A stretch of 64,000 nucleotides of DNA from NCBI GenBank assembly GCA_041666945.1, contig JBAYFY010000002.1, positions 64,701-128,700 of the forward strand, read 5' to 3'. The notes below the pieces were generated by a model that was not told the DNA's origin, ran no database searches, and saw only the letters and a program-made list of their open reading frames with translations. Below, piece after piece: positions 1 to 64,000 of the stretch; position 1 is the stretch's first letter; every line of letters begins with the position of its first letter. The DNA comes from Candidatus Buchananbacteria bacterium (GTDB lineage Bacteria; Patescibacteriota; Patescibacteriia; 2-01-FULL-39-33). The translations under genes were made by a program, and so were the position numbers.

Positions 1-1
1 T

Positions 2-1810
2 AAATATCAGCCGGCGGGCGATCAGCCGCAGGCGATAAAAAAAATCACAGCCGGCCTGAAGAAGGGCCAGGATTTTCAGACGCTTCTGGGCATTACCGGT
101 TCGGGCAAAACCTTTACCATGGCTAATGTTATCGCCCGGCAAGACAAGCCGGTACTGGTGATGGCCCCGAACAAGGCCTTGGCGGCCCAGCTTTATCGCG
201 AGTACAAAAATTATTTCCCGCATAATTCGGTGAATTTTTTTGTTTCTTATTACGATTATTACCAGCCGGAGGCCTATTTGCCGAATACCGACACTTATAT
301 TGAGAAGGAGGCGATGATCAACCAAGAGATAGACCGTTTGCGCCATCAGGCCACTTCGGCTTTATTGTCGCGACGGGATGTGATTATCGTGGCCTCGGTT
401 TCCTGCATTTATAATTTGGGCGTACCTGTCAGTTATCTGGAATCAGCTTTGCATTTGGCCGTCGGCCAACATTTGGTGCGCGCCGATTTTATCCGTCAGT
501 TGGTACGCATGCATTTTGAGCGCGGCCAGGGAGAATTGAAACGCGGATTATTCCGCGTCCGAGGCGACGTGTTTGAAATCATGGCCGCTTCGGAGAACGT
601 CATTTATCGCATAGAATTGGAGGATCAGCAAATCAAAGAAATCCATTTGGTTAATCCTTTGACGCGAAAAATAACCGAAGAACTTAAGGATATTGTAGTT
701 TTTCCGCCCAAACATTTCGTGTCTACCGAGCCCCAGATAGACGCGGCCATTAAGGATATCAAGTTGGAACTCAAGGATCGTTTGAAATATTTTAATAAAA
801 AGAATTTATATCTGGAGGCGGAGCGTCTGGAACGCCGTACGCGTTACGACATGGAGATGCTCAAGTCAGTCGGGTATTGCCACGGCATTGAAAATTATTC
901 CCGCCATCTGGCCGGCAAGTTGCCGGGCGAGGCGCCGGATACTTTGCTGGCTTATTTTCCGCTCAAAGACGGCCGGCCGGATTATTTATTGATTATGGAT
1001 GAATCGCACATTGGCTTGCCTCAAACGAGGGGGATGTATGAGGGCGATCGGGCGCGCAAAAATACTTTGGTGGAATTCGGCTGGCGCTTGCCCTCGGCTC
1101 TGGATAATCGGCCGCTTAAATTTGATGAATTTTTGAAGCGCATCGGCCAGACCGTTTTTACTTCGGCCACCCCTGGCGACTGGGAAATCAAGCATTCCAA
1201 ACAGTTGATTGAACAGGTCATCCGTCCGACCGGTTTGGTGGACCCGCCGATTGAAATCCGCCCGGTGTTTGACCGGAATAAAAATTACAGCCAGATTGAC
1301 GACGTGATCGCCGAATCAGTCAAAATAACGGCCAAGGGGGAGAGAAGCATCATTAATACTTTAACCAAAAAACAAGCTGAAGACCTGAACACTTTTCTTG
1401 TTCAGCGGGGGATCAGATCCAATTATCTGCATAGCGATATTAAGACCGTGGCGCGGACGGAGATTTTAACCGCCTTTCGCCGCGGCGAATTTGATGTCTT
1501 AATCGGCGTTAACTTGTTGCGCGAGGGGTTGGATTTGCCGGAAGTGTCTTTTGTAGCCGTTTTAGATGCCGACCGCGAGGGCTTTCTAAGATCCGAAACC
1601 TCTTTGATTCAGACCATGGGACGCGCCGCCCGAAACGTATCAGGCAAAGTCATTCTTTACGCCGATAACATCACCGGCTCAATCAAGCGCGCCGTAAGCG
1701 AAGTGGAACGCCGGCGCATTAAACAACTGGCGTATAATAAAAAGCACGGCATCATTGCTGAAACCGTGCGAAAGGACATTGAAGAATTTTTGGATTTAGT
1801 AGAGGGCTAA
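2..1810 (+). CDS. uvrB: Excinuclease ABC subunit B (UvrB), 5'-truncated by the window edge
   Basis: The ORF reads in frame from position 2; the GITGSGKTFTMAN Walker A precedes the listed start. The C-terminal part matches the UvrB helicase domains and the UvrB/UvrC interaction tail. Confidence 0.93.
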   Translation, partial: KYQPAGDQPQAIKKITAGLKKGQDFQTLLGITGSGKTFTMANVIARQDKPVLVMAPNKALAAQLYREYKNYFPHNSVNFFVSYYDYYQPEAYLPNTDTYIEKEAMINQEIDRLRHQATSALLSRRDVIIVASVSCIYNLGVPVSYLESALHLAVGQHLVRADFIRQLVRMHFERGQGELKRGLFRVRGDVFEIMAASENVIYRIELEDQQIKEIHLVNPLTRKITEELKDIVVFPPKHFVSTEPQIDAAIKDIKLELKDRLKYFNKKNLYLEAERLERRTRYDMEMLKSVGYCHGIENYSRHLAGKLPGEAPDTLLAYFPLKDGRPDYLLIMDESHIGLPQTRGMYEGDRARKNTLVEFGWRLPSALDNRPLKFDEFLKRIGQTVFTSATPGDWEIKHSKQLIEQVIRPTGLVDPPIEIRPVFDRNKNYSQIDDVIAESVKITAKGERSIINTLTKKQAEDLNTFLVQRGIRSNYLHSDIKTVARTEILTAFRRGEFDVLIGVNLLREGLDLPEVSFVAVLDADREGFLRSETSLIQTMGRAARNVSGKVILYADNITGSIKRAVSEVERRRIKQLAYNKKHGIIAETVRKDIEEFLDLVEG

Positions 1811-2025
1811 GTTGCCTTTTCAGTATTATTGGCAGCGATTTTTGCGCCTTTGTAAGATTGATAGTGACGCCAGTCCCCATTATTAACTCTCAAATGAAAA
1901 GGGAAGTCACCAGTCCTTAGATCCCAAAAAATACTGTAGGAATTCTTACGGCCATTGGCCGTATAGCATTTACAACCGCATTCACAGTACTCAAAAACCA
2001 GTCGTTTTCTTTTTGACTTAGCCAT
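1807..2025 (-). CDS. Hypothetical small Cys-rich protein (72 aa)
   Basis: An AAGGAG Shine-Dalgarno sits 8 nt upstream of the ATG. It carries a CECGCKC motif. It is tail-to-tail with uvrB, overlapping it by 4 bp. Confidence 0.5.
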   Translation of the reverse strand: MAKSKRKRLVFEYCECGCKCYTANGRKNSYSIFWDLRTGDFPFHLRVNNGDWRHYQSYKGAKIAANNTEKAT

Positions 2026-2077
2026 GGTTGTGCTCCTTTTGTTAAAATGGGATACCGAAATGATTTCAGCTGATGGC

Positions 2078-2305
2078 TTATATTGTGACTATCGACAGAT
2101 GATAGATGACTACACGGTCAGTGCCGCCGCGGGACTTGCCCATGCAGGCGGATATCAGTCCTTGATGCTCTTTTTCGTAGGATTCGTTTATCCTTGTCTG
2201 AATATCGTTTGGTTCGCATCCAGAGATGAAAATAGTTTTTTGAACTACTGCCATTTTATTGCCGTTTTTCCAGCTTTCAGCCACCCAAGTCAATAAGAAG
2301 TTCAT
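2078..2305 (-). CDS. Hypothetical small protein (75 aa)
   Basis: A strong AGGAAGGAG Shine-Dalgarno sits 7 nt upstream. It is co-oriented with the 1807..2025 gene. The overlapping + strand ORF 2024..2296 has no such signal. Confidence 0.5.
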   Translation of the reverse strand: MNFLLTWVAESWKNGNKMAVVQKTIFISGCEPNDIQTRINESYEKEHQGLISACMGKSRGGTDRVVIYHLSIVTI

Positions 2306-2440
2306 TGTCGCTCCTTCCTTTTGTTAGAAATCCAAATCCATATTTTCCGTTGTTTGCATGACTGCCGTCTCCGTTGTTTAGGCCAAGATTAGTTATTAAG
2401 GTACTTCGTCATCAACACATTCTACTATAAGAAAACCATA

Positions 2441-3427
2441 ATGTCAAATAAGAACAAAAATAATTTCTGGCAGAAACTGGCGCAAAAACGCCGGCCGATT
2501 TTAGTTTTGGCGCCTATGGCCGGCGTAACCGACTCGGCTTTTCGGCAGATTTGCCGTCAGCAGGGAGCGGACGCGGTTTATACGGAAATGGTTTCGGCCG
2601 ACGGTTTGTATTATGATTCCAAGAAAACCCTGGCTCTGCTTAAATTTTCCAAGCGGGAAAAGCCGGTCGTTGCGCAATTATTCGGCAAACACCCCGAAAG
2701 GTTCACTAAGGCCGCCCAAGCGGCCCAGGCCGCCGGATTTGACGGCATTGATATTAATTTCGGTTGTCCGGCCAAAAAGGTTGCCGGCCATGGCGGGGGA
2801 GTAACGCTGATGCGCGACTTGGCCAAATGCCGGCGGATTATTGAAAACGTATTAGCCGGCACGACTTTGCCCGTATCGGTAAAACTAAGATCATCAATTA
2901 GGCAAGACGGCGGGGAAGTGACAGCGGAAGATTTTTTGCGCGCCATGAAAGATTTGCCTTTGGCCGCCGTTATGATTCATGGCCGGCCGTATGAGAATCC
3001 TTTTGCCTCTGATATTGATTATGGAATGATAAAAAAATGCGTCCAATTTTTTAAAAAACAAAATCCGTCCGGTATCGTGCTGGCTAACGGCGGGATTAAT
3101 CGGCCCGAAGACGCCAAGCGGATGCTGGAACTGACCGGCGCCGACGGCGTGGGCTTAGCGCGCGGTTTGTACGGCCGGCCCTGGCTGTTTAAGCAGATTG
3201 GACAGTATTTAAAAACAGGCAAATATTCGGAATTGAATCTTAAGCAGATTGACAAAATAATTCATCAACACGCCCGTTTGGCCTTTAAAGCCAAGGAACG
3301 GCAAGGAGTAATAGAGTTAAGGAAACATTTGGCCTGGTACGTATCCGGGCGGAATCAGGCCAAAGAATTACGAGCCCGATTAGTCAGAGTAGAGGATTTG
3401 AAGCAATTGAAACAAATATTAAAGTAA
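2441..3427 (+). CDS. dusB: tRNA-dihydrouridine synthase (DusB-like)
   Basis: LAPMAGVTDSAFRQ, the FMN-binding TIM-barrel motifs, and a C-terminal helical domain. Confidence 0.88.
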   Translation: MSNKNKNNFWQKLAQKRRPILVLAPMAGVTDSAFRQICRQQGADAVYTEMVSADGLYYDSKKTLALLKFSKREKPVVAQLFGKHPERFTKAAQAAQAAGFDGIDINFGCPAKKVAGHGGGVTLMRDLAKCRRIIENVLAGTTLPVSVKLRSSIRQDGGEVTAEDFLRAMKDLPLAAVMIHGRPYENPFASDIDYGMIKKCVQFFKKQNPSGIVLANGGINRPEDAKRMLELTGADGVGLARGLYGRPWLFKQIGQYLKTGKYSELNLKQIDKIIHQHARLAFKAKERQGVIELRKHLAWYVSGRNQAKELRARLVRVEDLKQLKQILK

Positions 3428-3477
3428 GTCATCGAAGGGTTTGATTCATGTTTTAAACAAAAATTAAATCAAAACAA

Positions 3478-3510
3478 AAGACGCTTCATCCGGAGCGTCT
3501 TAATTTTACG
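3478..3510 (+). terminator. Hairpin with a T-rich tail downstream of dus
   Basis: aagacgcttc-atcc-ggagcgtctt followed by aatttta. Confidence 0.4.
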
Positions 3511-3534
3511 ATATTTTACAATTTTTTACGATTT

Positions 3535-3753
3535 TTATTTTTTTGGCCGAATCGTTTTTGGCCGATTTGCTCGTTTTTTCTTTTTTTTCGGCGTTGCCTC
3601 TTCCTTAATAGTAATGCCCCAATCTTTGGCGAAACTACGAAAAGACGATTCGGGTAAGCCGGTTTTTGTTCCCTTAATGACCAGACACTGTTCTCGCCGC
3701 AGATTATTCCATTCCGGAGTAACCCGTTCCATTTCGTAACGGCCTGCCGACAA
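3535..3753 (-). CDS. Hypothetical basic protein with a possible TTG start
   Basis: Only a six-frame ORF with a Lys-rich C-terminus. The start codon in the sequence is TTG and there is no clear RBS. Confidence 0.3.
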   Translation of the reverse strand: MSAGRYEMERVTPEWNNLRREQCLVIKGTKTGLPESSFRSFAKDWGITIKEEATPKKKKKRANRPKTIRPKK

Positions 3754-3978
3754 ATTTATTCTGGAATCCCAGGAACTCGCTCGGCCGCCGCGCCTGTGAA
3801 AACAACTCTCAAAATGCCTCCCGGGAGTAACTCACGACAGTAATCGGTTTTGAACAGATCAAAAAAATTCTCTTTCTCTTTCTCGGCATGACTGCATCTC
3901 CCTGGTTTTAGTTTAATCGTTGGTTGTTGATAAGGTGCTTTTGTTGACTGTTTATTGTAGCAAATTATTATTATTTTG

Positions 3979-4920
3979 TCAAATCCAGCGTTTTTTCTTG
4001 AAATAAAAGAAAAGACAAACGGCCCCGATTGCCATGATAAAAATTATTATCCAGAAACCGTTGGGGCTGTCTATAAACGGCATGCCGCCGACCGCATTCA
4101 TGCCAAAGATCGCCGCCAGCAAAGTTAAAGGGAAAACAATGACGGAAAATACGGTCAGAGTCCGCATAATATCGTTCAATTTGAAAGAAATCAGCGAAGT
4201 GTTGGTGTCTTCCAGGGCCTCAATCATTTCTTTTTGCTCATTAAGAATGTCCCAGATATTTTTGGTGTGTTCAATCAAATCGCCATAAAACGTTTTCATT
4301 TCGTTGGAGTCAAGATACCAAACGCCGGAACGGCCTAATTTTTGGATAACGCCCTTGTGCGCCTCCATGATTTTGCGGAAATTCAGGATGTTTCTTTTGG
4401 TCAGTAGGATTTCCCGCACCATTTCCCGTTCTCGGCCTTCAAAGATGTTTTTTTCAATGCCCTGGATGTCTATGCTCATGTGATCCATGATCGGGTAGCA
4501 ATATTCTTGCAGGCGGACGATGATTTCATACAAGAGCATCATATTATTGCCTGATAAATATTGTTCACGATAAAATTTGTCGCTGAAACAGAGATTGGAC
4601 AGTTCCACCAGGGGAGGCAAGTTATTTTTGTGGCAAGTGATGACAAAATGGTCGCCAATGAAAAAATCCACCTCTTCGGCGTCAACTGTGCGGGTTTTTC
4701 TGTTATAAACAGGAAATTGAAGGATGAGGAAGCAATAATTATTGCGGACGTAAAATTTCGGCCGCTGCGCGAGATTTTTGGAATGGGAATCACGCAAGTC
4801 CAATTCGTTGAACTTGTATTTTTTGCGCAAGTATTCTATCTCCTCCTTTTGGGCATTGATGATGTTGGTCCAATTGAATGCCCCCGTGTTTGATTTTAAA
4901 GTATTGATGTTTGATGTCAT
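3979..4920 (-). CDS. corA: Magnesium/cobalt transporter CorA
   Basis: Two C-terminal transmembrane helices with the GMN signature (IFGMNAVGGMPF). A CorA-like cytoplasmic domain is present. Confidence 0.85.
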   Translation of the reverse strand: MTSNINTLKSNTGAFNWTNIINAQKEEIEYLRKKYKFNELDLRDSHSKNLAQRPKFYVRNNYCFLILQFPVYNRKTRTVDAEEVDFFIGDHFVITCHKNNLPPLVELSNLCFSDKFYREQYLSGNNMMLLYEIIVRLQEYCYPIMDHMSIDIQGIEKNIFEGREREMVREILLTKRNILNFRKIMEAHKGVIQKLGRSGVWYLDSNEMKTFYGDLIEHTKNIWDILNEQKEMIEALEDTNTSLISFKLNDIMRTLTVFSVIVFPLTLLAAIFGMNAVGGMPFIDSPNGFWIIIFIMAIGAVCLFFYFKKKRWI

Positions 4921-5020
4921 ATGCTTAGGTTCAATTTAATTATAGCATGAATTTATAAATTAGTGTATAATAATGGTATAATATGGACGCGGAAAACAGT
5001 TAATTATTATCCTCCGAGTT

Positions 5021-5542
5021 ATGCCTTTAGACCAAAATGAATTGCCGGTTCTCGGCCCAGAAAAAAAAGATGCCGCTCCGGGCGCTGCGGCGGAGAGCGG
5101 ATTGGAATTCAAGCCGACACCGGAAATAACGCCGTTGGAAACCGGCGGGGAAAAAGAACGAAGCGGGTTAAAAGAAAGAAGTGAAACCAAAGCCGGAGGA
5201 GAAATACCCTCGGCGCCCGTTATGACTTCCGCTAACGCCCGGGCCTTGGAGACCTACAAGCAAATTGAGAACATCCTGGAAGAGGATCTGGGCGAGGTTT
5301 ATAATAATCTGTCGGCTCAGGATCAGCAGGTGTTTAAAGTCAAAGGTGAAGAGGCGGCGCGTTCTATTTTCAAAATCGTTTATCATCAAACCAAGGTTAA
5401 AGTCAAAAAAATCATTCATTTGATTAAGCGCTGGTTGAAAATGATCCCCGGCATTAATCGTTATTTTTTAGAACAGGAGGCAAAAATCAAAGCCGATAAG
5501 ATCATAGCTTTGGCGAAGAATGACAAAAAGATAGAGTTTTAG
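5021..5542 (+). CDS. Hypothetical protein (Pro/Glu-rich N-terminus)
   Basis: Clean 173 aa ORF immediately upstream of the VirD4-like gene. No recognisable domain. Confidence 0.55.
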   Translation: MPLDQNELPVLGPEKKDAAPGAAAESGLEFKPTPEITPLETGGEKERSGLKERSETKAGGEIPSAPVMTSANARALETYKQIENILEEDLGEVYNNLSAQDQQVFKVKGEEAARSIFKIVYHQTKVKVKKIIHLIKRWLKMIPGINRYFLEQEAKIKADKIIALAKNDKKIEF

Positions 5543-5547
5543 GATTT

Positions 5548-5664
5548 TAAGTAACATGTAACAAGTAACATGTAACAAGTAATTAAATTAATAACAGTTT
5601 ACTTATTACGTATTACTTATTGCTTATTACTTATTACTTATTGCTTATTACTTATTACGTATTT
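5548..5664. repeat. Inverted array of GTAACA(T/A)GTAACAAG and TTACTTATT(G/A)C repeats abutting the ATG of the next gene
   Basis: Direct visual repeats. The forward units are followed by their approximate reverse complements, giving long hairpin potential. The first 15 codons of the listed ORF 5620 are just translation of this repeat. Confidence 0.7.
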
Positions 5665-8244
5665 ATGCCTTTGGAAGAAATGCAAAATCCCTATCAATTT
5701 GATTGGCTCGCTTTATTTTCCGGTATACCCGAGGCGGCGGTTTATGCCGTTAGCGGCGTAGTTATTTTTTTGTTGCTTTGTTTTATCGCATTGCTGGTTG
5801 CGCGCGCCGTTTTCCGGTCGCAGAAACGCTACCCCAAGGTATTCCAGCAGCATATTTTTTTGGTGACTGTGCCGCAACGAACCAAAGAAGAGGGGATGGA
5901 AAAAAAACAATTATCGGAAACGATCTCGGAAATTGAAGGATTGTACTCAAATTTGGGCGGTTTGCGTTCGCCTCGGGGTTTTAAAACCTGGCTGTTTGGC
6001 CGGTTTGATCATTGGTCGTTTGAGATTGTCTTGGGTTTGGACGGCCTGATTTCTTTTTATATCGCCGTGCCCGAATATTTGGTGGAATACGTTAAACAGC
6101 AGATTTTTTCCAAGTATCCTTACGCGCAGATTGAAGAGACCGGCGACTATAATATTTTCAACCAGCAAGGGTTTGTCGCCATTGGTTATTTCAAGCTGCT
6201 TAAGCAGAACATGTTTCCGCTTTTGACCTACAAGCAGATGAATAATGTGGATCCGCTTGTGTCCATTATCAGCGTGTTGTCAAAATTTGGCGATAAGCAG
6301 ACCGCGGCCATTCAATTGGTAATGCGTTCAGCCGCGCCCGGTTGGCGCAAGAAGGGCGTCAAAGTGGCGTCGGAAATGCAACAGGGCAAGGATATCAAAA
6401 AAGCCATGGCCGCCGCTAATCCCGGATTTTTTTCCGGCCTGGAAAGAGTTTTCGGCACGCCAGCGGATTGGTTTTTTTCTTCCAAGCCCAAAGATCCGGC
6501 CAAGCCCGAACAGCAATATCGTTTGTCGCCCATGGAAGAGCAGGCCGTCAAAGCGATTGAAGAAAAAGCTTCCAAGGCCGGCCTGGACGTTAACGTCCGC
6601 GTAGTGGCTTTTGCGCCGCTGGAATCCCAAGCCAACGAAAATCTTCGGCGCTTGATTGATTCTTTCGCCCAATATTCCAGCTACCAGTACGCTAACGGCT
6701 TTAAGGGCGTGGTCAAAGGCGAGGGCCGGCAATTGATCCATGATTTTATTTACCGCAATTTTGATGAGAAGGCGGGCATGGTGCTTAACACCGAAGAAAT
6801 GACTTCATTATGGCATCTGCCTTTGCCTAACACCGAAGTGCCGCGCATTAATTGGCTGACAGCTCGGCGTTTGCCCCCGCCTTTGAATATCCCGACCGAA
6901 GGCGTGATGATCGGTGAAAATGTTTATCGCGGGCAGAAAACGATAGTCAGGATGAAAGACGTTGATCGCCGCCGCCACATGTATATTATCGGTATGACCG
7001 GCACCGGTAAATCCACGACCATGGCCACGATGGCGGCGCAGGATATCCGCGACGGCAGGGGCGTTTGCGTGGTGGATCCGCACGGCGAGTTGGTGGAAAA
7101 CATCTTAAAGCATATCCCCAAGGAACGCGCGGAGGATGTTATTTTGTTTGACCCGTCCGACCTGGAGCGGCCGATCGGCTTGAATATGCTGGAAGCCACC
7201 AGTCCCTACGAGATGGATATGGCGGCGCAGGAAATGATTAATATTTTTTACAAACTTCTGCCCGATCCGGCCATGGCCGGACCGATGTTTGAGCATTATA
7301 TGAGAAACGCGCTATTGGCGCTCATGGCCGACCGCGAAGATCCGGGGACGCTGGTGGAACTGGCGCGCATTTTTACCGATGACGCTTTCCGCAAGAAAAA
7401 ATTGGAGCACGTGACCGATATCTTGGTTAAGGATTTTTGGGAAAGGGAATACGCCATGTCACAGAAGGGCTCGACCGGCGCCGATATGCTGTCTTATGTC
7501 ATTTCTAAAACCGGCCGGTTTGTGGAAAACGAATTGATGCGCAATATCATCGGTCAGTCGCATTCGGGCATTAATTTCCGCGAGGCCATGGATTCGGGCA
7601 AAATCCTGTTATTGAATTTATGCAAAGGCAAAATCGGCGAAACCAACAGCAGCTTGTTGGGTTTAATTGCCGTGGCTAAATTGCAAATGGCGGCTTTGTC
7701 CCGCGCCGATATGCCCGAAGAACAGCGCCAAGATTTTTTCCTGTATATTGACGAATTCCAGAATTTCATCACCGATTCTATCTCTATTATTCTGTCTGAA
7801 GCGCGCAAATACAAATTAAATCTGTGCTTGGGGCATCAGTTTATCGCGCAATTAGTGCAGAATAACGATACGCGGGTGCGCGACGCGGTTTTTGGCAACG
7901 TGGGCAACTTGCTGGTTTATCGCATCGGTGTGGATGATTCGGAAATTATCGCCAAGCAGTTGTCGCCGGTGGTGAATGAATACGACGTGATGAATATTGA
8001 AAAATACAACGCTTATTTCCGCATCATGATTGACAATACGGCCATGCCGGCATTCAATCTGAAATGTTATCAACCGTCTCAAGTGGTTCCGGCCAGCCCC
8101 GAAATCGTGGCGCCGCTGAAGGAATTATCCCGGCTCAAACACGGCCGCGACCGCCAACTGGTGGTGCGCGATATTGCCGAACGCAGCCGCATCGGCCAGC
8201 TGGGCGGGGTCAAGAAAGAGACCTTGGGTGAATTCGGGTTCTAA
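5665..8244 (+). CDS. Membrane-anchored VirD4/TraG-like (DUF87-type) P-loop ATPase, orphan type IV coupling-protein homolog
   Basis: N-terminal transmembrane helix. Walker A GMTGTGKST is followed by DPHGE. A Walker B-like YIDEFQNF and a TraG-D_C-like C-terminus (ARKYKLNLCLGHQF) are present. The start is moved to the ATG at 5665, downstream of the repeat-derived codons. Confidence 0.78.
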   Translation: MPLEEMQNPYQFDWLALFSGIPEAAVYAVSGVVIFLLLCFIALLVARAVFRSQKRYPKVFQQHIFLVTVPQRTKEEGMEKKQLSETISEIEGLYSNLGGLRSPRGFKTWLFGRFDHWSFEIVLGLDGLISFYIAVPEYLVEYVKQQIFSKYPYAQIEETGDYNIFNQQGFVAIGYFKLLKQNMFPLLTYKQMNNVDPLVSIISVLSKFGDKQTAAIQLVMRSAAPGWRKKGVKVASEMQQGKDIKKAMAAANPGFFSGLERVFGTPADWFFSSKPKDPAKPEQQYRLSPMEEQAVKAIEEKASKAGLDVNVRVVAFAPLESQANENLRRLIDSFAQYSSYQYANGFKGVVKGEGRQLIHDFIYRNFDEKAGMVLNTEEMTSLWHLPLPNTEVPRINWLTARRLPPPLNIPTEGVMIGENVYRGQKTIVRMKDVDRRRHMYIIGMTGTGKSTTMATMAAQDIRDGRGVCVVDPHGELVENILKHIPKERAEDVILFDPSDLERPIGLNMLEATSPYEMDMAAQEMINIFYKLLPDPAMAGPMFEHYMRNALLALMADREDPGTLVELARIFTDDAFRKKKLEHVTDILVKDFWEREYAMSQKGSTGADMLSYVISKTGRFVENELMRNIIGQSHSGINFREAMDSGKILLLNLCKGKIGETNSSLLGLIAVAKLQMAALSRADMPEEQRQDFFLYIDEFQNFITDSISIILSEARKYKLNLCLGHQFIAQLVQNNDTRVRDAVFGNVGNLLVYRIGVDDSEIIAKQLSPVVNEYDVMNIEKYNAYFRIMIDNTAMPAFNLKCYQPSQVVPASPEIVAPLKELSRLKHGRDRQLVVRDIAERSRIGQLGGVKKETLGEFGF

Positions 8245-8247
8245 AGC

Positions 8248-8335
8248 AAAAGTAATACGTAATAAGTAATAAGTAAAATAGCAATAAAATAATAATTGCA
8301 TAAATTACCTGTTACATATTACGTAATTAACGTGA
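8248..8335. repeat. GTAATA(C/A)GTAATAAGTAA repeats and their inverse downstream of the VirD4-like gene
   Basis: gtaatacgtaataagtaataagtaa ... ttacctgttacatattacgtaat. It mirrors the array upstream of the gene. Confidence 0.6.
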
Positions 8336-8405
8336 TTTAATAAATTGACTTCGCAGTCATTTTTTTGTTATATTAAACCCATAATTAATTAGCCATTACC
8401 ACATC

Positions 8406-10136
8406 ATGGGCAGCGCTTTATACCGCAAATACCGGCCGCAGACCTTTGCGCAAATGATCGGCCAAAACCATATCAAAATCACCCTGCAGCATCAGCTGGA
8501 AAGGGGAGAATCGGCGCACGCTTACTTGTTTTGCGGTCCGCGCGGTTTGGGCAAAACCACCAGCGCCAGGTTGTTCGCCAAATCCATTAATTGCGAGAAG
8601 CGCGTAAACGGCGAAAGCGAACCCTGCAATGCTTGCCCGTCTTGCTTGGATATCATGGCCGGCCGCAGCGTGGATATCATTGAGATTGACGCCGCCAGCA
8701 ATACGGGTGTGGATAATGTCCGCGAAAATATTATTGAGAACTCACGCTTCACGCCGGTTAAGAGCAAGTATAAGGTGTTTATTATTGATGAGGCGCACAT
8801 GTTATCTAACGCCTCGTTTAACGCCTTGCTTAAGATTATGGAGGAGCCGCCGGCGCACGTGCTGTTTATTCTATGTACGACGGAAATCCACAAACTGCCG
8901 CTGACCATTATTTCCCGCTGCCAGCGTTTTGATTTCAAGAAAGTTACAGCCGAACAATTATTGAAACGTCTGCAGCTGATTGTTGAGGGCGAGAACAAAA
9001 AGGTTGAAGAAGAAGTGCTCAAGCGCATCGTAGTGGTTTCTGAAGGATGCGTGCGCGATGCGGAAAGTTTGCTGGCCAAGATTCTGTCCTTGGGCGATGA
9101 TATCACCCTGGAACAAGCCGAGATCGTTTTGCCGCGCAGCGATTTTCAGATCATTCTTGATTTTGTGGAATACCTGGCGGAAAAAAACGCCGCCGCCGCC
9201 GTGGAGCATCTCAATCGCTTAATGGAAGAAGGCGTGGATTTGTCGGTATTTACGGAAAACCTGTTGGAATTTTTACGGCAGATGATGCTGGTTAAAGTCA
9301 ACGGCCGCTTGGCGGTTTTCGGTTTGGAATTCAATGACGATTTGGCGGAAAATATCAAGGATTTAGCTGATAAATTCAGTTTTGCCGAAATCGTGGAGAT
9401 GGTGGAGATTTTTTCCGATAAAGCCAAAGAAATCAAACAAGCGCCAATCATGCAATTTCCTTTGGAAATCGCCGTGATCAGATTAGTGGAGCGCGTCTCC
9501 TGCGCCAAGCCGGATAAAATAATTTTCGCCGCCGCATCAGCGCCGGCGGTTGCCGCCGCTCCTACTGTTCCTGCGGCCGGCAAACCGGCTGCCGTCGCCC
9601 CGAGCGTCGCCATAAAAAAAGATACGTCAACCGCTCATGATAAAACTGAAACGGCGACAGTACCGGCCAGCCGCCGGCCAGCTGCTAGTCAGCCGACCAT
9701 TGCCGCCGCTGCCAGTCAGCCGACTTTGGATCAAAATGTGTCTTTGGCCGATATCGCCGCCAACTGGGGCCAGCTTATCAATCGTCTAATCAAGACGAAT
9801 TTTTCCCTGGGATCGCTCTTGCGCATCAGTCAGCCGCTGTCTTGCGACAAAGGAGTGTTGCAGGTCGCTGTTACCAGTTTATTCTATAAGAACCGTCTGG
9901 AGACCCAAGATAACCAGAAAGTGGTAGAAGACACTTTATTGGAAGTGGCGGGGATTAATATCAGAGTCAAAGGAGTGGTGTCGCAAACCGTGGTGCCGCT
10001 GGAGGTAGCGATTGACTATGGCGAGGATTTGGCTGTGCCGTCCAATGATTTTTCACCGCCGCCGGTTCCGCCGGCTCCTGAAACCGTTCCGCCTATTCGG
10101 CTGGATCCGACAGAGGATGTGTTAGGTATGCTATAA
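8406..10136 (+). CDS. dnaX: DNA polymerase III subunit gamma/tau
   Basis: N-terminal clamp-loader AAA+ motifs (GPRGLGKTT, the zinc module CNACPSC, the SRC motif) and a Pro/Ala-rich linker. Confidence 0.9.
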   Translation: MGSALYRKYRPQTFAQMIGQNHIKITLQHQLERGESAHAYLFCGPRGLGKTTSARLFAKSINCEKRVNGESEPCNACPSCLDIMAGRSVDIIEIDAASNTGVDNVRENIIENSRFTPVKSKYKVFIIDEAHMLSNASFNALLKIMEEPPAHVLFILCTTEIHKLPLTIISRCQRFDFKKVTAEQLLKRLQLIVEGENKKVEEEVLKRIVVVSEGCVRDAESLLAKILSLGDDITLEQAEIVLPRSDFQIILDFVEYLAEKNAAAAVEHLNRLMEEGVDLSVFTENLLEFLRQMMLVKVNGRLAVFGLEFNDDLAENIKDLADKFSFAEIVEMVEIFSDKAKEIKQAPIMQFPLEIAVIRLVERVSCAKPDKIIFAAASAPAVAAAPTVPAAGKPAAVAPSVAIKKDTSTAHDKTETATVPASRRPAASQPTIAAAASQPTLDQNVSLADIAANWGQLINRLIKTNFSLGSLLRISQPLSCDKGVLQVAVTSLFYKNRLETQDNQKVVEDTLLEVAGINIRVKGVVSQTVVPLEVAIDYGEDLAVPSNDFSPPPVPPAPETVPPIRLDPTEDVLGML

Positions 10137-10144
10137 TTATAGTA

Positions 10145-10357
10145 TCGTCATTTCCGCAATTATAACATCGTCATTCCCGTAATTATAGTATCGTCATTCC
10201 CGTAACTATAATATCGTCATTCCCGTAATTATAGTATCGTCATTCCCGTAACTATAATATCGTCATTCCCGTAACTATAATATCGTCATTCCCGTAACTA
10301 TAATATCGTCATTCCCGTAACTATAATATCGTCATTCCCGCGCAGGCGGGAATCCAG
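10145..10357. repeat. Tandem array of about 8 copies of a 23-bp unit TCGTCATTCCCGTAACTATAATA, ending in a TCGTCATTCCCGCGCAGGCGGGAATCCAG palindrome
   Basis: Perfect and near-perfect direct repeats start at the dnaX stop codon. There are no unique spacers, so this is not a CRISPR array. Confidence 0.85.
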
Positions 10358-10365
10358 ATATTATT

Positions 10366-10490
10366 TGATCCCCGGACATTTTTTAGTTCACTATACTCGC
10401 TGGGATCTCCGGATAAATCCTCCCGCTTACGCTTACGGATTTTCCGAACCTGCCTGCCGGTAGACAGGGATGACATTAGAGGATATTGGC
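10366..10490. repeat. About 90-bp interspersed element (copy A) containing CTGCCGG(T/C)AG(A/G)CAGGGATGAC
   Basis: Aligns with 41745..41835; the shared core is GGATC(T/C)CCGGA(T/C)AAATCCTCCCGCTTACGCTTACGGATTTTCC. Confidence 0.6.
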
Positions 10491-10546
10491 CATTTTTGAA
10501 TTCCGAGGGTGACGTATAAGGAGATATTCTAATAGTAAATAGTAAT

Positions 10547-11950
10547 ATGAAACGATCAGAAATTATTATTTCCGCCGGTTTAGTGCCAATTGACTATTTA
10601 ATGGTGGTTTTAGCCGGCATCGCCGGTTATTATTTCCGTTTTTGGGAGCCGATCAGCTCTTATCGCCCGGTGATTTTTAATCTGCCGTTCCCGTATTTTT
10701 TGAGCTGGTTGTGGCTGATGGCGGTGATTTGGATTGTCACCTTCGCTTTGGCCGGCCTGTATAACATGCGCGGCACTTCGCGGGCGATTGATGAAGTGTC
10801 CAAAATCATCCTGGCTTCCACCGCGGCCGTGGCCATTTTGATGTTCTTGTTTTTCTTTTCCCGTTCGCTTTTTGATTCCCGTTTCATTATTTTGGCGGCC
10901 TGGGTTTTTTCTATTGTCTGCGTGATGTTCGGCCGCGGCCTGATGCGCTTCTTGCAGCGTCGTTTGTACGGCTGGGGCGTGGGCACTCATCGGGTGATTA
11001 TTATCGGCGAAGGCAACGCGGCCGATGAGGTGGTCAGGGAATTCACGGCTAATCCGCGCGCCGGCTATCGCGTTGTTGACCAATTCAAGAATTTTGATGC
11101 GACGACTGAAAAAGCGCTGCTGGAATTGAAATTGACGGACAAGTTTGACGAGATTCTGGTGGCGCGCGCCGATTTGTCAACCGAAATCTCGGAAAAGCTC
11201 CATGATTTTTCTTATGTCAATCACGTGGAGCTCAAGTATATCGCCGATATTTTTGATTTTCCCATTAATAATTTCGTCATTGATAATATTGCCGGCTTGC
11301 CCGTAGTGGAACTGAAGAAAACCAAACTGGACGGCTGGGGCCGAATCGGCAAGCGTTTGTTTGATTTAATAGGTTCAACTCTGCTGATAATTGTCGCGTC
11401 GCCGCTGTTATTGATTGTCGCTTTGGCGGTTAAATTCAGTTCGCCCGGGCCGGTATTTTTTGCTTACCAGCGCATCGGCGAGCATGGCAAGCCCTTTACT
11501 TATTTTAAATTCCGCTCCATGATCAAGGATGCGCATCAGCTTAGGTTTGACCCGAAATTCGTCAAGCAACAGGAGGATCTGCGCGAAGGCGGCCCCATGA
11601 TGAAATTCAAAAATGATCCGCGAGTAACGCCGATCGGCCGTTTGATCCGCCGTTTTTCCATTGATGAATTGCCGGAGCTGTTTAACGTGTTTTTCGGCAA
11701 GATGTCTTTAGTCGGTCCGCGGCCGCATGAAGTGGAAGAAGTGGCCAAGTATGAGAATTTCCATAAGCGCGTGTTGTCTATCAAGCCGGGCATGACCGGC
11801 ATGGCGCAAGTGTCCGGCCGCAGTGATTTGGATTTTGACGAGGAAGTCAGGTTGGACGTTTGGTATATGGAAAATTGGTCAATGAAACTGGATTTTATGA
11901 TTTTATTCAAGACGCCTTGGGCGGTGTTGAAAAAGAGGAAGGCGGCATAA
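10547..11950 (+). CDS. Undecaprenyl-phosphate sugar phosphotransferase (WbaP/WcaJ-like bacterial sugar transferase)
   Basis: N-terminal transmembrane helices. The C-terminal bacterial sugar transferase domain carries KRLFDLIGS, DELPELFNV and SLVGPRP. Confidence 0.85.
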   Translation: MKRSEIIISAGLVPIDYLMVVLAGIAGYYFRFWEPISSYRPVIFNLPFPYFLSWLWLMAVIWIVTFALAGLYNMRGTSRAIDEVSKIILASTAAVAILMFLFFFSRSLFDSRFIILAAWVFSIVCVMFGRGLMRFLQRRLYGWGVGTHRVIIIGEGNAADEVVREFTANPRAGYRVVDQFKNFDATTEKALLELKLTDKFDEILVARADLSTEISEKLHDFSYVNHVELKYIADIFDFPINNFVIDNIAGLPVVELKKTKLDGWGRIGKRLFDLIGSTLLIIVASPLLLIVALAVKFSSPGPVFFAYQRIGEHGKPFTYFKFRSMIKDAHQLRFDPKFVKQQEDLREGGPMMKFKNDPRVTPIGRLIRRFSIDELPELFNVFFGKMSLVGPRPHEVEEVAKYENFHKRVLSIKPGMTGMAQVSGRSDLDFDEEVRLDVWYMENWSMKLDFMILFKTPWAVLKKRKAA

Positions 11951-11974
11951 CCAGCTTAATTAACTTAAAAAAAT

Positions 11975-12178
11975 ATGACAAAAGTCAAACTGCAATTCGT
12001 TAAGAATCTGGTTTGGGGCCTTGTGTCCGAGGGTGTCATCGCCATTTTGTTCGGCATTTTGATTATGGTTTATCCGGAATTATTGAGCATTCTGGTGGGC
12101 CTGGCCTTGATTGTTACCGGCGTGGTTTCATTGTCGCTGGCGATTAGAGCCAACAAGTATTCCTCAATTGAGTTCTAA
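11975..12178 (+). CDS. Small 2-TM membrane protein (HdeD/DUF308-like)
   Basis: 67 aa with two hydrophobic helices. No Shine-Dalgarno is visible. Confidence 0.55.
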   Translation: MTKVKLQFVKNLVWGLVSEGVIAILFGILIMVYPELLSILVGLALIVTGVVSLSLAIRANKYSSIEF

Positions 12179-12210
12179 AAAAGAACAAGAAAAATCCCGA
12201 CCAATTGGCC

Positions 12211-12640
12211 GGGATTTTTTAGTTGTCATTCCCGCATCCCTTTCGTCATTCCCGCACTCCCTTCGTCATTCCCGCACTCCCTTCGTCATTCCCGCGTACC
12301 TTGTCTGCCGGCAGGCAGGGGCGGGAATCCAGGTTATAATTTTTTTTACGATACCCCTTCGTCATTCTCACTTTCGTCATTCCCGCACTTCCTTCGTCAT
12401 TCCCGCGAAGGCGGGAATCCAGATTTCTTGTCATTCCCGCGTACCTTTCGTCATTCCCGCACTCCCTTCGTCATTCCCGCGAAGGCGGGAATCCATGCTA
12501 TCATTTTTTATGATACCTTTCTTTAGGAGAAAGGTATCACCAAAGAGTCGCGAGCGAAGCATAAATCATGGCTGGATTTTATGCTCCACCTGCCTGCCGG
12601 CAGGCAGGATTACAAAACTTTTCTGGTCACTCTCGCATAA
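12211..12640. repeat. Dense non-coding repeat field with the GTCATTCCCGC half-site and GCGGGAATCC palindromes
   Basis: Three clusters of 20-bp GTCATTCCCGC half-site repeats, each ending in a GCGGGAATCC palindrome. It also holds a perfect 12-bp-stem hairpin tgatacctttct/agaaaggtatca and CTGCCGGCAGGCAGG palindromes. The listed 195 aa ORF 12111..12698 is just translation of these repeats. Confidence 0.8.
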
Positions 12641-12694
12641 AGTCGCACAAGATTTTGTTATGCTCGCATTTTGGAATACAAATAAAGAAATAAA

Positions 12695-12727
12695 ATAAAT
12701 GCCTCGCCACATAATGCGGCGAGGCAG
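12695..12727 (-). terminator. Rho-independent terminator for the minus-strand small-gene pair
   Basis: The gcctcgcc/ggcgaggc stem is followed on the minus strand by a T-rich run. Confidence 0.5.
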
Positions 12728-12741
12728 GGAAATCAAAAGAA

Positions 12742-13038
12742 CTACGGTCTTGTGGTTGGTGCTACTATCAATACATTGAGAACTCCCGATACAGGCGGAA
12801 TGTCTTTAATCAACAGATCCGATGTCGGGTTGGTTAACCGTATAACGTGAGTTACCAACCAGTAGCGGTTATCTCTGTCTATTGGATGTAGATTGGCCAA
12901 CTTCAGTGCTCCCTCATCAAGAAAGATGATGTCGCCTTTATGGATCGGCTCTGGCCAATCCAGAAGTATCGGAAGTATCGGCGACGTACCACGACCTGTC
13001 CCTCCAAATTCTACCTGGTAAGTGTGTTTTTCTCCCAT
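12742..13038 (-). CDS. Hypothetical protein (98 aa)
   Basis: An AAAGGAG Shine-Dalgarno sits 8 nt upstream of the ATG. No recognisable domain. Confidence 0.55.
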   Translation of the reverse strand: MGEKHTYQVEFGGTGRGTSPILPILLDWPEPIHKGDIIFLDEGALKLANLHPIDRDNRYWLVTHVIRLTNPTSDLLIKDIPPVSGVLNVLIVAPTTRP

Positions 13039-13097
13039 TTTTTTTCTCCTTTCATTTAGTCGCAGAAATTACTGCGACGAGGCATTGAAGGCGCGTT

Positions 13098-13268
13098 TTA
13101 TCTTGTGACTTCCAGCGCTACCAAAATAAATTCCTTGCCGTCCCGATGGAAGGTGGTCATAGCGGTAATTCGTTTTCCCTTTCCAGGGAACATATCTGCC
13201 CATAATCCTATTTGTGAATCTAAGGTTATTGTCACTTCAAATTCTTTAACATAGATGCTTGTTTCCAT
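13098..13268 (-). CDS. Hypothetical small protein (56 aa, start METSIY)
   Basis: An AAAGGAAG Shine-Dalgarno precedes the internal ATG. It sits upstream of, and is co-oriented with, the 12742..13038 gene. Confidence 0.45.
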   Translation of the reverse strand: METSIYVKEFEVTITLDSQIGLWADMFPGKGKRITAMTTFHRDGKEFILVALEVTR

Positions 13269-13492
13269 ATTCTTCCTTTCTCTTTCTGTGTCATTAGTTT
13301 TTTTCGGCAATATGGCGCAAGCCACTGACCGTTTTTAACGTACTACATATCATCATATAATAGTATACATTAATAATTTTGTCAAGTAGTTTATCCACAA
13401 TTAAGATATTTTGTTTAATTTTAGGTATTTTTTTAAGGAAAAATCATTCCATTTTTTTATTTGTCGGAATTTTGTTATTATTAAAGAAGCTT

Positions 13493-15706
13493 ATGGTCAA
13501 ATATGTTTTACGCGCCGCTCCAATGGCCAAGGATTTTAAAATTGATTATGCCAAGGAGTTAAACGAAGATCAATACAAGGTCGTAACCGAGGGCTACGGG
13601 CCTTGTTTAGTTTTGGCCGGCGCCGGCTCGGGCAAGACGCGGACTCTGGTGTACCGCGTGGTGTATTTGTTGGAGCAAGGCGTGCCCGCTTCCAGCATAA
13701 TGCTCGTGACTTTCACCAACAAAGCGGCCAAGGAAATGTTGGAGCGCATTGAAGTGCTGCTTCACGGCGAGGCCAAGGGGTTGTGGGGTGGGACTTTCCA
13801 TCACTTGGGCAATCGGCTGTTGCGCATGTATGGCGAGCGCATTAATATCGCTAATAACTTTACGATTTTAGATGAAGAGGATTCTTTGACTTTACTCAAG
13901 AATTGTTTGAGCCGCAGTAATCCTCCGGAAGACAAATATTTTCCCAAGGCCAAAGTCATCCGCTCCATAATTTCTCTGTCGCAGAATCTGTGTCAGCCCA
14001 TCCGCGAAGTTATTGCCGCGCGTTACGATTATCTTAAAGACAGCTACTTGCCGTGTATCTTGGAAGCTGCTGATCTATACAAAGAACGCAAAACGCAAAT
14101 CAACGCGTTGGATTTTGACGACCTCCTGATCAAGTGGAACGAACTGCTGGAACAAGCGCCGGAAATAAAAAAGCGTTTGGGTGAGAAGTTCGCCTACATT
14201 TTAATTGATGAATTCCAAGACACCAACGCTTTGCAATCCAAAATCATCGCCAATCTGGCCGCGCCCCAGCGCAATATCCTGGCGGTGGGAGATGACGCCC
14301 AAAGCATCTATGGTTTTCGTGGCGCCGATGTCAACCATATTTTGGATTTTCCCAAGCAGTTCCCCGATGCTAAGATTTTACGGCTGGAGATCAACTATCG
14401 TTCCACTCCCGAGATTCTGGCTTTGGCCGATACTTCCATTAACCATAATGACGCCAAGTTTGAAAAGCATTTGAAAGCGATTCGGGCCAAGGGTGCTAAG
14501 CCGGCCGTGGCGGCTTTGACTGATAATTATCAGCAAGCGGAATTCGTCTGCCAACGGATTCTGGATTTGCAACGCGAAGATGGTTTGCCGCTTAACAGCA
14601 TGGCCGTATTATTTAGATCGCACTTCCAATGTCTGGAATTGGAAATGGAACTCAACAAGCGCAATATTCCATATCAGATGCGTGGGGGACTGCGGTTTTT
14701 TGAACAGGCGCACTTAAAAGATATCCTGGCTTACTTAAAAATCTTAGCCAACTTCCGTGACGAGGTTTCTTGGTTGCGGTTACTTAGTATGCAAGGCGGG
14801 ATTGGCGAGATGACGGCGGAAAAGATCTGGCAATGGTTAAGGCAATTTGATGGCGTTTCTTCAATTTTTTCTACATCTTCTTCCGTCATTCACGACCCCT
14901 CTTCCGTCATTCACGACCCCTCTTCCGTCATTCACGACCCCTCTTCCGTCATTCCCGCGCAGGCGGGAATCCAGCATAATAATTCAACCTGGATTCCTGA
15001 TCAAACCAGGAATGACATTTCCTTGGGCGCTAAGGCCGCCAGTGGCTGGTCGGCTTTAAAGCGCACGCTGGAAAAGATTGCGCGAATAGATAAAAATGAT
15101 TTACCGGCGCTTGTTACCGCTATTATTGATTCGGGTTATGAAAAATATTTGCAGGCCAATTATGAGAATTTTCAGGATCGGTTGGATGATTTGACGCAGT
15201 TGACAGAATTCGTCAAGTCCTATGACAGTTTGGAAAGATTTTTGGCCGATACCGCGTTGTCGGAAAACTTTCAGGGCCAATCGCGCGCGCCGCGGCCGGA
15301 GAATGGCAATGAACAAATAATCTTGTCCACCATTCATCAGGCCAAGGGCCTGGAGTGGCCGGCAGTGTTTGTGATCGGTTTGGCGGAGGGCATGTTCCCG
15401 CACGCCAAGGTTTATGACAAACCGGAGGAACTGGAGGAGGAACGCCGGTTGTTTTACGTGGCTTGCACCCGCGCCAAAGACCAGCTGTATTTGAGTTATC
15501 CATTGTTCGGCCGCGACAGCATGCTGCATCCGTCGCAATTTATTAAGGAACTGCCGAGCAAATTGTATGATCGCTGGGATGTGGAGGCGGGCGAAGACGA
15601 GGTGATTTACGTGGATGAAGAAGGGGAACGCGCGTCAGGTCCGGGCAAACGGAAGGGCATTTTGGATTTTGATCCGGAACTGGAGATTGAGGAATCGGAT
15701 TATTAA
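13493..15706 (+). CDS. UvrD/PcrA/Rep-family ATP-dependent DNA helicase (the start is uncertain: 13493 or 13523)
   Basis: Walker A AGAGSGKTRTLV, the DEFQDTN motif, and the VTRAK-like motif VACTRAKDQLYLSY. The N-terminal codons of the listed ORF overlap an AT-rich promoter region that carries a TTATCCACA box. Confidence 0.85.
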   Translation: MVKYVLRAAPMAKDFKIDYAKELNEDQYKVVTEGYGPCLVLAGAGSGKTRTLVYRVVYLLEQGVPASSIMLVTFTNKAAKEMLERIEVLLHGEAKGLWGGTFHHLGNRLLRMYGERINIANNFTILDEEDSLTLLKNCLSRSNPPEDKYFPKAKVIRSIISLSQNLCQPIREVIAARYDYLKDSYLPCILEAADLYKERKTQINALDFDDLLIKWNELLEQAPEIKKRLGEKFAYILIDEFQDTNALQSKIIANLAAPQRNILAVGDDAQSIYGFRGADVNHILDFPKQFPDAKILRLEINYRSTPEILALADTSINHNDAKFEKHLKAIRAKGAKPAVAALTDNYQQAEFVCQRILDLQREDGLPLNSMAVLFRSHFQCLELEMELNKRNIPYQMRGGLRFFEQAHLKDILAYLKILANFRDEVSWLRLLSMQGGIGEMTAEKIWQWLRQFDGVSSIFSTSSSVIHDPSSVIHDPSSVIHDPSSVIPAQAGIQHNNSTWIPDQTRNDISLGAKAASGWSALKRTLEKIARIDKNDLPALVTAIIDSGYEKYLQANYENFQDRLDDLTQLTEFVKSYDSLERFLADTALSENFQGQSRAPRPENGNEQIILSTIHQAKGLEWPAVFVIGLAEGMFPHAKVYDKPEELEEERRLFYVACTRAKDQLYLSYPLFGRDSMLHPSQFIKELPSKLYDRWDVEAGEDEVIYVDEEGERASGPGKRKGILDFDPELEIEESDY
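14872..14975 (+). repeat. In-frame MITE insertion inside the helicase coding sequence
   Basis: Three copies of the 21-bp unit cttccgtcattcacgacccct are followed by cttccgtcattcccgcgcaggcgggaatccag. It translates in frame as SSVIHDP repeated three times, then SSVIPAQAGIQ. The same palindrome family occurs in intergenic DNA. Confidence 0.8.
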
Positions 15707-15822
15707 TCCCGTCGGTTATTGACAAAATACCCCATGTTTCTTATTATATTTATATTTGCATAATGCAAATAGTATTAATAGCAACCTTGAAAAACTATCA
15801 ACTGAAATGAAAGGAGATCAAA

Positions 15823-16203
15823 ATGTCTGTTTCCAAGGGCGGCGGAAAGCGTCAGAAAAAAAAGGCCGAATGCGCGGAGATAAATTTCAGCACCGGCCGG
15901 GAAATGAGTGATTCAAAATATACGATGCGTATTTATGCGGATAAAGGTAAAAAAGACGTTCCTTTTTTTGGTTTAATTAAAACAGCCGTTGAAAATCTTT
16001 ATGATGGTCTTTTTTATGAAGGTTTTAACAATGACCCGATACGGATTGACGCTTCAAAGGTTGAAGCGATCAAAAAAATAAGAGTTACGCTTTATGCTCG
16101 TAACCCGTATGACGGCAATTGCGATTTCTATTATTTGGTTCCTTGTTTTGATCCCGCAGCTGGACGTAGCAACAAAGTCATGTTTTGTTATCGTCGGCGA
16201 TAA
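15823..16203 (+). CDS. Hypothetical protein (126 aa)
   Basis: An AAAGGAG Shine-Dalgarno sits 7 nt upstream of the ATG. Confidence 0.6.
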   Translation: MSVSKGGGKRQKKKAECAEINFSTGREMSDSKYTMRIYADKGKKDVPFFGLIKTAVENLYDGLFYEGFNNDPIRIDASKVEAIKKIRVTLYARNPYDGNCDFYYLVPCFDPAAGRSNKVMFCYRRR

Positions 16204-16262
16204 TTTCGGGCGGATCGTCTGCCGCCAGTTCGTCCAATCAGTTGTTTTGTAACCGTTCCAAT

Positions 16263-16292
16263 CCCGCGACACGATAGTTGCGGGTTTTTTGT
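16263..16292 (+). terminator. Weak hairpin with a T-run
   Basis: cccgc...gcggg followed by tttttt. Confidence 0.3.
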
Positions 16293-16311
16293 TTGCTCAA
16301 AAATAAATAAA

Positions 16312-16878
16312 ATGGTAAAATGCAGGCGTATGCTAATGCTGATTGCCGTAACTTTTTATCTGCTTTTGCCCGCTTACCTGGCCAATATGGCTCCGCCGAT
16401 ATTCGGCCGTCTGGGGTTGCTTAAGCCGCTGGCCAAGCCAATTGACGGCGGCCGCAAATGGCGGGGAGAGTATATTTTCGGTTCAGGCAAAACCTGGCGC
16501 GGGGTTGTCGCCGCTGTGGTTTTTGGCATTCTTGTCGCCGGTTTGCAGGCCTGGCTTTTCACTTATCCGGCGTTTGAAGGAATTTCCCTGGTTGATTATC
16601 CGACGGTTTGGCCGGTGTTCGGTTTTCTGGCCGGGTTAGGCGCAATCTTGGGTGACTTGGCCAAAAGCTTTTTTAAGCGGCGAGTCGGCATCGCTTCCGG
16701 CGGCGCCTGGCCGGTGTTTGACCAGTTGGATTTTATCGCGGGATTTTTTTTATTCACTTGGGGACTATCCGCTTTGTCTTGGCAAGTTGTCGCGGCCGCT
16801 TGTCTGCTTACCTTGGTGCTTCATCCCTTGACTAACGTCATCGCTTATTTATTAAAATTAAAAAAAGTTTGGTGGTAG
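16312..16878 (+). CDS. CDP-alcohol/CTP-transferase family membrane protein (CarS/DUF46-like)
   Basis: A polytopic membrane protein with GDLAKSFFKRRVGI and PVFDQLDF motifs, reminiscent of CDP-archaeol synthase-like proteins. Confidence 0.45.
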   Translation: MVKCRRMLMLIAVTFYLLLPAYLANMAPPIFGRLGLLKPLAKPIDGGRKWRGEYIFGSGKTWRGVVAAVVFGILVAGLQAWLFTYPAFEGISLVDYPTVWPVFGFLAGLGAILGDLAKSFFKRRVGIASGGAWPVFDQLDFIAGFFLFTWGLSALSWQVVAAACLLTLVLHPLTNVIAYLLKLKKVWW

Positions 16879-16906
16879 CTGTCATAAAGCCCGGACATCC
16901 GGAGAT

Positions 16907-16936
16907 AAACCGCTATGATTATGGCGGTTTTTTTGT
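16907..16936 (+). terminator. Rho-independent terminator
   Basis: aaaccgc-tatgattat-ggcggttt followed by ttttg. Confidence 0.5.
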
Positions 16937-16976
16937 TTAAATTTGGCTATTTATTATTATATTAACCATAAGTAAT

Positions 16977-17026
16977 TTATTTGTGGATAAAAAGCTCTTG
17001 ACAAAATACTTATGATTTGATATAAT
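16977..17026 (+). promoter_or_regulatory. Consensus sigma70 promoter with an upstream DnaA-box-like TGTGGATAA
   Basis: TTGACA at 16998-17003, a 17-nt spacer, TGaTATAAT at 17018-17026, and TGTGGATAA at 16983-16991. An approximately 107-nt 5' UTR runs to the DGR target gene. Confidence 0.6.
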
Positions 17027-17140
17027 AATGTATTAGCAAAAGTCCTGTCGACTTATCTAATTCGTACCTGATAATGGTCGGTTTGGGGCTGGGGCGTGGT
17101 GTCCAGGCAATGAGCTGACCAAAAATAGGAGAGATAGAAC

Positions 17141-17857
17141 ATGGCAAGAAAGAGAACCAGAAAAGTGGAAGCGGTTATTTCGGCAATGGGCGCCTTGTTG
17201 GCGATTGTTGTTGATCTTGTTACCGCTATCCGTGAGCTCGGCGGTAATGTAGGCGAATGCCTGTACCGCCTATCCCAGCCCGAAGGTAAGGGAACTCTGC
17301 AGGCGATAGCTCGGCTGCTGGTAGAAACCAGTCAGCCGGTAACCGCGACCGCGACGATCGCGAAAGAAGCCGTCAGTCAGTATCTGACGACAGCCCATAA
17401 TGTAATTGTGGACTTCAGTCAGAACCTCGAGCAGATGATCGTGGCCGGTTGCTATAACTGGAAAAACGACAACATTACAGCCAACCATTTTCCCATCATG
17501 GGATCGGGCAAACAATCGGTTTTGATTGAGTTGTTGTGGTTCAATCAGTATTTTAAAGATGGCGACGAGGTGATTGCCAAGCTGGCCGAAGTAAATGCGT
17601 GGCTGACCGAGCAAAAAGCCGGCTACAAGTATCGCTGGGCAACCATAGCTGAACTCTTGGCCCTGGGTATTGCCTTCCCTGATCTCCAGCGTCAGTTCCC
17701 TATTGGTGCTTTGGGCTCGATTTGGCACCCGACCGGCCGCCGCCTTTTCGCCTGCCTCGGCAGGAGTGGCGCTGGGCGCTACCTGCGCCTGTGCTCTCTC
17801 GAGCTTGGTTTCGACGACTTTTGGCGCTTTGCCGTTGTCCGCGAGCAATCTTGTTGA
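17141..17857 (+). CDS. DGR target (variable) protein with a C-terminal variable region
   Basis: The last ~127 nt (17722..17848) align with the template repeat at 18126..18253, and mismatches fall almost only at template adenines. An AGGAGAG RBS is present. Confidence 0.8.
   Translation: MARKRTRKVEAVISAMGALLAIVVDLVTAIRELGGNVGECLYRLSQPEGKGTLQAIARLLVETSQPVTATATIAKEAVSQYLTTAHNVIVDFSQNLEQMIVAGCYNWKNDNITANHFPIMGSGKQSVLIELLWFNQYFKDGDEVIAKLAEVNAWLTEQKAGYKYRWATIAELLALGIAFPDLQRQFPIGALGSIWHPTGRRLFACLGRSGAGRYLRLCSLELGFDDFWRFAVVREQSC
17722..17848 (+). other. DGR variable region (VR) at the 3' end of the target gene
   Basis: About 127 bp aligns to the TR with about 24 substitutions at TR adenines and about 2 elsewhere. 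The conserved 3' end ggcgctttgccgttgtccgc is IMH-like. Confidence 0.8.
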
Positions 17858-17898
17858 ACCCTTGATCCCTTTTGTACCTTGACCCCCTTGAAATTTGT

Positions 17899-17940
17899 CC
17901 TCGCAATAACTTAGTTATTGCGAGGATGTTTTATTTTTAC
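17899..17940 (+). terminator. Perfect 12-bp stem-loop just downstream of the VR
   Basis: cctcgcaataac-tta-gttattgcgagg followed by atgttttattttt. It is positioned like the hairpin found 3' of VRs in known DGRs. Confidence 0.6.
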
Positions 17941-18125
17941 GAATTTTTTCTTATACTTATAACAAGGGTTAATATTTCCGCGGTTACGGCTTCGGGATAC
18001 CCGAATAAAAAACAAGATTGCTTGGCGTCTGATGCTGGCGGGCTTTAAAGCCCCGAGTAAAATACAGCTGGAAGATACTGTTTTTACAGTTCGATCGGCA
18101 GTGTCATTGACGGCAGCAGACGAAT

Positions 18126-18253
18126 TTTGGCACCACACCGGCAACCGCAATTTCGCCTACCTCAACAGGAATGACGCTAAGCGCAACCTGAACCTGAACT
18201 ATCTCGAGAATGATTTCAACGACAATTGGCGCTTTGCCGTTGTCCGCCAGCAG
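18126..18253 (+). other. DGR template repeat (TR)
   Basis: Non-coding. It is A-rich relative to the VR. Its 3' end gttgtccgccagcag differs from the VR IMH-like gttgtccgcgagcaa. Confidence 0.8.
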
Positions 18254-18254
18254 T

Positions 18255-18614
18255 TTACTTTTCCATCCTCGCCGTTGGCGGGGATGTTTTTTCCAACCTT
18301 GTTTTCCATGACCAACAGAGCCGGCCGATTTCCTCTGTTTTAAGCGCCAAATTTTTAAATTTACTGTCGTCCAGCAGTTTCATTTCCCAGCACAGGCGTA
18401 GATAAAATTTCAATAGATCATTTTTGCCAATAGCCGCCTGGGCCAAGCCGAGTTTTTTGTCTTTGGGCGAATAATTGGCAACAGCCAATAATTCCAGCAA
18501 TTCCAAAAACAACTGATCCAGCCGCGCGCCCAAAGTGAAGCGCGAAGATTTGGGAAAGTTTTTCAACCAGTCGTGCCAGAGCTTGTAAGCAGTCGTGGCT
18601 TTATGCAAGACCAT
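18255..18614 (-). CDS. avd: DGR accessory variability determinant (Avd, four-helix-bundle protein)
   Basis: The FPKSSRFTLGARLDQLFLELLELLAVAN ... EEIGRLCWSWK pattern matches the four-helix-bundle/bAvd family. It is encoded on the strand opposite the TR and RT and abuts the TR. The likely start is the internal Met MVLHK. Confidence 0.72.
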   Translation of the reverse strand: MVLHKATTAYKLWHDWLKNFPKSSRFTLGARLDQLFLELLELLAVANYSPKDKKLGLAQAAIGKNDLLKFYLRLCWEMKLLDDSKFKNLALKTEEIGRLCWSWKTRLEKTSPPTARMEK

Positions 18615-18650
18615 AAAATTTTCGTCGGGAGGGGGGTTAAATGAAATATT

Positions 18651-19631
18651 ATGCGAGTTGTCAGACAATTGAACCATAGTTTTGAAGAGATAATTTGTTT
18701 AGATAACTTACTGGCGGCCTGGCGTGAATTCGCGCGCGGCAAGAGAGGCAAAAAGGATGTCCAGGAGTTTGAGTGGTCTTTGATGGATAATATTATCGCG
18801 CTTCAGGATGATTTGGCAAGCGGCAATTACCGCCATGGCGACTATAAAGATTTTCATATCGACGATCCCAAACCGCGTCATATCCACAAGGCCGGCGTGC
18901 GCGACCGTTTGGTGCATCATGCGGTATACCGCATTCTGTACCCGTATTTTGATAAAAAATTTATCGCCGATTCGTATTCTTGCCGATTAGACAAAGGAAC
19001 GTGTAAGGCCTTAAACCGATTCCGGCAATTCGCTTATCAAGTCGGTCGCAATAATACTCGCGCTTGCTGGATATTGAAAGGCGATATCAGGAAATTTTTT
19101 GCCAGCATTGATCAGAGGATTTTGAAAATTATTTTAGCCGAGTATATTGGCGATAAAAAAATTTTGGATTTGTTAGATAAAATAATTAATAGTTTCGGCA
19201 TTACTAGCAGAGGTTTACCGCTTGGCAATCTTACTTCGCAATTATTGGTTAATATTTATATGAATAAGTTCGATCAATTCGTTAAGAATCAATTAAAAGC
19301 CAAATATTATATCCGCTATGCCGATGATTTTATAATATTTTCAGAAAATAAAAATTATTTGGACGCTTTAATCCCGCAGTTGGATTATTATTTGACGGAC
19401 AAATTAAAATTGAAACTCCATCCGAATAAAATTTTTATAAAAACCCTGGGTTCCGGAGTGGATTTTTTGGGTTGGGTCAATTTTCCACATCATCGAGTTT
19501 TAAGAACTGTGACTAAAAGAAGGATGTTAAAAAGAATAGGAATTAATCCAAGCCGGGAGACGCTGGCATCTTATCTGGGGTTGTTAAGTCATGGTAATAC
19601 CTATAAATTGCTGGTAAAATTGCCAATATAG
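18651..19631 (+). CDS. DGR reverse transcriptase
   Basis: FEEIICLDNLLAAWREFARGKRGKKDV, HIDDPKPRHIHKAGVRDRLVHHAV and the YIRYADDFIIF (YxDD) box. The domain organisation is typical of DGR RTs. Confidence 0.9.
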   Translation: MRVVRQLNHSFEEIICLDNLLAAWREFARGKRGKKDVQEFEWSLMDNIIALQDDLASGNYRHGDYKDFHIDDPKPRHIHKAGVRDRLVHHAVYRILYPYFDKKFIADSYSCRLDKGTCKALNRFRQFAYQVGRNNTRACWILKGDIRKFFASIDQRILKIILAEYIGDKKILDLLDKIINSFGITSRGLPLGNLTSQLLVNIYMNKFDQFVKNQLKAKYYIRYADDFIIFSENKNYLDALIPQLDYYLTDKLKLKLHPNKIFIKTLGSGVDFLGWVNFPHHRVLRTVTKRRMLKRIGINPSRETLASYLGLLSHGNTYKLLVKLPI

Positions 19632-19714
19632 GTGATTTTTGTTAAGATAAATAAGAAATAAATAACGAAGATCCTGGATATTTTCTTGCCAGAAAATTCC
19701 GGGATGACAAAATT

Positions 19715-20803
19715 ATGTCTATAACCATAGTTTTACTCGCTTTAATAATTATTCTAATCGCCGCGGTAATCGGTTTGTTTGTTTTTTTCAACAGCAAGTT
19801 GTCGCAATTGGCCGCGCCCAATGATGATAAGACGGCGCTACTGCTTTTTGAACGCATTAAGGAATTGAATCAGACCATGGACAGCAGCATTCGCGGGCTG
19901 AATCAGACCATGGACAGCAAACTGACGGAATCATCGCGCCAAATGCAGACGCAATTCGGCCAGAGCATTAATATTATCAAGGGCGTAACGGAAAAAGTCA
20001 CCCAGTTGCAGGAAACCAACAAACAGGTCATGGGTTTTTCTTAACAGTTGAAGAATCTGGAAAAGGTTTTGACCAGCCAGAAACAGCGCGGCAATTTGGG
20101 CGAAGCCGGTTTGCATTTGGTGTTGGATAATATCCTGCCGCCGACCGCTTTTAAGATCCAATACCAGTTTGACGACGGCGACATCGTGGACGCCGCGATT
20201 TTTACCAAAGACGGCATTATTCCCGTGGACGCCAAATTTTCCCTGGATAACTATAATCGTGTCGTGAACGAGGACAACGAAGAAAAGCGCGCGGTTTATG
20301 AAAAAGAATTCAAGAATGATTTAAAAAAACGCATTGATGAAACATCTAAATACATCAAGCCCGACAAAGGGACGATGGATTTTGCTTTTATGTTTATTCC
20401 GGCCGAAGCGATTTATTATGATTTACTGGTCAACGAAGTCGGCGCGATTAAGATCAATACCCGCTCGCTGATTGATTACGCCTTTAAGGAGAAAAAAGTC
20501 ATCATTGTGTCGCCGACGACTTTTGCCGCTTATCTGCAGACGGTGTTGCAGGGCTTGCGCGCTTTAAAAATAGAGGAGCAAACCAAGGATATTATCAAGC
20601 GGGTGGAGATGTTGCAGAAGCATATTGTGGCCTATGACGATTATTTCAAGAAAATCGGCAGCAGTTTGGCCACCACGGTTAATGCCTACAATACCGCCGA
20701 CAAAGAGCTGAAAAAAATAGACAAAGACGTGGTCAAGATTACCGGCGCCGAAAGCGGCATAGATTTGTTGCAGATAGAAGGGCCGAAAAAGATTGATGAA
20801 TAA
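19715..20803 (+). pseudogene. rmuC: DNA recombination protein RmuC interrupted by a single in-frame TAA (20042..20044)
   Basis: ORFs 19715..20044 and 20048..20803 share one frame. The N-part has a transmembrane helix and a coiled coil. The C-part has QKQRGNLGEAGL and the RmuC core. The N-part also contains a 33-bp in-frame tandem duplication (LNQTMDS). Confidence 0.7.
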
Positions 20804-20821
20804 TCATTAATAATAAAATTT

Positions 20822-21127
20822 ATGGGAAGCATTGAATCCAATGAACCCAAAAAACCATTTGAAATTTCCAGCAGTAAGGGTATAACGCTTAGAGATGGGG
20901 AGAGAAAGTTTTTGATTATACCGAATAAATTAGTTGATAATTTGGTTGTGGGCAGAAAACGCGGCAGAGATGCGATTAACTCGTTGCATGAACAAGTATA
21001 TGATGGTTCTCGCTATATGTGGGGGAATCAAGATGGTACGCATTTCATGATTGAACTCGGTTCTTCGTATCCCATAGAAAAAGCCCAGGAGTTAGTTGAT
21101 AAGATAGAAGCCGCTAATAATCAATAG
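20822..21127 (+). CDS. Hypothetical protein (101 aa)
   Basis: Six-frame ORF with protein-like composition. Confidence 0.5.
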   Translation: MGSIESNEPKKPFEISSSKGITLRDGERKFLIIPNKLVDNLVVGRKRGRDAINSLHEQVYDGSRYMWGNQDGTHFMIELGSSYPIEKAQELVDKIEAANNQ

Positions 21128-21132
21128 CTTAT

Positions 21133-21870
21133 ATGCCAAAAATCGCCATTATCGGCGGGTCGGGATTGGATGATCCGCAAATACTGCAGAATGCTACGGA
21201 AAAAAATATAGAGAATAAATACGGCCGACTGGCCTCGCCTTTAACTATTGGGCAAATTGCCGGCGTTGATGTGATGATTTTGGCGCGCCACGGCAAGACG
21301 CATAATGTTATGCCCACCAAGATTAATTTCATGGCCAATATTCAGGCGCTGAAGGATGAGGGTTGTACGCATATTCTGGCTACGACTGCCGTGGGGTCGC
21401 TAAGAGAAGAAATCAAACCGGGCAATCTGGTTTTTCCCGATCAATTCATTGATTTCACCCGTCACCGCAACTTGACTTACTTTACTGATCAAGTGGAACA
21501 CAAGCCCATGGCCGATCCTTATGATCCGTTGTTACGTAGCTTGCTACGTAACACTTGCGATGAGTTGGGATTTGAATATAATTGCGACAAAACGGTGATT
21601 ACGATTGAGGGCCCCAGATTCTCCACCCGCGCCGAAAGCCACATGTTCCGCCAATGGGGGGCGGATATCATTAATATGTCCACTTGTCCGGAAGTGATTC
21701 TGGCCAACGAACTGAGCTTGCCTTACCAGACCATCGCCATGTCCACGGATTATGATTGCTGGAAGACGGACGAGGCGCCGGTAACTTTTGAAATGGTGAT
21801 GAAACGCATGGCCGAGAACGCGGAAAAGGTTAAGCAGTTATTGATTAAAGTTATTCCGAAAATACAGTAA
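21133..21870 (+). CDS. mtnP: S-methyl-5'-thioadenosine phosphorylase / purine nucleoside phosphorylase (PNP/MTAP family)
   Basis: IAIIGGSGL, ARHG, and the characteristic PNP-UDP fold motifs. Confidence 0.85.
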   Translation: MPKIAIIGGSGLDDPQILQNATEKNIENKYGRLASPLTIGQIAGVDVMILARHGKTHNVMPTKINFMANIQALKDEGCTHILATTAVGSLREEIKPGNLVFPDQFIDFTRHRNLTYFTDQVEHKPMADPYDPLLRSLLRNTCDELGFEYNCDKTVITIEGPRFSTRAESHMFRQWGADIINMSTCPEVILANELSLPYQTIAMSTDYDCWKTDEAPVTFEMVMKRMAENAEKVKQLLIKVIPKIQ

Positions 21871-21913
21871 TTTTCTAATACAAATTAAATTCGTAATTCG
21901 TAATTGAATCCAT

Positions 21914-22441
21914 ATGCCTATCAAATCACGCATTCGCACCGTCCCGGACTGGCCCAAGAAGGGCGTAATGTTCCGTGATATCACCACTTTGATCAAAGAC
22001 CCGGTCGGGTTGAAATTGTGCTTGGATGATTTTGTGGAGAGATACAAAGACAAGGAGATTGACGTTATTGTCGGCATTGACAGCCGAGGTTTTATTTTGG
22101 GCGGCGCCTTGGCTTATTTATTGGGCAAGGGGTTTGTGCCGGTGCGCAAAAAAGGCAAATTGCCGGCGGAAACGGAAAGCGAGTCGTATGATTTGGAGTA
22201 CGGCACGGACACGATAGAAATCCATAAAGATGCCATCACCTCCGGGCAAAAAGTGGTGATCATTGATGATTTAATAGCCACCGGCGGCACGGCTCTGGCC
22301 GCTTCCAAATTAGTAAAAAAATTGGGCGGAGAAATAAACGAATTGGCGTTTATCGTGGATTTGCCGGATTTGGGCGGCGGCAAAAAACTGACTGACGCCG
22401 GGCTTAAATATTACGCCCAAACCGTGTTTGCCGGTGAATAG
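21914..22441 (+). CDS. apt: Adenine phosphoribosyltransferase
   Basis: [13 protein letters not shown], and [13 protein letters not shown] in the PRPP-binding loop. Confidence 0.9.
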
Positions 22442-22503
22442 TGCAAATCGTTTATATATTTTGGGACAACGACTTGACCGCTAAAGCGGCTAAGTTTATT
22501 AAG

Positions 22504-22532
22504 TTGACAATTTTATCCGTTTGCCGTATTAT
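22504..22532 (+). promoter_or_regulatory. Sigma70-like promoter
   Basis: TTGACA, a 17-nt spacer, then TATTAT, upstream of the 22625 gene. Confidence 0.5.
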
Positions 22533-22624
22533 ATGATAAATCTTAGTTCTTTAATAATGTTGTCAAATAATATCAATCAAATCAGCGCAGCAAAGCCCAA
22601 CACAACAATAGAGGAGGATTTTCC

Positions 22625-23158
22625 ATGGAAGCAGACAATGAGGATAATAGTAAAAGATTAAGCGATGCCTTGATGGACTTAGCCAGCGGTTTATCCCAAG
22701 AAGAACAGGCAACAGAAATGATTAAGGCAATTAGTAGCCGGATTGAGTCCCTCTCAAAAACGAAAAACAGCGATGCCTGTGATCTTGTTAATATTTTAAC
22801 CGTTGCGGTATTGCGTATCACTGAGAAAAACCCCGAACTATTTTTAATGGCCGTAGCCGAAAATTTTACCGAGGCAGAAGTGTTAGCGCTGGTCTTCCCG
22901 GACCGCGCCGCGGAAATAGCCGCACTCGCTATGCATCGAGCGGGTTTGGTCGCCTTGCTTGTGCCGGAAAAAATTGCTGAAATTTGTAAGATTTTAGCGC
23001 CCACGGAAGAGAGGGTAAGCCGCATTATCGGTACGATTCTTAATAATCCCAAAGTAATCGGCTGGCATAGATTGGCTGATACGGAAGAATTCAAAAAATA
23101 TTTTCCCGATGCTGCCAAGCGTTTTGGCAGATCCGCCAAAATTACGAAGAAGGATTAA
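22625..23158 (+). CDS. Hypothetical protein (177 aa)
   Basis: An AGGAGGA Shine-Dalgarno sits 8-9 nt upstream. The antisense ORF 22582..23139 is judged a shadow. Confidence 0.6.
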   Translation: MEADNEDNSKRLSDALMDLASGLSQEEQATEMIKAISSRIESLSKTKNSDACDLVNILTVAVLRITEKNPELFLMAVAENFTEAEVLALVFPDRAAEIAALAMHRAGLVALLVPEKIAEICKILAPTEERVSRIIGTILNNPKVIGWHRLADTEEFKKYFPDAAKRFGRSAKITKKD

Positions 23159-23162
23159 TGTT

Positions 23163-23354
23163 ATGGCGCTTTGCATAAATTGCAGCGGTACCATTTTAAA
23201 ACCCGGATCGCCGGCCGGCAGTTGCGCCGTAACGGGCTGTAATAATTTGGCTACGCACAAGGACTACGAGTATTGCCCGCACTGCGCTGAGGAATTGGGC
23301 CGTTGCGAATGTTGCGGGAAAAGGCAAGAGAAACAGCATCAAATAGAAATTTAG
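23163..23354 (+). CDS. Small Cys-rich zinc-ribbon-like protein (64 aa)
   Basis: CINC ... CAVTGC ... CPHC ... CECCGK. It lies immediately upstream of the hydrogenase genes. The start is the internal Met MALCINC. Confidence 0.5.
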   Translation: MALCINCSGTILKPGSPAGSCAVTGCNNLATHKDYEYCPHCAEELGRCECCGKRQEKQHQIEI

Positions 23355-23423
23355 AACGCTATTAGCGGACACAAGTTGTCCGCTTTTGTTTTTGCTTTGG
23401 TTTGTGTTATAATATTATTAATT

Positions 23424-24404
23424 ATGCCAAAGGAAGGTGACAAATTACACCAATTGATTGCCGCGGTTTTTCGCGATTATTTCGTTTATGCTCCGGTCAA
23501 GCGCGCCGGCCGGCTTTTGACGCAAGAAGCCAAAACGCCTGACGAGGTTGATTGGTCGGGCAAGCTGGCCGAGAATTCTTGGAAAGAGCCGTTTTTGCCT
23601 CATCGGGAAAAACTGTTTGAAAGCCGGCGGGGCTTGCTGGAAACTAAAGGCGAACAGCCGCCGGTGGCCTGCCTGGGCATGAATATCCTGGATTTGAAAG
23701 CGCTGACGCTGTTTGATTTGGTTTTTGGCAATGACGTTTATTATCAAAATCGCCGCCAGAAAATTCTTGTCATCGGTTATGGCGCGGATTGGCCCAATAG
23801 TTACAAAAAAAGCAAGGTTTTTTCCCACAATTTCAAGGAGGACGCGCTGGAACACGTGTCTTTTGATATTTTTATCGCCGGCCGCAAAAGCGGCGAGCCG
23901 GTTTTTTATTCCGGTTCCGCCGCCGGCCGCAAGCTGTTGGAGAGTTGCCGCATCAAGAATTTTGAAAATATCAAGTTTGCCGGCGCCGTGGCCGAAAGCG
24001 GACCGGATAAGCGCATGTTGGAAATCAAAGGCAAGTTAGAGCGCTCTGCCGATCATTATTTATGGAATAATCTGGATCAAATTTGTTTGGCTTGCGGCAA
24101 ATGCACCATTGCCTGCCCGACTTGCTTTTGTTTTGATCTGGAAGACAAGGTCAATCCCGATGACCCGCGACGCGATCGCAAATGGGGGAGTTGCTTTTAT
24201 AACGATTTTTCCCTGGTAGCCGGCGGACACAAGGAACTGGACACGGTCAAAAAGAAAATATTTTTTTGGTATTACCATAAATTCGCGCGCATTCCCAAGG
24301 AGTACTCTTATGTCGGTTGTGTTTCTTGCGGCCGCTGTACCCGCACTTGCCCGGTTAATATTGATATTGCCAAAAATATCGCCAAAATTTTGAAAATGAA
24401 ATAA
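23424..24404 (+). CDS. [NiFe] hydrogenase / sulfhydrogenase beta subunit-like 4Fe-4S protein (HydB/AsrA-like)
   Basis: Cys clusters CLACGKCTIACPTCFCF and CVSCGRCTRTCP. The start is moved to 23424 because gtgTTATAAT sits within the first codons of the listed ORF. Confidence 0.72.
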   Translation: MPKEGDKLHQLIAAVFRDYFVYAPVKRAGRLLTQEAKTPDEVDWSGKLAENSWKEPFLPHREKLFESRRGLLETKGEQPPVACLGMNILDLKALTLFDLVFGNDVYYQNRRQKILVIGYGADWPNSYKKSKVFSHNFKEDALEHVSFDIFIAGRKSGEPVFYSGSAAGRKLLESCRIKNFENIKFAGAVAESGPDKRMLEIKGKLERSADHYLWNNLDQICLACGKCTIACPTCFCFDLEDKVNPDDPRRDRKWGSCFYNDFSLVAGGHKELDTVKKKIFFWYYHKFARIPKEYSYVGCVSCGRCTRTCPVNIDIAKNIAKILKMK

Positions 24405-25225
24405 TGAACAATATTTATCAGCCGCAAAAAGCCAGAGTAATTTCCGCCAGCCGCGAATCAATTGACACGGTTCTTTTAAGATTCCAGTTCGCTGACAAGA
24501 CGCTGCAGAAAAAATTCGCGTATCTTTCCGGACAATTCATGCAAATCGGTTTTCCCGGTTGGGGCGAGTGTCCCATTAGCATTTGTTCCTCGCCCAGCGA
24601 CAGCCAAAAGTATTTTGAACTGGCCATCCGCGATGTGGGGCAATTGACGCATAAGATTAATGAATTAAAAAGCGGAGACGAGGCCTGGGTCAGAGGACCG
24701 TTTGGCAACGGCTTTGATACCGATCTTTACGCCGGCAAAGAATTGATTCTAATCGGCGGCGGTTGCGGTTTTGTGCCGCTTAGGCCGATAATTATGGACG
24801 CCTTGGCGGGACGGATTAAAACCAAATCGCTGAAAATATTTTACGGCTGTTTTAATGAAGACACGTTATTATTCAAGAAGCAATACCCGGAATGGAATCG
24901 CGGCGCGGAATTGGGGATTATTTTAGAAAAACCCACCGCTAATTGGCGCGGAGAAAAAGGGCTGATTACCGCCTTAATCCAGAAACGCCGGATTTCTCCG
25001 GCCGCTACAGTCGTAATGGTGGGACCGCCCGTAATGTATCGTTTTGCCATTAAGGAGTTGGAGGCCAAAAAAATCAAGCCGCAGAATATCTGGCTGTCGT
25101 TGGAACGGCGGATGTATTGCGGCGTCGGCATTTGCCAGCACTGCGCTATCGGGCCGTACTATGTCTGCAAAGACGGGCCGGTGTTCAATTATGCCCAGCT
25201 TAAAAATATTTCCCACGCCATATGA
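24404..25225 (+). CDS. Sulfhydrogenase gamma subunit-like FAD/NAD(P)-binding oxidoreductase (HydG/AsrB-like)
   Basis: A ferredoxin-NADP reductase-like fold (RFQF, GPFGNGFD, LILIGGGCGFVP) and a C-terminal 2Fe-2S motif CGVGICQHC. Confidence 0.8.
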   Translation: MNNIYQPQKARVISASRESIDTVLLRFQFADKTLQKKFAYLSGQFMQIGFPGWGECPISICSSPSDSQKYFELAIRDVGQLTHKINELKSGDEAWVRGPFGNGFDTDLYAGKELILIGGGCGFVPLRPIIMDALAGRIKTKSLKIFYGCFNEDTLLFKKQYPEWNRGAELGIILEKPTANWRGEKGLITALIQKRRISPAATVVMVGPPVMYRFAIKELEAKKIKPQNIWLSLERRMYCGVGICQHCAIGPYYVCKDGPVFNYAQLKNISHAI

Positions 25226-25734
25226 CCGTTAATACCCTGGTTTATTTTTTACTTTTTTTGGTGCTGTTGACCGCGGCTTACGGCGCGTATTCGGCTGCGC
25301 CTTGGCTGCCGACCAGGCGTCGAGACGTCAAGCGCATGATGGATTTGGCCGAACTCAAGCCCGGCGACAAGGTGTACGATTTGGGTTGCGGCGACGGCCG
25401 GCTGGTATTTGCCGCGGCCAAGCGCGGCGCCACGGCCACGGGAGTGGAAGTATTTTTCCTGCCCTGGCTGTATGCCAGAGTCAAAAGCTTTTTCATTCCG
25501 CGGTCCAAGATTTTATTCGGCGATTTATTTTTCCAGAATATCGCCGATGCCGACGCGGTTTTTATTTTTTTGCTGGACAAAAGTTACAAACGGCTGAAGG
25601 AAAAATTCAGCCGGGAGCTAAAGCCGGGGACTCGCGTAATCGTCGCCTGCTGGCCGATTGCCGAATGGCAGGATAAACTTGTAAATTCCAGCCAGCCGGC
25701 GGACAATCTGCCGCTATTCGTGTATAAAATATAA
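25222..25734 (+). CDS. Class I SAM-dependent methyltransferase
   Basis: Motif I VYDLGCGDGRLVF, and an N-terminal transmembrane helix. Confidence 0.7.
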   Translation: MTVNTLVYFLLFLVLLTAAYGAYSAAPWLPTRRRDVKRMMDLAELKPGDKVYDLGCGDGRLVFAAAKRGATATGVEVFFLPWLYARVKSFFIPRSKILFGDLFFQNIADADAVFIFLLDKSYKRLKEKFSRELKPGTRVIVACWPIAEWQDKLVNSSQPADNLPLFVYKI

Positions 25735-25757
25735 ATTTAATTATTAATACCAAAAGT

Positions 25758-25913
25758 ATGCAAACCATCAGTTGGGCGGCGATTGCGCTGATTATCATCG
25801 GAGCAATCTTCCTGCTCAAGAATCTCGGCTTGTTGGCCGGCATCAATTGGGACGTAATCTGGCCGATTGTGATTATTATCGTCGGCGTCATCTGGTTGTT
25901 TAAAAAGAAGATG
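25758..25913 (+). CDS. Small 2-TM membrane protein (51 aa), not in the supplied ORF track
   Basis: ATG..TAA ORF encoding MQTISWAAIALIIIGAIFLLKNLGLLAGINWDVIWPIVIIIVGVIWLFKKKM. Confidence 0.4.
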
Positions 25914-25919
25914 TAAATT

Positions 25920-26135
25920 ATGTGCCTGACCGTGCCGGCGCGAGTTATTTCCGCCGCTGACAATTATTTGGAGGTGGAAATCGCCGGCACCAGGCGCCAG
26001 GTTAAGCGCGCCTTTTCCGAAGCGCCCCAATCGGGCGAATGGGTGCTTGTTAACGCTGATTTGGCAGTAGTTAAGATAACGGAAAAAGAAGCCGAAGAAA
26101 TCTCCGGTTATCTGTCGCAAAGAAAAAAGATATGA
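25920..26135 (+). CDS. hypC: Hydrogenase maturation factor HypC/HupF
   Basis: The N-terminal MCL(T)VP signature and its ~70 aa size. Confidence 0.8.
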   Translation: MCLTVPARVISAADNYLEVEIAGTRRQVKRAFSEAPQSGEWVLVNADLAVVKITEKEAEEISGYLSQRKKI

Positions 26136-26890
26136 TCAGGGAAAAACCCGACGGCATGATACTGGCGGCGCGTTACGCGTTTATGCCCAACAAGCTGCGT
26201 TATTGCGGCGGCGACAGGAACTCACAGCTGTTTTCCTATGTCTCCGCCGGTTTCAGCGACGGAGGATTGGGCGAACTGTTGGAAGAATTCGATACCATGT
26301 TTCCTTACGTCAGTTTTATCGCTCACGCCAACAAGATCGCCGATCCTTTTGATTATCGCGTGGTGGAAGCGTATTGGATCGGCAACGATTTGCTTGATCG
26401 GATTGATTTCAACGCTTTTTATCGTTACATGGTGGACATTCAGCGCTTGCCCAAATCCTACAAGCCGGAATTGGCGGAAAAGATCTACGGCAAAATCCCT
26501 TTGGGCGCCAAACCGCACCACTCTTGGCACGTATTCAATATTCCCAAACGCATGGGACCGAACGCGCTGGAATACACTATTGCCACCATGGACGATTGCC
26601 GCATCAGTTGGGCCAAGGTGCTGAAGTCCGATCCGGTCGCTGACGGGCTGCTTAAAAAAATCAAAGTGGAATGCCGGCCTTTGCAATATCTTAACAATCA
26701 ATTGATCCTGGGCGAACCGCAAGAGAAAGAAGTTTGGTTTGAATACGGGAATAAGAGCTTTACCGGGCCGCTTCAAGCCGGAGATCTGATAACTTTGCAT
26801 TGGAACTGGGCGTGCGACCGCATTTCCGAGGAACAAAAGAATAATTTGGAAAAATGGACGCGTCATAATTTAAAACTGGCCAATTTATGA
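26132..26890 (+). CDS. Hypothetical protein embedded in the hydrogenase cluster
   Basis: Translationally coupled to hypC and to the small-subunit gene. No recognisable motif. Confidence 0.6.
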   Translation: MIREKPDGMILAARYAFMPNKLRYCGGDRNSQLFSYVSAGFSDGGLGELLEEFDTMFPYVSFIAHANKIADPFDYRVVEAYWIGNDLLDRIDFNAFYRYMVDIQRLPKSYKPELAEKIYGKIPLGAKPHHSWHVFNIPKRMGPNALEYTIATMDDCRISWAKVLKSDPVADGLLKKIKVECRPLQYLNNQLILGEPQEKEVWFEYGNKSFTGPLQAGDLITLHWNWACDRISEEQKNNLEKWTRHNLKLANL

Positions 26891-27708
26891 AAGCTAAAAA
26901 ACCAAAACTCGCCATTGTCGGCTTAACTTCCTGCGAGGGCTGCCAATTTGTCATCTTGGATCAAGGCAAAAAGTTTTTGGATTTGTTAAAAAAATTCGAA
27001 GTTGAAGAGTTCCGTTTGCTGGAAGACGATCCCATGCCGTCCGGACGATACGATATTTGCCTGGTTGAAGGCAATCCGATTACCAAGGATAATTTTCGTT
27101 TGCTTAGAGAAATGCGCGAGCGTTCCAAGTTTTTGATCGTTTTGGGCAATTGCGCGGCGTTAGGCGGAGTTTGGGAAATCAAGAATTATCAGGATAAGAA
27201 AAAAACCATCAGATACGTTTACAGCCAGTCCGCTAAAGTGGAGAACCCCGATATTAAAGAAGTGGATAATTTTGTCAAAGTGGATTTGACTATTCCCGGA
27301 TGCCCCATAACCGGCGGAGAGATGCTGGAAATGATTTATCAGCTTTTGTCCGGCAAGGTGCCGCGAATTCCGCCAAGCCCCGTGTGTTGGGAGTGCCAGG
27401 TTAATGGTTATGAATGCTTGTTGCAAAAAGGCCTGATCTGCCTGGGGCCGGTTACTCTGGGCGGCTGCGAGGCGGTGTGCCTGAAGAGCAAACAGCCGTG
27501 CTGGGGTTGCCGCGGGCTGTTTGAGGGCGCGCAGGTCAAGAATCATCTTAACCATCTGACAGCCAATTTCCCGCGCCAGCAGGTTTATCGCGTGATGGAG
27601 GTTTTTGGCGCGCGCGATTCAATTTTAAAATCATTAGTTAAAAATAAAACTAAAAAGATTAACAAGACAATTAAGAAAAAAAATTATGACAGTAGAAACC
27701 AGGGATAG
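26887..27708 (+). CDS. [NiFe] hydrogenase small subunit (group 3b delta-like)
   Basis: LAIVGLTSCEGC and GNCAALGG; the NADH-ubiquinone oxidoreductase 20 kDa-like fold with distal Fe-S cysteines. Confidence 0.85.
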   Translation: MKAKKPKLAIVGLTSCEGCQFVILDQGKKFLDLLKKFEVEEFRLLEDDPMPSGRYDICLVEGNPITKDNFRLLREMRERSKFLIVLGNCAALGGVWEIKNYQDKKKTIRYVYSQSAKVENPDIKEVDNFVKVDLTIPGCPITGGEMLEMIYQLLSGKVPRIPPSPVCWECQVNGYECLLQKGLICLGPVTLGGCEAVCLKSKQPCWGCRGLFEGAQVKNHLNHLTANFPRQQVYRVMEVFGARDSILKSLVKNKTKKINKTIKKKNYDSRNQG

Positions 27709-27940
27709 GACGGAGGAGGAACTATCGGCTCGCAATCAGGTGCAGAGGGAGTTATTGGGCAAGTACTTGGAGGAGGGTAAATTGAGCGCCACCGATCCCG
27801 AAGCCATGAGCAAAATTTTCAGACAGATAAGCGACATTTTGGATGGCGCTGATTCGGCTTACGACAGTATTCGCGCTGCTTTTAAGTCAGGCGATCACCA
27901 AGCTACGGTTGACATGCTAAAAACCGTAATTAAAGTGTAA
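27686..27940 (+). CDS. Hypothetical small acidic protein between the hydrogenase subunits
   Basis: 84 aa ORF that overlaps the small-subunit 3' end in another frame. Confidence 0.4.
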   Translation: MTVETRDRTEEELSARNQVQRELLGKYLEEGKLSATDPEAMSKIFRQISDILDGADSAYDSIRAAFKSGDHQATVDMLKTVIKV

Positions 27941-27952
27941 ATATTTTTGTCT

Positions 27953-29251
27953 ATGCAAATAAAAGTCAATCATATCGGCAAGATGGAAGGGCATTCCGAT
28001 TTTGTGGCCGAAATCATCAAAGGCAAAGTGTCTTCAGCCAAATTAATGACTACTGAAGGCGCGCGTTTGATTGAGGGGATTCTGGTCGGCCGGAATTTTG
28101 ACGAGGCGCCGATTATTACCGCCCGCATCTGCGGCATTTGTCCGGTGGTGCACAAGGTTTCCTCGGTCAAATCGCTGGAGAACGCCCTGGGGATTGAGCC
28201 GAGCCGGCAGACGGTCAAATTAAGAAAAGCCATGCTGTGCGCTCAATTGATCCACAGCCATGCTTTGCATTTGTTTTTTTTGTCCTTGCCTGATTTTTTT
28301 GATATCACCAATGACTTGCAATTCATTGGCCAGTACAAAAAAGAAACCGAAAGCGCCATCAGGGTGCGCGATTGGGCGCTAAAGACGATTGAAGTCATCG
28401 GCGGGCGAGCCGTGCATCCGATTGCCTGCGAAGTGGGCGGCTTTAAGGTATTGCCGGAAAAAGCCGAATTAAAAAATCTCGCCGAGCGGTATCAATCCGT
28501 TTTAAAGGATGCTTTGGTTTTGGTTAATATGGTGTTAAAAATCAATCTGCCCAAATTCAGCCGCTCTACGACTTTTGTCGCCTTGACTCACGGCGACGAG
28601 TACGCTTATTATGGGGGCGACTTGAAGGTGTTATATCCTAACGGCAAAACCAAGGTAATTAAAGCCGGGGACTTCACAAAGAATATCAAAGAGATTGAAG
28701 AACCGTATCGCGCCGCCAAGTCGGCCAAACTGGACGGCAAGCCGTTTATGGTCGGCGCTTTGGCGCGCCTTAACATTAACCACGGCAAACTAAACCCCTT
28801 GGCGGCCGGAATATTCAAAAGCTTGAATTGGCGTTTGCCCCAATACAATACTTTCAACAACATCATTTGCCAGGCGGTGGAGATAGTCCATTTTACAGAG
28901 GAGCTGAACCGCTTGCTGAAGGAATTGGCGGCGGAATTAAAGCCGGAAACCAGCCGCGGCCAAGGGCTTGATCTTATCGCTCGCGCCAATCCGCTGGGCC
29001 GCGCCACCTCGGGCGTTGACGCTTGCGAGGCGCCGCGCGGCACGCTGTATCATGCTTACAAACTTGATAAAAACGGTTTGATTACCGATTGTCAGATTAT
29101 TACCCCGACCGTATCTTTTTTGAAAAACTTGGAAGCCGACATTAAGGAATACTTGCCCGGCATCAAGGATATGCCGGAAAAAAAACGCGCCATCAGGATC
29201 CGCGCCCTTATCCGCGCTTATGATCCGTGTATTAGTTGCGCGACTCATTAA
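27953..29251 (+). CDS. [NiFe] hydrogenase large subunit (group 3b alpha-like)
   Basis: The L1 motif RICGICPVVH and the C-terminal L2 motif DPCISCATH. The protein ends at the His with no cleavable extension. The ATG is at 27953; the listed 27947 codon is TTG. Confidence 0.9.
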   Translation: MQIKVNHIGKMEGHSDFVAEIIKGKVSSAKLMTTEGARLIEGILVGRNFDEAPIITARICGICPVVHKVSSVKSLENALGIEPSRQTVKLRKAMLCAQLIHSHALHLFFLSLPDFFDITNDLQFIGQYKKETESAIRVRDWALKTIEVIGGRAVHPIACEVGGFKVLPEKAELKNLAERYQSVLKDALVLVNMVLKINLPKFSRSTTFVALTHGDEYAYYGGDLKVLYPNGKTKVIKAGDFTKNIKEIEEPYRAAKSAKLDGKPFMVGALARLNINHGKLNPLAAGIFKSLNWRLPQYNTFNNIICQAVEIVHFTEELNRLLKELAAELKPETSRGQGLDLIARANPLGRATSGVDACEAPRGTLYHAYKLDKNGLITDCQIITPTVSFLKNLEADIKEYLPGIKDMPEKKRAIRIRALIRAYDPCISCATH

Positions 29252-29271
29252 TTATAAAAACAAAAACATTT

Positions 29272-29526
29272 ATGCATGATTTTCATTTGGCTGACACGAT
29301 ATACAAAGCGATTATTGAGGAAGCCGAAAAAAACAATTTAAAAAAAATCGCCAAAGCGGCGATTGAATTGGGCGTTATCGTTGAACATGGCGAAGAAGTC
29401 CTGCCGGAAAATTTGGATTTTAACATTAAGATGCTGGCCCGGGGCGGCCCGGCCGAGGGGATAGAATTGGCGATCACTAAAGTCGCCGGCGGAAATTGGA
29501 TATTAAAAGAGATTGAGGGGGAATAA
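29272..29526 (+). CDS. HypA-like protein lacking the zinc-finger cysteines
   Basis: Starts MHDFHLADTIYKAIIEEAEK, which resembles the HypA N-terminal Ni-binding MHE motif, but there is no CxxC pair. Confidence 0.4.
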   Translation: MHDFHLADTIYKAIIEEAEKNNLKKIAKAAIELGVIVEHGEEVLPENLDFNIKMLARGGPAEGIELAITKVAGGNWILKEIEGE

Positions 29527-29584
29527 AAAACGGCCGGCGGTAAGTCGCGGGCCGATTGAAGTTCTTATTTCTTTCCCCCCCAGT

Positions 29585-29896
29585 TCAAAATAATGGGGGC
29601 AATAGAGGGGAAAAGAAACTGTCAAGATTTTCCCTCGTACGTTTAATTATTAATCGTCGGAAGTTTTCAGCTTCTTCTTTGGTGGCTGGCCGCAATGTTC
29701 CGTATTTTCTCTCCAATATTTCAAATAACTGACCGGGTTGTTTGAATCGCGAATGAGTCAGCAATTTTCCGTTTCCAGTGAATACGATGGCTGTATTTTC
29801 TTCCCTCCCCACCGAATCAATTTTAATGAAATGTTCTATTCCCCAACCACCACGAGCAATGAGATATTGTCCGGCTCGCAAATTTCCAGCTTTCAT
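29585..29896 (-). CDS. Hypothetical protein (103 aa)
   Basis: An AGGAGGA Shine-Dalgarno sits 7 nt upstream of the ATG. Confidence 0.55.
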   Translation of the reverse strand: MKAGNLRAGQYLIARGGWGIEHFIKIDSVGREENTAIVFTGNGKLLTHSRFKQPGQLFEILERKYGTLRPATKEEAENFRRLIIKRTRENLDSFFSPLLPPLF

Positions 29897-30062
29897 TACA
29901 ATTCCTCCTGTTGTTTGGTTCTTGAAATGGCTAAACGAATATGTTTGCAGTTTGAATTATAATCGTAATTATATTAGGTATTTTTGTTTTTGTCAATGAC
30001 TTTTATTTGTAAGTATAAAAAATATTTAAAATAAGGTAAAATATAGCCATATAAAAACTTCT

Positions 30063-31244
30063 ATGAAAGTTAAATCCATTCGGGAGGTGGAAAATCTAAA
30101 AGGCAAGAGGGTGCTTATGCGCGCTGATTTTAACGTTCCGCTGATTAACGGCAGAGTCGGCCAAAGCGAGGATTTCCGCCTGGTCCGTACGGCGCCGACC
30201 ATTCAGTATCTGATTAAGAAGGGCGCCAAGGTGATTATAATGGCTCATCTCGGCCGTCCCGAAGGCAAGGTCAATTCTAAGTTCAGCTTAAGGCCGGTGG
30301 CTAAAAGATTGTCGCAAATTCTGAAGCAACAGGTAAAACTATCGCCGGAAATCATCGGCGCTAAGACGGATAAGCTGGCGAGCCAGATGAAAAACGGCGA
30401 AGTGTTGCTGTTGGAGAATGTCAGGTTTGATAAGCGCGAGGAAAAAGCGGATAAAAATTTTGCCCGGCAATTAGCCGGATTAGGCGACCTGTATGTCAAT
30501 GACGGCTTTGCCGTTTCTCATCGCGATCAGGCGTCGGTTTCTACAATTCAAGAATTTTTGCCGTCTTACGCGGGGCTTTTAATGGAGGATGAAATAAAAT
30601 ATTTGGGCGGCGTTTTAAAAAATCCCAAGCGGCCGCTCGTAGTGATTGTCGGCGGCGCCAAGATTTCCACCAAGATAAAAGTGATTAATAATTTCACTAA
30701 AGTCGCCAAGCGGATATTGCTGGGAGGCGCTTTGGCTAATACGGTGCTGAAAGTAATGGGTGTGTCAGTGGGCAAGTCAGCGGTTGAGCCGGAGATGTTT
30801 GCGGAAGTTAAAAAATTCAAACTGACGGACAATAAAATCGTGGTGCCGGTGGACGGCGTGATGGCTGACAAGTTTAACGCCAAGAAGGGGAGAATGGACG
30901 CTTTGGCCGACATCAATCCGGAGGAGTTAATTCTGGATATCGGCCCGGATACGGTCAAGCTCTATGAAAATATTTTAAAGTCGGCTAAAATGGTAATGTG
31001 GAACGGGCCGATGGGATTGATAGAAAATCCCGTTTTCGCTTCAGGCACTAAAAATTTGATTAAGATTCTGGCTGCCTCGCGAGCCGAGACCGTTGTCGGC
31101 GGCGGCGAGACCGTGCAGATGATCCGCAAAATGAAACTGGAAAACAAATTCAGTTTTATTTCCACCGGCGGGGGAGCGATGTTGGAATTTCTGGAAGGGA
31201 AGAAATTGCCGGGGCTGAAGAATATAGTAATACGTAACAAGTAA
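30063..31244 (+). CDS. pgk: Phosphoglycerate kinase
   Basis: RADFNVP, MAHLGRP, and full-length PGK motifs. Confidence 0.95.
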   Translation: MKVKSIREVENLKGKRVLMRADFNVPLINGRVGQSEDFRLVRTAPTIQYLIKKGAKVIIMAHLGRPEGKVNSKFSLRPVAKRLSQILKQQVKLSPEIIGAKTDKLASQMKNGEVLLLENVRFDKREEKADKNFARQLAGLGDLYVNDGFAVSHRDQASVSTIQEFLPSYAGLLMEDEIKYLGGVLKNPKRPLVVIVGGAKISTKIKVINNFTKVAKRILLGGALANTVLKVMGVSVGKSAVEPEMFAEVKKFKLTDNKIVVPVDGVMADKFNAKKGRMDALADINPEELILDIGPDTVKLYENILKSAKMVMWNGPMGLIENPVFASGTKNLIKILAASRAETVVGGGETVQMIRKMKLENKFSFISTGGGAMLEFLEGKKLPGLKNIVIRNK

Positions 31245-31340
31245 ATGGAAAAAGAAATATTTTGTTTTTATCAGTTGGATACTTGGAAAAAAGCTCATTT
31301 TACTTATTACCTTTTACATATCACTTATTACTAACCTAAA
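31225..31340. repeat. GTAATACGTAACAAGTAA and TTACTTATTAC/ACTTATTAC motif copies flanking the pgk-SIMPL intergenic region
   Basis: The same motif family appears at 5548..5664. Here it overlaps the pgk stop codon and precedes the next ATG. Confidence 0.55.
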
Positions 31341-31343
31341 AAT

Positions 31344-32144
31344 ATGGAAAATCAAGGAATGTGCTGCACGCCGGAAGGCATGAATAAATGCCGTTGCGCC
31401 AAACATATCATTTTGGCGATTCTGGCGATCGTTTTAATCGTTTATGTGTGTTTTTTGACGCGCAATGCCTGGCGCACTTATGATTATATCGGCAAGTCGC
31501 CTGACATGATCAATCAAATCACCGTTACCGGCACGGCCAAAGTCAGCGCCACGCCCGATATCGCCGTGCTTTATCTGGGTGTCATCAATGAGGGCGCGAC
31601 CGTGAATCTGGCGCAAAAAGGCGTTACCGACAAAATGAATGCGATTATTGACTCGCTAAAAAAAGAATTCAAAATTGATGCCAAAGACATTAAGACGGAA
31701 AATTACAGTGTTAATCCCAAATACGATTGGACTGACGGTAAACAACGCATAATCGGCTACTCGGCCAATCAAAGCGTTACCGTCAAAGTCAGGGATTTTG
31801 ACAAGACCGGCAATATTTTGGCTAAAGCCACCGAGCTTGGCGCCAATACCGTTTCCGGCCCGACTTTTTCCATTGACGATCCGGAAAAAGCTAAAGCCGA
31901 AGCCAGAGAAAAGGCCATCGCCCAAGCCAAAGCCAAGGCCAAATTGCTGGCTGATCAAGTCGGCATAAAATTGGGCCGCATCGTGAATTTCTACGAAGGC
32001 GGTTTGGAAACGCCAAACGCGGTTTATAGCCGCGATGCCATGGCTATGGGCGCAGCCGAAGCCAAAACCGTTTCGGCGCCGACGATTGAACCCGGCAGCC
32101 AGGAAATACAATTGACCGTCAGCATTAGCTACGAAATCAAATAA
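31344..32144 (+). CDS. SIMPL/DUF541 domain periplasmic protein
   Basis: N-terminal transmembrane helix, then the ITVTGTAKVSATPDIA SIMPL fold signature. Confidence 0.75.
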   Translation: MENQGMCCTPEGMNKCRCAKHIILAILAIVLIVYVCFLTRNAWRTYDYIGKSPDMINQITVTGTAKVSATPDIAVLYLGVINEGATVNLAQKGVTDKMNAIIDSLKKEFKIDAKDIKTENYSVNPKYDWTDGKQRIIGYSANQSVTVKVRDFDKTGNILAKATELGANTVSGPTFSIDDPEKAKAEAREKAIAQAKAKAKLLADQVGIKLGRIVNFYEGGLETPNAVYSRDAMAMGAAEAKTVSAPTIEPGSQEIQLTVSISYEIK

Positions 32145-32151
32145 TCATATT

Positions 32152-33411
32152 ATGGCTAAGATAACATCAGTCAAAGCGCGGGAAATTTTGGATTCGCGCG
32201 GCAATCCGACAGTGGAAGTGGAGGTGGTTTTAGACAACGGCAAAAAGGCCTGGGCTGGAGTGCCCTCCGGGGCCTCTACGGGCTCGCGTGAGGCCTTGGA
32301 ACTTCGGGATGGCGATAAACGGCGGTATGGCGGATTGGGTGTGTTAAAAGCCGTCAGTAATGTAAACAAAATCATCGCGCCTAAATTGAAGGGACTGGAC
32401 CCGACCAAACAAAAAGAAATTGATTCGCTCCTGATTAAATTAGATGGTACGGAAAATAAATCCAAGCTCGGCGCCAATGCTTTACTGGGCGTTTCCCTGG
32501 CCGTGGCCCGTGTCGCCGCTCTCACCCGGAAAAAACCGCTGTACGCTTATTTGCATCAAAAATATTGGAACGGCGGTAAAATATCTTTCCCTGTGCCCAT
32601 GATGAATATTATGAACGGTGGCGCGCATGCCGGTTGGTCTATTGATATTCAGGAATTCATGATTATGCCGCAACAAAAAAATATCAAAGAAGCAATCCGT
32701 TGCGGCGCGGAAATTTTTCACGCGCTTAAAAAACTTTTAGCCAAAGCCGGTTATCCAGTAACAGTCGGTGACGAGGGCGGTTATGCGCCTAAGCTCGGCG
32801 GCAATGAAAAAGCCATCGGTCTGATTGTTTCTGCCATTGCCGCGGCGGGATACAAGCCCGGCCGGGATGTAAAAATTTCCATTGATTCTGCCGCCTCGGA
32901 ATTTTTTGACGCTAAGGACAATAACTATGACATGAAAGCCGACAGAAAGACCAGAACCTCGGCGGCAATGATCAAGTTATACGGCGACTGGGTCAAAAAG
33001 TATCCGATTGAGTTGTTGGAAGATGGCTTGGCCGAAGGGGATTGGGACGGCTGGGCCGCGCTCACCAAGGCCTTAGGCAGAAAAATCGTCTTGGTTGGCG
33101 ATGATTTGTTCGTGACCAACCCTAAGATTTTAAAAGAAGGCATTAAGAGAAAAGTGGCTAACGCGATTTTAATCAAGCTCAATCAAATCGGTACGGTAAC
33201 TGAAACGGTGGAAGCAATGAAACTGGCGCAAAAAAACAAATACAAACTGGCGGTCAGCCACAGAAGCGGCGAAACTCCTGATGATTTCATCGCCGATTTG
33301 GCCGTGGCTTCCGGCGCTGAATACATCAAAACCGGCTCGTTAAGCCGCGGTGAACGGATTGCCAAATACAATCGTTTGATGGAAATTTGGGAGGAACTTG
33401 GTCGGAAGTAA
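32152..33411 (+). CDS. eno: Enolase
   Basis: Full-length enolase, including the SHRSGETED-like motif SHRSGETPD. Confidence 0.95.
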   Translation: MAKITSVKAREILDSRGNPTVEVEVVLDNGKKAWAGVPSGASTGSREALELRDGDKRRYGGLGVLKAVSNVNKIIAPKLKGLDPTKQKEIDSLLIKLDGTENKSKLGANALLGVSLAVARVAALTRKKPLYAYLHQKYWNGGKISFPVPMMNIMNGGAHAGWSIDIQEFMIMPQQKNIKEAIRCGAEIFHALKKLLAKAGYPVTVGDEGGYAPKLGGNEKAIGLIVSAIAAAGYKPGRDVKISIDSAASEFFDAKDNNYDMKADRKTRTSAAMIKLYGDWVKKYPIELLEDGLAEGDWDGWAALTKALGRKIVLVGDDLFVTNPKILKEGIKRKVANAILIKLNQIGTVTETVEAMKLAQKNKYKLAVSHRSGETPDDFIADLAVASGAEYIKTGSLSRGERIAKYNRLMEIWEELGRK

Positions 33412-33412
33412 T

Positions 33413-33566
33413 AGGCAATAAGTAACAGGTAACAGGTGAAAAGAAAGGGGATTGCATCCCTTTTCTTTTTTGTAATAATTATGTTATAATATAGGGGTAA
33501 TTATTTTGTCGTTTTTTTAATGTCTTTGCTTGTTACTTTATTACTCATTACTTGTTACTATCAGTA
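33413..33566. repeat. GGCAATAAGTAACAGGTAACAGG and TTACTTTATTACTCATTACTTGTTAC motif copies in the eno-gpmI intergenic region
   Basis: Members of the GTAAYAAGTAA/TTACTTATTAC family in opposite orientations, giving hairpin potential. Confidence 0.55.
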
Positions 33567-33568
33567 AA

Positions 33569-35140
33569 ATGCCAGTAAAATCAAAAAAAACAAACAAGCC
33601 GATTAGCAAGGTTATTCTTCTAATCCTCGATGGTTGGGGAATCGGCAAAAAAGACGGCTCCAACCCTATTTTTTTGGCTAAACCAAAATTCATTGATTCT
33701 TTGTATAAAAAATATCCCTGGACTGAATTGTCCGCCGCCGGCAAATACGTCGGTTTGCCGCCGAATCAAGTGGGCAACTCCGAAGCCGGCCATATGAATT
33801 TGGGCGCCGGACGCATCGCCGACCAAGACGTGGTTAAGATTTCCAAAAACATCAGTACGGGAGAATTTTTCAAAAACCCCGCTTTTTTGTCGGCCGTAAA
33901 TCACGTCAAAAAAAACCGATCCGCTTTGCATCTGATGGGCATGTTAAGCAACGGCCAGAGTCCCCATAGCGATCTTGATCATGTTTTGGCGCTTCTGACC
34001 TTGACTAGAAAATATTCAGTGAAAAAAGTTTATCTGCATCTGTTTACCGACGGCCGCGATTCTCCGCCGCTGTCTTCGCTTAAATTAATCATGGCTTTGG
34101 AGCGGTCGCTTCAGCCCAATGAGATTATAGCCACCGTTATCGGCCGATTTTTTGCCATGGATCGCAAAAAGGTTTGGGCTCGCACTATTAGGGCTTATAA
34201 CGCCATGACCGACGGCCGGCGCATGCATTATGCCGACAGCCCGCAAGACGGCATTAGCCGCGCTTATAATGCCGGAGTATCCGATGAATTCATTGAACCG
34301 ATTGTCATCAGACAGAAAGGCAAGTTGACGCCGCGCGTCAGCGACAATGACGCCATTATTTTTTTTAATTTGCGTAGCGATCGCGCCCGGCAACTGGCCA
34401 AGCCGTTTGTCCAGCATCAGTTTGAAGAAAAAAATCCCGGCTTTGTTAAACGCAAGCAAGTTTTGCAAAACATCGTTTTTGTGGCCATGACCGACTTCGG
34501 GCCGGATTTGGACAGCATCCTGACCGCTTTTCCTTCGGAGGATTTAAAAAACACTTTGCCCATGGTATTGAAAGATAAGAAACAGATTTATATCGCCGAA
34601 AGCGAAAAATACGCTCATGTAACCTTCTTCTTTAACGGCGGTTATGCCGATCCGGTAGCCGGAGAATCCAGGATTAATATCCCTTCGCCCCATGTGGACA
34701 GGTACGATAAGACGCCGGCCATGTCCACCCGGGAGATAACCGAGAAAGTCATCGCTTCGCTCAAAAAATACGACTTCATTTGCGCCAATATTGCTTGTCC
34801 GGATATGGTCGGCCACACCAGCAACATGGAAGCGGCGCAGAAGACGGTCAAGGCCGTTGACAAGTATGTCAAGCGAATCGCGGCGGCGGCGCTTAAGAAT
34901 AAGGCCGTTTTGCTGATTACCGCCGATCATGGTAACATTGAATATAAACTCAACTTGGAAACCAAAGAACGGCTGACCGAGCACACCGTTAATCCCGTGC
35001 CGTTTATCGTGGTGAGCGACAGCTTGGATAAATCATTGAAACTTAAACGGAACGGCGTTTTAGGCAATGTCGCTCCCACCGTTATTAAATTATTCGGTTT
35101 GAACAAACCGAAAGAAATGAGCAAAAACAGCCTTTTGTGA
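33569..35140 (+). CDS. gpmI: 2,3-bisphosphoglycerate-independent phosphoglycerate mutase, copy 1
   Basis: LILDGWG, SEAGHMNLGAG, and ADHGN. The start is the internal Met MPVKSKK, downstream of the repeat. Confidence 0.9.
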   Translation: MPVKSKKTNKPISKVILLILDGWGIGKKDGSNPIFLAKPKFIDSLYKKYPWTELSAAGKYVGLPPNQVGNSEAGHMNLGAGRIADQDVVKISKNISTGEFFKNPAFLSAVNHVKKNRSALHLMGMLSNGQSPHSDLDHVLALLTLTRKYSVKKVYLHLFTDGRDSPPLSSLKLIMALERSLQPNEIIATVIGRFFAMDRKKVWARTIRAYNAMTDGRRMHYADSPQDGISRAYNAGVSDEFIEPIVIRQKGKLTPRVSDNDAIIFFNLRSDRARQLAKPFVQHQFEEKNPGFVKRKQVLQNIVFVAMTDFGPDLDSILTAFPSEDLKNTLPMVLKDKKQIYIAESEKYAHVTFFFNGGYADPVAGESRINIPSPHVDRYDKTPAMSTREITEKVIASLKKYDFICANIACPDMVGHTSNMEAAQKTVKAVDKYVKRIAAAALKNKAVLLITADHGNIEYKLNLETKERLTEHTVNPVPFIVVSDSLDKSLKLKRNGVLGNVAPTVIKLFGLNKPKEMSKNSLL

Positions 35141-35188
35141 TTATCGGCGTTTTTTACACTTTAGTATTGCAATGACTATTATTAATTT

Positions 35189-36781
35189 ATGAGTTCTAAT
35201 AATACAACCAAACCAAAACCGGTCGTACTGATGATTTTAGACGGCTGGGGCGCAGCGCCGCCTTCCCGATCTAACGCCATTACTTTGGCCAAAACGCCGG
35301 GCGTTACCGGACTGATAAAAACTTATCCGGCCATGACTTTGCAGGCCTCGGGCGAAGCCGTGGGTTTGTCTTGGGGAGAAATCGGCAATTCCGAAGTCGG
35401 CCATCTTAACTTGGGTTCCGGCAAGTTGGTGTATCAGAACCTGCCGCGCATCAATAAGTCAATCGCCGACGGCTCGTTTTTTGAGAATGAGAAATTCATT
35501 GACGCTTTAAAACACGCCAAGAAAAATAAAGGCAAAGTCCATTTGTTGGGATTGATTTCTTCCGGCGGCGTGCACAGCTATATTGACCATCTGTTTGCCT
35601 TGCTGGAATTGTGCCAAAAGGAAAAATTCCGCGAAGTGTATATCCACGGCATCTTGGACGGCCGCGACATGCCGTATAATTCCGGCATTGATTTTGTGGA
35701 CAAAATAAAAAGCAAGACCGAAGAGTTGGGCGTGGGCCGAATTGCCACTTTGTCCGGCCGGTTCTACGCCATGGATCGCGACAATCATTGGGAGCGCGTT
35801 GTTTTGGCGTATAATGCCATGGTCAAAGGCGGGGCGGCGGAAAAATTCAGCGATCCGGGCGAAGCAGTCAGGGCCTCTTACGGCAAGAAAATTTATGATG
35901 AAGAATTCGTGCCGGTGGTGATTGAAGACGATGGCCAACCTGTTGCCGTTATCACTCCCGGCGATGCCGTGATATTTTTTAATTTCCGCGCCGATCGCGC
36001 CCGGGAAATCTCCAAAGCGTTTGTTCTGCCCGGTTTTGAAAAATTTGAACGGCAATATTTGAAAAATTTGTATTTCGTGGCCATGACCGAATATGAAAAG
36101 GATGTTCCCATGGAAATCGCTTTTCCGCCGGAAACCATAGAAAAGCCGCTGGCTAAAGTCATTGCCGATGCCGGCTTGACCCAATTGCATATCGCGGAAA
36201 CGGAAAAGTACGCTCACGTTACCTTCTTTTTTAACGGCGGCGCCGAGCAAGAATTTTCAGGCGAAGACAGGATTTTGGTGCCATCGCCGCGCGTCGCTTC
36301 TTACGCGGAAAAGCCGGAGATGTCGGCTAAGGAAGTGGCGCAAAAAACCATTGACGCCATTATGTCCGACAAATACGATTTTATCGTGTTGAATTTCGCC
36401 AACTGCGATATGGTCGGTCATACCGGCGATTTGAAAGCGACTATTAAAGCCGTGGAAACGGTGGATAGCTGTGTCAAAAAAATCACCGAGGTCATCCTGG
36501 CCAAGGGCGGAGTGGCACTGATTACCGCCGATCATGGCAATGCTGAAGAGCTGGTCAATTTGCAATCGGGCGATATTGACAAGGAACACAGCACATACCC
36601 CGTGCCGCTTGTCATTATCGGCAAGGAATGGGAAGGCAAGAACGCCGGTTTTCCGGAAGTGCCGGGCGGGGATTTGTCTTTGGTTCAGCCCGCCGGGCTA
36701 TTGTCCGACGTGGCGCCGACGATTATTGGCATTATGGGACTGAAACAGCCGACGGAAATGACAGGCAAACCGCTCATTTAA
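35189..36781 (+). CDS. gpmI: 2,3-bisphosphoglycerate-independent phosphoglycerate mutase, copy 2 (tandem paralog)
   Basis: MILDGWG, SEVGHLNLGSG, and ADHGN. It diverges from copy 1 (roughly 40-50% identity by eye). Confidence 0.9.
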   Translation: MSSNNTTKPKPVVLMILDGWGAAPPSRSNAITLAKTPGVTGLIKTYPAMTLQASGEAVGLSWGEIGNSEVGHLNLGSGKLVYQNLPRINKSIADGSFFENEKFIDALKHAKKNKGKVHLLGLISSGGVHSYIDHLFALLELCQKEKFREVYIHGILDGRDMPYNSGIDFVDKIKSKTEELGVGRIATLSGRFYAMDRDNHWERVVLAYNAMVKGGAAEKFSDPGEAVRASYGKKIYDEEFVPVVIEDDGQPVAVITPGDAVIFFNFRADRAREISKAFVLPGFEKFERQYLKNLYFVAMTEYEKDVPMEIAFPPETIEKPLAKVIADAGLTQLHIAETEKYAHVTFFFNGGAEQEFSGEDRILVPSPRVASYAEKPEMSAKEVAQKTIDAIMSDKYDFIVLNFANCDMVGHTGDLKATIKAVETVDSCVKKITEVILAKGGVALITADHGNAEELVNLQSGDIDKEHSTYPVPLVIIGKEWEGKNAGFPEVPGGDLSLVQPAGLLSDVAPTIIGIMGLKQPTEMTGKPLI

Positions 36782-36810
36782 TCAAACAAGAAAATAAAAA
36801 ATTAACAAAT

Positions 36811-38463
36811 ATGTTAAAAATTTTTAAGAAAAAACGCTTTTGGATTATTTTAATAATCATTCTGGCAGTGGTCGGATTCGGAATTTATAAATTGGCAAGT
36901 CCAAAACCGGCTGTGGAATATACCACGGAAACAGTTAAGCGCGGCAAATTGACGCAGACGGTTTCCGCCACCGGCCAAGTTGAGTCGGCGCATGAAATCA
37001 CTTTGAATTTTAAAACGCCGGGCAAAATAACTTATTTAGGCGTCAAAGAAGGGGATAATGTCAAGGCCGGCCAGGATTTGGCGCGGATTGACTCCGGTTC
37101 CATTGCCGCTCTGATCAAGCAGTATCAGGCCAATTTGGCCTCAGCTCAAGCCAATCTGGAAAAAGTCAAAGCCGGCGCCTCCGTTGAAGATATTAAGTTG
37201 ACCCAAGAGCAATTAACCAAAACGCAAAATGATTACAATAACTTGGTTCGCGAATCAAAGACGCAGGTTGATATTTTGAAGGATAAAACCATTGACAGTT
37301 TGAATAACGCCGTTTTTACTTCGCAGACGGCGTTAAACACGGTTTATAGGAACTTGATTAACACGGAAACAACCGTCAGCATGATAGTCATGGATATTGA
37401 TTTGCAGAATCAAGTAAAAAGTGATTACGGTATTTTAGTTAATAATCTTGCCGCCTTGCGTGATGAAATAACGGCGGCGCAAAAATCCTATGATCAGCAA
37501 TTAATCGCTCAAGCCAGCGATGACGTGAAGGATTTTTTGAGCCGGCTTAACAGTTACCTGGATTCCAGCTTTAATTTGACGGATATGATAATCGTCAATA
37601 CCACTTATACGCAAACGAAAAAAGATACGATTAAATCCGACATCTCAACGCAGCAAACCTCCAATAACACTTCGCTTACGGCCGTGCAGACCGCTCGTTC
37701 CAATCTCATCAACACCGCCGATTCTTACCAGTCGCAGATTCTGGCGGCGGCCAATGCCGTTTCCATCGCGCAAGCGTCTTTGGATCTGAAGAAGGCCGGC
37801 CCGCGCAGTTTTGAATTGGCTTCGGCCGAAGCCGCGGTGGCGCAAGCCCAGGCCTCGCTGGATAAAACCAGGGCCGATGCCGAGGACTATGTCATTCGCG
37901 CGCCCATTGACGGCAAAATCACCCAAGTCAATTATTCTTTGGGTGAAACCACGGCAGTGGCCGAAGCGGCGATCGCCATGCTTTCCAATGAGCGTTATGA
38001 AATCAAAGTGGATATCCCGGAATCGGATATAATCAAACTGATTGTCGGGGAGAAGGTCACGATTGATTTGGACGCTTTTGGCAGCGACCATCCTTTTTCC
38101 GGCGCCGTAACTTTTATTGATCCGGCGCAGACGATTATCAAGGACGTAACTTATTATAAAACCACGGTTACTTTCAATCAGGATTCTTGGAGCGATCAAA
38201 TCAAACCGGGCATGACCGCCAACATTACGATTATCGCGGCGGAAAAAGACAACGCCCTGTATATTCCGCAACGCGCCGTCAAAGTCAGGGAAACGACTTT
38301 GGGCGAAGCGCCGAAGAAATATGTGGAGGTCTTGGTTAACGGCCAAGCGCAGGAACGCGATGTGGAAATCGGTTTGCGCGGCGACGAGGGACTGGTAGAA
38401 ATAATTTTCGGCTTGAATGAAGGCGAACAAGTCGTAACTTACAAAAAAGACAACACCAAATAA
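36811..38463 (+). CDS. Periplasmic adaptor subunit of a MacAB-like export system (HlyD/MacA family)
   Basis: A transmembrane anchor, a biotinyl/lipoyl-like hairpin, a long coiled coil, and a beta-barrel C-terminus. It is followed by the ABC ATPase and permease genes. Confidence 0.75.
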   Translation: MLKIFKKKRFWIILIIILAVVGFGIYKLASPKPAVEYTTETVKRGKLTQTVSATGQVESAHEITLNFKTPGKITYLGVKEGDNVKAGQDLARIDSGSIAALIKQYQANLASAQANLEKVKAGASVEDIKLTQEQLTKTQNDYNNLVRESKTQVDILKDKTIDSLNNAVFTSQTALNTVYRNLINTETTVSMIVMDIDLQNQVKSDYGILVNNLAALRDEITAAQKSYDQQLIAQASDDVKDFLSRLNSYLDSSFNLTDMIIVNTTYTQTKKDTIKSDISTQQTSNNTSLTAVQTARSNLINTADSYQSQILAAANAVSIAQASLDLKKAGPRSFELASAEAAVAQAQASLDKTRADAEDYVIRAPIDGKITQVNYSLGETTAVAEAAIAMLSNERYEIKVDIPESDIIKLIVGEKVTIDLDAFGSDHPFSGAVTFIDPAQTIIKDVTYYKTTVTFNQDSWSDQIKPGMTANITIIAAEKDNALYIPQRAVKVRETTLGEAPKKYVEVLVNGQAQERDVEIGLRGDEGLVEIIFGLNEGEQVVTYKKDNTK

Positions 38464-38514
38464 CGCGCGACTTGCCGCTTCCGGCGCCCGGCGGACAGAA
38501 GCTAAATTGAAAAT

Positions 38515-39237
38515 ATGACAGAGAAATTAATAGAAGTTAAGGATTTAAAAAAGGATTATGTCAATGACGAAGTGGTAACGTCCGTATTACACGGCGTCAG
38601 TTTTGATATTCATGAAGGCGAATTCGTGGCGATTATGGGGCCGTCCGGTTCGGGCAAATCCACCCTGATGCATATTTTGGGATTTTTGGACAACCTGACT
38701 TACGGCCAATTCTTTTTTAAGGGGCGTGACGTCAGCAATTTGGACGAAGACGAGTTGGCGCGCATCAGAAATGAAGAAGTCGGCTTTGTTTTTCAGGCCT
38801 TTCATTTATTGCCTAAGACCTCCGTTTACAACAACGTCAAGCTGCCGTTATTGTATGATAAAGCCAAAGATGACGATATTAAAGTCAGAAGCGCGATTAA
38901 AGCGGTCGGATTGGAACACCGGATTAATAATTTTTCCAACCAGCTTTCGGGCGGCGAAAAACAAAGAGTAGCCATTGCCCGCGCGCTGGTCAATAAGCCC
39001 TCAATTATTTTTGCCGATGAGCCGACCGGCAATTTGGACAGCAAATCGGGCAATGCCATTATGGAAATTCTGGAGGGCTTGAATGATATGGGCCACACCA
39101 TTATCCTGGTGACCCACGAAACCGATACGGCCAAACACGCCAAACGCATTATTAAAATAGTTGACGGCTTAATCGCCGAGGATTATGAAGTTAATGACCG
39201 CCGCCGCGCCAAAGACGGCAATCAATTGATGAAATAA
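38515..39237 (+). CDS. ABC transporter ATP-binding protein (MacB/LolD family)
   Basis: Walker [10 protein letters not shown], the [15 protein letters not shown] signature, and Walker [13 protein letters not shown]. Confidence 0.9.
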
Positions 39238-40473
39238 ATGCGATTAATTGAAACCGTAAAATTATCTTTTTCCGTTTTGCGCACCAACCGGACGCGCAGT
39301 TTTTTGACTTCGCTCGGGATTATCATCGGCATTGCCGCCGTCATCGTGATTATCTCCGCCGGCGCCGGCGCGCAATCATTGATTGTCAATCAATTCAACG
39401 CTATCGGTACTAACTTAATCGGCATTCTGCCCGGCTCAAGCGATGAAGACGGTCCGCCCGCCTCCGCTTTCGGCATTATTCTGCAAACGCTCAAATACGA
39501 GGACGCCCAGGCCATCGCCCAAAGCGTGCCCCACGTTACCGCCGTTTCTTCTTATAACACCGGCATGGCCACCGCCTCATATCAAAGCGCCAAAACGGAC
39601 GCAACTTATTACGGCGTCATGCCTGAATATTTAGACGTGGAAGACACGGGCGTGGACAAGGGGAGGTTTTTTGACAACGATGAAGACAGGGGCAGCGTTA
39701 AAGTCGCCGTGCTGGGCTGGCAAGTGGCGAGGGATTTGTTTGAGGGGCAGGAACCCGTGGGCAAGAAGGTTAAAATCGGCAAGGAATTTTTTGAAGTTAT
39801 CGGCGTGATGCGCCAGCGCGGCGTTTCCGGCTTTCAGAATAATGATGAAATCATTTTGATTCCGGCGCAAACCGCGCAAAAAATAATGCTGGGCGTGCGC
39901 CATGTCGGCTTTATCCGCGCCAAGGTTGATAAAAAGGAAAACTTGCCGCAGGCGGTGGACGATATCCGCTTGCTGTTGCGCGACCGCCATAATCTGCTGG
40001 AATCAAAAGTTGATGATTTTAATATTCGCAATACGGCCGACGCCATTAAGACCTTGACTTCCATCACTGATGTGTTGAAATTTTTCCTGGCCGCCATCGC
40101 CGGCATTTCCCTGTTAGTCGGCGGCGTAGGCGTTATGAATATCATGCTGGCCTCGGTCAATGAGCGCGTCCGCGAAATCGGCCTGCGCAAAGCCGTCGGC
40201 GCCAAGCCCAATGACATTATGGTGCAGTTTTTGGCCGAGTCGATCACCGTCACTTTGACCGGCGGCGTCGTAGGCATTATCATTGGCTCGTTGATTTCGG
40301 CGTTAGTTGCCATAGTCGCCAGATATTTGGGCTATGATTGGGATTTGGTGGTTTCGCCGCTATCCATATTTATGGGTTTTGGCGTGGCCTTTGTCGTCGG
40401 TTTGATTTTTGGCATTTATCCGGCTCGCCGGGCGGCCAAACTTAACTCCATTGAGGCGTTAAGGTGGGAATAA
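39238..40473 (+). CDS. ABC transporter permease (FtsX/MacB-type)
   Basis: An N-terminal transmembrane helix, a large periplasmic domain, and a C-terminal FtsX 3-TM domain. Translationally coupled to the ATPase gene. Confidence 0.85.
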   Translation: MRLIETVKLSFSVLRTNRTRSFLTSLGIIIGIAAVIVIISAGAGAQSLIVNQFNAIGTNLIGILPGSSDEDGPPASAFGIILQTLKYEDAQAIAQSVPHVTAVSSYNTGMATASYQSAKTDATYYGVMPEYLDVEDTGVDKGRFFDNDEDRGSVKVAVLGWQVARDLFEGQEPVGKKVKIGKEFFEVIGVMRQRGVSGFQNNDEIILIPAQTAQKIMLGVRHVGFIRAKVDKKENLPQAVDDIRLLLRDRHNLLESKVDDFNIRNTADAIKTLTSITDVLKFFLAAIAGISLLVGGVGVMNIMLASVNERVREIGLRKAVGAKPNDIMVQFLAESITVTLTGGVVGIIIGSLISALVAIVARYLGYDWDLVVSPLSIFMGFGVAFVVGLIFGIYPARRAAKLNSIEALRWE

Positions 40474-40506
40474 TAAGTTAAGTTGTTAATCGTCTTTTTA
40501 GCTGGT

Positions 40507-40535
40507 AAATCGCTTATTTCAGGCGATTTTTTTAA
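40507..40535 (+). terminator. Rho-independent terminator after the exporter operon
   Basis: aaatcgc-ttatttcag-gcgattt followed by tttttaat. Confidence 0.5.
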
Positions 40536-40585
40536 TTTTATTTTATCTAATTTTAGCTATAATAAGCTATATCAAGCTATATTAT

Positions 40586-40626
40586 GTGGATAAAACACTT
40601 GACAAAATATTTAAGGTGTGATATAA
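40586..40626 (+). promoter_or_regulatory. Perfect consensus extended -10 sigma70 promoter with an upstream TGTGGATAA
   Basis: TTGACA at 40598-40603, a 17-nt spacer, and TGaTATAAT at 40618-40626. TGTGGATAA sits at 40586-40594. It is almost identical in architecture to the promoter at 16977..17026. Confidence 0.6.
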
Positions 40627-40631
40627 TAGCT

Positions 40632-41320
40632 TATTCAAGATAGCGGTTGTGGATAAGTCGATATATAGACAATAATCATTATCTTGCCAGCAGTTTAAAA
40701 ACTGTTTTAAAAGAGTTCTTCGGGGCTCTTTGTCAGGGCGGCATATGGCTTATGTCATAGATCGCCCTTGACAAAGGTTCCCGAGATAGGGGAGTATTGG
40801 AAAACGGAACATTAAATTAAATAATTTGTTCGCGGCAGCTTGTCGCCGCATTGATATGATTAAGGCGTATGCTTGTCCGCCTAAATCTGTTCCAAAGCCA
40901 AAAGCCGAGGAGCATAGGAGGAGATTAAGCTGAAGAGGGGGCCTGGCTTGAAATTATATATTCGCCAACCGCCTTAATTCACTTCTTCAAGTCTTGATTG
41001 TATCAATGCGGTGATTACTTTGGCCGTCAAAGCAGGCGGGCAAACTTGTCTACTGAAAGGTGGGCACGCCGCAAGCACTTTCTGAAAGAAGAACTTTCCC
41101 GCCGTCGGGCTATTATCCCGCCGGATCGGTAGATCTCCTTTCTCCCGGGGAGGCGTTGTAGCAATACGCGCCTCCCCCACACGCCTCAGACAGTATGGTT
41201 CGAGAGTGTATAATCAAATCCTCACAAAGGAAACTTGGTTTTACGCTCACGGCCGAAATACTGTTTGAGGCGTGTGTTGCAAAATAGCAATTTCATTTAC
41301 GAGCCATCTCGTAAAGGAGG
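40632..41320 (+). other. About 690 nt apparently non-coding transcribed region, a candidate structured RNA or long leader
   Basis: No ORF of 60 aa or more on either strand. Many stable hairpins, for example ctttgtcagggcg...cgcccttgacaaag and ggggaggcg-ttgtagcaatac-gcgcctcccc, and a long-range pairing ttaaggcg/cgccttaa. It lies between a strong promoter and the zinc-ribbon mini-genes. Confidence 0.3.
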
Positions 41321-41324
41321 GCCT

Positions 41325-41525
41325 ATGATAGCTCAATGCTGCGTTTGTCATAAGGTGCGTTTGTCTGGTAATGTTTGGGTGGGTCAATTTATACCCCCGG
41401 GAGAACAGGTCTCCCATGGCTATTGCCCGGAATGCGCCGCACAAGCGCGTGAAGGCATGCAGCGGGAATTGGCCGTTGATCGGCAAAGACGGGAGCCCGC
41501 CAATGGCAATGGCGAGAAAAAATAA
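41325..41525 (+). CDS. Small zinc-ribbon protein A (66 aa)
   Basis: An AAGGAGG Shine-Dalgarno sits 4 nt upstream. The protein carries CCVC...(27 aa)...CPEC. Confidence 0.5.
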   Translation: MIAQCCVCHKVRLSGNVWVGQFIPPGEQVSHGYCPECAAQAREGMQRELAVDRQRREPANGNGEKK

Positions 41526-41691
41526 ATGCCCGGCTTGTATTAAAATCGAAATAACGCCGGGTCAGTGGAAACACGCCGTTTTGCTTGCCGGCGAAGAAAC
41601 AGTGCCGCAATACTGCCCGCATTGCAAGGCAGTAATTGAGGGATATGCTCGAATGGTTACGATCAATTACGGTCGCGACCGAAAAAAATAA
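41503..41691 (+). CDS. Small zinc-ribbon protein B (62 aa), a paralog of A that overlaps it out of frame
   Basis: CPAC...(27 aa)...CPHC with the same spacing as A. The start overlaps the 3' end of A by 23 nt. There is no Shine-Dalgarno, so translational coupling is possible. Confidence 0.42.
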   Translation: MAMARKNKCPACIKIEITPGQWKHAVLLAGEETVPQYCPHCKAVIEGYARMVTINYGRDRKK

Positions 41692-41707
41692 AGTAAGAAC
41701 ATTGTGA

Positions 41708-41741
41708 GGAGGAGGCCGAGCGCTTCCTCCTTTCGCTTTTT
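41708..41741 (+). terminator. Rho-independent terminator after the zinc-ribbon pair
   Basis: ggaggaggc-cgagc-gcttcctcc followed by tttcgcttttt. Confidence 0.5.
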
Positions 41742-41744
41742 AAA

Positions 41745-41835
41745 GATTATGGATCCCCGGACAAATCCTCCCGCTTACGCTTACGGATTTTCCAGGCCTA
41801 TCTGCCGGCAGGCAGGGATGACGATAAAGGATATT
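41745..41835. repeat. About 90-bp interspersed element (copy B)
   Basis: Aligns with 10366..10490 and contains CTGCCGGCAGGCAGGGATGAC. Confidence 0.6.
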
Positions 41836-42242
41836 GGTTAATAATTATTTATCCACAGCCCGACTCTTGACAATTATATTGTTTTTACGAAAATTTGTTA
41901 TATAATTTTATATTAAGGGAGGACATTAAGCGCCAAGCATTTTCAATCGCACTTTCCTAAAATTTTTTTTAGGATCACACTTAAGTGTGATTTCGAGAAT
42001 TCTTATCGCGTCTTCTCCGAGTCCCGCCCCCGTGGCGGGACTTTTAATTGGCTAATGAGCGAGCGAACCAGCGCTTCAAAGCGCTGGATTCCGAGCGAGC
42101 GACGCCAATATAGTCAAATACTGCTCGGCTTGCCGAGCTATTTAGTACGCAAGTTTCATTATCACCCTTATCACCATAGGGCTTGCCCCGAGGACTATAT
42201 TGGTTGATTTTTTTGATTAATGCTATAATTTAATTAAGCACT

Positions 42243-42620
42243 ATGTCGCTTAAGCAATTAATCATTACCATAATCATCGCCACCTTGTTGTGTTGGGCCA
42301 GCTGGCTGCTGGTTATTTTTGAGGTGGATCCGACGACCGCCGGCTTTTACGGCCTGCTGATTTTTTATTCCAGCATGTTTTTGTCTTTGCTGGGCTTGTT
42401 TTTTTTGATCAGTTTCGGTTTTCGCAAAATGTTTAATCGGTTGGAAATGGAATACAAGCTGGTGGGCATGTCTTTTCGCCAATCGTTTTTTTTCTCGTTG
42501 GCGATAGTGGGATTTTTCTTTTTGCAGAGCAAGGATTTATTGACTTGGTGGAATAGTATTCTGCTGGTCTTGGCCTTGGTGATTTTAGAATTTTTCTTTT
42601 TGAGTTATCGGAGAAAATAG
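42243..42620 (+). CDS. Hypothetical 4-TM membrane protein
   Basis: 125 aa with four hydrophobic segments. Confidence 0.6.
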   Translation: MSLKQLIITIIIATLLCWASWLLVIFEVDPTTAGFYGLLIFYSSMFLSLLGLFFLISFGFRKMFNRLEMEYKLVGMSFRQSFFFSLAIVGFFFLQSKDLLTWWNSILLVLALVILEFFFLSYRRK

Positions 42621-42664
42621 AGCAATAGAAGCCGTCCCGTTGCCGGGACGTCTTTTTTGTTATT

Positions 42665-42975
42665 ATTTTCTCTTTTCTTTTTTCTACGTCACCCCCTCCT
42701 GTCATTCCCGCACCCCCTTCGTCATTCCCGCACCCTCTTTGTCATTCCCGCGTAGGCGGGAATCCAAGTTATAATTTTTTTGTCATTCCCGCACCCTTTT
42801 GTCATTCCCGCACCCTCTTTGTCATTCCCGCGAAGGCGGGAATCCAGGTTTAGAAATTTAGATTTCATTTCTGGTACCTTTCTCTATTGTCATTTCGACC
42901 GAAGCCGACGTAAACGTCGGCGCAGTGGAGAAATCGCTTGAATTAAATTAAAGGGATTCCTCCGCTACGGTCGGA
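42665..42975. repeat. Repeat field upstream of pheS with an internally deleted inverted-repeat element
   Basis: Two clusters of GTCATTCCCGC 20-bp half-site repeats, each ending in a GCGGGAATCC palindrome. At 42885..42975 there is an internally deleted element with inverted termini TTGTCATTTCGACCGAAGC...GCTACGGTCGGAATGACAA. The listed pheS ORF start lies inside it. Confidence 0.8.
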
Positions 42976-43020
42976 ATGACAAAAGGTAATTTGACTAAAC
43001 TAAAGCAAAACAGTTATAAT

Positions 43021-44109
43021 ATGAGCAATATGAAAGAAAAACTTAGCCAATTAAAGGCGCAATTCACCGAGGAATCGGCAAAGGTCAAATCAGCCAAGGA
43101 GCTGGATGATTTGGAGAACAGATTTTTGAGTCGCAAGAGCGGACTGCTGACCGGTATCATGAAGGGGATCAAGGACGTGGCCAAGGAAGAGGTGGCCGAA
43201 GTCGGCGCTTTGGCTAATGAAACCAAAGAATATATTGTTGAGGGGCTGGAAACGCTTAAGGGCAACTTGGGCGGCGCCGGCTCTTTTAATTTTGATTTTA
43301 CCGTGCCTGGCCGCAAGCCGGCGGTCGGCCATTTGCATTTGGCCACCATTGCCATTCGCGAGATTGAAAGCATCTTACAGCCGCTGGGGTTTGTCCGAGC
43401 GCGCCATCCGGACGTGGAATGGGATTATTACGCCTTTGAGACCTTGAATATGCCCGGCGATCATCCGGCGCGCGATGATTGGGAGACATTTTTCATTGAC
43501 GAAGCGCCGATTAAGATGAACTTGCCGGAAAATTCTTTAAAACTCGTCAAAGAGGGGAGACGCTTGCTCACGCCGCACACTTCCAGCATTCAGGTGCGCG
43601 AAATGGAGAAGGGTGTCCTGCCTATTCGCATGATGAATATTTCCAAATGCTATCGCCGGCAAATTGACGTGTCGCATGTGCCGATGTTCCATCAGTTTGA
43701 GGGCTTGGTGGTGGACGAGGGGATTAATATCACTCACTTAAAAGGCACGATTGATTATTTCGTCAAGAAATTTTTCGGCGAGGATCGCACGATTCGTTTG
43801 CGCCCGCATCATTTCCAATTCACGGAGCCGAGTTTTGAAGTGGATATTTCCTGCGGTTTGTGCCATGGCACGGGCAAGTTGGAAGACGGCAGTTCTTGTC
43901 GTATGTGCAAAGAGGGCTGGCTGGAACTCGCTGGCGCCGGCATGGTGCACCCCAATGTCCTTAAGGCCGGCGGCATTGATCCCAATAAGTATTCTGGTTT
44001 CGCTTTCGGCTGGGGCGTGGAGCGTTGCTACAGCATGAAGTCGGGTTTAAATATTGATGATTTGCGGTTGATGTATAAGAATGATTTGAGGTTTAATGAG
44101 CAGTTTTAA
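43021..44109 (+). CDS. pheS: Phenylalanine--tRNA ligase alpha subunit
   Basis: Class II aaRS motifs including FQFTEPSFEVD and GWGVERC. The start is set at the first ATG downstream of the repeat. Confidence 0.9.
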   Translation: MSNMKEKLSQLKAQFTEESAKVKSAKELDDLENRFLSRKSGLLTGIMKGIKDVAKEEVAEVGALANETKEYIVEGLETLKGNLGGAGSFNFDFTVPGRKPAVGHLHLATIAIREIESILQPLGFVRARHPDVEWDYYAFETLNMPGDHPARDDWETFFIDEAPIKMNLPENSLKLVKEGRRLLTPHTSSIQVREMEKGVLPIRMMNISKCYRRQIDVSHVPMFHQFEGLVVDEGINITHLKGTIDYFVKKFFGEDRTIRLRPHHFQFTEPSFEVDISCGLCHGTGKLEDGSSCRMCKEGWLELAGAGMVHPNVLKAGGIDPNKYSGFAFGWGVERCYSMKSGLNIDDLRLMYKNDLRFNEQF

Positions 44110-44202
44110 TATTAGCTTGTAGATTTTATAATTTTGCATTAATCACCCATAAAAGGTTTTGCAGATAAAAAGTAGTATAAGATTTATTAATAGTCACATT
44201 AG

Positions 44203-45150
44203 ATGAGATATATGTCTATTCCAAATTTTGAACAAATAATGAGTCCAATGATTAAGGATATCATTGATGGCGAAAATCATTCAATGAATGATATCGTCGA
44301 TCATTTATCGGAATTTTTTAATTTAACTGAAGATGAAAAAAATGTTAGATATCCCACTAGTGGAGCAAAAATTTTTCAAAATAGAGTTAGATTTGCTCGC
44401 TTATATTTAATGAAGGCTGGTTTAATCGAATCACCAATCCGTGGTTTTATAAAACTAACATCAGATGGGTTAATGCTTTTTAAAAAAGAAACCCCAAACA
44501 TTAATTTAGATTATCTTGAAAAATTACCGAAATTTCAAGAATTTCAAAAAATGCAAAAAGAAACACAAAGAAATAAAAAAGATAGTTCTAATAATGAAAG
44601 AATTGTTTTGCATGCAGAAAATAATCTGGAACAAATTCCCGAAGAACAATTAGAAAATGCATTCCAGATAATTAATGATAATTTATCCGTTGAAATATTA
44701 GATACTTTAAAAAAGTGTCAACCATTATTTTTTGAAAAAATAGTAGTTGATCTTGTATTAAAAATGGGCTACGGTGGTTCGTTTAAGGATGCTGGTGAAG
44801 CCATAGGTAAAAGTGGTGATGGTGGAATTGATGGGATAATTAAGGAAGATAGACTTGGTTTAGATTTAATTTATTTACAAGCTAAAAGGTGGGAAAATGT
44901 AGTCCCAGTAAAAGAGATAAGAGATTTTGCTGGATCCTTAATGTCTAAAAAGGCTAAGAAGGGAATTTTTATTACTACATCAAGTTATCCCACGTCAGCT
45001 TTCGAATTTGTAAAATCAGTTGACCATAGAATAATACTAATCGATGGTCAACAATTAGCGAAATTATTAATTGATTTTAATGTTGGAGTTACAACGGAAT
45101 CAGTTTATGAAATTAAAAAAATTGATGGCGATTATTTTATAGAAGAATAA
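44203..45150 (+). CDS. mrr: Mrr-family restriction endonuclease (Mrr_N winged helix plus Mrr_cat)
   Basis: The catalytic region carries GGSFKDAGEAIGKSGDGGIDGII ... YLQAKRW. It is AT-rich relative to its flanks and is inserted between pheS and pheT. Confidence 0.85.
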   Translation: MRYMSIPNFEQIMSPMIKDIIDGENHSMNDIVDHLSEFFNLTEDEKNVRYPTSGAKIFQNRVRFARLYLMKAGLIESPIRGFIKLTSDGLMLFKKETPNINLDYLEKLPKFQEFQKMQKETQRNKKDSSNNERIVLHAENNLEQIPEEQLENAFQIINDNLSVEILDTLKKCQPLFFEKIVVDLVLKMGYGGSFKDAGEAIGKSGDGGIDGIIKEDRLGLDLIYLQAKRWENVVPVKEIRDFAGSLMSKKAKKGIFITTSSYPTSAFEFVKSVDHRIILIDGQQLAKLLIDFNVGVTTESVYEIKKIDGDYFIEE

Positions 45151-45162
45151 TTTATAAACTTA

Positions 45163-45195
45163 AATATCTCGTACAACTGGCTAAAGTCGTAGCCC
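45163..45195 (+). repeat. 33-bp direct duplication of the pheT 5' end
   Basis: ttaaatatctcgtacaactggctaaagtcgtag at 45163 versus ctaaatatctcttacaactggctaaagtcgtat at 46088, the first codons of pheT. Confidence 0.7.
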
Positions 45196-45663
45196 GTTGT
45201 CATTCCGACCGAAGCGTAGCGTAGTGGAGGAATCCCTTTAAAAGCACTTTATGGTTAAATATTACTACTTGTATATTATGGCTTCAGAATCCGGAACTTT
45301 ATATGTCGGGATTACAAATAATCTTGGTCGGCGAGTATGGGAACATAAAAATGAAATTATTGAGGGCTTTACTAAAAAATACGGCTGTAAGAGATTGGTT
45401 TATTATGAATACGGACAAGATGTTAATGGCGCTATCTGTAGAGAAAAACAAATTAAAAATTGGAATAGAAAAAAGAAAGAATTTTTGATAAAAACAATTA
45501 ACCCAAAATGGATTGATTTAAGCAAAGAAATGTTCGGTTTTAAAGAATTTTGAGGGATCCCTCCACTCGGCCTTGAGGCCTCGGTCGGGATGACAAGAAA
45601 AAGAAAGGCCTCGGTCGGGATGACAAGAAAAAGAAAGGCCTCGGTCGGGATGACAAGAAAACA
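45185..45663 (+). mobile_element. MITE-family element carrying a GIY-YIG nuclease gene, a putative autonomous copy, with a triplicated right end
   Basis: The left terminus GTCATTCCGACCGAAGCG...GTGGAGGAATCCC at 45185-45235 and the inverted right terminus GGGATCCCTCCAC...CCTCGGTCGGGATGAC at 45553-45596 bracket the GIY-YIG ORF. Three 30-bp tandem copies of the right terminus follow at 45577-45663. The termini match the empty element at 42885..42975. Confidence 0.5.
45251..45553 (+). CDS. GIY-YIG nuclease superfamily protein (about 100 aa)
   Basis: YYLYIMASESGTLYVGITNNLGRRVWEHK, matching the GIY, YIG, R and E motifs. Confidence 0.8.
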   Translation: MVKYYYLYIMASESGTLYVGITNNLGRRVWEHKNEIIEGFTKKYGCKRLVYYEYGQDVNGAICREKQIKNWNRKKKEFLIKTINPKWIDLSKEMFGFKEF

Positions 45664-45665
45664 AT

Positions 45666-46079
45666 TTGATTAAAAATATGAAAGGTACGGCAGAACAATT
45701 CAAAAAAGATAATATAAAAAAGTATCATAAAGGTGCAATTCTTAAACTAAGAGATATAGCAAGAAAAACAAAGTTGGTTTTTGAGTTTGTTGAGGATCGT
45801 TTCTATTATACTCAAAGCAATTTATCAGAAAAAGTATTCTTTATTGATAAGTTAAAGAAATTAGATGTTGATAAAAGCAAGTTAGCTTATCCCAATGGGT
45901 GGGAAGTCGGAGAAATTGAGTACAGATTTGGTTATTATATTATAAGTCAATATGGGAGAAGAAAAGGACATTGGACTTTTGCCCAATTTTGCCCAATATT
46001 TCCCCTTAATGATCTAAAAAATATTTTACAGAAAATGAAAAATAAAGGCATTATAGGAAAAAATTTTAAAATATTATAA
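45666..46079 (+). CDS. Hypothetical protein (137 aa), part of the pheS/pheT insertion
   Basis: Six-frame ORF. It is AT-rich and lies between the GIY-YIG element and pheT. Confidence 0.5.
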   Translation: MIKNMKGTAEQFKKDNIKKYHKGAILKLRDIARKTKLVFEFVEDRFYYTQSNLSEKVFFIDKLKKLDVDKSKLAYPNGWEVGEIEYRFGYYIISQYGRRKGHWTFAQFCPIFPLNDLKNILQKMKNKGIIGKNFKIL

Positions 46080-46081
46080 AT

Positions 46082-48505
46082 ATGAATCTAAATATCTCTT
46101 ACAACTGGCTAAAGTCGTATGTCAAAACCAGTTTGACGCCGCAGGAATTTGCCAAACGGATTTCGCTTTCCGGACCATCAGTGGATAGAGTTCAGGAAAA
46201 AAGCACTGATTTTGGTAATGTCGTGGTCGGAAAAATGTTGGAAATCAGTAAACACCCCAATGCCGACAAATTGAATGTCGCCAAAGTTGATGTGGGCAAA
46301 AAAGAGCCGATCCAAGTGATTTTTGGACAGATGGCGGTGCTTAAAGTCGGTGACCAATTGCCGGTGGCCATTGCGCCAACAACCCTACCGAGCGGAGTAG
46401 AAATACTGGAGAGAGAGATGCGCGGAGTTAAATCGCAAGGCATGTGCTGTTTGGATAGTGAAATCGGATTATCCGACCAGGATAGAGTGACTTTTTTTCC
46501 GCCAGAAGTAAAGCCGGGAACCCCGATCGCTAAGGCGTTAAAATTAGAGGAAGACGCGATTTTGGATATTGAAATCACTTCCAATCGCCCGGACGCCATG
46601 AGCGTTATCGGTATCGCCCGAGAGGCGGCCGCGATTTTGGACGCTAAGTTTTTATATAAACAACCAAACCCCTCCCTCGCTATCCGCAAATCCGTCATTC
46701 CCGCGCACCCAGAGGCGGGAATCCATAATGCTGGATCCCCAACTAAATTGGGGATGACGAAAAAGGGATTGCCGTTATCAATAAAAATAACCGAGCCCAG
46801 GGTCTGCCCCCGCTATTCCGCGATTGTAATGACTGATGTCAAAGTCGGCGCGTCGCCTCTGTGGATGCAACAGCGTTTGCTCGCTTCGGGTTTGCGGCCG
46901 ATTAATAATTTAGTAGACATCACTAACTATATTCTACTTGAATACGGCCAGCCCATGCACGTATTTGATTACGATAAACTGCTGGGCGGGGAAATCAATG
47001 TCCGCAAAGCCAAGAAGAGTGAAAAGATTTTGGCGTTAGACGGCAAAGAATACGAATTGTCCGTCGATCAACTGGTAATCGCTGACAAGCAAAATCCGGT
47101 CGCCGTGGCCGGCGTGATGGGCGGAGAATTGTCAGCCGCTACCGCCGAGACCAAAACCATCGTGTTTGAATGCGCCAACTTCAATCCCGTTTCCGTCCGC
47201 AAGACCTCGCGCGTTTTGAATTTGCGTTCGGAGAGCTCGGCGCTCTACGAAAAGGGGATTAGTCCGGAAAATGTTACGGCCGCCATGTTGCGCGCCATTG
47301 AATTGGCCCAGCAGTTGTGCGACGCCAAGGTTGCCGGCAAATTGATTGACGAAAAATCATACAAATACAAAGATCGGGAAATAATTTTGGACTTGGAGCG
47401 GGTTGATTCTGCTTTGGGCGTCAAAATCAAACCGGCAGAAATAAAAAATAATCTGGAAGCGTTGGGCTTTAAAGTGATCGCCAAACGCGACAAGTTTAAA
47501 GTAACAATCCCTTGGTGGCGAGAGAACGACATGGAAGGCCAGCATGATTTAATTGAAGAAATCGCTCGGATGCACGGCTATCAGAATCTGCCGACGGAAT
47601 TAATGTCCGGCGCTTTGCCTCAAACCATAGCCACGGTTAATTTCGCGCTGGAGGACAAGATTAAGGACGCTCTGGTCGGTTTCGGTTTGACCGAGGTTTA
47701 CACTTATTCTTTTATTTCCGAAAAGCAAATCCTGGGCGCGGGTTTAAAATCCGCGGATCATATCAAGATCGCCAACCCTTTAAGCGCTGATTTTGAGTAC
47801 ATGCGCACCTCGCTTTTGCCCGGCGTTCTGCAGATTATCGCCGAGAATCAGGGATTTTTCCCGGCCGGCAGATTGTTTGATTTGAGCCAGGTATATTTGC
47901 CTTTGGGCGCGAATGATTTGGCTGATGAGAAATTCAAATTGCTCGCGGTTTGCTATGGCGCTGATGCTGAAGGCATGGCCGCCGATGCCAGAGGCGTTTT
48001 GGATGGCTTAATGCAGCGACTCAATATTGACAATTTGACTTTTAAAAAGAAACCGGCCGGCTCGGAAATATATGTTAATGATGTGAAGCTGGGTGAAATC
48101 AAAGTTATTGATAACAAAATTTTGTCCGCTTTCGGCATCAAGAAAGCCGTAGCCGCGGTGGAGTTGGATTTCGCCGCTGTGGCCGCGCTGGCCAAATCCG
48201 CGCCGACTTATCGGCCGATTCCCAAATTTCCGGCGATTGAGCTGGATTTGTCCATGGAGGTTGATAATGTGATTACTTTTGCCGAAGTGGCCAATGTCGC
48301 CAGCGATGCGGGAGCGCCGTTAGTGGATAAGGTTGATTTCTTGTCTGTCTATCAAGGTGAGAAATTACCGGAAGGCAAGAAAGCATTGGCCATTAGAATG
48401 GTTTATCGCGATTTGAATAAGACCCTGGAACTCGCCGAAGCGCAAATCGCGCATGATAAAGTTGTAGCGGAATTAAAAAAGAGTTATAATATAGTTGTAA
48501 GATAA
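46082..48505 (+). CDS. pheT: Phenylalanine--tRNA ligase beta subunit
   Basis: An N-terminal tRNA-binding (OB) domain, then B3/B4, B5, the class II core-like domain, and a C-terminal FDX-ACB domain. It contains an in-frame repeat insertion. Confidence 0.9.
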   Translation: MNLNISYNWLKSYVKTSLTPQEFAKRISLSGPSVDRVQEKSTDFGNVVVGKMLEISKHPNADKLNVAKVDVGKKEPIQVIFGQMAVLKVGDQLPVAIAPTTLPSGVEILEREMRGVKSQGMCCLDSEIGLSDQDRVTFFPPEVKPGTPIAKALKLEEDAILDIEITSNRPDAMSVIGIAREAAAILDAKFLYKQPNPSLAIRKSVIPAHPEAGIHNAGSPTKLGMTKKGLPLSIKITEPRVCPRYSAIVMTDVKVGASPLWMQQRLLASGLRPINNLVDITNYILLEYGQPMHVFDYDKLLGGEINVRKAKKSEKILALDGKEYELSVDQLVIADKQNPVAVAGVMGGELSAATAETKTIVFECANFNPVSVRKTSRVLNLRSESSALYEKGISPENVTAAMLRAIELAQQLCDAKVAGKLIDEKSYKYKDREIILDLERVDSALGVKIKPAEIKNNLEALGFKVIAKRDKFKVTIPWWRENDMEGQHDLIEEIARMHGYQNLPTELMSGALPQTIATVNFALEDKIKDALVGFGLTEVYTYSFISEKQILGAGLKSADHIKIANPLSADFEYMRTSLLPGVLQIIAENQGFFPAGRLFDLSQVYLPLGANDLADEKFKLLAVCYGADAEGMAADARGVLDGLMQRLNIDNLTFKKKPAGSEIYVNDVKLGEIKVIDNKILSAFGIKKAVAAVELDFAAVAALAKSAPTYRPIPKFPAIELDLSMEVDNVITFAEVANVASDAGAPLVDKVDFLSVYQGEKLPEGKKALAIRMVYRDLNKTLELAEAQIAHDKVVAELKKSYNIVVR
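46672..46765 (+). repeat. In-frame MITE insertion inside the pheT coding sequence
   Basis: ccgtcattcccgcgcacccagaggcgggaatccataatgctggatccccaactaaattggggatgacgaaaaagggat. It translates in frame as SVIPAHPEAGIHNAGSPTKLGMTKKG. Confidence 0.75.
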
Positions 48506-48520
48506 AATAATTACACTCCC

Positions 48521-48829
48521 ATGCTTGTCACATCAAAAGACCTATTTTGGGTCGTGTTATCGTTTGTCATTCTTTTTGGCGGCGTCTGTACCGGCTTTGC
48601 TATTTTTTACTTTGCCATGATCATGCGCGACGGCTGGTACATCACCAAGGCCGTCAGGCGCAAAGTGGAAGCGGTGGAAAAAGTCATGACCGCTTTCAAA
48701 TCCAAAGTGGAAAACACCGCCAGCTTCGTGCCGCCGCTGATTGACGGCGTGTCCAAGCTGATTGAAGCGGTAGCGGAAAAGAAAAAGGCCTCGGCCGCCA
48801 AAGCCGGCAAGAAATCAAGAAGAAAATAA
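48521..48829 (+). CDS. Hypothetical membrane protein (102 aa)
   Basis: N-terminal transmembrane helices and a Lys-rich C-terminus. Confidence 0.55.
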   Translation: MLVTSKDLFWVVLSFVILFGGVCTGFAIFYFAMIMRDGWYITKAVRRKVEAVEKVMTAFKSKVENTASFVPPLIDGVSKLIEAVAEKKKASAAKAGKKSRRK

Positions 48830-48838
48830 CATTACAAT

Positions 48839-49069
48839 ATGCTGTCAGCGATCGCTTTAATGCCGATTTTCGGCTATCCGGCCGTTATGTATGGCGGGAT
48901 TATTACTCTCATCTTATTTTTATTTGTCGCCATTATCGGTTATCGGATTTCTAAGGGTAAATGCAAATTGCCCAATCCGATTAAATGGCATCAGACCTTG
49001 GCGTTTCTGGCGCTTGTCTTGGCTGTAATTCACGGCATCTTAGGATTATCAATCTTGTTGGGATTCTAA
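48839..49069 (+). CDS. Hypothetical 2-TM membrane protein (76 aa)
   Basis: Six-frame ORF with two hydrophobic helices. Confidence 0.5.
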   Translation: MLSAIALMPIFGYPAVMYGGIITLILFLFVAIIGYRISKGKCKLPNPIKWHQTLAFLALVLAVIHGILGLSILLGF

Positions 49070-49194
49070 GGATAAAAATAACCGGGTAAAACCGGTTTTT
49101 TTGTCTTGACTTTTTATTAATTTTTTGATATCATGATTAGTCGCACTTTAAAAATCAACCTCATTCTCAAATAGCTCGGGAAGGAGAGTCAACA

Positions 49195-49734
49195 ATGAAT
49201 ATTGTCAGATGTTATTCCGGCAGCACCAGATTTGTCGTAGTTGTTGGTTTCTTGGCCTTTAAGTTTGCCAAGATTAATCCGTTTATGGCTTTAAAATGCG
49301 AGTTTAAACAATTTGGCAACAGCCCTCAAGCAAGGCAGATAATTAAAAAATACGGCTATACTTGCTCCCTTTCGCCGCTTTATTGGTTATTCCGCGGCAT
49401 CATGGCTAACTGGTTGGAGCGGAAGTATTATCGACGCTCTCGTCTGTTAATTCTCGCCCCGACTTATTTATCTTTTGGTTTAGTGAATATTCAGCTGGCC
49501 GGCGATTGTCTTAAGATGCCTGAAAGATATTTTTTAAACCAAATTAGCGCCATTATCGGCCATGACGAGAATAACGACGAAGATATTCACGCCGACCCGC
49601 ACACTCTCCGCCAGCTGGAGAACTACATTGCTTCCAGCGGCAAGTTGAAAATCATTGACTATGGCTCGCCGAAATCCTGGACGTTTCTGGAGAAATGGGG
49701 AAGAAAAATATTTGACGAGTTTGTTGTTTTATAA
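49195..49734 (+). CDS. Hypothetical protein (179 aa)
   Basis: A GGAAGGAGAG Shine-Dalgarno lies upstream, and a terminator follows. Confidence 0.55.
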   Translation: MNIVRCYSGSTRFVVVVGFLAFKFAKINPFMALKCEFKQFGNSPQARQIIKKYGYTCSLSPLYWLFRGIMANWLERKYYRRSRLLILAPTYLSFGLVNIQLAGDCLKMPERYFLNQISAIIGHDENNDEDIHADPHTLRQLENYIASSGKLKIIDYGSPKSWTFLEKWGRKIFDEFVVL

Positions 49735-49745
49735 ACCAATCACTC

Positions 49746-49772
49746 AAGCCACGTTTAGCCGTGGCTTTTATA
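49746..49772 (+). terminator. Rho-independent terminator
   Basis: aagccacg-tttagc-cgtggctt followed by ttatattt. Confidence 0.6.
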
Positions 49773-49826
49773 TTTGCTATTTTTTGCTGATTTTCGTATA
49801 ATATAAGCATTCTATAGCTTATTTAT

Positions 49827-51320
49827 ATGCCACAAAAACCATCAGAAATCAATCCGTTGGATGAGAAATTAATGCGTCTCAAGCGTTTGGAGGAAATTAG
49901 AAATTCCGGCGTGGATCCTTATCCGGAAAAATTTGACAAGCGGCAGAGTTTGGCCGAAGCCAAAGCCGGCAAGGAGGGGACGAAGGTTCAAACCGCCGGC
50001 CGGATTCTGACCATCAGAAGCATGGGCAAGATCGCTTTCTGCCACTTGACTGATTGGAGCGGCAAATGCCAAGCGGTGTTGAATGTTACGGAAATCGGCG
50101 AAGAAAAATTCAAGTGGTTCAAGGATCACGCGGATATGGGCGACTTTATCGGCGTCTCTGGCGAGATATTCACCACCAAAGCCGGCGAGATCTCCATCCT
50201 TGCCAAAGAATATAAATTTTTGGGCAAGGCCTTGCTGCCTTTGCCGGAAAAGTTCCACGGCCTCAAGGATACGGACACGATTTACCGCCAGAGATATTTG
50301 GATTTGATCGTTAACGACGAAGCCAAGAAGCGCTTCCAATTCCGCAGCGATTTTATCCGCGTCATCCGCGAGTTTTACTGGCAGGAAAAATTTATTGAAG
50401 TGGAAACGCCGACTTTCATGCATCAGGCGACCGGCGCGACGGCTACGCCGTACAAGACGCGCAACAATGCTTTGGATGTGGATTTGTTTTTGCGCATCTC
50501 CCATGAGTTGCCGCTGAAGGAATTGATCGTGGGCGGGATGGAAAAGATTTTTGAGCTGGGCAAGGCCTTTCGTAACGAGGGCGTTGACCCGTCGCATCTG
50601 CCCGAGCACACCCATTTGGAGCATTATTGCGCTTATTGGAATTTTGAAGATAACATCAAATTCACCGAACGGATGTTTGATTATATTTTTGACCAGCTGA
50701 AACTGGACAAAAAAATTGAGATTGAAAACAGGGAAGGGGAGAAGCAGTCGGTTGATTTTTCTACGCCCTGGCCCCGAGTTAATTTTATTGACTTGATCAA
50801 GAAAGACACGGGTTTGGATATTATGGATTATAACGATGCCAAAGAACTGCTGAAAGACATTAAGAAAAAGAAAATTGAATTTGAAGACATGGAGGAGATG
50901 AGCTTAGCCGGATTAGTGGATAACCTCTACAAGAAAGTCAGCCGGCCCAAGATCGTCGGGCCAGTAATTCTTTTCCATTATCCCAAATATTTGCAGCCGC
51001 TGGCGCGTCTTAACGACGATGACAAGAATATCGTGGATCAATTCCAATTGATAGTTAATGGCTGGGAGATTGTCAAGGCCTATTCCGAGTTGGTTGACCC
51101 GGTTGACCAAAAGGAGCGTTTTGAAAGCCAGAAATCCGCCAAAACCAAGGGCGAAGGCGAAGTGATGGAAGGCGATGATGAATTTATCACCGCCCTGGAG
51201 CACGGCGCGCCGCCGATTTCCGGCTGGGGCATGGGTATTGACCGCACCGTGGCCGTTTTAACCGGCCAGAACAATTTGCGCGACGTGGTGCTGTTTCCCT
51301 TATTAAGACCGAAAGAATAA
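49827..51320 (+). CDS. lysS: Lysine--tRNA ligase (class II)
   Basis: An N-terminal OB-fold anticodon-binding domain; motif 2 FRNEG and motif 3 GWGMGIDR. Confidence 0.9.
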   Translation: MPQKPSEINPLDEKLMRLKRLEEIRNSGVDPYPEKFDKRQSLAEAKAGKEGTKVQTAGRILTIRSMGKIAFCHLTDWSGKCQAVLNVTEIGEEKFKWFKDHADMGDFIGVSGEIFTTKAGEISILAKEYKFLGKALLPLPEKFHGLKDTDTIYRQRYLDLIVNDEAKKRFQFRSDFIRVIREFYWQEKFIEVETPTFMHQATGATATPYKTRNNALDVDLFLRISHELPLKELIVGGMEKIFELGKAFRNEGVDPSHLPEHTHLEHYCAYWNFEDNIKFTERMFDYIFDQLKLDKKIEIENREGEKQSVDFSTPWPRVNFIDLIKKDTGLDIMDYNDAKELLKDIKKKKIEFEDMEEMSLAGLVDNLYKKVSRPKIVGPVILFHYPKYLQPLARLNDDDKNIVDQFQLIVNGWEIVKAYSELVDPVDQKERFESQKSAKTKGEGEVMEGDDEFITALEHGAPPISGWGMGIDRTVAVLTGQNNLRDVVLFPLLRPKE

Positions 51321-51323
51321 AAT

Positions 51324-51800
51324 ATGAAAAAAACATTGTTAATTTTACCGGCTTTCGCTTTAATTTTAATTTTATCCGGTTGCGGCCAGGCCAACCAAGG
51401 CAAGGTTACCGCTATTAATGTGGCTAATAATTATAATGCCGCCCAAGAGCTTAACCGGGATATGAATGACCCTAATAAAATATCTTCCGAAGATAACGTG
51501 GAAAACATTTATACGATTATGAATTATCAAGGCGATGAATCCAAGGAAACGGTAAAAGCGGCGATCAGAAAGGGGATAGAAGACGGCAAGGATCAAAGCG
51601 GGTTGGACAAGGAATTAATAAAGGCCTCGGCCGCCAATAATAACGGCTTAGGCACCGGTTACATGTTAGGTTATGTCTTCGGTTGCAAAGCCGTTACCGG
51701 CGATGAAGACAAGTGCAATGACGATATGAGTAAAAAATACCAAGAGATTATGATGGAAGAGATGCAAAAAGAATTCCAGGGCATGACGGCGACCCAATAA
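51324..51800 (+). CDS. Hypothetical lipoprotein
   Basis: A signal peptide with the lipobox LSGC. Confidence 0.65.
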   Translation: MKKTLLILPAFALILILSGCGQANQGKVTAINVANNYNAAQELNRDMNDPNKISSEDNVENIYTIMNYQGDESKETVKAAIRKGIEDGKDQSGLDKELIKASAANNNGLGTGYMLGYVFGCKAVTGDEDKCNDDMSKKYQEIMMEEMQKEFQGMTATQ

Positions 51801-51825
51801 ACATTTAGATTCTTATATTAATTTT

Positions 51826-53076
51826 ATGTTAGACATCAAACAGCTCCGCGAGAATACGGAGAAAATCAAGGAGGGATTATTAAAGAGAATGGATAAAAAG
51901 ATTTTGGATTCGGCTTTGGACAAAATTTTGAAGCTGGATAACGAACGCCGCGAGGTTTTGCAGCAAACCGAGGACTTGAAATCCGAACGCAATAAAGCGT
52001 CCAAAACCAAACCCACGCCGGAAATTATTGAAAAGATGAAGTCGGTGGGGGAGGAGATTAAGGCCCTGGACACTAAGCTGGCGGGAATAGAAGCTGACTT
52101 TCTTGAGGCCATGGCCGAACTGCCCAATGTGCCGGCCGATGATGTCTTGCCCGGCGATAAGGAAAACAACAAGGTCATCAGAACATCCGGCGATAAACCG
52201 AAATTCAAATTTGAACCCAAAGACCATGTGGAATTGGCCACGGAACTGGGATTGATTGATTATGAAAGGGGAGTGAAGATGTCCGGTTCCGGTTTTTGGA
52301 TTTATAAGGGCCAGGGCGCGCTTTTGGAATGGGCGCTGTTGAATTATTTTTTGGATTTTCACACCAAAAACGGCTACACTTTTATTATGCCGCCGTATTT
52401 GCTGACCGAAAAGTCCGCTTACACTTCCGGCCATCTGCCCAAATTCCGCGACGACCTGTTCTGGACACAAGACCAGCTTTGCCTTAACGCCACCTCGGAA
52501 ATGATGTTGGGCAATTATCATCGCGATGAAATTCTGGATGAAAAGGATTTGCCGCTCAAATATTGCGCTTACTCCGCCTGTTTTCGTCGTGAAGCCGGTT
52601 CCTACCGCAAAGAGGAGAGGGGAATGATCCGCGGGCATCAGTTCAATAAGATTGAAATGTTCCAATTCACCAAGCCGGGTGAATCCTGGACGGCTTTTGA
52701 CGAGCTGACCAAAAATGCCGAGGCCCTGGTGCAGGGGTTGGGTTTGCACTTCCAGACCGTTCAATTGTCAGCCGGCGACGCTTCCGCCGCCATGGCCAAG
52801 ACCGTTGATATTGAAGTGTGGATTCCGTCCATGGGCATTTATAAGGAAGTGTCTTCGGCTTCTAACGCGTTGGATTATCAGGCGCGCCGCGGCAATGTGC
52901 GTTACAAAGACGCCGCGGCTGGAAAAAACGAGTATGTCCATACCTTAAACGCCTCCGGATTGGCCACCAGCCGCCTGTTTCCGGCTATTTTGGAGCAGTT
53001 TCAGCAAGCTGACGGCTCGGTTATTATTCCGGAAGCCCTGCGCAAATGGACAGGGTTTGATAAAATTACCAAATAG
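51826..53076 (+). CDS. serS: Serine--tRNA ligase
   Basis: An N-terminal coiled-coil arm and a class II core including FRRE, GLATSR and similar motifs. Confidence 0.95.
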   Translation: MLDIKQLRENTEKIKEGLLKRMDKKILDSALDKILKLDNERREVLQQTEDLKSERNKASKTKPTPEIIEKMKSVGEEIKALDTKLAGIEADFLEAMAELPNVPADDVLPGDKENNKVIRTSGDKPKFKFEPKDHVELATELGLIDYERGVKMSGSGFWIYKGQGALLEWALLNYFLDFHTKNGYTFIMPPYLLTEKSAYTSGHLPKFRDDLFWTQDQLCLNATSEMMLGNYHRDEILDEKDLPLKYCAYSACFRREAGSYRKEERGMIRGHQFNKIEMFQFTKPGESWTAFDELTKNAEALVQGLGLHFQTVQLSAGDASAAMAKTVDIEVWIPSMGIYKEVSSASNALDYQARRGNVRYKDAAAGKNEYVHTLNASGLATSRLFPAILEQFQQADGSVIIPEALRKWTGFDKITK

Positions 53077-53077
53077 T

Positions 53078-53443
53078 ATGTCTTTAAATATTTATTCTTT
53101 ATTACTTTTTTGTAAAAATCTTGATTTGACAGAAAAATTCTATAAAAATTTGGGGTTTAATACTGAAAGATCTGATGATGCATTAAGAATTAAATTTGGA
53201 GACATACGCCTGGCTTTTATGGATGAAAAAGACGCAACAATAAAAGACGATCAAGAATCAAAGAAGGGTGTGGGGATGTATATTTATTTTAAAGTTGATA
53301 ATGTAGATTTATTTTTTCGATCTGTAAAGGAAAAGAATATTATTACATCAAGTGAACCAAGGGATTGGCCGTGGGGTAAAAGAGAGTTCGTTATTAGAGA
53401 TCCAGATGGCTACAAATTAGTCTTCTTTTCAAATATAAACTAA
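53078..53443 (+). CDS. VOC/glyoxalase-bleomycin resistance family protein
   Basis: A single beta-alpha-beta-beta-beta module. The coding sequence is markedly AT-rich compared with its neighbours. Confidence 0.55.
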   Translation: MSLNIYSLLLFCKNLDLTEKFYKNLGFNTERSDDALRIKFGDIRLAFMDEKDATIKDDQESKKGVGMYIYFKVDNVDLFFRSVKEKNIITSSEPRDWPWGKREFVIRDPDGYKLVFFSNIN

Positions 53444-54291
53444 TGATCCGCGATTATTCCTATACCGGCGGGAAATCAGGAGTCAAGAAGGATTATCAGG
53501 TCAAGAACTTCAACAATCCTTATTTTCATCCGGAAAAAAAGAGTTTGACCAAGCACTTCAACACCAAGCTGTATCTGCAGATCCTCTTGGCTCTTTTTTT
53601 ATTGTACGTGATCATTTATAGCGACTTATTCAAGATTACCGCCGTCGGCGTCACCGGCACGGATTTGATTGATCAAAATGAAATCAGAGCCATGACGGAA
53701 AAAGAATTAAGCGGTTGCAAGCTTTTCTTGTTTCCCAAGCGCAACATGATTTTCTTCAATAAAAATAAGCTGGAGCAGGAGATTGGCGGCCGTTATGCTT
53801 TAAATAAATTGGAAATCAAAAAGAGCTGGCATCGTTTGGATATCAACTTAGAAGAAAAAGTGGCTTATCTTATCGCCACCAATAATCAGACGTCGTATTT
53901 TGTGGATATGACCGGCACCATCATCAAGGAGCTGTCGCCGCAAGAGATGATTGATTATTCGCCCCGTTTTCCCAAATTGGTTTTGACCCAAGAAATAAAA
54001 ATCGGCGACCAACCAATCTCAGGAAGATTTGTAAATTATGTTTTGGAATTGGATAAGGATTTGAAAATTCATAATATCAAAGTCAAGGATTATCAGAGCG
54101 GGGGAGTGGACCAGGTGTTTATGAACACCGAGGCGGGCTGGCAGGCCAAATTTTCCATTAACACCAACATCAAGTTCTCTCTCGAGAACCTCTACTTCTT
54201 CTTGGATAAAAAACTCAAAGGCAAGACGTTCCAATACATTGATTTGCGCATCGGGGATCATGTTTACGTTTTTCCGGAGCAGGGAATATGA
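53443..54291 (+). CDS. Cell division protein FtsQ/DivIB-like (transmembrane plus POTRA)
   Basis: A cytoplasmic tail, one transmembrane helix, and a POTRA-like ITAVGVTGTDLIDQNEI...LFLFPKRNMIFFNKNKLEQEI segment. Confidence 0.5.
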   Translation: MIRDYSYTGGKSGVKKDYQVKNFNNPYFHPEKKSLTKHFNTKLYLQILLALFLLYVIIYSDLFKITAVGVTGTDLIDQNEIRAMTEKELSGCKLFLFPKRNMIFFNKNKLEQEIGGRYALNKLEIKKSWHRLDINLEEKVAYLIATNNQTSYFVDMTGTIIKELSPQEMIDYSPRFPKLVLTQEIKIGDQPISGRFVNYVLELDKDLKIHNIKVKDYQSGGVDQVFMNTEAGWQAKFSINTNIKFSLENLYFFLDKKLKGKTFQYIDLRIGDHVYVFPEQGI

Positions 54292-54397
54292 TTTTTGTCG
54301 CGTTTGCCAGGTTTTACGTCTTTATTATATAATATAATTAACTTCGTATAACGCAGGATAACCGATGTAGTATTATAAATAAAGCTGAATAATAATT

Positions 54398-55366
54398 ATG
54401 AAAAAATCCGCAGAACCATTAATCAGGCACATCAATGACTTTTTGGATTATATTGAGGTGGAAAAGGGCCTTTCCCCCGTTTCCGCCAAGAATTACCACA
54501 ATTTCCTTAAAGTGTTTGTCATTTGGCTTAAGGACAATAATCTATCCGGGATTAAGCCCCATGAGCTGGATAGCAAGCATATTTGGGATTTTCGGCTGTA
54601 TTTGTCTCATAAAAAGGACTCCCGGGGGCAATACTTGAAAAAGACCACCCAGAGTTATTATTTGAGGGCGCTTAGGCAACTTTTGAATTATTTCGCCGAA
54701 AAAGACATCAGTTCCCTGCCGGCGGAAAAAATTAAACTGCCGAAACTTACTGATAAGGATCGACAAATAAAATTCTTATCTTACAGCCAGGTAGAACATT
54801 TGCTGTCCATGCCGGATTTAAGCGATATTTCCGGACTGCGCGATCGGGTGATTTTGGAGGTTCTTTTTTCAACCGGCATGCGCGTTTCCGAGTTAACTTC
54901 GCTTAACTTGAAACAATTTGACGCCGCGGGAATTCTTAGCAACAAGATTAAAGATCTGGAATTATCAATCGCCGGCAAGGGCGGCAAGGTTAGGACTATT
55001 TATTTTTCACCGCGCGCCGTTAAGTATTTGGCTTTATATTTGAAAGCGCGGCAAGAAGATATGCTTACTCCCCTTTTTATCAACTATAGCCGTAACACCG
55101 GCGATAAAGGCGAACGGCGTTTAACCAGCAGAGCGATTGAAAATCTGGTAAAAAAATATACGGTTATGGCCGGCTTGCCGGTTGACGCTACGCCGCATAC
55201 CCTAAGGCATAGTTATGCCACTGATTTGTTGGAACAAGGAGCTGATTTGAGGTCGGTTCAGGAATTATTGGGTCATAGCAATGTGGCTACTACGCAAATT
55301 TACACCCATGTTACTAATCCCCGTTTAAGGGATGTGTATAAAAAATTCCACAGTGGCAGTAAATAA
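54398..55366 (+). CDS. Tyrosine recombinase XerC/XerD family
   Basis: The C-terminal catalytic box HTLRHSYATDLLEQGADLRSVQELLGHSNVATTQIYTHV. Confidence 0.85.
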   Translation: MKKSAEPLIRHINDFLDYIEVEKGLSPVSAKNYHNFLKVFVIWLKDNNLSGIKPHELDSKHIWDFRLYLSHKKDSRGQYLKKTTQSYYLRALRQLLNYFAEKDISSLPAEKIKLPKLTDKDRQIKFLSYSQVEHLLSMPDLSDISGLRDRVILEVLFSTGMRVSELTSLNLKQFDAAGILSNKIKDLELSIAGKGGKVRTIYFSPRAVKYLALYLKARQEDMLTPLFINYSRNTGDKGERRLTSRAIENLVKKYTVMAGLPVDATPHTLRHSYATDLLEQGADLRSVQELLGHSNVATTQIYTHVTNPRLRDVYKKFHSGSK

Positions 55367-55395
55367 AAAAAACAACCGGCAGGGCCGGTTGTTTT
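55362..55395. terminator. Bidirectional terminator with a perfect 10-bp stem
   Basis: aacaaccggc-agg-gccggttgtt. An A-run lies 5' and TTG 3', so it serves the minus-strand gene strongly and xerC weakly. Confidence 0.55.
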
Positions 55396-55419
55396 GCTAA
55401 AATTCAGTTCTTATTTCTC

Positions 55420-55638
55420 TTATACTATGTCTTCATCATCATCTGTGTCTTCATCTTCCTCCTCCTCCGTCTCCTCAACGTCTTCTTCTTCATCATCGGA
55501 ATTGGAATCGTCGATCATATTGCTGCAGCCGCAAGCGCAATCAGGGCCGCAAGCGCAGCAATGGAAGCAGAGCGAAGTATCGCAGCTGCATTTACTGTCG
55601 TCACTAATGGGCATACCGCATTTGACGCATGTGTCCAT
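55420..55638 (-). CDS. Metallothionein-like Cys-rich small protein with a poly-acidic tail
   Basis: 14 Cys in the first 40 aa (CVKC...CSCD..CFHCCACGPDCACGC), then a D/E-rich tail. It ends at the bidirectional terminator. The mirror-strand Ser-rich ORF is judged an artefact. No Shine-Dalgarno is visible. Confidence 0.42.
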   Translation of the reverse strand: MDTCVKCGMPISDDSKCSCDTSLCFHCCACGPDCACGCSNMIDDSNSDDEEEDVEETEEEEDEDTDDDEDIV

Positions 55639-55749
55639 ACATTTAAATAGTTATTTTTATTAGGGTTTTTACCCCATTTTCATTATAGCAAAGATAATAA
55701 TGGAAATAAATATGGCTGTCAACCCCAGAATTGTGAAATTAAGATAATC

Positions 55750-56979
55750 TTAGGGCAAATAGTTAAGAGGATCAACCGGAACGCCATTGGCCCTGACTTC
55801 AAAATGCAAATGAGGTCCGGAAGAAAAACCGGTGTTGCCGGATAATCCGATCTGTTGGCCCTTGGTCACATACTCGTCGCCATCAACGCTGATGGAGCTT
55901 AAATGAGCATAAAGCGTGGAAATATTGTTGCCATGGATAATCATGACATAATTGCCGTACCACTTGGTGTTCCGGCCGATAGTCGCCACATAGCCGGTAT
56001 CCGCGGCTTTGACTTGAGTGCCCGTTTTGACGCCGATGTCAATGCCGGAGTGTTCAAATAAATAACGGTACGGGTAGTCGGGATCGTGAAAAATGGAAGT
56101 TAAACGCTGGCTAACGGTCGGCCAGCTTAAAACGGCAGCGCCCAATTGGTTAAAACGCTCGGTTTTGCCCTTCTTGGCCAATTGATCGCGGAGCTTTTTT
56201 TCTAACGCCGCGACTTGAGCGTTGGCTGCGGCTTGCTCTTTTTTCAAATCAGTGATTAATATTTGGAATTTTTTTTCCGACTTTTTTGTTTCCGTAATCA
56301 AATAATTCTTTTCCTGTTTCTTGCTGCTTAAGGTTGATTTTTCATCTTCCAGTTTATTTAGGATGTCAGCCAGCCGTTGTTTGTTTTTATCCAGTTCCTT
56401 CTTCTGATCAGTCAGCTTGTCACCCAGCTCCTGCAGGCGGTTGAGCGTTTTCTGCAGGTCGCTTCGGATATCCTCGGAATATTTTATTTGGTCAAAAAAT
56501 TCTGAAAAGGAGTTATTGCCCAGCAATATGGAAATATAATCTTTGTCGTCATAGCGAGCCATCAGGCGTAAAACATTGGCTAATTGGTCTTTTTCACTTT
56601 CCATCAGCCCCTCGTTTTTTTTGATATTAATATTAGTACGCTCAATCTCCAGTTGCGCCTCTTTGACTTCTTCCTCTTTGATTTGAATGTCCAGGTTGGT
56701 TTTTCCGATTTGATTATTCAGGATATTCAATTGATTTTGCAAGCTGACTTGTTCCAGCCGGTTATTCTTTACATTGGCTTGGTATTCGGTTATTTGCTGC
56801 GTTAATTGGTCTATCTTGGCTTTTTGCGCTTCAATTTGCTTATTAAGTTCATCCGCGGTTGCTTGATCGCTGCCGCTCCCCTGCCCCGTTGCCGCTTGGA
56901 CAATTTGGCACAGGCCAAAAACAGCCAGAACTGCCAGGCCGGAAATAAATATTAGTTTTGTGATTTTTTTGCCTTCCAT
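55750..56979 (-). CDS. M23-family peptidoglycan metalloendopeptidase with an N-terminal coiled coil (EnvC/NlpD-like)
   Basis: A signal anchor, a long coiled coil, and a C-terminal M23 domain with HxxxD and HLHFE. Confidence 0.85.
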   Translation of the reverse strand: MEGKKITKLIFISGLAVLAVFGLCQIVQAATGQGSGSDQATADELNKQIEAQKAKIDQLTQQITEYQANVKNNRLEQVSLQNQLNILNNQIGKTNLDIQIKEEEVKEAQLEIERTNINIKKNEGLMESEKDQLANVLRLMARYDDKDYISILLGNNSFSEFFDQIKYSEDIRSDLQKTLNRLQELGDKLTDQKKELDKNKQRLADILNKLEDEKSTLSSKKQEKNYLITETKKSEKKFQILITDLKKEQAAANAQVAALEKKLRDQLAKKGKTERFNQLGAAVLSWPTVSQRLTSIFHDPDYPYRYLFEHSGIDIGVKTGTQVKAADTGYVATIGRNTKWYGNYVMIIHGNNISTLYAHLSSISVDGDEYVTKGQQIGLSGNTGFSSGPHLHFEVRANGVPVDPLNYLP

Positions 56980-57128
56980 TTTTTTTAATTATAACAGATC
57001 GGTCTTCGTTTGACAAAGTTAATATTTTTGGCTAAAATGTGATGTATCGCATTTAGAACATTCAAATCTCAAGTAAATATTAAGATTAGCAATTAAGATT
57101 AGCAATCCGTAGGAAAGGAGAAATAATT

Positions 57129-57344
57129 ATGCTGATTTTGGAGTCCGGCGGACAAGTGGTCTGCGATGGCGTAAAAGACGGTTACAAATGCGGGCGAGTC
57201 CTTAATGTTTTGGTGCCGCCGCTTTTGAATAACGCTTTTAGTTATTGGGAGAACGTCTTGCAGCAAGCTTTAGACAGCGGATGGACTTATGATCGCGATA
57301 GCGAAAATATTTTTTGCCCTCAATGTTCGAAATCAGCGCAATAG
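57129..57344 (+). CDS. Hypothetical small Cys-containing protein (71 aa)
   Basis: An AAAGGAG Shine-Dalgarno lies upstream. The protein carries CDG..C ... CPQC. Confidence 0.5.
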   Translation: MLILESGGQVVCDGVKDGYKCGRVLNVLVPPLLNNAFSYWENVLQQALDSGWTYDRDSENIFCPQCSKSAQ

Positions 57345-57365
57345 GCATAATAGGAGGGAAAGAAA

Positions 57366-57710
57366 ATGGCTTATAAAAAAGAAAGAAAGAATACTGCGGC
57401 GGATTGGACGCGGATGAGGCAGATGCTCATTAATCATGTCAAGACCTGGCATGATTTGCATTGGTCAGTAACCTTGCGTTGCAGCAACTACCCGCTCTGT
57501 CAGTTTAGTCGGGCTCGGACTATGGACTATCAAAGAAAACCGTCGCAAAAACTGATTAAGTCCGACGCTCGGGAAAAATACCGATTTATTTGTCACCGGA
57601 TTCAAACAGATAAAAAGCGTCATCAAATCAAGGTTGAGGGCAAGTGCCGCATTTGCACATTGGTGAGACAAATATCCGATGCAAATAAAAAGCCGCCGAA
57701 GCGAGCTTAG
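57366..57710 (+). CDS. Hypothetical basic protein (114 aa)
   Basis: A TAGGAGGG Shine-Dalgarno lies upstream. Confidence 0.5.
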   Translation: MAYKKERKNTAADWTRMRQMLINHVKTWHDLHWSVTLRCSNYPLCQFSRARTMDYQRKPSQKLIKSDAREKYRFICHRIQTDKKRHQIKVEGKCRICTLVRQISDANKKPPKRA

Positions 57711-57753
57711 CACAAAATAAAACGGCGATCCTATGGAATCGTCGTTTTTAATT

Positions 57754-59241
57754 TTACTTTAGTTTTTCCAGCGCTCGCTTGATTCTGTCCAAGGTTTTTT
57801 CTTTGCCTAATATCTCGGCGATTTCAAATGGCGTAGGAGATTTTTCCTGGCCGGTTAAAGCGGCGCGCAACGGCCAAAGCACCTCGCCGTTGGTCAGTCC
57901 CGAATTTTTAATCCAGGCGAGCAATGACTTTTCCAGATTCTCCTTGGACCAGTCGGTTGTTTGTTCTAATTCTTCCGCTGCCAAAGACAAGTTTTTTAGA
58001 GCCGCGGCCTTGTCTGATTTTTTCCAAATCAATAATTCCGGCTGATATTTGAGATCGTCGGCGAATAAGAATTTGATCCCCTCCCCCGCCTCGGATAATT
58101 TGCCGATTCTCTCTTGCTCAATCGCTAAGATTTTGTTGGCATCCATGCCCTCCGGCACTTTGCCGATGTTGGCTTCCAAATATGGCAAGGCCAATTGAAC
58201 AAATTTTGTGTTCGGAAGTTTTTTGATGTATTCGCCGTTAAGCCAATCCAATTTTTGCTGGTCAAAGATTGCTCCGGCTTTATGCACCTTGGCCAAAGAG
58301 AATTGCTTGATTAATTCGTTTAAGCTAAAAATCTCTTGCTCGGTGCCCGGATTCCAGCCCAGCAGAGCCACATAGTTTATCAGCGCCTCGGGCAGATAGC
58401 CGGCCTTCATATAATCCTCTACGGCCACGTCGCCCTGGCGTTTGGACAGCTTGGATCTGTCTTTGTTTAGAATCAAGGGCAGATGGGCGTAGGCGGGAGC
58501 GGTCCAGCCGAAATATTCAAATAGGATAATATGTTTAGGCGTTGACGGCAGCCATTCCTCGGCGCGGATGACGTGAGTGGATTTCATTAAATGATCATCA
58601 ACGACGTGAGCTAAATGATAAGTGGGAAAACCGTCGGCTTTAAGCAATACCTGGTCATCCAATTCTTTGGTATTGATTTTGACTTTACCCCTGACCAAAT
58701 CGTTGAATTCTATTTCTCTGTCTTCCGGCATTTTCATTCTGATGACGTGTTTTTCGCCTTTGGCCAAACGCTCTTTGATTTCTTCGGCGGACAGTTTTTT
58801 GCATAAGCCGTCATAACGGGTGGGGCGCTTTGATTCCTCTTGTTCCCGCCTTAGCTTTTCCAACCGTTCGGCCGAGCAGAAACAATAGTAGGCGTGGCCG
58901 GCCTCAACCAGCTCCCGGGCGTATTTTTGGTATAAATCAAGGCGTTTAGATTGCGTGTAGGGGCCAAATTTGCCCTTTTCAGAGGGGTTGCCGGCAGAAT
59001 CCAGTAAAACACCCTCATCCGGCTCAATGCCGGCCCATTTCAGCACTTTTAACAAATTGGCGATCGCCCCCGAGACCTCCCGGCTTTGGTCGGTATCTTC
59101 AATGCGCAAAAAGAAAGCTCCGCCGTTTTGTTTGGCGAACAGGTATTCATACAGGGCGCTGCGCAAAGATCCCAAATGTACGTAACCGGTCGGACTGGGC
59201 GCGAAACGCGTGCGGACTTTGGGTTGGAAAAGATTAAACAT
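57754..59241 (-). CDS. gltX: Glutamate--tRNA ligase
   Basis: RFAPSPTGYVHLG (the HIGH region), KLSKR (the KMSKS region), and a full-length class I GluRS. Confidence 0.95.
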   Translation of the reverse strand: MFNLFQPKVRTRFAPSPTGYVHLGSLRSALYEYLFAKQNGGAFFLRIEDTDQSREVSGAIANLLKVLKWAGIEPDEGVLLDSAGNPSEKGKFGPYTQSKRLDLYQKYARELVEAGHAYYCFCSAERLEKLRREQEESKRPTRYDGLCKKLSAEEIKERLAKGEKHVIRMKMPEDREIEFNDLVRGKVKINTKELDDQVLLKADGFPTYHLAHVVDDHLMKSTHVIRAEEWLPSTPKHIILFEYFGWTAPAYAHLPLILNKDRSKLSKRQGDVAVEDYMKAGYLPEALINYVALLGWNPGTEQEIFSLNELIKQFSLAKVHKAGAIFDQQKLDWLNGEYIKKLPNTKFVQLALPYLEANIGKVPEGMDANKILAIEQERIGKLSEAGEGIKFLFADDLKYQPELLIWKKSDKAAALKNLSLAAEELEQTTDWSKENLEKSLLAWIKNSGLTNGEVLWPLRAALTGQEKSPTPFEIAEILGKEKTLDRIKRALEKLK

Positions 59242-59280
59242 AAATTCGTAATAAGTAACAAGTAATAAGTAATATGTAAT
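59242..59280. repeat. GTAATAAGTAACAAGTAATAAGTAA motif immediately upstream of the gltX start on the minus strand
   Basis: Same family as the motifs at 5548..5664, 31225..31340 and 33413..33566. Confidence 0.55.
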
Positions 59281-60015
59281 TTAAATTATTTTTTTTATTT
59301 TTTCTTTCAGCGCCAGCCAGCTAAACACCGCCGTGGCGCGCCAGATTCGGCCAAATCTTTTTGGCTCTTTGATTAAGCGATACAGCCATTCCAAGCCGAT
59401 GGAGCGCATCCACTCGGGGGCGCGAGGCACGCGGCCAGTTAAAAAATCAAAAGTTCCGCCCACGCCAATGGCAACTTTTATTCCGGGCAACCAGGGCAGA
59501 TTTTCAGCGATCCAGGTTTCTTGTTTGACCTGGCCGAAAGCCACGAGCAAGATATTGGCTCCGGACGAATTTATTCTCGCTATAACCGCTCCGTTGTCTT
59601 CCAGAATTTTGCCGTCGGCGTTGATCTTGCCGCCGTCTTCCGCGCCGACGATCCCATTGAACACAAATTTTGTTCGGATCGCTTCAGCCACGCCCGGCGC
59701 GCCGCCCAGCAAATAAATTTTAGCCGATGGCAGTTTTCCTTTCAGCAGGTTGCCGCTTAAGTCCGCTCCGGTTACGCGGGGTAACCGGCGTCTATGGAAT
59801 AATCTGGCAGCCAAAACCAAGCCAAAGCCGTCGCAAGTGTTTAAGGCGATTCGGTTTAAGAGGTTTTTAAATTCCGAATTGCTTTGCGCGGCAACGACAA
59901 ATTCCGGATTGACCGTAGCAATTTGCCGTTGTCCTTCAGCAGTCAGCCACTCCCCTATCTTCGTCAGGACTTCGACTTCGCTGAGCTCGTCGATTTTTAT
60001 TCCTAAGATGTTCAT
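59281..60015 (-). CDS. WecB/TagA/CpsF-family glycosyltransferase
   Basis: ILGIKID, ATVNPEF, CDGFGL and the family fold. Confidence 0.8.
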   Translation of the reverse strand: MNILGIKIDELSEVEVLTKIGEWLTAEGQRQIATVNPEFVVAAQSNSEFKNLLNRIALNTCDGFGLVLAARLFHRRRLPRVTGADLSGNLLKGKLPSAKIYLLGGAPGVAEAIRTKFVFNGIVGAEDGGKINADGKILEDNGAVIARINSSGANILLVAFGQVKQETWIAENLPWLPGIKVAIGVGGTFDFLTGRVPRAPEWMRSIGLEWLYRLIKEPKRFGRIWRATAVFSWLALKEKIKKII

Positions 60016-60758
60016 TGTTGGTTTAAATAATCCACCGTCATGTTTATTATACTGGAGCCGCCGGAGGAAAAACTGTCAGCCAAAGACATGGCGCCGCTAA
60101 TGTTGTTTTTAAAAAAACTTAAATATATTTCCGTCGGTTGGATTAATTCTTCAACCGTAAATCCTTTTGTCTCCAGTTGTTTTTTGTAGTATTCGTACAA
60201 ATCCTCTTTGGTTTTGTTGACGTTGTCCCAAAATAAAGAGACCGTTTTAATTTCTTTTTTCCCGGCGCCGCTTGTTGGAGTTACATCTTTAATCGTAGGA
60301 TTTTCCGGAACGCTTTCCGGCGTCTTGTTTTGCGCGATGATTTGAGTTTTAAGATCGGGATAAAGACGATCAACTATCAATTGCAATGCCCAATCGGGCA
60401 GAGCTGTTTGCAATTGCTCAATTTTTTTCTTGCTTTCCGGCGATAAAACCTTAATAGTGGCTTGATTGAGCTGATAAATAACCAAGTCCTTGGGGAAATC
60501 GGCAGGCAATTCTTCCACGGTCTTAATGATCGGCCCGGAAATGTAAACAGTCAGAAAAATGGCGCAGGCCAGAACGGCCGCAATCATCAAAAAGAAACAG
60601 CCGAAAAATTTCAGACAGGAATGATGCCGGGGCGGCCGCCGTCGGCGATAATGCCGCGGTTCCTCCGGTTCCACTTCTATGCCCCTGTTTTCCGCTTCAG
60701 TCAAAACATCCTTGGCCGCTTCAATTTCGTCCAGCGTTATGTTTTTGTCGCTTTCCAT
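60012..60758 (-). CDS. Hypothetical membrane-anchored protein (248 aa)
   Basis: An acidic N-terminus, an Arg-rich stretch, one transmembrane helix, and an extracytoplasmic domain. Confidence 0.55.
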   Translation of the reverse strand: MESDKNITLDEIEAAKDVLTEAENRGIEVEPEEPRHYRRRRPPRHHSCLKFFGCFFLMIAAVLACAIFLTVYISGPIIKTVEELPADFPKDLVIYQLNQATIKVLSPESKKKIEQLQTALPDWALQLIVDRLYPDLKTQIIAQNKTPESVPENPTIKDVTPTSGAGKKEIKTVSLFWDNVNKTKEDLYEYYKKQLETKGFTVEELIQPTEIYLSFFKNNISGAMSLADSFSSGGSSIINMTVDYLNQQ

Positions 60759-60867
60759 GTGTATAGAATAACAAAAATGGCTGATTTTTGCAATTAAATT
60801 TAATTTATTGTGCGGTTTGCCGGTTTGTGGTATAATATTTATGAAAGATAAATAACCACTACTAACA

Positions 60868-62286
60868 ATGAAGTTGAAAAAACTTTGTATTTTTACATCT
60901 TGTTTTATCTTAACCGCTCTGCTTGCTGCCGTCGCTCAAGCCGCGGATTTTAGCGCCGGTTCTTTGATTTCCGATGCTGAAATAACCGATTATAATTCCA
61001 TGGATTTAAGCGATATCCAGCGTTTTTTGGAAAAACGCGACGGCACCTTGGAAAATTACATTACTTTTGACAAAGAGGGAAATCCGAAGACGGCAGTGCA
61101 GACATTTTTTGAGACCTCTCGCAATTGGCAGATTAGCCCCAAATACCTGTTGGTTTTGGTGCAAAAAGAGCAAAGCTTATTGGACGATCCCAATCCCTCG
61201 CAAAAACAGTATGACTGGGCGACCGGTTACGGCGTTTGCGACAGTTGTTCCATGGATGATCCCAATATCCAGCGCTTCAAGGGCTTTTATCGCCAAGTGA
61301 ATTCCGCCGCCGCTCAAACCCGTTACTACATGGACAATATCAAGGAATTTTCCTTCCAGCCGGGCAAAACCTATAATATTGACGGCCAAACCGTTGCCAT
61401 AAAAAATACCGCCACCGCCGGTTTGTTCAATTATACTCCACATATCCATGGCAATCAGCTGTTCTGGAATTTGTGGAATAAATATTTCGGCAAATCCTGG
61501 CCGGACGGCAGTTTATTGCAAGTTGAAGACAGCGATCAAATATATTATATTGAAAACGGCGTCAAGCGTTTAATCTCCTCTAAGGCCGTGTTCGCTTCGC
61601 GTTTCAATGATAGCAATATTTTGACGGTCAACCAAAGCGACTTGGATACTTATGATAACGGCGCGCCGATTAAATATCCGAATTTTTCCATTCTGCAAAG
61701 CACGACCACCGGCAATATGTATATGATCATTAATGATGTCAAACGCCGCATTGTCAGCGACGCCGTCTTTAAGAAGCTTGGTTTTAGCGAAGATGACCCG
61801 ATAAAAGTTGAAGAATCGGAATTACAACTTTATAAAGACGGTTCAGATATCACCGAATACACCATTTATCCGACCGGCACCTTGTTGCAGGATAATAAAG
61901 CCAAGACCGCTACCGCCGGAATATATTATGTCATTAGCGGCGAAAAGAAGCCGGTGCTGACCAAAGAAATCCTTACCGCCAATTTCCCCGGCCTGACCGT
62001 TAAAAAAGTTTCCGGCACAGAGCTGGATAATTATATGACCGGCGCCAACGTGACTCTGCCTGACGGCTGGCTGGTAAAATTGAATCCCAAGGCGCTAAAA
62101 GTCAAAACCAAAGCGAATATCGCCGCCGCCAGCACGGTTTATGTTATCTCGCACGGCAAACGTTTGCCAATCGTTTCCGGCGCGGTATTCAAGCAAATGG
62201 GTTATAACAGCAAAAATATTAAGATTGTTTCCGAAGACACCCTAAACGCCCATGAGTTGGGCCCGACTGTCACCGGACAACAATAA
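60868..62286 (+). CDS. Secreted protein with four internal ~50-aa repeats
   Basis: A signal peptide ending AVAQA, then four YYIENGVKRLISSKAVF-type repeats. Confidence 0.65.
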   Translation: MKLKKLCIFTSCFILTALLAAVAQAADFSAGSLISDAEITDYNSMDLSDIQRFLEKRDGTLENYITFDKEGNPKTAVQTFFETSRNWQISPKYLLVLVQKEQSLLDDPNPSQKQYDWATGYGVCDSCSMDDPNIQRFKGFYRQVNSAAAQTRYYMDNIKEFSFQPGKTYNIDGQTVAIKNTATAGLFNYTPHIHGNQLFWNLWNKYFGKSWPDGSLLQVEDSDQIYYIENGVKRLISSKAVFASRFNDSNILTVNQSDLDTYDNGAPIKYPNFSILQSTTTGNMYMIINDVKRRIVSDAVFKKLGFSEDDPIKVEESELQLYKDGSDITEYTIYPTGTLLQDNKAKTATAGIYYVISGEKKPVLTKEILTANFPGLTVKKVSGTELDNYMTGANVTLPDGWLVKLNPKALKVKTKANIAAASTVYVISHGKRLPIVSGAVFKQMGYNSKNIKIVSEDTLNAHELGPTVTGQQ

Positions 62287-62299
62287 TTAATCCAATCAT

Positions 62300-63091
62300 A
62301 TGTCACTCGTATTTGCGGCCATTACGCCGCATCCGCCGATTCTCATACCGGCTATCGGCAAAGACAATATAAAACAGATTGAGAAAACCAAGTTGGCCAT
62401 GGAGAAGCTGGAGGAGGAGCTGTATTCGGCCAAACCCGATATCGTTATAATTATTTCGCCGCATGGCGAAATGAGCGCGGATTCCTTTACGGTCAATTTG
62501 AGCGGCAATTACGAAATCAATTTTGAATCCTTCGGCGATTTTGCCACTAAGCTTCAGCTTAAAGGCGAAACCGTTTTGATGACTCTGGGCAAGGAGAAAA
62601 TCGCCGCCAAGTCGCCTCTGAATATTATTTCCGAACCGGTTCTTGATCACGGCGCCGGTGTCCCCCTGTCTTATTTGATGAGGCATTTAACTCAAGTGCC
62701 GATTATTCCCCTGTCATTTTCCATGTTGGATAATCAAGCGCATGTGGAATTCGGCAAGAGTTTGAAAGAGTTGATTTTAAGCACGGACAAACGAGTGGCC
62801 GTTATCGCTTCCGGCGATTTGTCGCACTGTTTGACTAAGGAAGCCCCCGTACCCTATAACCCGGCGGGCAAGGATTTTGACCAGACATTGATTGAACTGC
62901 TCAAAAAATGCGACACTCAAGGCATAACCAATCTTGATCGCAAATTAGTCAAAGACGCGGCCGAATGCGGCCTGCGTTCCATTCTGATATTGTCCGGCAT
63001 CCTAAGCGATATGAAGTGTCAGCCCGAGGTTTTAAGTTATGAGGGGCCGTTCGGCGTAGGATATCTGGTGGCGGAGATAAAATTTGATTAA
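62300..63091 (+). CDS. LigB/Memo-like class III extradiol dioxygenase family protein
   Basis: AITPHPPILIP at the N-terminus and the DHGAGVPL motif. Confidence 0.5.
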   Translation: MSLVFAAITPHPPILIPAIGKDNIKQIEKTKLAMEKLEEELYSAKPDIVIIISPHGEMSADSFTVNLSGNYEINFESFGDFATKLQLKGETVLMTLGKEKIAAKSPLNIISEPVLDHGAGVPLSYLMRHLTQVPIIPLSFSMLDNQAHVEFGKSLKELILSTDKRVAVIASGDLSHCLTKEAPVPYNPAGKDFDQTLIELLKKCDTQGITNLDRKLVKDAAECGLRSILILSGILSDMKCQPEVLSYEGPFGVGYLVAEIKFD

Positions 63092-63100
63092 ACTTTTTAT

Positions 63101-63131
63101 AAAAACAGCCGGTTAGCCCGGCTTTTTTTTA
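63101..63131. terminator. Bidirectional terminator
   Basis: aaaaacagccgg-ttag-cccggcttttttt. Confidence 0.55.
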
Positions 63132-63391
63132 TTTGCGTTGTCAATCAATTTGAAAAAGTATTGCCATTTGGCTCCGCTTTTGCAGAGTTCTTTGGTTTCG
63201 TTGAGCGCCCGCTCCACCAGCTCTTTGGAATTGTCGCGGCAAACTTTAAAGACCGCGCTTTTTTTGAAAGCCGGCACGTTCAATTCCTGCAAGATACGCA
63301 AAGCCAAATCCTGCCACTGGTAAGCCGGGGCCTTTTTTAGCTGTCTTTTTTGCAACAGCGAACTGATTGATTGCGGTTCGGTTTTAAACAT
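63113..63391 (-). CDS. Hypothetical protein (92 aa)
   Basis: Six-frame ORF whose stop lies inside the terminator loop. Confidence 0.4.
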   Translation of the reverse strand: MFKTEPQSISSLLQKRQLKKAPAYQWQDLALRILQELNVPAFKKSAVFKVCRDNSKELVERALNETKELCKSGAKWQYFFKLIDNANKKKPG

Positions 63392-63552
63392 GGTAGTTAA
63401 TAGGATTATCTGTCACGTGTCATTTCAATTGAAATGACAAGAAATAAAGCAACGGCTGTGATTAATGACATTTTACCAATCTTGAGTCGGTTAGTAAAGG
63501 TTTTTGACAGTTCACTGCAAAAAATGTTATAATTTTTTCATAACTAAAAACA

Positions 63553-64000
63553 ATGCTGAAAATATTAACTTTACCGCATCCCCTGCTAAGGAAAAAGGCC
63601 TTGCCGATTAAGAACCCCTTGGATAAGGAGCTGAAAAAACTCATCCCGCAAATGGTGGAAACCATGCTGGCCAAAGACGGCGTGGGCTTGGCCGCCCCTC
63701 AAGTGGGCCAAGGCATCCGACTGATAACCGTCCGCCACAAAGACGGGAATTTAGTCATGCTCAATCCCCTGATCATTAAGAAGTCGTTGATTAAAGAATG
63801 GGATGAAGAAGGTTGTTTGTCCGTACCCAATACCTACGGCGACGTCAAGCGTTGCAAGAAAATCACAGTCAAATTTATTGACAGCACCGGCAAATTGAGA
63901 AAGTTGACCGGTGAAGGCATGCTTGCTCGGGTTATCCAGCACGAAGTTGACCACCTGGACGGCGTTTTGTTTATTGATAAAGCCAAAAATTTAAGAAAAC
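63553..64000 (+). CDS. def: Peptide deformylase, 3'-truncated by the window edge
   Basis: GVGLAAPQVG, EGCLSVP and HEVDHLDG motifs. The ORF runs off the window end. Confidence 0.9.
   Translation, partial: MLKILTLPHPLLRKKALPIKNPLDKELKKLIPQMVETMLAKDGVGLAAPQVGQGIRLITVRHKDGNLVMLNPLIIKKSLIKEWDEEGCLSVPNTYGDVKRCKKITVKFIDSTGKLRKLTGEGMLARVIQHEVDHLDGVLFIDKAKNLRK

Follow-up and report, generated by a model that had tools for sequence, protein, structure and literature searches.

Tandem arrays of tag-side half-elements at Ssn-type hairpin repeats in a Candidatus Buchananbacteria genome and in other bacterial phyla

The palindromes described here are already known as a widespread bacterial hairpin repeat, which is the published single-stranded DNA (ssDNA) target of the GIY-YIG nuclease Ssn. 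What is apparently undescribed is that only the half cut by the nuclease multiplies into short tandem arrays, in many phyla; our literature search found no description of left-half arrays. Taken as a whole, the sequences are probably best explained as Ssn-target hairpins whose tag-side halves have been tandemly duplicated. Recent spread of the elements has taken them through intergenic DNA and, in frame, into two protein-coding genes. The DNA analysed is a stretch of 64,000 nucleotides, referred to below as the window, of a metagenome-assembled genome (MAG) of Candidatus Buchananbacteria (Patescibacteria).

Oriented hairpins and half-site arrays in the window

The original prediction gave the palindromes the form of the Neisseria dRS3 repeat, and this was borne out by six exact copies of ATTCCC-N8-GGGAAT in the window against 0.03 expected, a count reached in 0 of 100 shuffles. 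They also fit the NTS consensus, which is longer, has an orientation and includes dRS3. Sites at 10330, 12395 and 14947 match the 28-nt NTS/SRM consensus CGTCATTCCCGCGMAVGCGGGAATCYRG exactly, base for base. Those at 12469 and 42820 differ from it at one position, which the match criterion of the NTS/SRM-SsnA study (Nat Commun 2025, PMC11893778) allows, and the one at 42740 differs at more. The degenerate SRM pattern HGTCWYN(0-2)YYVSBRHN(0-5)WNVSBRGN(0-2)RNCYNB matched five times in the window, compared with a mean of 0.12 and a maximum of 1 in 50 Markov-1 simulations of it. Window NTS are predicted to form ssDNA hairpins with an 8-bp stem and a 4-nt loop (-8.9 to -9.3 kcal/mol, z = -3.1 to -3.8), with their orientation given by the non-palindromic flanks. 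The half-site core GTCATTCCCG occurs 38 times with at most one mismatch, versus 4.2 expected, and all 29 of its exact, tag-bearing copies lie on the + strand.

The window palindromes are therefore identified by motif as NTS/SRM elements, a family also named CGTC-1 REP, dRS3 (in Neisseria) and RPE-6 (in Rickettsia). Such an element is an oriented hairpin composed of a G-poor pyrimidine leader of ~10 nt, a CGTC tag, an 8-bp stem with a 4-nt loop, and a CCAG tail. All of the features of CGTC-1 REPs, the class surveyed by Di Nocera et al. (2013, PMC3733652) that includes dRS3 and RPE-6, were found: an 8-bp stem starting with AT, a 4-nt loop, a CGTC/TGTC tag, a CCA-type tail, head-to-head dimers (at 14947-15016, 46693-46759 and 10330-10474), which are the predominant dimers of that family, and in-frame insertions in UvrD/Rep-type helicases and tRNA synthetases. 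In contrast to the window, the survey has negligible head-to-tail dimers, rare grouped elements and no left-half arrays, and the family is mostly alphaproteobacterial in it.

Eight tandem left-half arrays were found in the window, each closed by one full hairpin. The + strand array at 10134..10357 begins at the dnaX stop codon and consists of eight 23-bp units, each a 13-nt AT-rich leader followed by GTCATTCCCG, and ends in a full NTS. Tandem Repeats Finder (TRF) described 10134-10340 as a 23-bp period in 9.0 copies with 92% matches, and exact GTCATTCCCG copies start at 10170, 10193, 10216, 10239, 10262, 10285, 10308 and 10331, with a one-mismatch copy at 10147. The predicted repetition of the left half-site about eight times at a 23-bp period, followed by a terminal palindrome, is thus confirmed; the TATAAT hexamer claimed for every unit is present in five of the eight spacers, the rest having TATAGT or TATAAC. 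The closing hairpin (CGTCATTCCCGCGCAGGCGGGAATCCAG, 10330-10357) folds at -9.3 kcal/mol (z = -3.8). Its partner, a reverse GTCAT-tagged hairpin, is a 72-bp "type B" repeat on the - strand (10403..10474) that ends ...CCTGCCTGCCGGTAGACAGGGATGAC and has a second copy at 41751-41822.

The other arrays named in the original prediction are likewise present on the + strand, each closed by one full palindrome. At 12225..12332, three 20-bp left half-units precede a terminal NTS whose loop contains a nested 24-nt CTGCCGGCAGG palindrome; in the fold of this terminal palindrome (12285-12332, -12.7 kcal/mol) the outer 8-bp stem is retained despite the nested one. A degenerate 15-nt unit, a 20-nt unit and an exact-consensus NTS (12395-12422) make up the array at 12361..12422, and two 20-bp left half-units with an NTS that fits the SRM pattern (12469-12496) the array at 12430..12496. 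At 42687..42767, downstream of an intrinsic terminator (42633-42650), a degenerate unit and two 20-bp left half-units are followed by a terminal palindrome with the loop GTAG, while the array at 42782..42847, upstream of pheS, has two left half-units of 19-20 bp and a terminal NTS (42820-42847) that fits the SRM pattern. The block at 12343-12495 is a dispersed copy of 42681-42846. Two GTCAT-tagged variant hairpins, one on each strand, lie at 42889..42980 (forward 42889-42936, reverse 42953-42980); the reverse hairpin overlaps pheS by 5 bases if the ORF starts at 42976, and the MAG's own gene call starts pheS beyond the hairpin.

The original prediction had overlooked an array in a helicase ORF (14879-14974), an element in pheT (46693-46759), a minus-strand array (45576-45661) and a GIY-YIG nuclease gene. 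The helicase array (14879..14974, + strand; 21-bp period, 3.6 copies) has three 21-bp left half-units with the variant core GTCATTCACG and a terminal exact NTS (14947-14974), all in frame within a PcrA/UvrD-like ORF. It encodes three copies of SSVIHDP followed by SSVIPAQAGIQ, and its head-to-head partner, the reverse tagged hairpin CCTGGATTCCTGATCAAACCAGGAATGAC on the - strand (14988..15016), lies in the same insert and encodes WIPDQTRND. The insert is 46 aa long, is placed between PcrA residues 434 and 451, and is absent from the ortholog P0122 (85-90% identical), from seven other orthologs and from PcrA. In pheT, a head-to-head dimer lies in frame at 46693..46759 (+ strand), whose NTS (46693-46726) has its loop enlarged to 12 nt and is followed by a reverse partner (46731-46759). 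The dimer encodes SVIPAHPEAGIHNAGSPTKLGMT and folds at -17.7 kcal/mol (z = -4.3), and the insert of ~20-25 aa is extra relative to the PheT structure 2rhs_B. The elements have entered surface loops of both proteins.

Two of roughly nine window sites are thus intragenic, whereas intragenic NTS are rare in N. meningitidis (2%). Rickettsia palindromic elements (RPE) are similarly tolerated as in-frame peptides in housekeeping proteins; unlike these, the helicase insert carries a tandem 7-aa repeat from a 21-bp half-site array, and the host lineage is another one. In annotation, spurious ORFs and short repeats of 7 aa in MAG proteins, SSVIHDP among them, are explained by these arrays.

Array distribution, boundaries and copy-number change

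The architecture of a half-site array followed by a palindrome recurs at a minimum of 119 loci in more than a dozen phyla, complete genomes included. This cross-genome sample was chosen by a pattern with exact cores and an 18-24-bp period, and its counts are among the matches listed. Arrays of left halves outnumbered those of right halves 137 to 0 in the loci fetched (among the matches listed), 5 to 0 in the window and 7 to 0 in viral contigs, and a scan of 241 million metagenome records returned no right-half array. A phage origin was rejected, as only seven array matches were found in 2.9 million viral contigs.

Homology of the unit to the terminal hairpin stops 10-13 nt from the G in 131 of 139 arrays (among the matches listed), with a mode of 11 nt, which is the last stem base. 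Leaders in array units are 7-11 nt long and array spacers contain at most 8% G; solitary NTS copies have a pyrimidine leader like that of the arrays. A variant in the window departs in length: on the - strand at 45555..45661, three 30-bp left half-units, each an 11-nt pyrimidine leader plus the 19-nt GTCATCCCGACCGAGGCCT, are joined to a full variant hairpin (45555-45594), with TRF reporting 2.9 copies of a 30-bp period at 45576-45661. Here a hairpin with an 18-nt left arm gives a 30-bp unit, indicating that the unit boundary tracks the hairpin apex. A fixed ruler of ~21 bp was rejected on this variant, arm and leader together setting the period, with the search pattern admitting 18-24 bp only. 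Template switching through the hairpin was also rejected, as flipped-loop sequence follows the left arm in only 6-10 of 139 units; complementarity between the loop and the last four leader nucleotides was seen in just 2 of the 139. Polar array growth was set aside as well. A first test (64 versus 11) was confounded because the pattern forces the two palindrome-proximal units to be perfect, and an unbiased spacer comparison gave 13 versus 12. This lack of polarity in unit divergence leaves ordered, one-at-a-time addition unsupported.

The insertions are recent. A syntenic relative (L121, ~84% nucleotide identity) has 36 bp downstream of dnaX where the window has 400 bp with the array. Neither the 1.5-kb spacer filled with repeats nor the 46-codon insert in the helicase is present in it; the same relative carries a dimer at a site that is empty in the window. 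Since the arrays are missing from this relative, they were gained after the two diverged. The window suggests an active system in an ultra-small CPR genome, whose gains include in-frame ones in essential genes. Array length is also not invariant, contrary to one outcome that the original prediction had entertained: in another genome, two paralogous copies of one MITE-like element with identical flanks have 3 and 5 units. Evidence of copy-number variation consists of these paralogous copies and of presence or absence relative to the syntenic genome, and an exact-flank scan of the metagenome collection for strain-level copy-number variants found nothing.

These observations bear on whether the arrays could be ordinary minisatellites, made and resized by slippage at a polymerase-stalling hairpin as neutral by-products with no nuclease involved, an explanation that we think possible but rather doubtful. 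It fits the 3 versus 5 units between identical flanks, and the frequent identity of units within an array without divergence polarity is what homogenising slippage predicts. The low-complexity leader supplies microhomology, and the half-site arrays alone have a folding energy of 0 kcal/mol, with no structure of their own. Known cases of hairpin-driven repeat expansion, as in flap and slippage models, resemble the arrays in their whole-unit copy changes, the stable hairpin at the edge of the repeat and the homogenised units; they differ in that the window unit itself forms no hairpin, the array is strictly one-sided and its boundary is at the stem-loop junction. The difficulty is that a stall at the stem of a perfect palindrome should duplicate either half, and only the tag side is arrayed, without exception in the fetched loci, the viral contigs and the metagenome scan. 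A symmetric palindrome alone cannot give a one-sided rule, so an asymmetric partner is implicated, be it the nuclease or the leader. Ssn acts on precisely those parts of the element that lack symmetry, the tag and the leader, although low complexity of the leader alone could still produce the asymmetry. Slipped replication, which the original prediction suggested, is plausible in the sense that some slippage or duplication accompanies variation in array length; how the arrays arise is something that we infer.

The arrays might alternatively be cis-regulatory modules (promoters, terminators or iteron-like protein sites) kept by selection, and we regard this as very improbable. Their intergenic position, the TATAAT hexamers in the 23-bp array and periods of 20-21 bp, close to two helical turns, would be in keeping with such a role. 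The original prediction had proposed an influence on promoter strength or termination, and a consensus scan gave this essentially no support. With -35 and -10 hexamers required to be 16-18 nt apart, the only promoter-like site within the arrays was a weak one in the 23-bp array (9/12 matches, 10162-10189); the total of 12 promoter-like sites is modestly above the 6.5 +/- 2.5 of shuffled sequences. Terminators were defined as a GC-rich hairpin directly followed by a T-run; no NTS palindrome was called as one, and genuine terminator hairpins precede two of the arrays. Spacer sequence is wholly different between genomes and sites, a close relative has the same genes without the arrays, and arrays also occur inside ORFs. 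Structured RNA was rejected as well: Rfam gave no matches at gathering thresholds, and the window has neither tRNA nor tmRNA genes. As for conserved protein-binding sites, which the original prediction named among the outcomes that would count against it, the full hairpin is indeed a known protein target, but the arrays vary.

It is extremely improbable that the arrays are artefacts of short-read metagenome assembly, such as the collapses raised in the original prediction. The contig is of the k141 MEGAHIT style, and the array of 207 bp exceeds the largest k-mer. The longest run of identical units, however, is five units or 115 bp and thus shorter than k, units within an array differ from each other, and the coding array stays in frame. 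The same three coding repeats are present in gene call P0241, whose cluster lists a 212,810-bp contig rather than this 104,552-bp one, the two assemblies possibly not being independent. The architecture is also found in complete isolate genomes (NZ_CP184830, NZ_CP169531) and in chromosome-level MAG assemblies.

A GIY-YIG nuclease gene and other candidate enzymes

A regex search identified a gene for a 100-aa single-domain GIY-YIG nuclease at 45251..45553 on the + strand, a candidate Ssn-family ssDNA endonuclease. Its sole significant domain match is Pfam PF01541 over residues 4-76 (E = 6.5e-13), and residues Y8, Y18 and E65, read from the sequence, are spaced like the catalytic Y6, Y17 and E64 of SsnA. 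The best PDB match is a distant UPF0213 GIY-YIG protein (E = 4e-5), and PADLOC defence annotation gave no match for the ORF. Homologs with 55-82% identity occur in several phyla, and nine homologs (E = 1e-18 to 1e-31) directly adjoin canonical NTS arrays in other genomes, in taxa that include Terriglobia, Chloroflexota, Dehalococcoidia, Natronospirillum and Pseudomonadales. Several of these nine loci have the order NTS, gene, reverse NTS, and their half-site arrays lie distally with respect to the gene.

In the window, GTCAT-tagged hairpins lie on both flanks of the gene, but they are diverged, fold weakly and fail the SRM pattern. The forward hairpin (GTCATTCCGACCGAAGCGTAGCGTAGTGGAGGAATCCC, 45199..45236, + strand; z = 0.2) is 14 bp upstream of the gene, and the reverse one, which adjoins the nuclease stop codon, has the 30-bp half-site array described above. 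The gene sits in a low-GC island between pheS and pheT. By sequence, the window ORF is a candidate Ssn-family nuclease, and the encoded protein may cut the window sites.

Ssn has been described (PMC11893778) as a hydrolytic GIY-YIG nuclease of ~100 aa that acts on ssDNA hairpins and cuts the tagged strand only, ~5 nt 5' of the G of GTCAT and therefore inside the leader. At least 6 nt 5' of the cut are required, which places the start of the substrate near -11; the loop is dispensable, and the left half is cut when the right half is given in trans. The window shares with this system the consensus, the CGTC-oriented ssDNA hairpins (predicted here), the cross-phylum spread and a small single-domain GIY-YIG gene. 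It differs in that the host is a Patescibacteria (CPR) MAG and in that the tagged hairpins on either side of the gene are diverged ones and not canonical NTS. The text of PMC11893778 does not contain the word "tandem" and describes no half-site arrays, and on the origin of the NTS-ssn-NTS arrangement it only speculates that this is a domesticated mobile element.

Other enzymes were considered as partners of the arrays. The small ORFs that adjoin arrays (12742-13038, 13098-13325 and 42243-42620) had no Pfam or NCBIfam matches and were rejected as a source of the partner protein. We also consider it quite improbable that the elements are REPINs mobilised by a RAYT, an IS200-like Y1 transposase, with the arrays as transposase products. 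A preprint ties ATTCCCGCGCAGGCGGGAATC REPINs in Neisseria, identical in sequence, to a Group 2 RAYT, and the head-to-head dimers of the window resemble REPINs. More broadly, REP, BIME and REPIN-RAYT systems of E. coli and Pseudomonas share with the window elements short tagged extragenic hairpins recognised in ssDNA, inverted dimers, a flanking enzyme gene and, in Pseudomonas, tandem reiteration, there of whole REPs and here of half elements. Their tag, however, is GTAG rather than CGTC, and their HUH/Y1 transposase cuts and rejoins, whereas Ssn is hydrolytic. No Y1 transposase, and hence no RAYT, was found among the precomputed Pfam matches for genes of the window at 3.5-64 kb, and a phmmer search of the window and the 119 array loci, weak as a test because its query was approximate, found no IS200-like ORF. 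Di Nocera et al. (PMC3733652) report no dedicated transposase for CGTC REPs, and it is GIY-YIG genes that adjoin arrays in nine loci.

Site-specific recombination at the palindrome, by the XerC/D-type enzyme encoded at 54398-55366 or by an IS110/Piv-type enzyme as for Neisseria filamentous phage at dRS3, is highly improbable as the source of the arrays. A tyrosine recombinase gene is indeed present in the window, and the Ssn paper (PMC11893778) cites dRS3 as a phage recombinase target. The linked recombinase anticipated by the original prediction is nevertheless not supported: the gene at 54398-55366 encodes an ordinary tyrosine recombinase, has no NTS at its flanks and is 9 kb from the nearest element, and the published partner of the motif is Ssn. 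No IS110-type gene appears in the precomputed annotations (window at 3.5-64 kb), and one-sided duplication of half-sites is not an expected outcome of conservative recombination at a palindrome.

Proposed origin of the arrays

Under the explanation that we favor, duplicated tag-side halves of Ssn-target hairpins, an array would form by tandem duplication in situ of the 5' half on the nuclease side, a segment that runs from the leader through the tag and the left arm and stops at the stem-loop junction. Each array unit would then correspond to the biochemically defined "left half-substrate" of Ssn. As only the left half is duplicated, one right arm is common to several left arms. A strand- and side-specific nick, combined with the low-complexity leader and the hairpin, may lead to misaligned repair or replication that adds units. 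Against this explanation, the left edge of the units (-7 to -11) does not fall at the published cut site (-5): simple duplication from nick to apex would yield units of ~15-16 nt, and those observed are 19-23 nt.

A more specific proposal, which is speculative and in our judgment unlikely, is that the left-half arrays are scars of a nuclease-driven cycle of propagation or repair that operates without a transposase. Each time the hairpin became exposed as ssDNA, Ssn would nick its tagged strand within the leader. A restart out of register, between the region of the nick and the apex of the hairpin, would then add one unit, a left half-substrate. In a bolder variant, the single right arm could pair with each left arm in turn, and Ssn could release 5'-phosphorylated ssDNA oligomers of ~21 nt.

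The array rule bears on how CGTC-tagged REPs (dRS3, NTS and RPE-6) proliferate. If the arrays were such scars, they would constitute a genomic read-out of in vivo Ssn activity and a first structural clue to how transposase-less CGTC-type REPs multiply across more than a dozen phyla. In Neisseria, dRS3 flanks RS repeat blocks in intergenic mosaic elements and is a target of phage integration. The clustering of the window repeats with other small repeats forms a mosaic that is similar in spirit to these Neisseria elements.

Identity of the element and its copies in the window

The ATTCCC-N8-GGGAAT palindrome, likened to Neisseria dRS3 in the original prediction, occurs six times in the window against 0.03 expected, and all 29 exact half-sites lie on the forward strand. 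Neither the palindrome nor its family nor its nuclease partner is new. CGTC-tagged REPs were defined by Di Nocera et al. 2013 (PMC3733652). In their CGTC-1 family the 8-bp stem begins with AT, the loop has 4 nt, the tag is CGTC or TGTC, and the tail is CCA. Most members are head-to-head dimers; Neisseria dRS3 and Rickettsia RPE-6 belong to this family, whose copies occur within genes for UvrD/Rep helicases and tRNA synthetases and "apparently lack a dedicated transposase" (PMC3733652). About half of dRS3 copies lie within the NTS (CGTCATTCCCGCGMAVGCGGGAATCYRG), a 28-nt element that extends beyond dRS3 and has an orientation; it is bound and cut by SsnA, a single-domain GIY-YIG protein of ~100 aa, as single-stranded DNA only and on the tagged strand only (PMC11893778). 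Related SRM-type motifs typically flank ssn genes across bacteria (PMC11893778). The NTS consensus was matched exactly at three window sites and the degenerate SRM pattern (PMC11893778) at five, compared to 0.12 expected; as DNA, the NTS sites adopt the hairpin structure anticipated for them, with folding energies near -9 kcal/mol and z from -3 to -4. We hold this identification of the element and of its partner with high confidence.

Tandem copies of the left, tag-side half of the hairpin form arrays that end in one full hairpin. The predicted 23-bp array was confirmed at 10134-10357: Tandem Repeats Finder recovered 9.0 forward-strand copies with 92% matches (10134-10340), the half-site GTCATTCCCG recurs at 23-bp spacing from 10170 to 10331 with a one-mismatch copy at 10147, and the palindrome CGTCATTCCCGCGCAGGCGGGAATCCAG (10330-10357, forward strand) closes the array. 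The five other predicted arrays, with 19-20-bp units near 12.2-12.5 kb and 42.7-42.8 kb, are all present, each closed by one full palindrome, and the loop of the palindrome at 12285-12332 holds a second, small nested palindrome. Three features had been overlooked: an array of 3.6 21-bp units (14879-14974), a reverse-strand array of 2.9 30-bp units (45576-45661), and a single element (46693-46759). The double-array block (array, NTS, array, NTS) at 12343-12495 resembles that at 42681-42846, 30 kb away, suggesting that array blocks move or recombine as units. The arrays had also been proposed as possible influences on termination or promoter strength, with a TATAAT hexamer in every 23-bp unit. 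The hexamer was found in only five of eight units, and a consensus scan returned one weak promoter-like site, which is slight support for a promoter role, and nothing in favor of termination.

Other repeats accompany these elements. A 72-bp "type B" repeat (GGATCYCCGGAYAAATCCTCCCGCTTACGCTTACGGATTTTCC...CTGCCGGNAGRCAGGGATGAC) with a reverse GTCAT-type tag at its end is found at 10403-10474 and 41751-41822, and its palindrome core, CTGCCGGCAGG, is also nested in an NTS loop at 12297-12320 and appears again at 12594. Hairpins at 19673-19708, 42889-42936, and 42953-42980 keep a GTCAT...ATCC frame with different stems and do not match the published SRM pattern, which suggests several SRM-like subfamilies in one genome. 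Long ORFs across the arrays at 12111-12698 (forward) and 12246-12434 (reverse) are encoded by the repeats and are almost certainly spurious; a 62-aa gene is called there in the MAG annotation.

Half-site arrays across genomes

A scan of 185,579 species-representative genomes for two half-sites plus a terminal palindrome found the array pattern in at least 119 DNA stretches. The matches listed include Alpha-, Beta-, and Gammaproteobacteria, Campylobacterota, Bdellovibrionales, Syntrophus, Chloroflexota, Clostridia, Eggerthellales, Planctomycetota, Zixibacteria, Bacteroidota, Omnitrophota, Terriglobia, Vampirovibrionales, and several Patescibacteria, and comprise complete isolate genomes as well as chromosome-level MAG assemblies. 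An assembly artifact is an unlikely source of the arrays, given their presence in complete isolate genomes and the reading frame kept by a coding array in the window.

Among these listed matches, array periods range from 17 to 24 bp (mode 21) with up to 16 copies. In 131 of 139 listed arrays, the unit and the terminal hairpin cease to be homologous 10-13 nt from the GTCAT G; the mode, 11, is the last stem base, and this boundary is independent of period. The rest of the unit, in the same matches, is a 7-11-nt leader that varies in sequence by genome and is always G-poor (≤8% G) and C+T-rich; leaders of this type also stand at solitary NTS copies. A variant hairpin beside the window's candidate nuclease gene has an 18-nt left arm, and its 30-bp unit consists of an 11-nt leader and 19 nt reaching the first loop base, indicating that the unit boundary tracks the hairpin apex and not a fixed length.

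Only the left half is repeated. Left-half arrays outnumber right-half arrays by 137 to 0 at loci fetched from the listed matches, by 5 to 0 in the window, and by 7 to 0 in viral contigs; a more permissive right-half pattern returned none in 241 million metagenome records, a search that had no positive control. Upstream of a GIY-YIG homolog in another genome (L094, ~5830-6090), five copies of a complete NTS with a C-rich leader repeat at a ~36-bp period. Full-unit arrays therefore also exist, though they are much rarer. Arrays in which the tag-side half alone is repeated ahead of a single full hairpin find no mention in PMC11893778, PMC3733652, or our sequence and peptide searches of the open-access literature, and they offer a concrete, testable handle on the in vivo behavior of transposase-less CGTC REPs.

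Origin of the arrays and a candidate nuclease gene

The stem is a perfect palindrome, so stalling on structure alone should duplicate the right half as well as the left; that the bias to the left is absolute thus implicates an asymmetric component. Candidates are a nuclease that nicks this side and strand alone, the low-complexity leader, or the two together. Ssn cuts ~5 nt 5' of the G in GTCAT, needs at least six further nt 5' of the cut, and cuts the left half if the right half is given in trans (PMC11893778). Each unit holds the 5' portion of the Ssn substrate, up to the loop (a leader of at most 11 nt, tag, and left arm), its leader spans the published cut site and the required 6 nt, and all units of an array share one right arm. 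In the mechanism we propose, the hairpin would be exposed as single-stranded DNA, misaligned restart or repair would occur between the leader and the hairpin apex, and ordinary slippage would then resize and homogenize the array. Nuclease-dependent origin remains a tentative proposal. Its simplest form, nick-to-apex duplication, predicts 15-16-nt units from a cut at -5, whereas 19-23 nt are observed; neither polarity of unit divergence nor a general flipped-loop signature was found in the arrays, and both results count against that simple model.

Plain slippage is still viable as the maker of the arrays, if rather improbable in our estimation. Array copy number does vary, as predicted: in a Gammaproteobacteria MAG (CBDBDW010000002.1; locus L031, 3700-4000 and 5500-5800), two ~220-bp copies of a MITE-like element, bounded by terminal inverted repeats GTAACTACTCACCCCC, each contain an NTS array plus a reverse SRM; their flanks are identical, and they differ solely in having three versus five units. 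Action of a RAYT on the same sequence has been proposed for Neisseria; no Y1 transposase was found in the annotated window or array loci. The window does encode the XerC/D-type recombinase named in the original prediction, but none of the repeats is linked to it.

A six-frame motif scan located a candidate Ssn-type nuclease ORF at 45251-45553. Its sole significant domain match is the GIY-YIG family (Pfam PF01541, E = 6.5e-13), and, judged by eye, the spacing of Y8, Y18, and E65 resembles that of the SsnA catalytic residues Y6, Y17, and E64; the closest solved structure, a UPF0213 GIY-YIG protein, is distant. A forward GTCAT-tagged hairpin (45199-45236) lies 14 bp upstream, and a reverse tagged hairpin (45555-45594) begins 2 bp past the stop codon, followed by a reverse array of three 30-bp half-units. 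Both flanking hairpins are diverged, failing the SRM pattern and folding weakly. Homologs with 55-82% identity occur in Patescibacteria, Absconditabacterales, Nitrospirota, Holosporales, Babeliales, and Casimicrobiaceae. At loci fetched from other phyla among the listed matches, nine homologs (E = 1e-18 to 1e-31) adjoin canonical NTS arrays, several in the order forward NTS, gene, reverse NTS with half-site arrays on the distal side.

The gene sits in a three-gene island between pheS and pheT (44110-46080; GC 0.32), together with an Mrr-type type IV restriction enzyme gene (44203-45150) and a 137-aa ORF of no assigned function (45666-46079). At 45134-45191 lies a stretch of ~58 bp that duplicates, in degenerate form, the start of pheT (46063-46119); from this, the low-GC island seems to have inserted at the extreme 5' end of pheT, with the gene start rebuilt.

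In-frame insertions and differences from a syntenic relative

Over the stretch compared, the window and ENA contig ERZ27249449:k141_1624134 are identical, and the encoded proteins are attributed by NCBI to a Candidatus Buchananbacteria MAG. Within a PcrA/UvrD-like helicase gene, the 14879-14974 array and the partner facing it head to head (14988-15016) keep the reading frame and encode three copies of SSVIHDP, SSVIPAQAGIQ, and then WIPDQTRND between positions equivalent to PcrA residues 434 and 451. The insert is missing from the closest ortholog (P0122, 85-90% identical) and seven others. Compared with a solved PheT structure, the element in pheT (46693-46759) likewise adds ~20-25 residues. 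At the syntenic locus of the relative carrying P0122 (L121, ~84% nucleotide identity), dnaX and the transferase gene are separated by 36 bp versus 400 bp in the window, and the transferase and helicase genes by 48 bp versus 1571 bp; the helicase gene is 138 bp shorter, and L121 has a head-to-head dimer at a position that is empty in the window. Since the two lineages diverged, then, elements have been gained, lost, or moved.

Upstream of a head-to-head SRM dimer in L121 (16690-16810), ~18 bp of flank and the first tag bases (ATAATTACACCATTGTCA) are duplicated 37 bp apart, which may represent an early stage of left-side duplication with a much longer unit. Missing from L121 is a window cassette (18255-19631) in which a bAvd accessory gene (18255-18677, reverse strand) overlaps a reverse transcriptase gene (18651-19631), and which looks like a diversity-generating retroelement. 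In a helicase alignment (A1, columns 518-540) that includes orthologs P0128 and P0138, P0128 reads ...TWDPSQAQDD, resembling a reverse-SRM-encoded peptide; the helicase loop may be a recurrent insertion hotspot.

What the first reader, a model, noticed from the sequence alone, without database searches (positions are those of the whole stretch)
14872..14975. Palindromic repeat element inserted in-frame inside the UvrD/PcrA helicase gene
Three 21-bp units (cttccgtcattcacgacccct) are followed by cttccgtcattcccgcgcaggcgggaatccag. The same ATTCCCGCGCAGGCGGGAAT palindrome family fills intergenic regions at 10145..10357 and 12211..12500. Here it sits inside the helicase ORF without breaking the reading frame, adding SSVIHDP three times, then SSVIPAQAGIQHNNSTWIP, between conserved helicase blocks. 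This parallels in-frame insertions of palindromic elements in Rickettsia (RPEs). It implies either tolerance of the insert in a surface loop or post-insertion selection for frame preservation.
Basis: seen in the sequence. Interest (0 to 1): 0.7.

Follow-up and report, generated by a model that had tools for sequence, protein, structure and literature searches.

The report
Mobile hairpin repeat inside helicase gene
A 138-base copy of a widespread hairpin DNA repeat, the 'NTS' motif first described in Neisseria, sits in frame inside a DNA-repair helicase gene of a Patescibacteria bacterium and adds a floppy 46-residue loop without breaking the protein; this kind of event is already known from Rickettsia and is seen here in a new lineage.

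Summary
Window 14879-14954 holds 3.6 perfect 21-bp units, followed by a hairpin at 14947-14974, inside an intact UvrD/PcrA gene (13493-15706).

The hairpin matches all 28 bases of the published Neisseria Transformation Sequence (NTS/dRS3). NTS is the target of the GIY-YIG single-strand nuclease SsnA.

The full insert is larger than reported: 14879-15016, 138 bp or 46 codons. It consists of three half-units, a forward NTS, a 13-nt spacer and a degenerate reverse copy, so it is an inverted doublet like a REPIN or a Rickettsia palindromic element.

The closest ortholog (85-90% identical, syntenic) and 24 others lack it. It maps to a variable loop of helicase domain 2B, and AlphaFold predicts it to be disordered.

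A second in-frame doublet sits in pheT (46693-46759). The window also encodes its own SsnA-like nuclease (45251-45553), flanked by related hairpins.

The exact NTS core occurs in at least 120 species of many phyla. It lies in frame in IleS, a Mur ligase and a methylase elsewhere, including IleS of a Rickettsia endosymbiont.

Verdict: a genuine, tolerated in-frame insertion of a known repeat family in a new host lineage. How it moves is inferred, not shown.

The parts
13493..15706 (+). UvrD/PcrA-type helicase gene (737 aa, start MVKYVL...), the host gene of the insert
   Evidence: The ORF and its translation are. Pfam gives UvrD-helicase 2.3e-76 and UvrD_C 1.5e-60. PDB 1pjr matches at 1.8e-115. 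P0001 is 100% identical. dN/dS against the sister gene is 0.04 upstream and 0.065 downstream of the insert.
14879..15016 (+). The complete in-frame insert: 138 bp = 46 codons (SSVIHDP x3, then SSVIPAQAGIQHNNSTWIPDQTRND)
   Evidence: There is a single 46-residue gap against P0002, and the block is absent from 25 of 26 orthologs. The length is a multiple of 3 and the used frame has no stop codon. AlphaFold pLDDT is below 50 for residues 452-496. The exact edges are uncertain by a few codons because the flanking linker is variable.
14879..14941 (+). Three identical 21-bp half-units (pyrimidine-rich spacer plus a variant left hairpin arm, CGTCATTCACG)
   Evidence: TRF gives period 21 with 100% matches, and the half-sites are listed. 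The same layout (half-units followed by a terminal full hairpin) occurs in the intergenic arrays here and in other phyla.
14947..14974 (+). Forward NTS hairpin CGTCATTCCCGCGCAGGCGGGAATCCAG
   Evidence: It matches the published pattern CGTCATTCCCGCGMAVGCGGGAATCYRG exactly (pattern taken from PMC11893778). It has an 8-bp stem.
14989..15017 (-). Degenerate reverse copy TGTCATTCCTGGTTTGATCAGGAATCCAG, forming an inverted doublet with the forward NTS
   Evidence: The hairpin scan and half-site list show it. In the DNA fold the terminal GTCATTCC pairs with GGAATGAC: minimum free energy -14.5 kcal/mol, z -3.4.
46693..46759 (+). Second in-frame doublet, inside pheT (46082-48505): a forward NTS-like hairpin with a long loop (46693-46726), 4 nt, then a reverse hairpin CGTCATCCCCAATTTAGTTGGGGATCCAG (46731-46759). 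It encodes SVIPAHPEAGIHNAGSPTKLGMT.
   Evidence: Sequence and translation are. It lies between the Pfam tRNA_bind and B3_4 domains. It is about 24 residues longer than the orthologs, including the sister protein P0124. The DNA fold gives z -3.9.
45251..45553 (+). ssnA-like single-domain GIY-YIG nuclease gene (100 aa)
   Evidence: Pfam GIY-YIG scores 6.5e-13. The protein is 47-57% identical to GIY-YIG genes that lie directly beside exact NTS copies in L042, L025, L087, L130, L155, L190 and L214. It has 190 homologs, many named as Patescibacteria GIY-YIG nucleases.
45198..45236 (+). Related hairpin (SRM variant TGTCATTCCGACCGAAGCGTAGCGTAGTGGAGGAATCCC) just upstream of ssnA
   Evidence: Read directly from the sequence. 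On its own it is a weak predicted hairpin.
45554..45661 (-). Reverse SRM variant abutting the ssnA stop codon, plus a 30-bp x 2.9 array of its half-units. Together with the upstream hairpin this gives an SRM-ssnA-SRM layout.
   Evidence: The sequence is. TRF gives period 30 with 100% matches. The half-sites are listed.
10134..10357 (+). Intergenic array: nine 23-bp half-units ending in an exact NTS (10330-10357)
   Evidence: Shown. The sister genome has only a 48-bp spacer at this position.
12225..12496 (+). Three intergenic arrays of 20-bp half-units, each ending in a full hairpin. One hairpin loop carries a nested second palindrome.
   Evidence: Shown.
42690..42847 (+). Two intergenic arrays (19-20-bp half-units plus a full hairpin) upstream of pheS
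   Evidence: Shown.

Best explanation
The insert is a copy of a non-autonomous hairpin repeat of the NTS/SRM family, the repeats associated with Ssn GIY-YIG single-strand DNA nucleases. It is an inverted doublet (forward NTS, 13-nt spacer, degenerate reverse copy) preceded by three locally amplified 21-bp half-units.

It entered the variable surface linker of helicase domain 2B in this Buchananbacteria lineage after the split from the sister genome. It has been kept because it does no harm:
- The NTS core has no stop codon in 5 of 6 frames.
- The total length is 138 bp (46 codons).
- The amplified unit is 21 bp (7 codons).
- The encoded peptide is a disordered loop away from the conserved helicase motifs.

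Shown here: the identity of the repeat, its absence from orthologs, its position and predicted disorder, a second in-frame copy in pheT, and an ssnA-like gene flanked by related hairpins in the same window.

Inferred:
- The resident Ssn nuclease binds the folded hairpin in single-stranded DNA and nicks a few bases 5' of it, as shown in vitro for N. meningitidis SsnA.
- Nick-induced repair or template switching at replication forks spreads the doublets and expands the half-unit arrays.
- The helicase with the insert is expressed and active.
For: **Identity**
- The hairpin is a 28/28 match to the published NTS pattern, with 3 exact NTS in the window. There are 5 SRM-pattern hits against 0.12 expected (pattern and biochemistry from PMC11893778; dRS3 pattern from PMC3898611).

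**Insertion**
- There is one clean 46-residue gap against the syntenic sister ortholog, and the block is absent from 25 of 26 orthologs.
- 40 kb of the sister genome carries no NTS, against 25 half or full sites in the window.

**Tolerance**
- The insertion point is between PcrA residues 434 and 451.
- The insert has pLDDT below 50 and no secondary structure, while the rest of the model matches apo PcrA/UvrD at TM 0.83.
- dN/dS is 0.04 before and 0.065 after the insert.

**Family behaviour**
- A second in-frame doublet lies in pheT.
- Exact NTS copies lie inside open frames whose flanks match conserved domains in other organisms: IleS (L074, and L099 from a Rickettsia endosymbiont), a Mur ligase (L015), a DNA methylase (L038) and a UvrA-like protein (L034).
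- Half-unit arrays ending in a full NTS occur in Rhodoferax, Dehalococcoidia and Nitrospirales.

**Nuclease**
- The GIY-YIG gene at 45251-45553 is flanked by inverted related hairpins.
- It is 47-57% identical to genes lying directly beside exact NTS copies.

**Orientation**
- GTCATTCCCG occurs 25 times on the + strand and never on the - strand, in a stretch with positive GC skew. This fits a strand-specific, single-strand process.

**Not an artefact**
- A second assembly is identical.
Against: - No target-site duplication is visible, and no near-identical empty-site allele was found (two metagenome scans were empty). The exact insertion edges therefore rest on a protein alignment across a variable linker.
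- The hairpins that flank the resident ssnA are a different subtype (GTCATTCCGACCG...GGAGGAATCCC) from the NTS in the helicase, and they fold weakly on their own. The cognate nuclease for the NTS subtype may be elsewhere in the genome, or absent.
- Ssn-driven mobility has not been demonstrated in any organism. The Ssn paper itself offers it only as a hypothesis.
- A different partner, a RAYT transposase, has been proposed for the same palindrome in Neisseria.
- There are no transcript, proteome or read-level data.
- The three 21-bp units are identical, so the amplification may be very recent. The low dN/dS then says little about selection since the insertion.
- The two assemblies may derive from the same reads.
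Confidence: 0.75

Rival explanations
1. The element is the same, but it is mobilised by a different enzyme. On this view the doublet is a REPIN spread by a REP-associated tyrosine transposase (RAYT, IS200/IS605-like), as proposed for the identical palindrome in Neisseria. The GIY-YIG gene would be unrelated or only a passenger.
For: Bertels and Rainey identify ATTCCCGCGCAGGCGGGAATC as the Neisseria REPIN master sequence, associated with a Group 2 RAYT. The inserts here are inverted doublets, which is the REPIN architecture.
Against: tblastn with E. coli RayT finds nothing at E<=1 in the window or at E<=0.001 in 120 viral NTS loci, and nothing at E<=1 in about 120 genomic NTS loci. ssnA-like genes sit directly beside exact NTS copies in several of those loci and occur in the window. 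The search is insensitive to divergent RAYTs, and only 64 kb of this genome was seen.
Confidence: 0.12
2. The insert is adaptive rather than neutral. The extra loop in the regulatory 2B domain, or the hairpin in the DNA or mRNA, has been recruited for a function. Possible functions are partner binding, tuning of helicase autoinhibition, an Ssn cut site that limits recombination of incoming DNA at this locus, or a transcriptional pause.
For: Other orthologs carry different repeat-like peptides at the same helicase loop (P0008, P0018, P0019) and at the same PheT loop (P0123, P0129, P0132, P0144). In Neisseria, NTS together with SsnA lowers integration of transforming DNA. Domain 2B is the regulatory domain of UvrD/PcrA/Rep (established knowledge).
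Against: The closest relative lacks the insert, and its sequence is not conserved across lineages. It is predicted to be disordered. Recurrence at the same loops is equally what a permissive site would show. The hairpin is not followed by a T-run.
Confidence: 0.08
3. It is an assembly artefact: a chimeric join or a mis-collapsed repeat created by the assembler at a multi-copy element.
For: The genome is a metagenome-assembled genome. The element is multi-copy, and ssnA homologs and repeats tend to sit on very short contigs, which suggests that they break assemblies.
Against: Both flanks are collinear parts of one gene that aligns end to end with its orthologs. The frame is preserved. Synteny on both sides matches the sister genome. 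A differently assembled 104,552-bp contig is identical. The whole insert is only 138 bp, which is shorter than or close to a read length. Only the number of 21-bp units could plausibly be wrong.
Confidence: 0.03
4. The block is native helicase sequence that arose in place by slippage, and its resemblance to the intergenic repeat is coincidental.
For: The three 21-bp units are a local tandem duplication, and the linker is length-variable among orthologs.
Against: A 28/28 match to a motif with zero chance expectation. A reverse partner is present, forming the family's typical doublet. The same element occurs in pheT and in four intergenic sites. The sister ortholog lacks it.
Confidence: 0.02

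Closest known systems
NTS / dRS3 repeats and Ssn-related motifs (SRM) with the SsnA GIY-YIG single-strand nuclease (Neisseria meningitidis and other bacteria; Nat Commun 2025, PMC11893778)
   Same: The 28-nt sequence is identical, with the same oriented flanks (CGTCAT...ATCCAG). The repeat is multi-copy and clustered. A small single-domain GIY-YIG gene flanked by inverted hairpins lies in the same genome.
   Different: The host is a Patescibacteria (CPR) bacterium, whereas the paper emphasises Pseudomonadati. The copies here sit in frame inside essential genes, and the text of that paper does not mention intragenic or in-frame copies. The arrays here are made of half-units, not full repeats separated by RS elements. 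The hairpins flanking the resident ssnA are a different subtype. The paper's degenerate SRM search pattern retrieved only the NTS-type copies here, not the other subtypes I call SRM variants.
Rickettsia palindromic elements (RPE), the 'protein-coding palindromes' (Ogata et al. 2000, 2002; reviewed in PMC2229807 and PMC10969869)
   Same: These are palindromic elements of roughly 100-150 bp with terminal inverted repeats, inserted in frame into conserved genes and absent from orthologs. The peptide is tolerated at the protein surface. PheT is a known RPE host in all Rickettsia studied (63-84 bp insert, PMC1779305), and pheT is hit here too. An element with exact NTS termini lies in frame in IleS of a Rickettsia endosymbiont.
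   Different: The phylum is different. Sequence homology to the named families RPE-1 to RPE-10 was not tested. The element here carries a tandem half-unit array. Whether the PheT insertion sites coincide is unknown.
REPIN-RAYT systems (REP doublets with a domesticated IS200/IS605-type transposase)
   Same: The repeat unit is an inverted doublet of a hairpin repeat. The same palindrome is listed as the Neisseria REPIN master sequence. The orientation bias fits a single-strand mechanism.
   Different: No RAYT-like gene was detected in the window or beside NTS copies. The associated gene is a GIY-YIG nuclease, not a Y1 transposase. REPs are classically extragenic.
Bacterial MITEs that occasionally fuse in frame (Correia/NEMIS, ERIC, BOX; PMC2229807, PMC10969869)
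   Same: These are small non-autonomous repeats with terminal inverted repeats and strong hairpin potential. They sometimes have an open frame and form in-frame fusions.
   Different: No target-site duplication or TA termini are seen here. No classical transposase-bearing parent IS was found. The candidate parent is the SRM-ssnA-SRM unit.

Membership tests
NTS / Ssn-related motif (SRM) repeats | Sequence fits CGTCATTCCCGCGMAVGCGGGAATCYRG (NTS), which includes the dRS3 core ATTCCC(N8)GGGAAT | tested here: met
   14947-14974 matches all 28 positions, and 10330 and 12395 also match.
NTS / Ssn-related motif (SRM) repeats | Hairpin-forming palindrome with non-palindromic, oriented flanks | tested here: met
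   The stem is 8 bp, with GTC 5' and CCAG 3' of the palindrome. The DNA fold of the doublet gives z -3.4.
NTS / Ssn-related motif (SRM) repeats | Multi-copy in the genome, far above chance | tested here: met
   6 full hairpins against 0 expected, 30 half-sites against 1.4 expected, and 5 SRM-pattern hits against 0.12 expected.
NTS / Ssn-related motif (SRM) repeats | Genome encodes a small single-domain GIY-YIG (ssnA-type) gene flanked by the hairpins | tested here: met
   The gene at 45251-45553 encodes 100 aa with GIY-YIG at 6.5e-13. It is flanked by inverted hairpins of a related subtype and is 47-57% identical to NTS-adjacent genes. Assignment to CDD cd10448 itself could not be checked.
NTS / Ssn-related motif (SRM) repeats | Cognate Ssn binds the hairpin as single-stranded DNA and cuts a few nucleotides upstream | not testable with these tools
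   This is a biochemical property, shown only for Neisseria and a few other homologs.
Rickettsia palindromic elements (RPE) | Palindromic element of about 100-150 bp with terminal inverted repeats | tested here: met
   The insert is 138 bp, and terminal GTCATTCC pairs with GGAATGAC. The doublet proper is only 71 bp.
Rickettsia palindromic elements (RPE) | Inserted in frame in conserved genes and absent from orthologs | tested here: met
   Shown for the helicase and for PheT.
Rickettsia palindromic elements (RPE) | Sequence homology to RPE-1 to RPE-10 consensus or HMMs | not tested
Indirect evidence is the NTS-terminated 128-bp element lying in frame in IleS of a Rickettsia endosymbiont.
Rickettsia palindromic elements (RPE) | Host is Rickettsia or another member of Rickettsiales | tested here: not met
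   The host gene product is 100% identical to a Candidatus Buchananbacteria MAG protein. The element therefore works like an RPE but is not an RPE by name.
REPIN-RAYT | Inverted doublet of a REP-type hairpin | tested here: met
   The forward and reverse copies are 13 nt apart in the helicase and 4 nt apart in pheT.
REPIN-RAYT | Cognate RAYT (Y1/HUH transposase) gene, itself flanked by the repeat | tested here: inconclusive
   tblastn with E. coli RayT gave no hit in the window or in 240 NTS loci. Only 64 kb of the genome was seen, and the search is insensitive to divergent RAYTs.
Classical MITE | Terminal inverted repeats plus a target-site duplication | tested here: inconclusive
   Terminal inverted repeats are present. 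No duplication is evident at either in-frame copy, and the edges cannot be fixed without an empty-site allele.
UvrD/PcrA/Rep SF1A helicase (host gene) | Full set of helicase domains and conserved motifs, with the fold retained | tested here: met
   Invariant GxGKT, DExQD, YRS and QAKGLE blocks are retained. The model matches 1pjr, 1qhg and 3lfu at TM 0.83.

The most novel reading that the evidence does not exclude
'Protein-coding palindromes' are not a Rickettsia peculiarity. They are a pan-prokaryotic property of one repeat superfamily: the Ssn-associated NTS/SRM hairpin doublets, of which RPEs would be a special case.

On this reading the elements are spread by nicks made by a mobile GIY-YIG single-strand nuclease. 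They repeatedly colonise the same permissive loops of essential genes in small-genome symbionts and other bacteria, for example PheT in both Rickettsia and CPR bacteria, and the 2B linker of UvrD. They also grow in place as coding minisatellites through half-unit amplification. This would make them a general source of loop insertions in proteins.
Probability: 0.3. Interest if true: 0.7.

Novelty: new member of a known kind. Interest (0 to 1): 0.5.

Why it matters
- **Links two literatures.** The finding connects the Neisseria NTS/dRS3-SsnA system (2025) with the in-frame 'selfish DNA' of Rickettsia (2000), in a third and very distant lineage, the CPR/Patescibacteria.
- **Shows breadth.** The very same 28-mer can sit inside essential genes (UvrD, PheT; elsewhere IleS, a Mur ligase, a methylase).
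- **Gives concrete test material for whether Ssn nucleases drive repeat spread.** The window holds a resident nuclease gene, several hairpin subtypes, half-unit arrays and two coding copies, all within 64 kb.
- **Has practical consequences for annotation.** Such inserts inflate protein lengths, create spurious 'VIPAQAGIQ / LDSRLRGND' peptides in databases, break assemblies and can mislead ortholog alignments in CPR genomes.
- **Does not reveal a new kind of system.**

Tried and rejected
- **Rfam.** A scan of the whole window at gathering thresholds gave no family, so there is no known structured RNA, intron or riboswitch.
- **Intein or intron.** I rejected these readings because the insert is only 46 codons, has no Rfam hit and its sequence is a DNA repeat.
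- **Empty-site or copy-number alleles.** Two scans of JGI metagenome contigs, using 24-25-mers from either side of the insert, found nothing.
- **Ortholog DNA.** DNA for the orthologs that carry other inserts at the same loops (P0008, P0123) is not held. Their repeat nature rests on the peptides only.
- **Intergenic boundaries.** A DNA alignment of the DnaX-Bac_transf spacer against the sister genome gave no usable insertion boundaries.
- **RAYT.** A RayT (RAYT) search by tblastn was negative.
- **RPE consensus sequences.** Ogata 2002 is not held, and no supplement is held for the Rickettsia PheT alignment. I could therefore not test sequence homology to the named RPE families or whether the PheT sites coincide.
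- **Literature.** A search for Patescibacteria plus palindromic in-frame repeats returned nothing.
- **Hairpins flanking ssnA.** Folded alone, they are not more stable than shuffles. I call them SRM variants because of their GTCAT...GGAATCCC frame and position, not their predicted energy, and the published degenerate SRM pattern did not pick them up.
- **A hint I did not lean on.** I considered treating the 21-bp period (a multiple of 3) as proof of selection. The intergenic 30-bp array is also a multiple of 3, so it is only a hint.
Full report
**1. The observation**

Tandem Repeats Finder reports 14879-14954 as 3.6 copies of a 21-bp unit (TCTTCCGTCATTCACGACCCC), with 100% matches and score 152. 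The last unit runs into the hairpin CGTCATTCCCGCGCAGGCGGGAATCCAG at 14947-14974.

The 26-mer GTCATTCCCGCGNAGGCGGGAATCCA occurs six times in the window, all on the + strand, against none in 100 shuffles. The half-site CGTCATTCCCG (up to 1 mismatch) occurs 30 times against 1.4 expected. The intergenic blocks at 10134-10357 and 12225-12496 are the same family.

The surrounding ORF is uninterrupted and reads ...FSTSSSVIHDPSSVIHDPSSVIHDPSSVIPAQAGIQHNNSTWIPDQTRNDISLGAKA.... It is a UvrD/PcrA helicase: Pfam UvrD-helicase 2.3e-76 and UvrD_C 1.5e-60, and PDB PcrA 1pjr at 1.8e-115. By comparison with orthologs the real start is the ATG at 13493 (737 aa). The product is 100% identical to a protein of a Candidatus Buchananbacteria MAG, a member of Patescibacteria.

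**2. It is an insert, and it is larger than reported**

I aligned 26 orthologs. The block is absent from 25 of them.

The closest ortholog, P0002, is 85-90% identical. It lies in the same DnaX - sugar transferase - helicase gene order on a 140-kb contig. The pairwise alignment has a single gap of exactly 46 residues, corresponding to window 14879-15016, which is 138 bp.

After the forward hairpin come 13 nt (cataataattcaa) and then CCTGGATTCCTGATCAAACCAGGAATGACA. That stretch is a degenerate copy of the same hairpin on the opposite strand (TGTCATTCCTGGTTTGATCAGGAATCCAG, 14989-15017).

The unit is therefore an inverted doublet preceded by three half-units. As single-stranded DNA the terminal GTCATTCC pairs with GGAATGAC (minimum free energy -14.5 kcal/mol, z -3.4). 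The flanking linker is variable among orthologs, so the edges are uncertain by a few codons. No target-site duplication is visible.

**3. Where it sits in the protein**

Against PcrA, query residues 12-439 align to PcrA 11-434 and query 499-683 to PcrA 451-647 (numbering from MAKDF). About 59 residues therefore replace 16.

From my knowledge of the PcrA and UvrD structures, which I did not compute here, this lies in domain 2B, shortly after the GIG motif (QGGIGEMT in the window protein).

An AlphaFold2 model built on the 27-sequence alignment has mean pLDDT 78.5. Residues 452-496 fall below 50 and have no secondary structure, between helices 445-453 and 503-520. The rest of the model superposes on apo PcrA (1pjr, 1qhg) and apo UvrD (3lfu) with a target-normalised TM of 0.83.

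All invariant helicase blocks are retained. dN/dS against the sister gene is 0.04 upstream and 0.065 downstream of the insert, with dS about 1.1. Both halves have therefore been under purifying selection, although the insertion may be much younger than that divergence.

**4. What the repeat is**

A full-text search for the palindrome found two relevant papers.

- Nat Commun 2025 (PMC11893778) defines the 28-nt 'Neisseria Transformation Sequence' as CGTCATTCCCGCGMAVGCGGGAATCYRG, which encompasses the older dRS3 repeat ATTCCC(N8)GGGAAT. It shows that the small GIY-YIG protein SsnA binds this hairpin only as single-stranded DNA and cuts a few nucleotides upstream. It also reports that NTS-like 'Ssn-related motifs' (SRM) flank ssnA homologs in many bacteria in an IS-like NTS-ssnA-NTS arrangement. 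The dRS3 pattern and its phage-target subtype are also given in PMC3898611.
- A bioRxiv paper lists ATTCCCGCGCAGGCGGGAATC as the Neisseria REPIN master sequence, associated with a RAYT transposase.

I implemented the published patterns. The helicase hairpin matches the NTS at all 28 positions, as do 10330-10357 and 12395-12422. The degenerate SRM pattern hits 5 times against 0.12 expected. The 40 kb available from the sister genome has no NTS.

These include Bacteroidota, Alpha-, Beta-, Gamma- and Deltaproteobacteria, Chloroflexota, Planctomycetota, Nitrospirota, Spirochaetes, Patescibacteria, Neisseria, a Rickettsia endosymbiont and a Nanoarchaeota MAG. It also occurs in at least 120 IMG/VR viral contigs.

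**5. A resident nuclease gene**

tblastn with a GIY-YIG ORF that is flanked by two NTS copies in a Sphingorhabdus locus (L042) hit window 45269-45568 at 1.5e-21.

The ORF 45251-45553 encodes 100 residues with a GIY-YIG domain (6.5e-13). It carries the GIY and YIG tyrosines and a glutamate at position 65, which I compare with Y6, Y17 and E64 of Neisseria SsnA.

It is immediately preceded by TGTCATTCCGACCGAAGCGTAGCGTAGTGGAGGAATCCC on the + strand. It is immediately followed by the reverse-strand TGTCATCCCGACCGAGGCCTCAAGGCCGAGTGGAGGGATCCC, which in turn carries a 30-bp x 2.9 array of its own half-units. This is the SRM-ssnA-SRM layout, although the hairpin subtype differs from the NTS, and on their own these two hairpins do not fold better than shuffles.

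Homologs 47-57% identical lie directly beside exact NTS copies in L025, L087, L130, L155, L190 (a perfect NTS-gene-NTS) and L214. There are 190 database homologs. Many are named GIY-YIG nucleases of Patescibacteria, and most sit on very short contigs.

E. coli RayT finds nothing in the window or in the 240 NTS-bearing loci.

**6. The survey for other in-frame copies**

*In the window.* A second doublet lies inside pheT (46082-48505). It consists of CGTCATTCCCGCGCACCCAGAGGCGGGAATCCAT, then 4 nt, then the reverse-strand CGTCATCCCCAATTTAGTTGGGGATCCAG (46693-46759). It is translated as SVIPAHPEAGIHNAGSPTKLGMT, between the tRNA_bind and B3_4 domains. Its DNA fold gives z -3.9.

PheT orthologs, including the sister genome's P0124, have about 24 fewer residues at this position. 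Four other orthologs (P0123, P0129, P0132, P0144) carry different repeat-like peptides at the same loop. In the helicase, P0008 has a different insert of about 24 residues at the same site. DNA for those orthologs is not held, so that they are repeat elements is an inference from the peptides.

*In other organisms.* Among the loci fetched for other species, exact NTS copies lie inside long open frames whose flanks match conserved domains:
- isoleucyl-tRNA synthetase in a Sphingomonadales MAG (L074) and in a Rickettsia endosymbiont (L099);
- a Mur ligase in Massilia (L015);
- an N6/N4 DNA methylase in a Nanoarchaeota MAG (L038);
- a UvrA-like protein (L034).

The Rickettsia element is 128 bp long with perfect NTS termini.

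**7. Half-unit arrays**

Every full hairpin in the window is preceded by one to nine direct copies of a pyrimidine-rich spacer plus the left arm. The periods are 19, 20, 21 and 23 bp on the + strand and 30 bp on the - strand.

The same layout occurs beside exact NTS copies in Rhodoferax (19 bp x 4), Dehalococcoidia (23 bp x 4), Nitrospirales (24 bp) and others. It is therefore a property of the family, not of this gene.

In the helicase the three units share a CCC-to-CAC change that the terminal full hairpin lacks. They are therefore copies of each other. A 21-bp period keeps the frame, so expansion in place is tolerated. The intergenic 30-bp array is also a multiple of three, so the period alone does not prove selection.

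**8. Why the frame survives**

The NTS 28-mer has no stop codon in five of six frames. The 138-bp insert is open in two of its three forward frames, and its length is a multiple of three. An insertion of this family into a coding loop therefore has a good chance of being non-disruptive, and purifying selection removes the rest.

**9. Orientation**

GTCATTCCCG occurs 25 times on the + strand and never on the - strand. GC skew is positive over most of the window. This fits a strand-specific, single-strand-dependent process. Most genes are also on the + strand, so replication and transcription cannot be separated as causes.

**10. Artefact check**

Both flanks of each insert belong to one collinear gene. 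A separately deposited assembly (ENA ERZ27249449, 104,552-bp contig, against the 212,810-bp MAG contig) is identical over 12493-16706 and 45082-49505. I had no read-level data.

**11. Mechanism, and what is shown versus inferred**

Shown:
- the identity of the repeat;
- the lineage-specific insertion;
- its position in a predicted disordered loop of domain 2B;
- the second coding copy;
- the resident ssnA-like gene flanked by related hairpins;
- the cross-phylum occurrence, including in-frame copies.

Taken from the literature: SsnA cuts folded NTS in single-stranded DNA a few bases upstream and lowers integration of NTS-bearing transforming DNA in Neisseria. An RPE insert in a Rickettsia gene was translated and roughly neutral for enzyme function (the gmk case).

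Inferred:
- The window's Ssn acts on these hairpins.
- Nick-induced repair or template switching spreads doublets and expands half-unit arrays.
- The helicase carrying the insert is made and active.

The main rival for the mobilising enzyme is a RAYT transposase. I found no such gene, but only 64 kb of the genome was visible.

**12. Comparison with what is known, and verdict**

The element works like a Rickettsia palindromic element, and by sequence it is a member of the NTS/SRM family. It is not an RPE by name, because the host differs and homology to the named RPE families was not tested. PheT is a reported RPE host in all Rickettsia studied, and pheT is hit here too. I could not test whether the sites coincide.

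In-frame palindromic inserts and NTS/SRM repeats are each already known. What is new here is their combination in a CPR bacterium, the half-unit arrays, and the direct NTS-Rickettsia link. I rate the finding a new member of a known kind, of moderate interest.

Noticed in passing
window 44203-46079: pheS (42976-44109) and pheT (46082-48505) are separated by a low-GC island (GC 0.316 over 44001-46000). The island holds an Mrr-type restriction endonuclease (44203-45150), the ssnA-like GIY-YIG gene and an unannotated ORF (45666-46079). The sister genome has two different small ORFs at this position (L122).
   Followed up: partly
window 12303-12320, 12590-12609, 10450-10474, 41815-41840: A second palindrome family, CCTGCCTGCCGGCAGGCAGG. 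One copy is nested in the loop of an NTS hairpin (12285-12328). Two copies follow GTCATCCC on the - strand and share a longer homologous tail (...GGAAAATCCGTAAGCGTAAGC). This suggests another hairpin subtype and insertion into hairpin loops.
   Followed up: partly
window 42955-42982: The pheS start codon (ATG at 42976) lies inside the right end (GGAATGACA) of a reverse-strand hairpin element. The repeat may therefore supply or overlap the translation start region.
   Followed up: no
window 5549-5663, 8250-8276, 33422-33559, 59248-59280: Short tandem arrays of 7-bp units (AAGTAAC, TTACTTA, AAGTAAT, GTAACAG, CTTATTA, GTAATAA) recur at several places. They are unrelated to the NTS family, and their meaning is unknown.
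   Followed up: no
orthologs P0008, P0018, P0019, P0073 (helicase) and P0123, P0129, P0132, P0144 (PheT): Other Patescibacteria orthologs carry different repeat-like peptides at the same two loops and elsewhere (for example GLPRSLRSLAMT, VIPAKAEIQ...PGMT, GLTPF/GPDPF, AERNEGS...WDPSQAQDD). This hints at recurrent independent insertions of hairpin repeats at permissive sites.
   Followed up: partly
loci L128-L247 (IMG/VR viral contigs): The exact NTS 25-mer is present in at least 120 viral or prophage contigs. Five of the 120 loci encode an ssnA homolog, and four of these lie directly beside an NTS, including a perfect NTS-gene-NTS in L190 (7786-8164).
   Followed up: partly
L099 1642-1769 (Rickettsia endosymbiont of Polydrusus tereticollis): A 128-bp palindromic element with perfect NTS termini lies in frame in the anticodon-binding region of IleS. 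This links the Neisseria NTS to Rickettsia-type protein-coding palindromes.
   Followed up: partly
window 63419-63438: A perfect 22-bp palindrome, TGTCATTTCAATTGAAATGACA, that shares the GTCAT...ATGAC frame of the family.
   Followed up: no
window 11975-13325: Between the sugar transferase gene and the helicase the window has about 1.5 kb that is absent from the sister genome, where the gap is 20 bp. It holds a 67-aa membrane-like ORF (weak, sub-threshold DUF3096/DUF308 Pfam hits), three NTS arrays and two - strand ORFs without Pfam hits (12742-13038, 13098-13325).
   Followed up: no

Follow-up and report, generated by a model that had tools for sequence, protein, structure and literature searches.

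The locus examined here raises two questions: whether a set of repeats and genes in a Candidatus Buchananbacteria (CPR) MAG, in which avd lies on the strand opposite to the template repeat (TR) and the reverse transcriptase (RT), is a functional diversity-generating retroelement (DGR), and where the protein-binding scaffold of its template RNA would lie. We analyzed a 64,000-nucleotide stretch of DNA from this MAG (hereafter the window, 64 kb in all); features are on its + strand unless noted. The original prediction of a complete DGR, with Avd opposite to TR and RT, held for all elements to within a few bases, and we are highly confident that the locus is a chromosomal, apparently functional CPR-type DGR of Architecture B3.

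The cassette and its Architecture B3 layout

The variable repeat (VR, 17721-17842) and the TR (18126-18247) were aligned at their best ungapped offset of 405, which gave a gap-free match of 122 nt. This formal alignment upheld the predicted adenine bias: 24 of the 25 mismatches were at TR adenines (Fisher p = 1.4e-17), with 24 of the 32 adenines of the TR altered in the VR versus 1 of its 90 non-A positions (C18136). All 32 TR adenines occupy first or second codon positions in the target frame, and the VR spans residues ∼194-234 of the 238-aa target, i.e. its C terminus. Both repeats end in a 20-nt GC-rich block, GGCGCTTTGCCGTTGTCCGC (17823-17842 in the VR and 18228-18247 in the TR). Just past it, C18248 and G18253 of the TR are replaced by G and A at the VR and the copies then diverge. 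Judged by this sequence pattern, the block is IMH-like, which makes the VR end a candidate IMH and the TR end, where the sequence is not identical, a candidate IMH*. No second VR-like copy was found on either strand of the 64-kb window, and when clustered at 90% identity the target stands alone. Other paralogues of this MAG were considered as remote targets of the TR and rejected, the VRs of L007 matching fewer than 70% of the non-A TR positions; the look-up of a further paralogue, P0020, gave no record.

The minus-strand gene at 18255-18614 encodes a protein of 119 aa. In HMM searches it matched Pfam bAvd above the cut-off of 40 (52.3 bits, E 8.8e-14) and the PHROG family "Avd protein of DGR" (E 7.6e-18), in agreement with its proposed identity as Avd; the match to NCBIfam DivGenRetAVD (E 2.2e-15) reached 56.8 bits, below the cut-off of 80. 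A metagenome scan with Avd returned one distant locus only.

Wu et al. 2018 gave the name Architecture B3 to the TR-(avd)-RT arrangement, which accounts for 90% of CPR DGRs (PMC5758913). The core order of the locus is the same, with TR at 18126-18247 (+), avd at 18255-18614 (−), and RT at 18651-19631 (+). At such a frequency, an inverted avd is nothing out of the ordinary, and its orientation does not stand as the peculiarity for which it was first taken. The layout was shared by 10 of the 10 RT-bearing related cassettes that were fetched; one further locus lacks avd and RT. The order target-TR-(avd)-RT is present in L001, L002, L003, L006, L010, L011, and L013-L017, and each of these loci has its own adenine-biased TR/VR pair except L006, in which no VR was identified. 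The locus also has the host lineage, gene order, orientation, and reverse-strand avd between TR and RT of described CPR B3 DGRs (PMC5758913), and it resembles them in its short target that lacks a known domain and has a C-terminal VR, and in its chromosomal position in a housekeeping neighborhood. We found no architectural difference from these elements, of which the cassette and its target family are further members. Compared with the DGR of Bordetella phage BPP-1 (mtd-avd-TR-brt), the locus has an RT that is 32% identical over its full length, an Avd of the same family, the signature of adenine mutagenesis, a GC-rich IMH/IMH* block, and a C-terminal VR, here in a domain of putative CLec type, whereas it differs in that avd follows the TR and is encoded on the opposite strand and in being chromosomal rather than phage-borne.

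The target gene and its flanking elements

The target (variable-protein) gene (17141-17857) encodes 238 aa comprising an N-terminal helical bundle and a C-terminal domain to which we assign, with moderate confidence, a C-type-lectin-like, ligand-binding fold. The family is confined to Patescibacteria, has 49 homologues, and contains no Pfam domain. A Foldseek search against the PDB gave no significant match, and nothing was found in a profile search against PDB sequences. The target shares no detectable sequence similarity with the FGE/CLec-fold DGR variable proteins TvpA of Treponema denticola (2y3c), Mtd (1yu0), or the C-terminal, DUF1566-type region of Legionella Lcl (8q4e), their Foldseek matches to it were not significant, and it differs from these proteins by its N-terminal four-helix domain and very small size (238 aa). 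The N terminus of the target consists of RKRTRK followed by a 19-residue stretch with a mean Kyte-Doolittle hydropathy of 2.39 and looks like a signal anchor. The earlier statement that the target has no obvious export signal is thus doubtful for this protein, yet such an N terminus is present in only 18 of the 49 homologues.

A sigma70-type promoter (16998-17026; TTGACA-17-TATAAT with an extended TG) matches the consensus at 12 of 12 positions and, given its location, leaves the target with a leader of roughly 107 nt, both as predicted. The pattern TTGACAAA...TATAAT is kept upstream of target homologues (eight loci). Just 5' of the SD (17127-17133), the 5' UTR contains a conserved 45-nt stem-loop with an internal loop (17076-17120), for which alignment and RNAalifold over eight loci gave 17 pairs, 9 of them with compensatory changes; it had no Rfam match.

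Between the target stop codon and the following terminator are three CCTTGA direct repeats (17860-17891, starting at 17860, 17877, and 17886), out of 14 occurrences on the + strand of the 64-kb window. Counting CTTGA, CCTGA, or CTTTGA as the same type, one to four copies were present 3' of all 13 VRs examined in relatives (at least two in 12 of them), and none was found after the TR in the relatives examined. The perfect hairpin that had been noted after the VR was present, with a length of 14 rather than 12 bp: the inverted repeat 17898-17911/17913-17926 forms, with a T-run, a terminator-like element (17896-17928) that begins 54 nt past the VR core. It looks like the ordinary intrinsic terminator of the target gene, unlike the GC-rich cruciform that abuts the IMH in BPP-1.

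A covarying RNA leader and a possible permuted template RNA

The sequence 5' of the TR encodes a conserved, strongly covarying RNA leader of ∼160 nt. It is preceded by a putative −10-like box read from the sequence, TATAAC (17958-17963), which is weak and under the promoter-scan threshold in the window, whereas most relatives have a TATAAT/TAAAAT-type box. The 5' stem-loop SL0 (17966-18002), with the conserved loop CGGYYACGGCU, was obtained by RNAalifold from seven loci, and visual inspection showed a comparable hairpin in L013-L017. Two contiguous strands follow: p (AAGATTGCTTGG, 18014-18025), the 5' strand of helix H1, which pairs with the 3' flank of the TR, and a' (18026-18037), the 5' strand of helix H2, which pairs with the segment directly 5' of the TR. 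Their partners, like p and a' themselves identified by covariation, are strand t (CCAGCAGTTTA, 18247-18257), an IMH*-like flank that overlaps the avd stop codon, and strand a (18111-18122), which ends 3 nt before the TR. Alignment places between a' and a the short stem-loop H3 (18038-18054), a conserved single-stranded segment (GAGUAAAAUACA, consensus GAAUAAGAUNCA; 18055-18066), and the stem-loop H4 (18067-18099) with its conserved internal motif GAGAG...UCAA. Past the TR by 16 nt is a conserved 10-bp hairpin with a U-run (18264-18293), located within the final codons of avd, which reads in the opposite direction; all 12 of 12 cassettes had a hairpin with a U-run 12 to 24 nt past the TR, although the stem sequences varied. 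This hairpin is probably an Avd-binding stem-loop, the terminator of the DGR RNA, or both. An ORF on the + strand (18032-18343) was rejected as a gene, since it consists of the TR in the VR frame plus the leader and the hairpin.

RNAduplex comparison of the leader with the TR flank was too permissive, and column-wise pair counting was used instead. In an alignment of 12 sequences from a few clades, 89.1% of the cells in the four helices were paired versus 32 to 48% in slid controls, 28 of 36 pairs changed on both sides, and 98 compensatory cells were counted versus 9 to 22 in controls. The covariation score was 0.679 compared with 0.09 to 0.16 for the controls, and 0 of 500 shuffles reached it. 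H1 alone had 81% of its cells paired (slid controls, 36-57%) with changes on both sides in 8 of 11 pairs and two recurrently mismatched positions, and in H2, 10 of the 12 pairs changed on both sides and 92% of the cells were paired. H1 and H2 sit exactly at the two boundaries of the TR/VR homology. A covariance model of the leader, R1, had a single match in the window (18008-18125, 98.8 bits) and also found two copies outside its training set, in L005 and as a second copy in L013; it returned nothing significant in orphan-target loci or BPP-1. No Rfam family reached the gathering threshold in the window, with chance-level matches only at E ≤ 1 in 16950-18700, and viral contigs scanned for the leader-motif pattern gave no match.

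Comparison with the order of elements in the BPP-1 RNA, taken from Handa et al. (bioRxiv 10.1101/2023.10.23.563531) together with the BPP-1 sequence, suggests, by a slight preference on our part, that the template RNA of the window is a discrete transcript of ∼325 nt whose protein-binding scaffold is 5' of the TR, making it a circular permutation of the BPP-1 DGR RNA. The −10 box near 17958 and the U-run at 18293 would mark the two ends of this transcript. The continuous leader strand 18014-18037 would pair first with the 3' flank of the TR (H1, analogous to the BPP-1 template:primer duplex) and next with the sequence directly preceding the TR (H2, the counterpart of the cPRT-Stop duplex), leaving the TR looped out between the helices. 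This strand would be followed by two stem-loops, the first of them short, with a GAA-type single strand between them, in the same order as BPP-1 Sp59-139, and the hairpin just 3' of the TR would correspond to the Avd-binding stem-loop. Table S3 of Handa et al. (10.1101/2023.10.23.563531) gives this label to a hairpin of the same kind in CPR DGRs.

Both RNAs have a stem-loop right after the TR and a pair of adjacent TR-bracketing helices that use one common continuous strand; beyond the helices, both continue with a short stem-loop, then GAA, a single strand, and another stem-loop. They differ in that BPP-1 has its primer strand, stop-duplex strand, and RT-binding elements 3' of the TR (in Sp), whereas here the continuous strand and most of the structured RNA are 5' of it, and in that the TR-proximal hairpin here has a U-run and is inside the avd coding sequence. 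The correspondence is one of order and shape only, with no RNA sequence similarity. Because the pairing strand and stem-loops are 5' of the TR, and avd antisense sequence lies past the hairpin, the window RNA can be BPP-1-like at most in permuted form. For B3-type (CPR) DGRs as a class, we put at even chances that their template RNAs are circular permutations of the BPP-1 RNA, with the priming, stop-duplex, and RT-binding elements in a leader of ∼110 nt (18014-18122). Such an RNA would end at the terminator-like Avd-binding hairpin, which lies antisense within the stop region of avd; the leader would prime reverse transcription in cis near G18024/G18025, and synthesis would start within the GC-rich IMH* block and stop at H2. 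The same leader strand could pair with the VR-specific flank as well (12 of 12 in the window); in L013-L017, where the TR base leaves a mismatch, its VR counterpart pairs. As a weaker possibility, this complementarity could help to steer the cDNA to the VR and not the TR.

Alternatively, the leader could be real without serving as the RT-Avd scaffold, with the priming and stop elements located downstream of the TR in avd-antisense sequence as in BPP-1. As a regulatory RNA, it could be an attenuator or processing signal for RT read-through or could protect the TR transcript from the convergent avd transcript. The 36-bp avd-RT spacer contains no obvious promoter for the RT, which makes read-through past the post-TR hairpin plausible, and Table S3 of Handa et al. 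(10.1101/2023.10.23.563531) lists, for CPR DGRs, duplexes between 40 nt upstream and 45 to 62 nt downstream of the TR. The downstream partner predicted there for the CPR upstream strand differs from the leader pairing found here. Of the 12 pairs that leader strand a' forms with the segment directly 5' of the TR, 10 are compensated, whereas the downstream avd-antisense candidates displayed, by eye, no compensatory pattern across loci. The order of p, a', short stem-loop, GAA, single strand, and stem-loop moreover parallels BPP-1 Sp46-139, and both helices coincide with the TR/VR homology boundaries. We consider a purely regulatory leader unlikely and favor the permuted RNA. Full-text literature searches, exclusive of Paul et al. 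2017 and of Handa et al. as published in Nature, returned no prior description of a permuted CPR DGR RNA, and the apparent upstream position of the template RNA scaffold may be the one new feature of the locus.

Activity, the reverse transcriptase, and significance

In the proposed mechanism, the TR-containing RNA would be reverse transcribed by an RT-Avd complex with random misincorporation opposite template adenines, and the cDNA would then substitute for the VR. Up to 32 adenine positions, all in codon positions 1 or 2, would be recoded within the last ∼40 residues of the target. We infer that the element is currently active, and the ligand and functional role of its target is similarly inferred. 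That the cassette is instead a fossil, with old VR differences and a target that is no longer diversified, seems quite improbable. Decay does occur among relatives, L005 having kept target, leader, and TR with its hairpin, avd, and RT gone, and L013 carrying a second leader beside a truncated avd. In the window cassette, by contrast, all ORFs are intact, the VR departs from the TR at just 1 of the 90 non-A positions, and the RT catalytic motifs, RNA helices, and 3' hairpin are all kept.

The RT (18651-19631, 326 aa) was identified by profile and sequence matches and contains the motifs LGNLTSQ and YADD. Fourteen nucleotides before its start, the 36-bp avd-RT spacer holds a G-run (GGGAGGGGGG, 18627-18636) that is likely, on sequence grounds, to be its ribosome-binding site; runs of ∼8 to 12 G are present in the five relatives with a comparable spacer. 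The protein matched RVT_1 (E 1.3e-21), the PHROG reverse transcriptase family (E 1.8e-101), and, with 32% identity over 318 aa including the GxxxSQ motif, Brt of Bordetella phage BPP-1 (E 3e-53). Its closest solved structure was 8ub7_A (328 aa, E 3.9e-45), with group II intron RTs at only ∼1e-16. These motifs and matches agree with the suggestion that the YxDD-containing protein is a DGR-type RT. The best NCBIfam match was a group II intron RT/maturase model, with no DGR-RT model among the matches, and several homologues carry group II intron-type annotation in GenBank; a group II intron, retron, or defence RT lying by coincidence beside the repeat is nevertheless exceedingly improbable, and a group II intron or retron identity was rejected, because the model scored 132 bits, far under its cut-off of 300, Brt and 8ub7 matched much better, an Rfam gathering scan of the whole window detected no group II intron RNA or retron ncRNA, and the neighboring Avd and adenine-specific repeat are diagnostic of a DGR.

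As a DGR, the locus is one more example of a very large and already catalogued class. CPR DGRs are extremely abundant: a single search returned at least 7,899 close RT homologues (E ≤ 1e-60), and the named ones among the best 120 of these were nearly all from Patescibacteria lineages. B3-type (CPR) DGRs are probably the most numerous DGRs in nature. To our knowledge, all mechanistic work on DGRs comes from one phage element, in which the RNA scaffold is downstream of the template. A permuted, upstream scaffold would explain how an inverted avd abutting the TR is tolerated. If correct, the model would also define a compact RNA of ∼325 nt for reconstitution and engineering and provide a covariance model able to find TRs and orphan cassettes in metagenomes.

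Adenine-biased TR/VR pair and the target gene

Ungapped comparison of the end of the target gene (17141-17857) with the non-coding segment further downstream was best at an offset of 405, which aligned the VR (17721-17842, + strand) with the TR (18126-18247, + strand) over 122 nt. Twenty-four of the 25 mismatches were located at TR adenines and one at a non-adenine; 24 of the 32 TR adenines were changed in the VR (12 to G, 6 to C, and 6 to T) in comparison to 1 of the 90 non-adenine positions (Fisher p 1.4e-17). All 32 TR adenines occupy codon position 1 or 2 of the target frame, and Asn codons are abundant when the TR is translated in that frame. Both repeats end in GGCGCTTTGCCGTTGTCCGC (17823-17842 in the VR and 18228-18247 in the TR) and part directly past it. 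This formal alignment and count bear out the template-adenine bias and the conserved terminal block, followed by divergence, of the original prediction. No second VR emerged from an adenine-blind scan that covered the 64-kb window on both strands. On the basis of established DGR biology, RT-Avd would copy the TR RNA, misincorporating nucleotides opposite its adenines, and the VR would be replaced by the resulting cDNA; this exchange would recode as many as 32 positions among the final ~40 target residues, which probably belong to a ligand-binding domain.

The target protein had no match in Pfam, NCBIfam, or PHROG. Its 49 homologues were all from Patescibacteria MAGs or metagenomes, and WCT16_01655 of a Candidatus Buchananbacteria MAG is an identical protein. 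An AlphaFold model built on the homologue alignment was confident (pLDDT 92.3), with a helical bundle predicted at the N-terminus and an alpha/beta domain at the C-terminus; because neither Foldseek nor a PDB profile search gave a significant match in the PDB, we grade the fold assignment as probable and not proven. The N-terminus resembles a signal anchor (RKRTRK, then 19 residues with a mean hydropathy of 2.39), which makes the suggested lack of an obvious export signal doubtful, but such an N-terminus is found in only 18 of the 49 homologues. The consensus promoter expected upstream of the target was located by promoter scan at 16998-17026 (+ strand). A terminator-like hairpin (17896-17928, + strand), followed by a T-run, begins 38 nt past the target stop codon; a perfect hairpin had been anticipated after the VR, but the perfect inverted repeat within it is 14 nt rather than 12.

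The target 5' UTR holds, between promoter and SD, a 45-nt stem-loop (17076-17120) that has an internal loop and is conserved: target homologues at 8 loci, orphan targets among them, have it on their upstream side. It shows compensatory changes in 9 of its 17 pairs and matched no Rfam family; it is possibly a cis-regulatory RNA of the target gene family. CCTTGA-type direct repeats with a period of about 8 nt lie 3' of the stop codon in all VR-bearing genes, in one to four copies (at least two at 12 of the 13 VRs), at 17860-17891 in the window and after the VRs in the related loci L001-L005, L008, L010, and L011, orphan targets included; they are absent after the TR. CCTTGA occurs 14 times on the window + strand, three of them within the 32 nt of 17860-17891. 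These repeats could be a VR-side recognition element.

Avd, reverse transcriptase, and cassette order

The opposite-strand gene at 18255-18614 (- strand) encodes a product that matched Pfam bAvd above the gathering score (E 8.8e-14) and the PHROG family 'Avd protein of DGR' (E 7.6e-18), fell below the NCBIfam cut-off, and showed weak similarity to BPP-1 Avd, consistent with its earlier assignment as avd. The RT (18651-19631, + strand; RVT_1) possesses LGNLTSQ and YADD motifs, the latter being the predicted YxDD box, and is 32% identical to BPP-1 Brt over 318 residues (E 3e-53); its nearest solved structure is 8ub7_A (E 3.9e-45), compared to about 1e-16 for group II intron RTs. A match to the NCBIfam group II intron model arises because that library has no DGR-RT model; its 132 bits fall well short of the cut-off of 300, and with 8ub7_A and Brt much closer, a group II intron RT was rejected. 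At least 7,899 proteins were RT homologues at E <= 1e-60; the best 120 of these were about 59-70% identical to the RT, and the named proteins among them were almost all of Patescibacteria lineages. By these matches, the RT and Avd are of the DGR type, and with TR/VR, RT, and Avd all confirmed the DGR is complete, as predicted.

The avd and RT starts are divergent and 36 bp apart, and the spacer contains the G-run GGGAGGGGGG (18627-18636, + strand), which is probably the RT ribosome-binding site. G-runs of variable length (about 8-12 G) occur in relatives with a comparable spacer, five by our count; those named are L001, L002, L003, and L010, not L011. Because the spacer is too short for two divergent promoters, avd transcription presumably starts inside the RT 5' region, where a promoter-like site (18819-18792, - strand) is a candidate; such a transcript would extend antisense into the TR.

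Among the compared loci, which encode target or RT homologues, the order target(s), TR, opposite-strand avd, RT is conserved in L001, L002, L003, L006, L010, L011, and L013-L017, each with its own adenine-biased TR/VR pair(s) except L006, in which no VR was identified. The window cassette matches, in order and avd orientation, Architecture B3 of the DGR cassette classification of Wu et al. 2018 (PMC5758913), defined by the order TR-(avd)-RT and a reverse-strand avd and found by them in 90% of CPR DGRs. An inverted avd is therefore the norm for the host lineage, and the orientation is not the unusual trait it had been taken for. We conclude that the locus is a genuine, intact, ordinary CPR DGR. 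According to a reading of translations, housekeeping genes flank the locus, with a UvrD-like helicase on the upstream side and RmuC-like, MTA phosphorylase, and APRT-like ORFs on the downstream side; no phage-like genes were apparent among them. Within the UvrD-like helicase ORF (13379-15706), SSVIHDP is repeated three times as a short amino-acid tandem, and the opposite-frame ORFs in this region are artefacts of it.

Target homologues stand alone in L004, L008, and L012. L008 and L013 lie on the same 957-kb contig; the closest target homologue (62% identity; L008) lies roughly 62-70 kb from the L013 cassette, whose TR serves a different target family, and retains the conserved promoter, UTR stem-loop, and CCTTGA repeats. 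Other contigs of the window's MAG carry at least five more target paralogues (P0020, P0022, P0024, P0034, and P0036), some in tandem, and the VRs of a paralogue pair at a contig end (L007) did not match the window TR; a second DGR or orphan targets are probably present in this genome.

Conserved RNA helices around the TR

The ~160 nt from the target terminator to the TR (the leader) are conserved across loci, with a TATAAT-like box in front in most of them. RNAalifold proposed two long-range helices from seven close relatives. Pair counting in A5, a 12-sequence alignment of the leader joined to the TR 3' flank, supported four + strand helices: H1 (18014-18025 paired to 18247-18257, at the 3' boundary of the TR and its flank), H2 (18026-18037 paired to 18111-18122, which stops 3 nt short of the TR), the short stem-loop H3 (18038-18054), and the stem-loop H4 (18067-18099). 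In A5, 89.1% of the H1-H4 cells were paired in comparison to 32-48% with slid partners, 28 of 36 pairs were changed on both sides, compensatory cells numbered 98 versus 9-22 in controls, and the covariation score was 0.679 versus 0.09-0.16; none of 500 shuffles matched these values. H1 by itself was 81% paired (versus 36-57%). The leader covariance model R1 had a single window match (18008-18125, 98.8 bits) and recovered two copies outside its training set, in L005 and as a second copy in L013; orphan-target loci and BPP-1 gave no significant match, and no Rfam family matched the leader RNA. A 10-bp hairpin with a U-run (18264-18293, + strand) is located 16 nt past the TR, inside the final codons of avd, and an equivalent with differing stem sequence follows the TR in 12 of 12 cassettes examined; for CPR DGRs, Table S3 of Handa et al. 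(bioRxiv 10.1101/2023.10.23.563531) gives such a hairpin as the putative stem-loop bound by Avd. Conserved, covarying helices surround the TR, and the upstream RNA scaffold, backed by covariation, is apparently new to the literature. Handa et al. limited their analysis to the 40 nt before and the 100 nt after each TR and proposed upstream/downstream duplexes for CPR DGRs, so the upstream arrangement was not visible to their approach.

L005 has kept target and TR but lacks avd and RT; its leader (96 bits) is retained within 10001-11100, the post-TR hairpin is also missing, and its VR is adenine-biased but with 7 non-A mismatches. Either this cassette is decaying or its template is served by an RT and Avd in trans. 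The second L013 leader (1852-1957, 87 bits with R1) adjoins a truncated bAvd gene (2088-2333), both upstream of the complete cassette, and together they appear to be a decayed tandem DGR cassette.

The leader strand 18011-18022 is complementary at 12 of 12 positions to the VR 3' flank (17844-17855), with a duplex of -20.8 kcal/mol compared to -13.2 kcal/mol for the TR flank. At the two recurrent H1 mismatches in L013-L017, the VR base would pair whereas the TR base does not. A role for this complementarity in target choice is speculative.

Comparison with the BPP-1 RNA

Cryo-EM work by Handa et al. gives the order of the Bordetella phage DGR RNA, and we checked it against the sequence of BPP-1. 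An avd strand upstream of the TR comes first; the TR is followed by the Avd-binding stem-loop (Sp3-33), by the primer strand, whose end is A56, and by the stop-duplex strand (Sp59-70), which pairs with that avd strand. Next come a short stem-loop, G79 A80 A81, the 'thumb ring', which is single-stranded, and the bRT-binding stem-loop, and the TR loops out between the two adjacent duplexes. The window RNA starts with a strand that pairs with the TR 3' flank, followed by one that pairs with the stretch immediately 5' of the TR; a short stem-loop and GA(A/G)U lead into a conserved single strand of ~10 nt, and a stem-loop, the partner strand, the TR, its 3' flank, and the hairpin complete the order. 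The cyclic order is the same but the chain break is elsewhere, and we consider the chances about even, or slightly better, that the window template RNA is a circular permutation of the BPP-1 RNA. The H1-H4 helices themselves are well supported; their functional equivalence to BPP-1 elements is suggested by analogy only. Speculatively, cis-priming would proceed from about G18024/G18025 and stop at H2, and transcripts would be partitioned between terminated template RNA and read-through RT mRNA. As a DGR, the locus is one more example of a known CPR type, with its inverted avd expected, and is of little interest in itself. The upstream RNA scaffold adds moderately to this, and circular permutation, if true, would explain how B3 elements manage without a downstream spacer.
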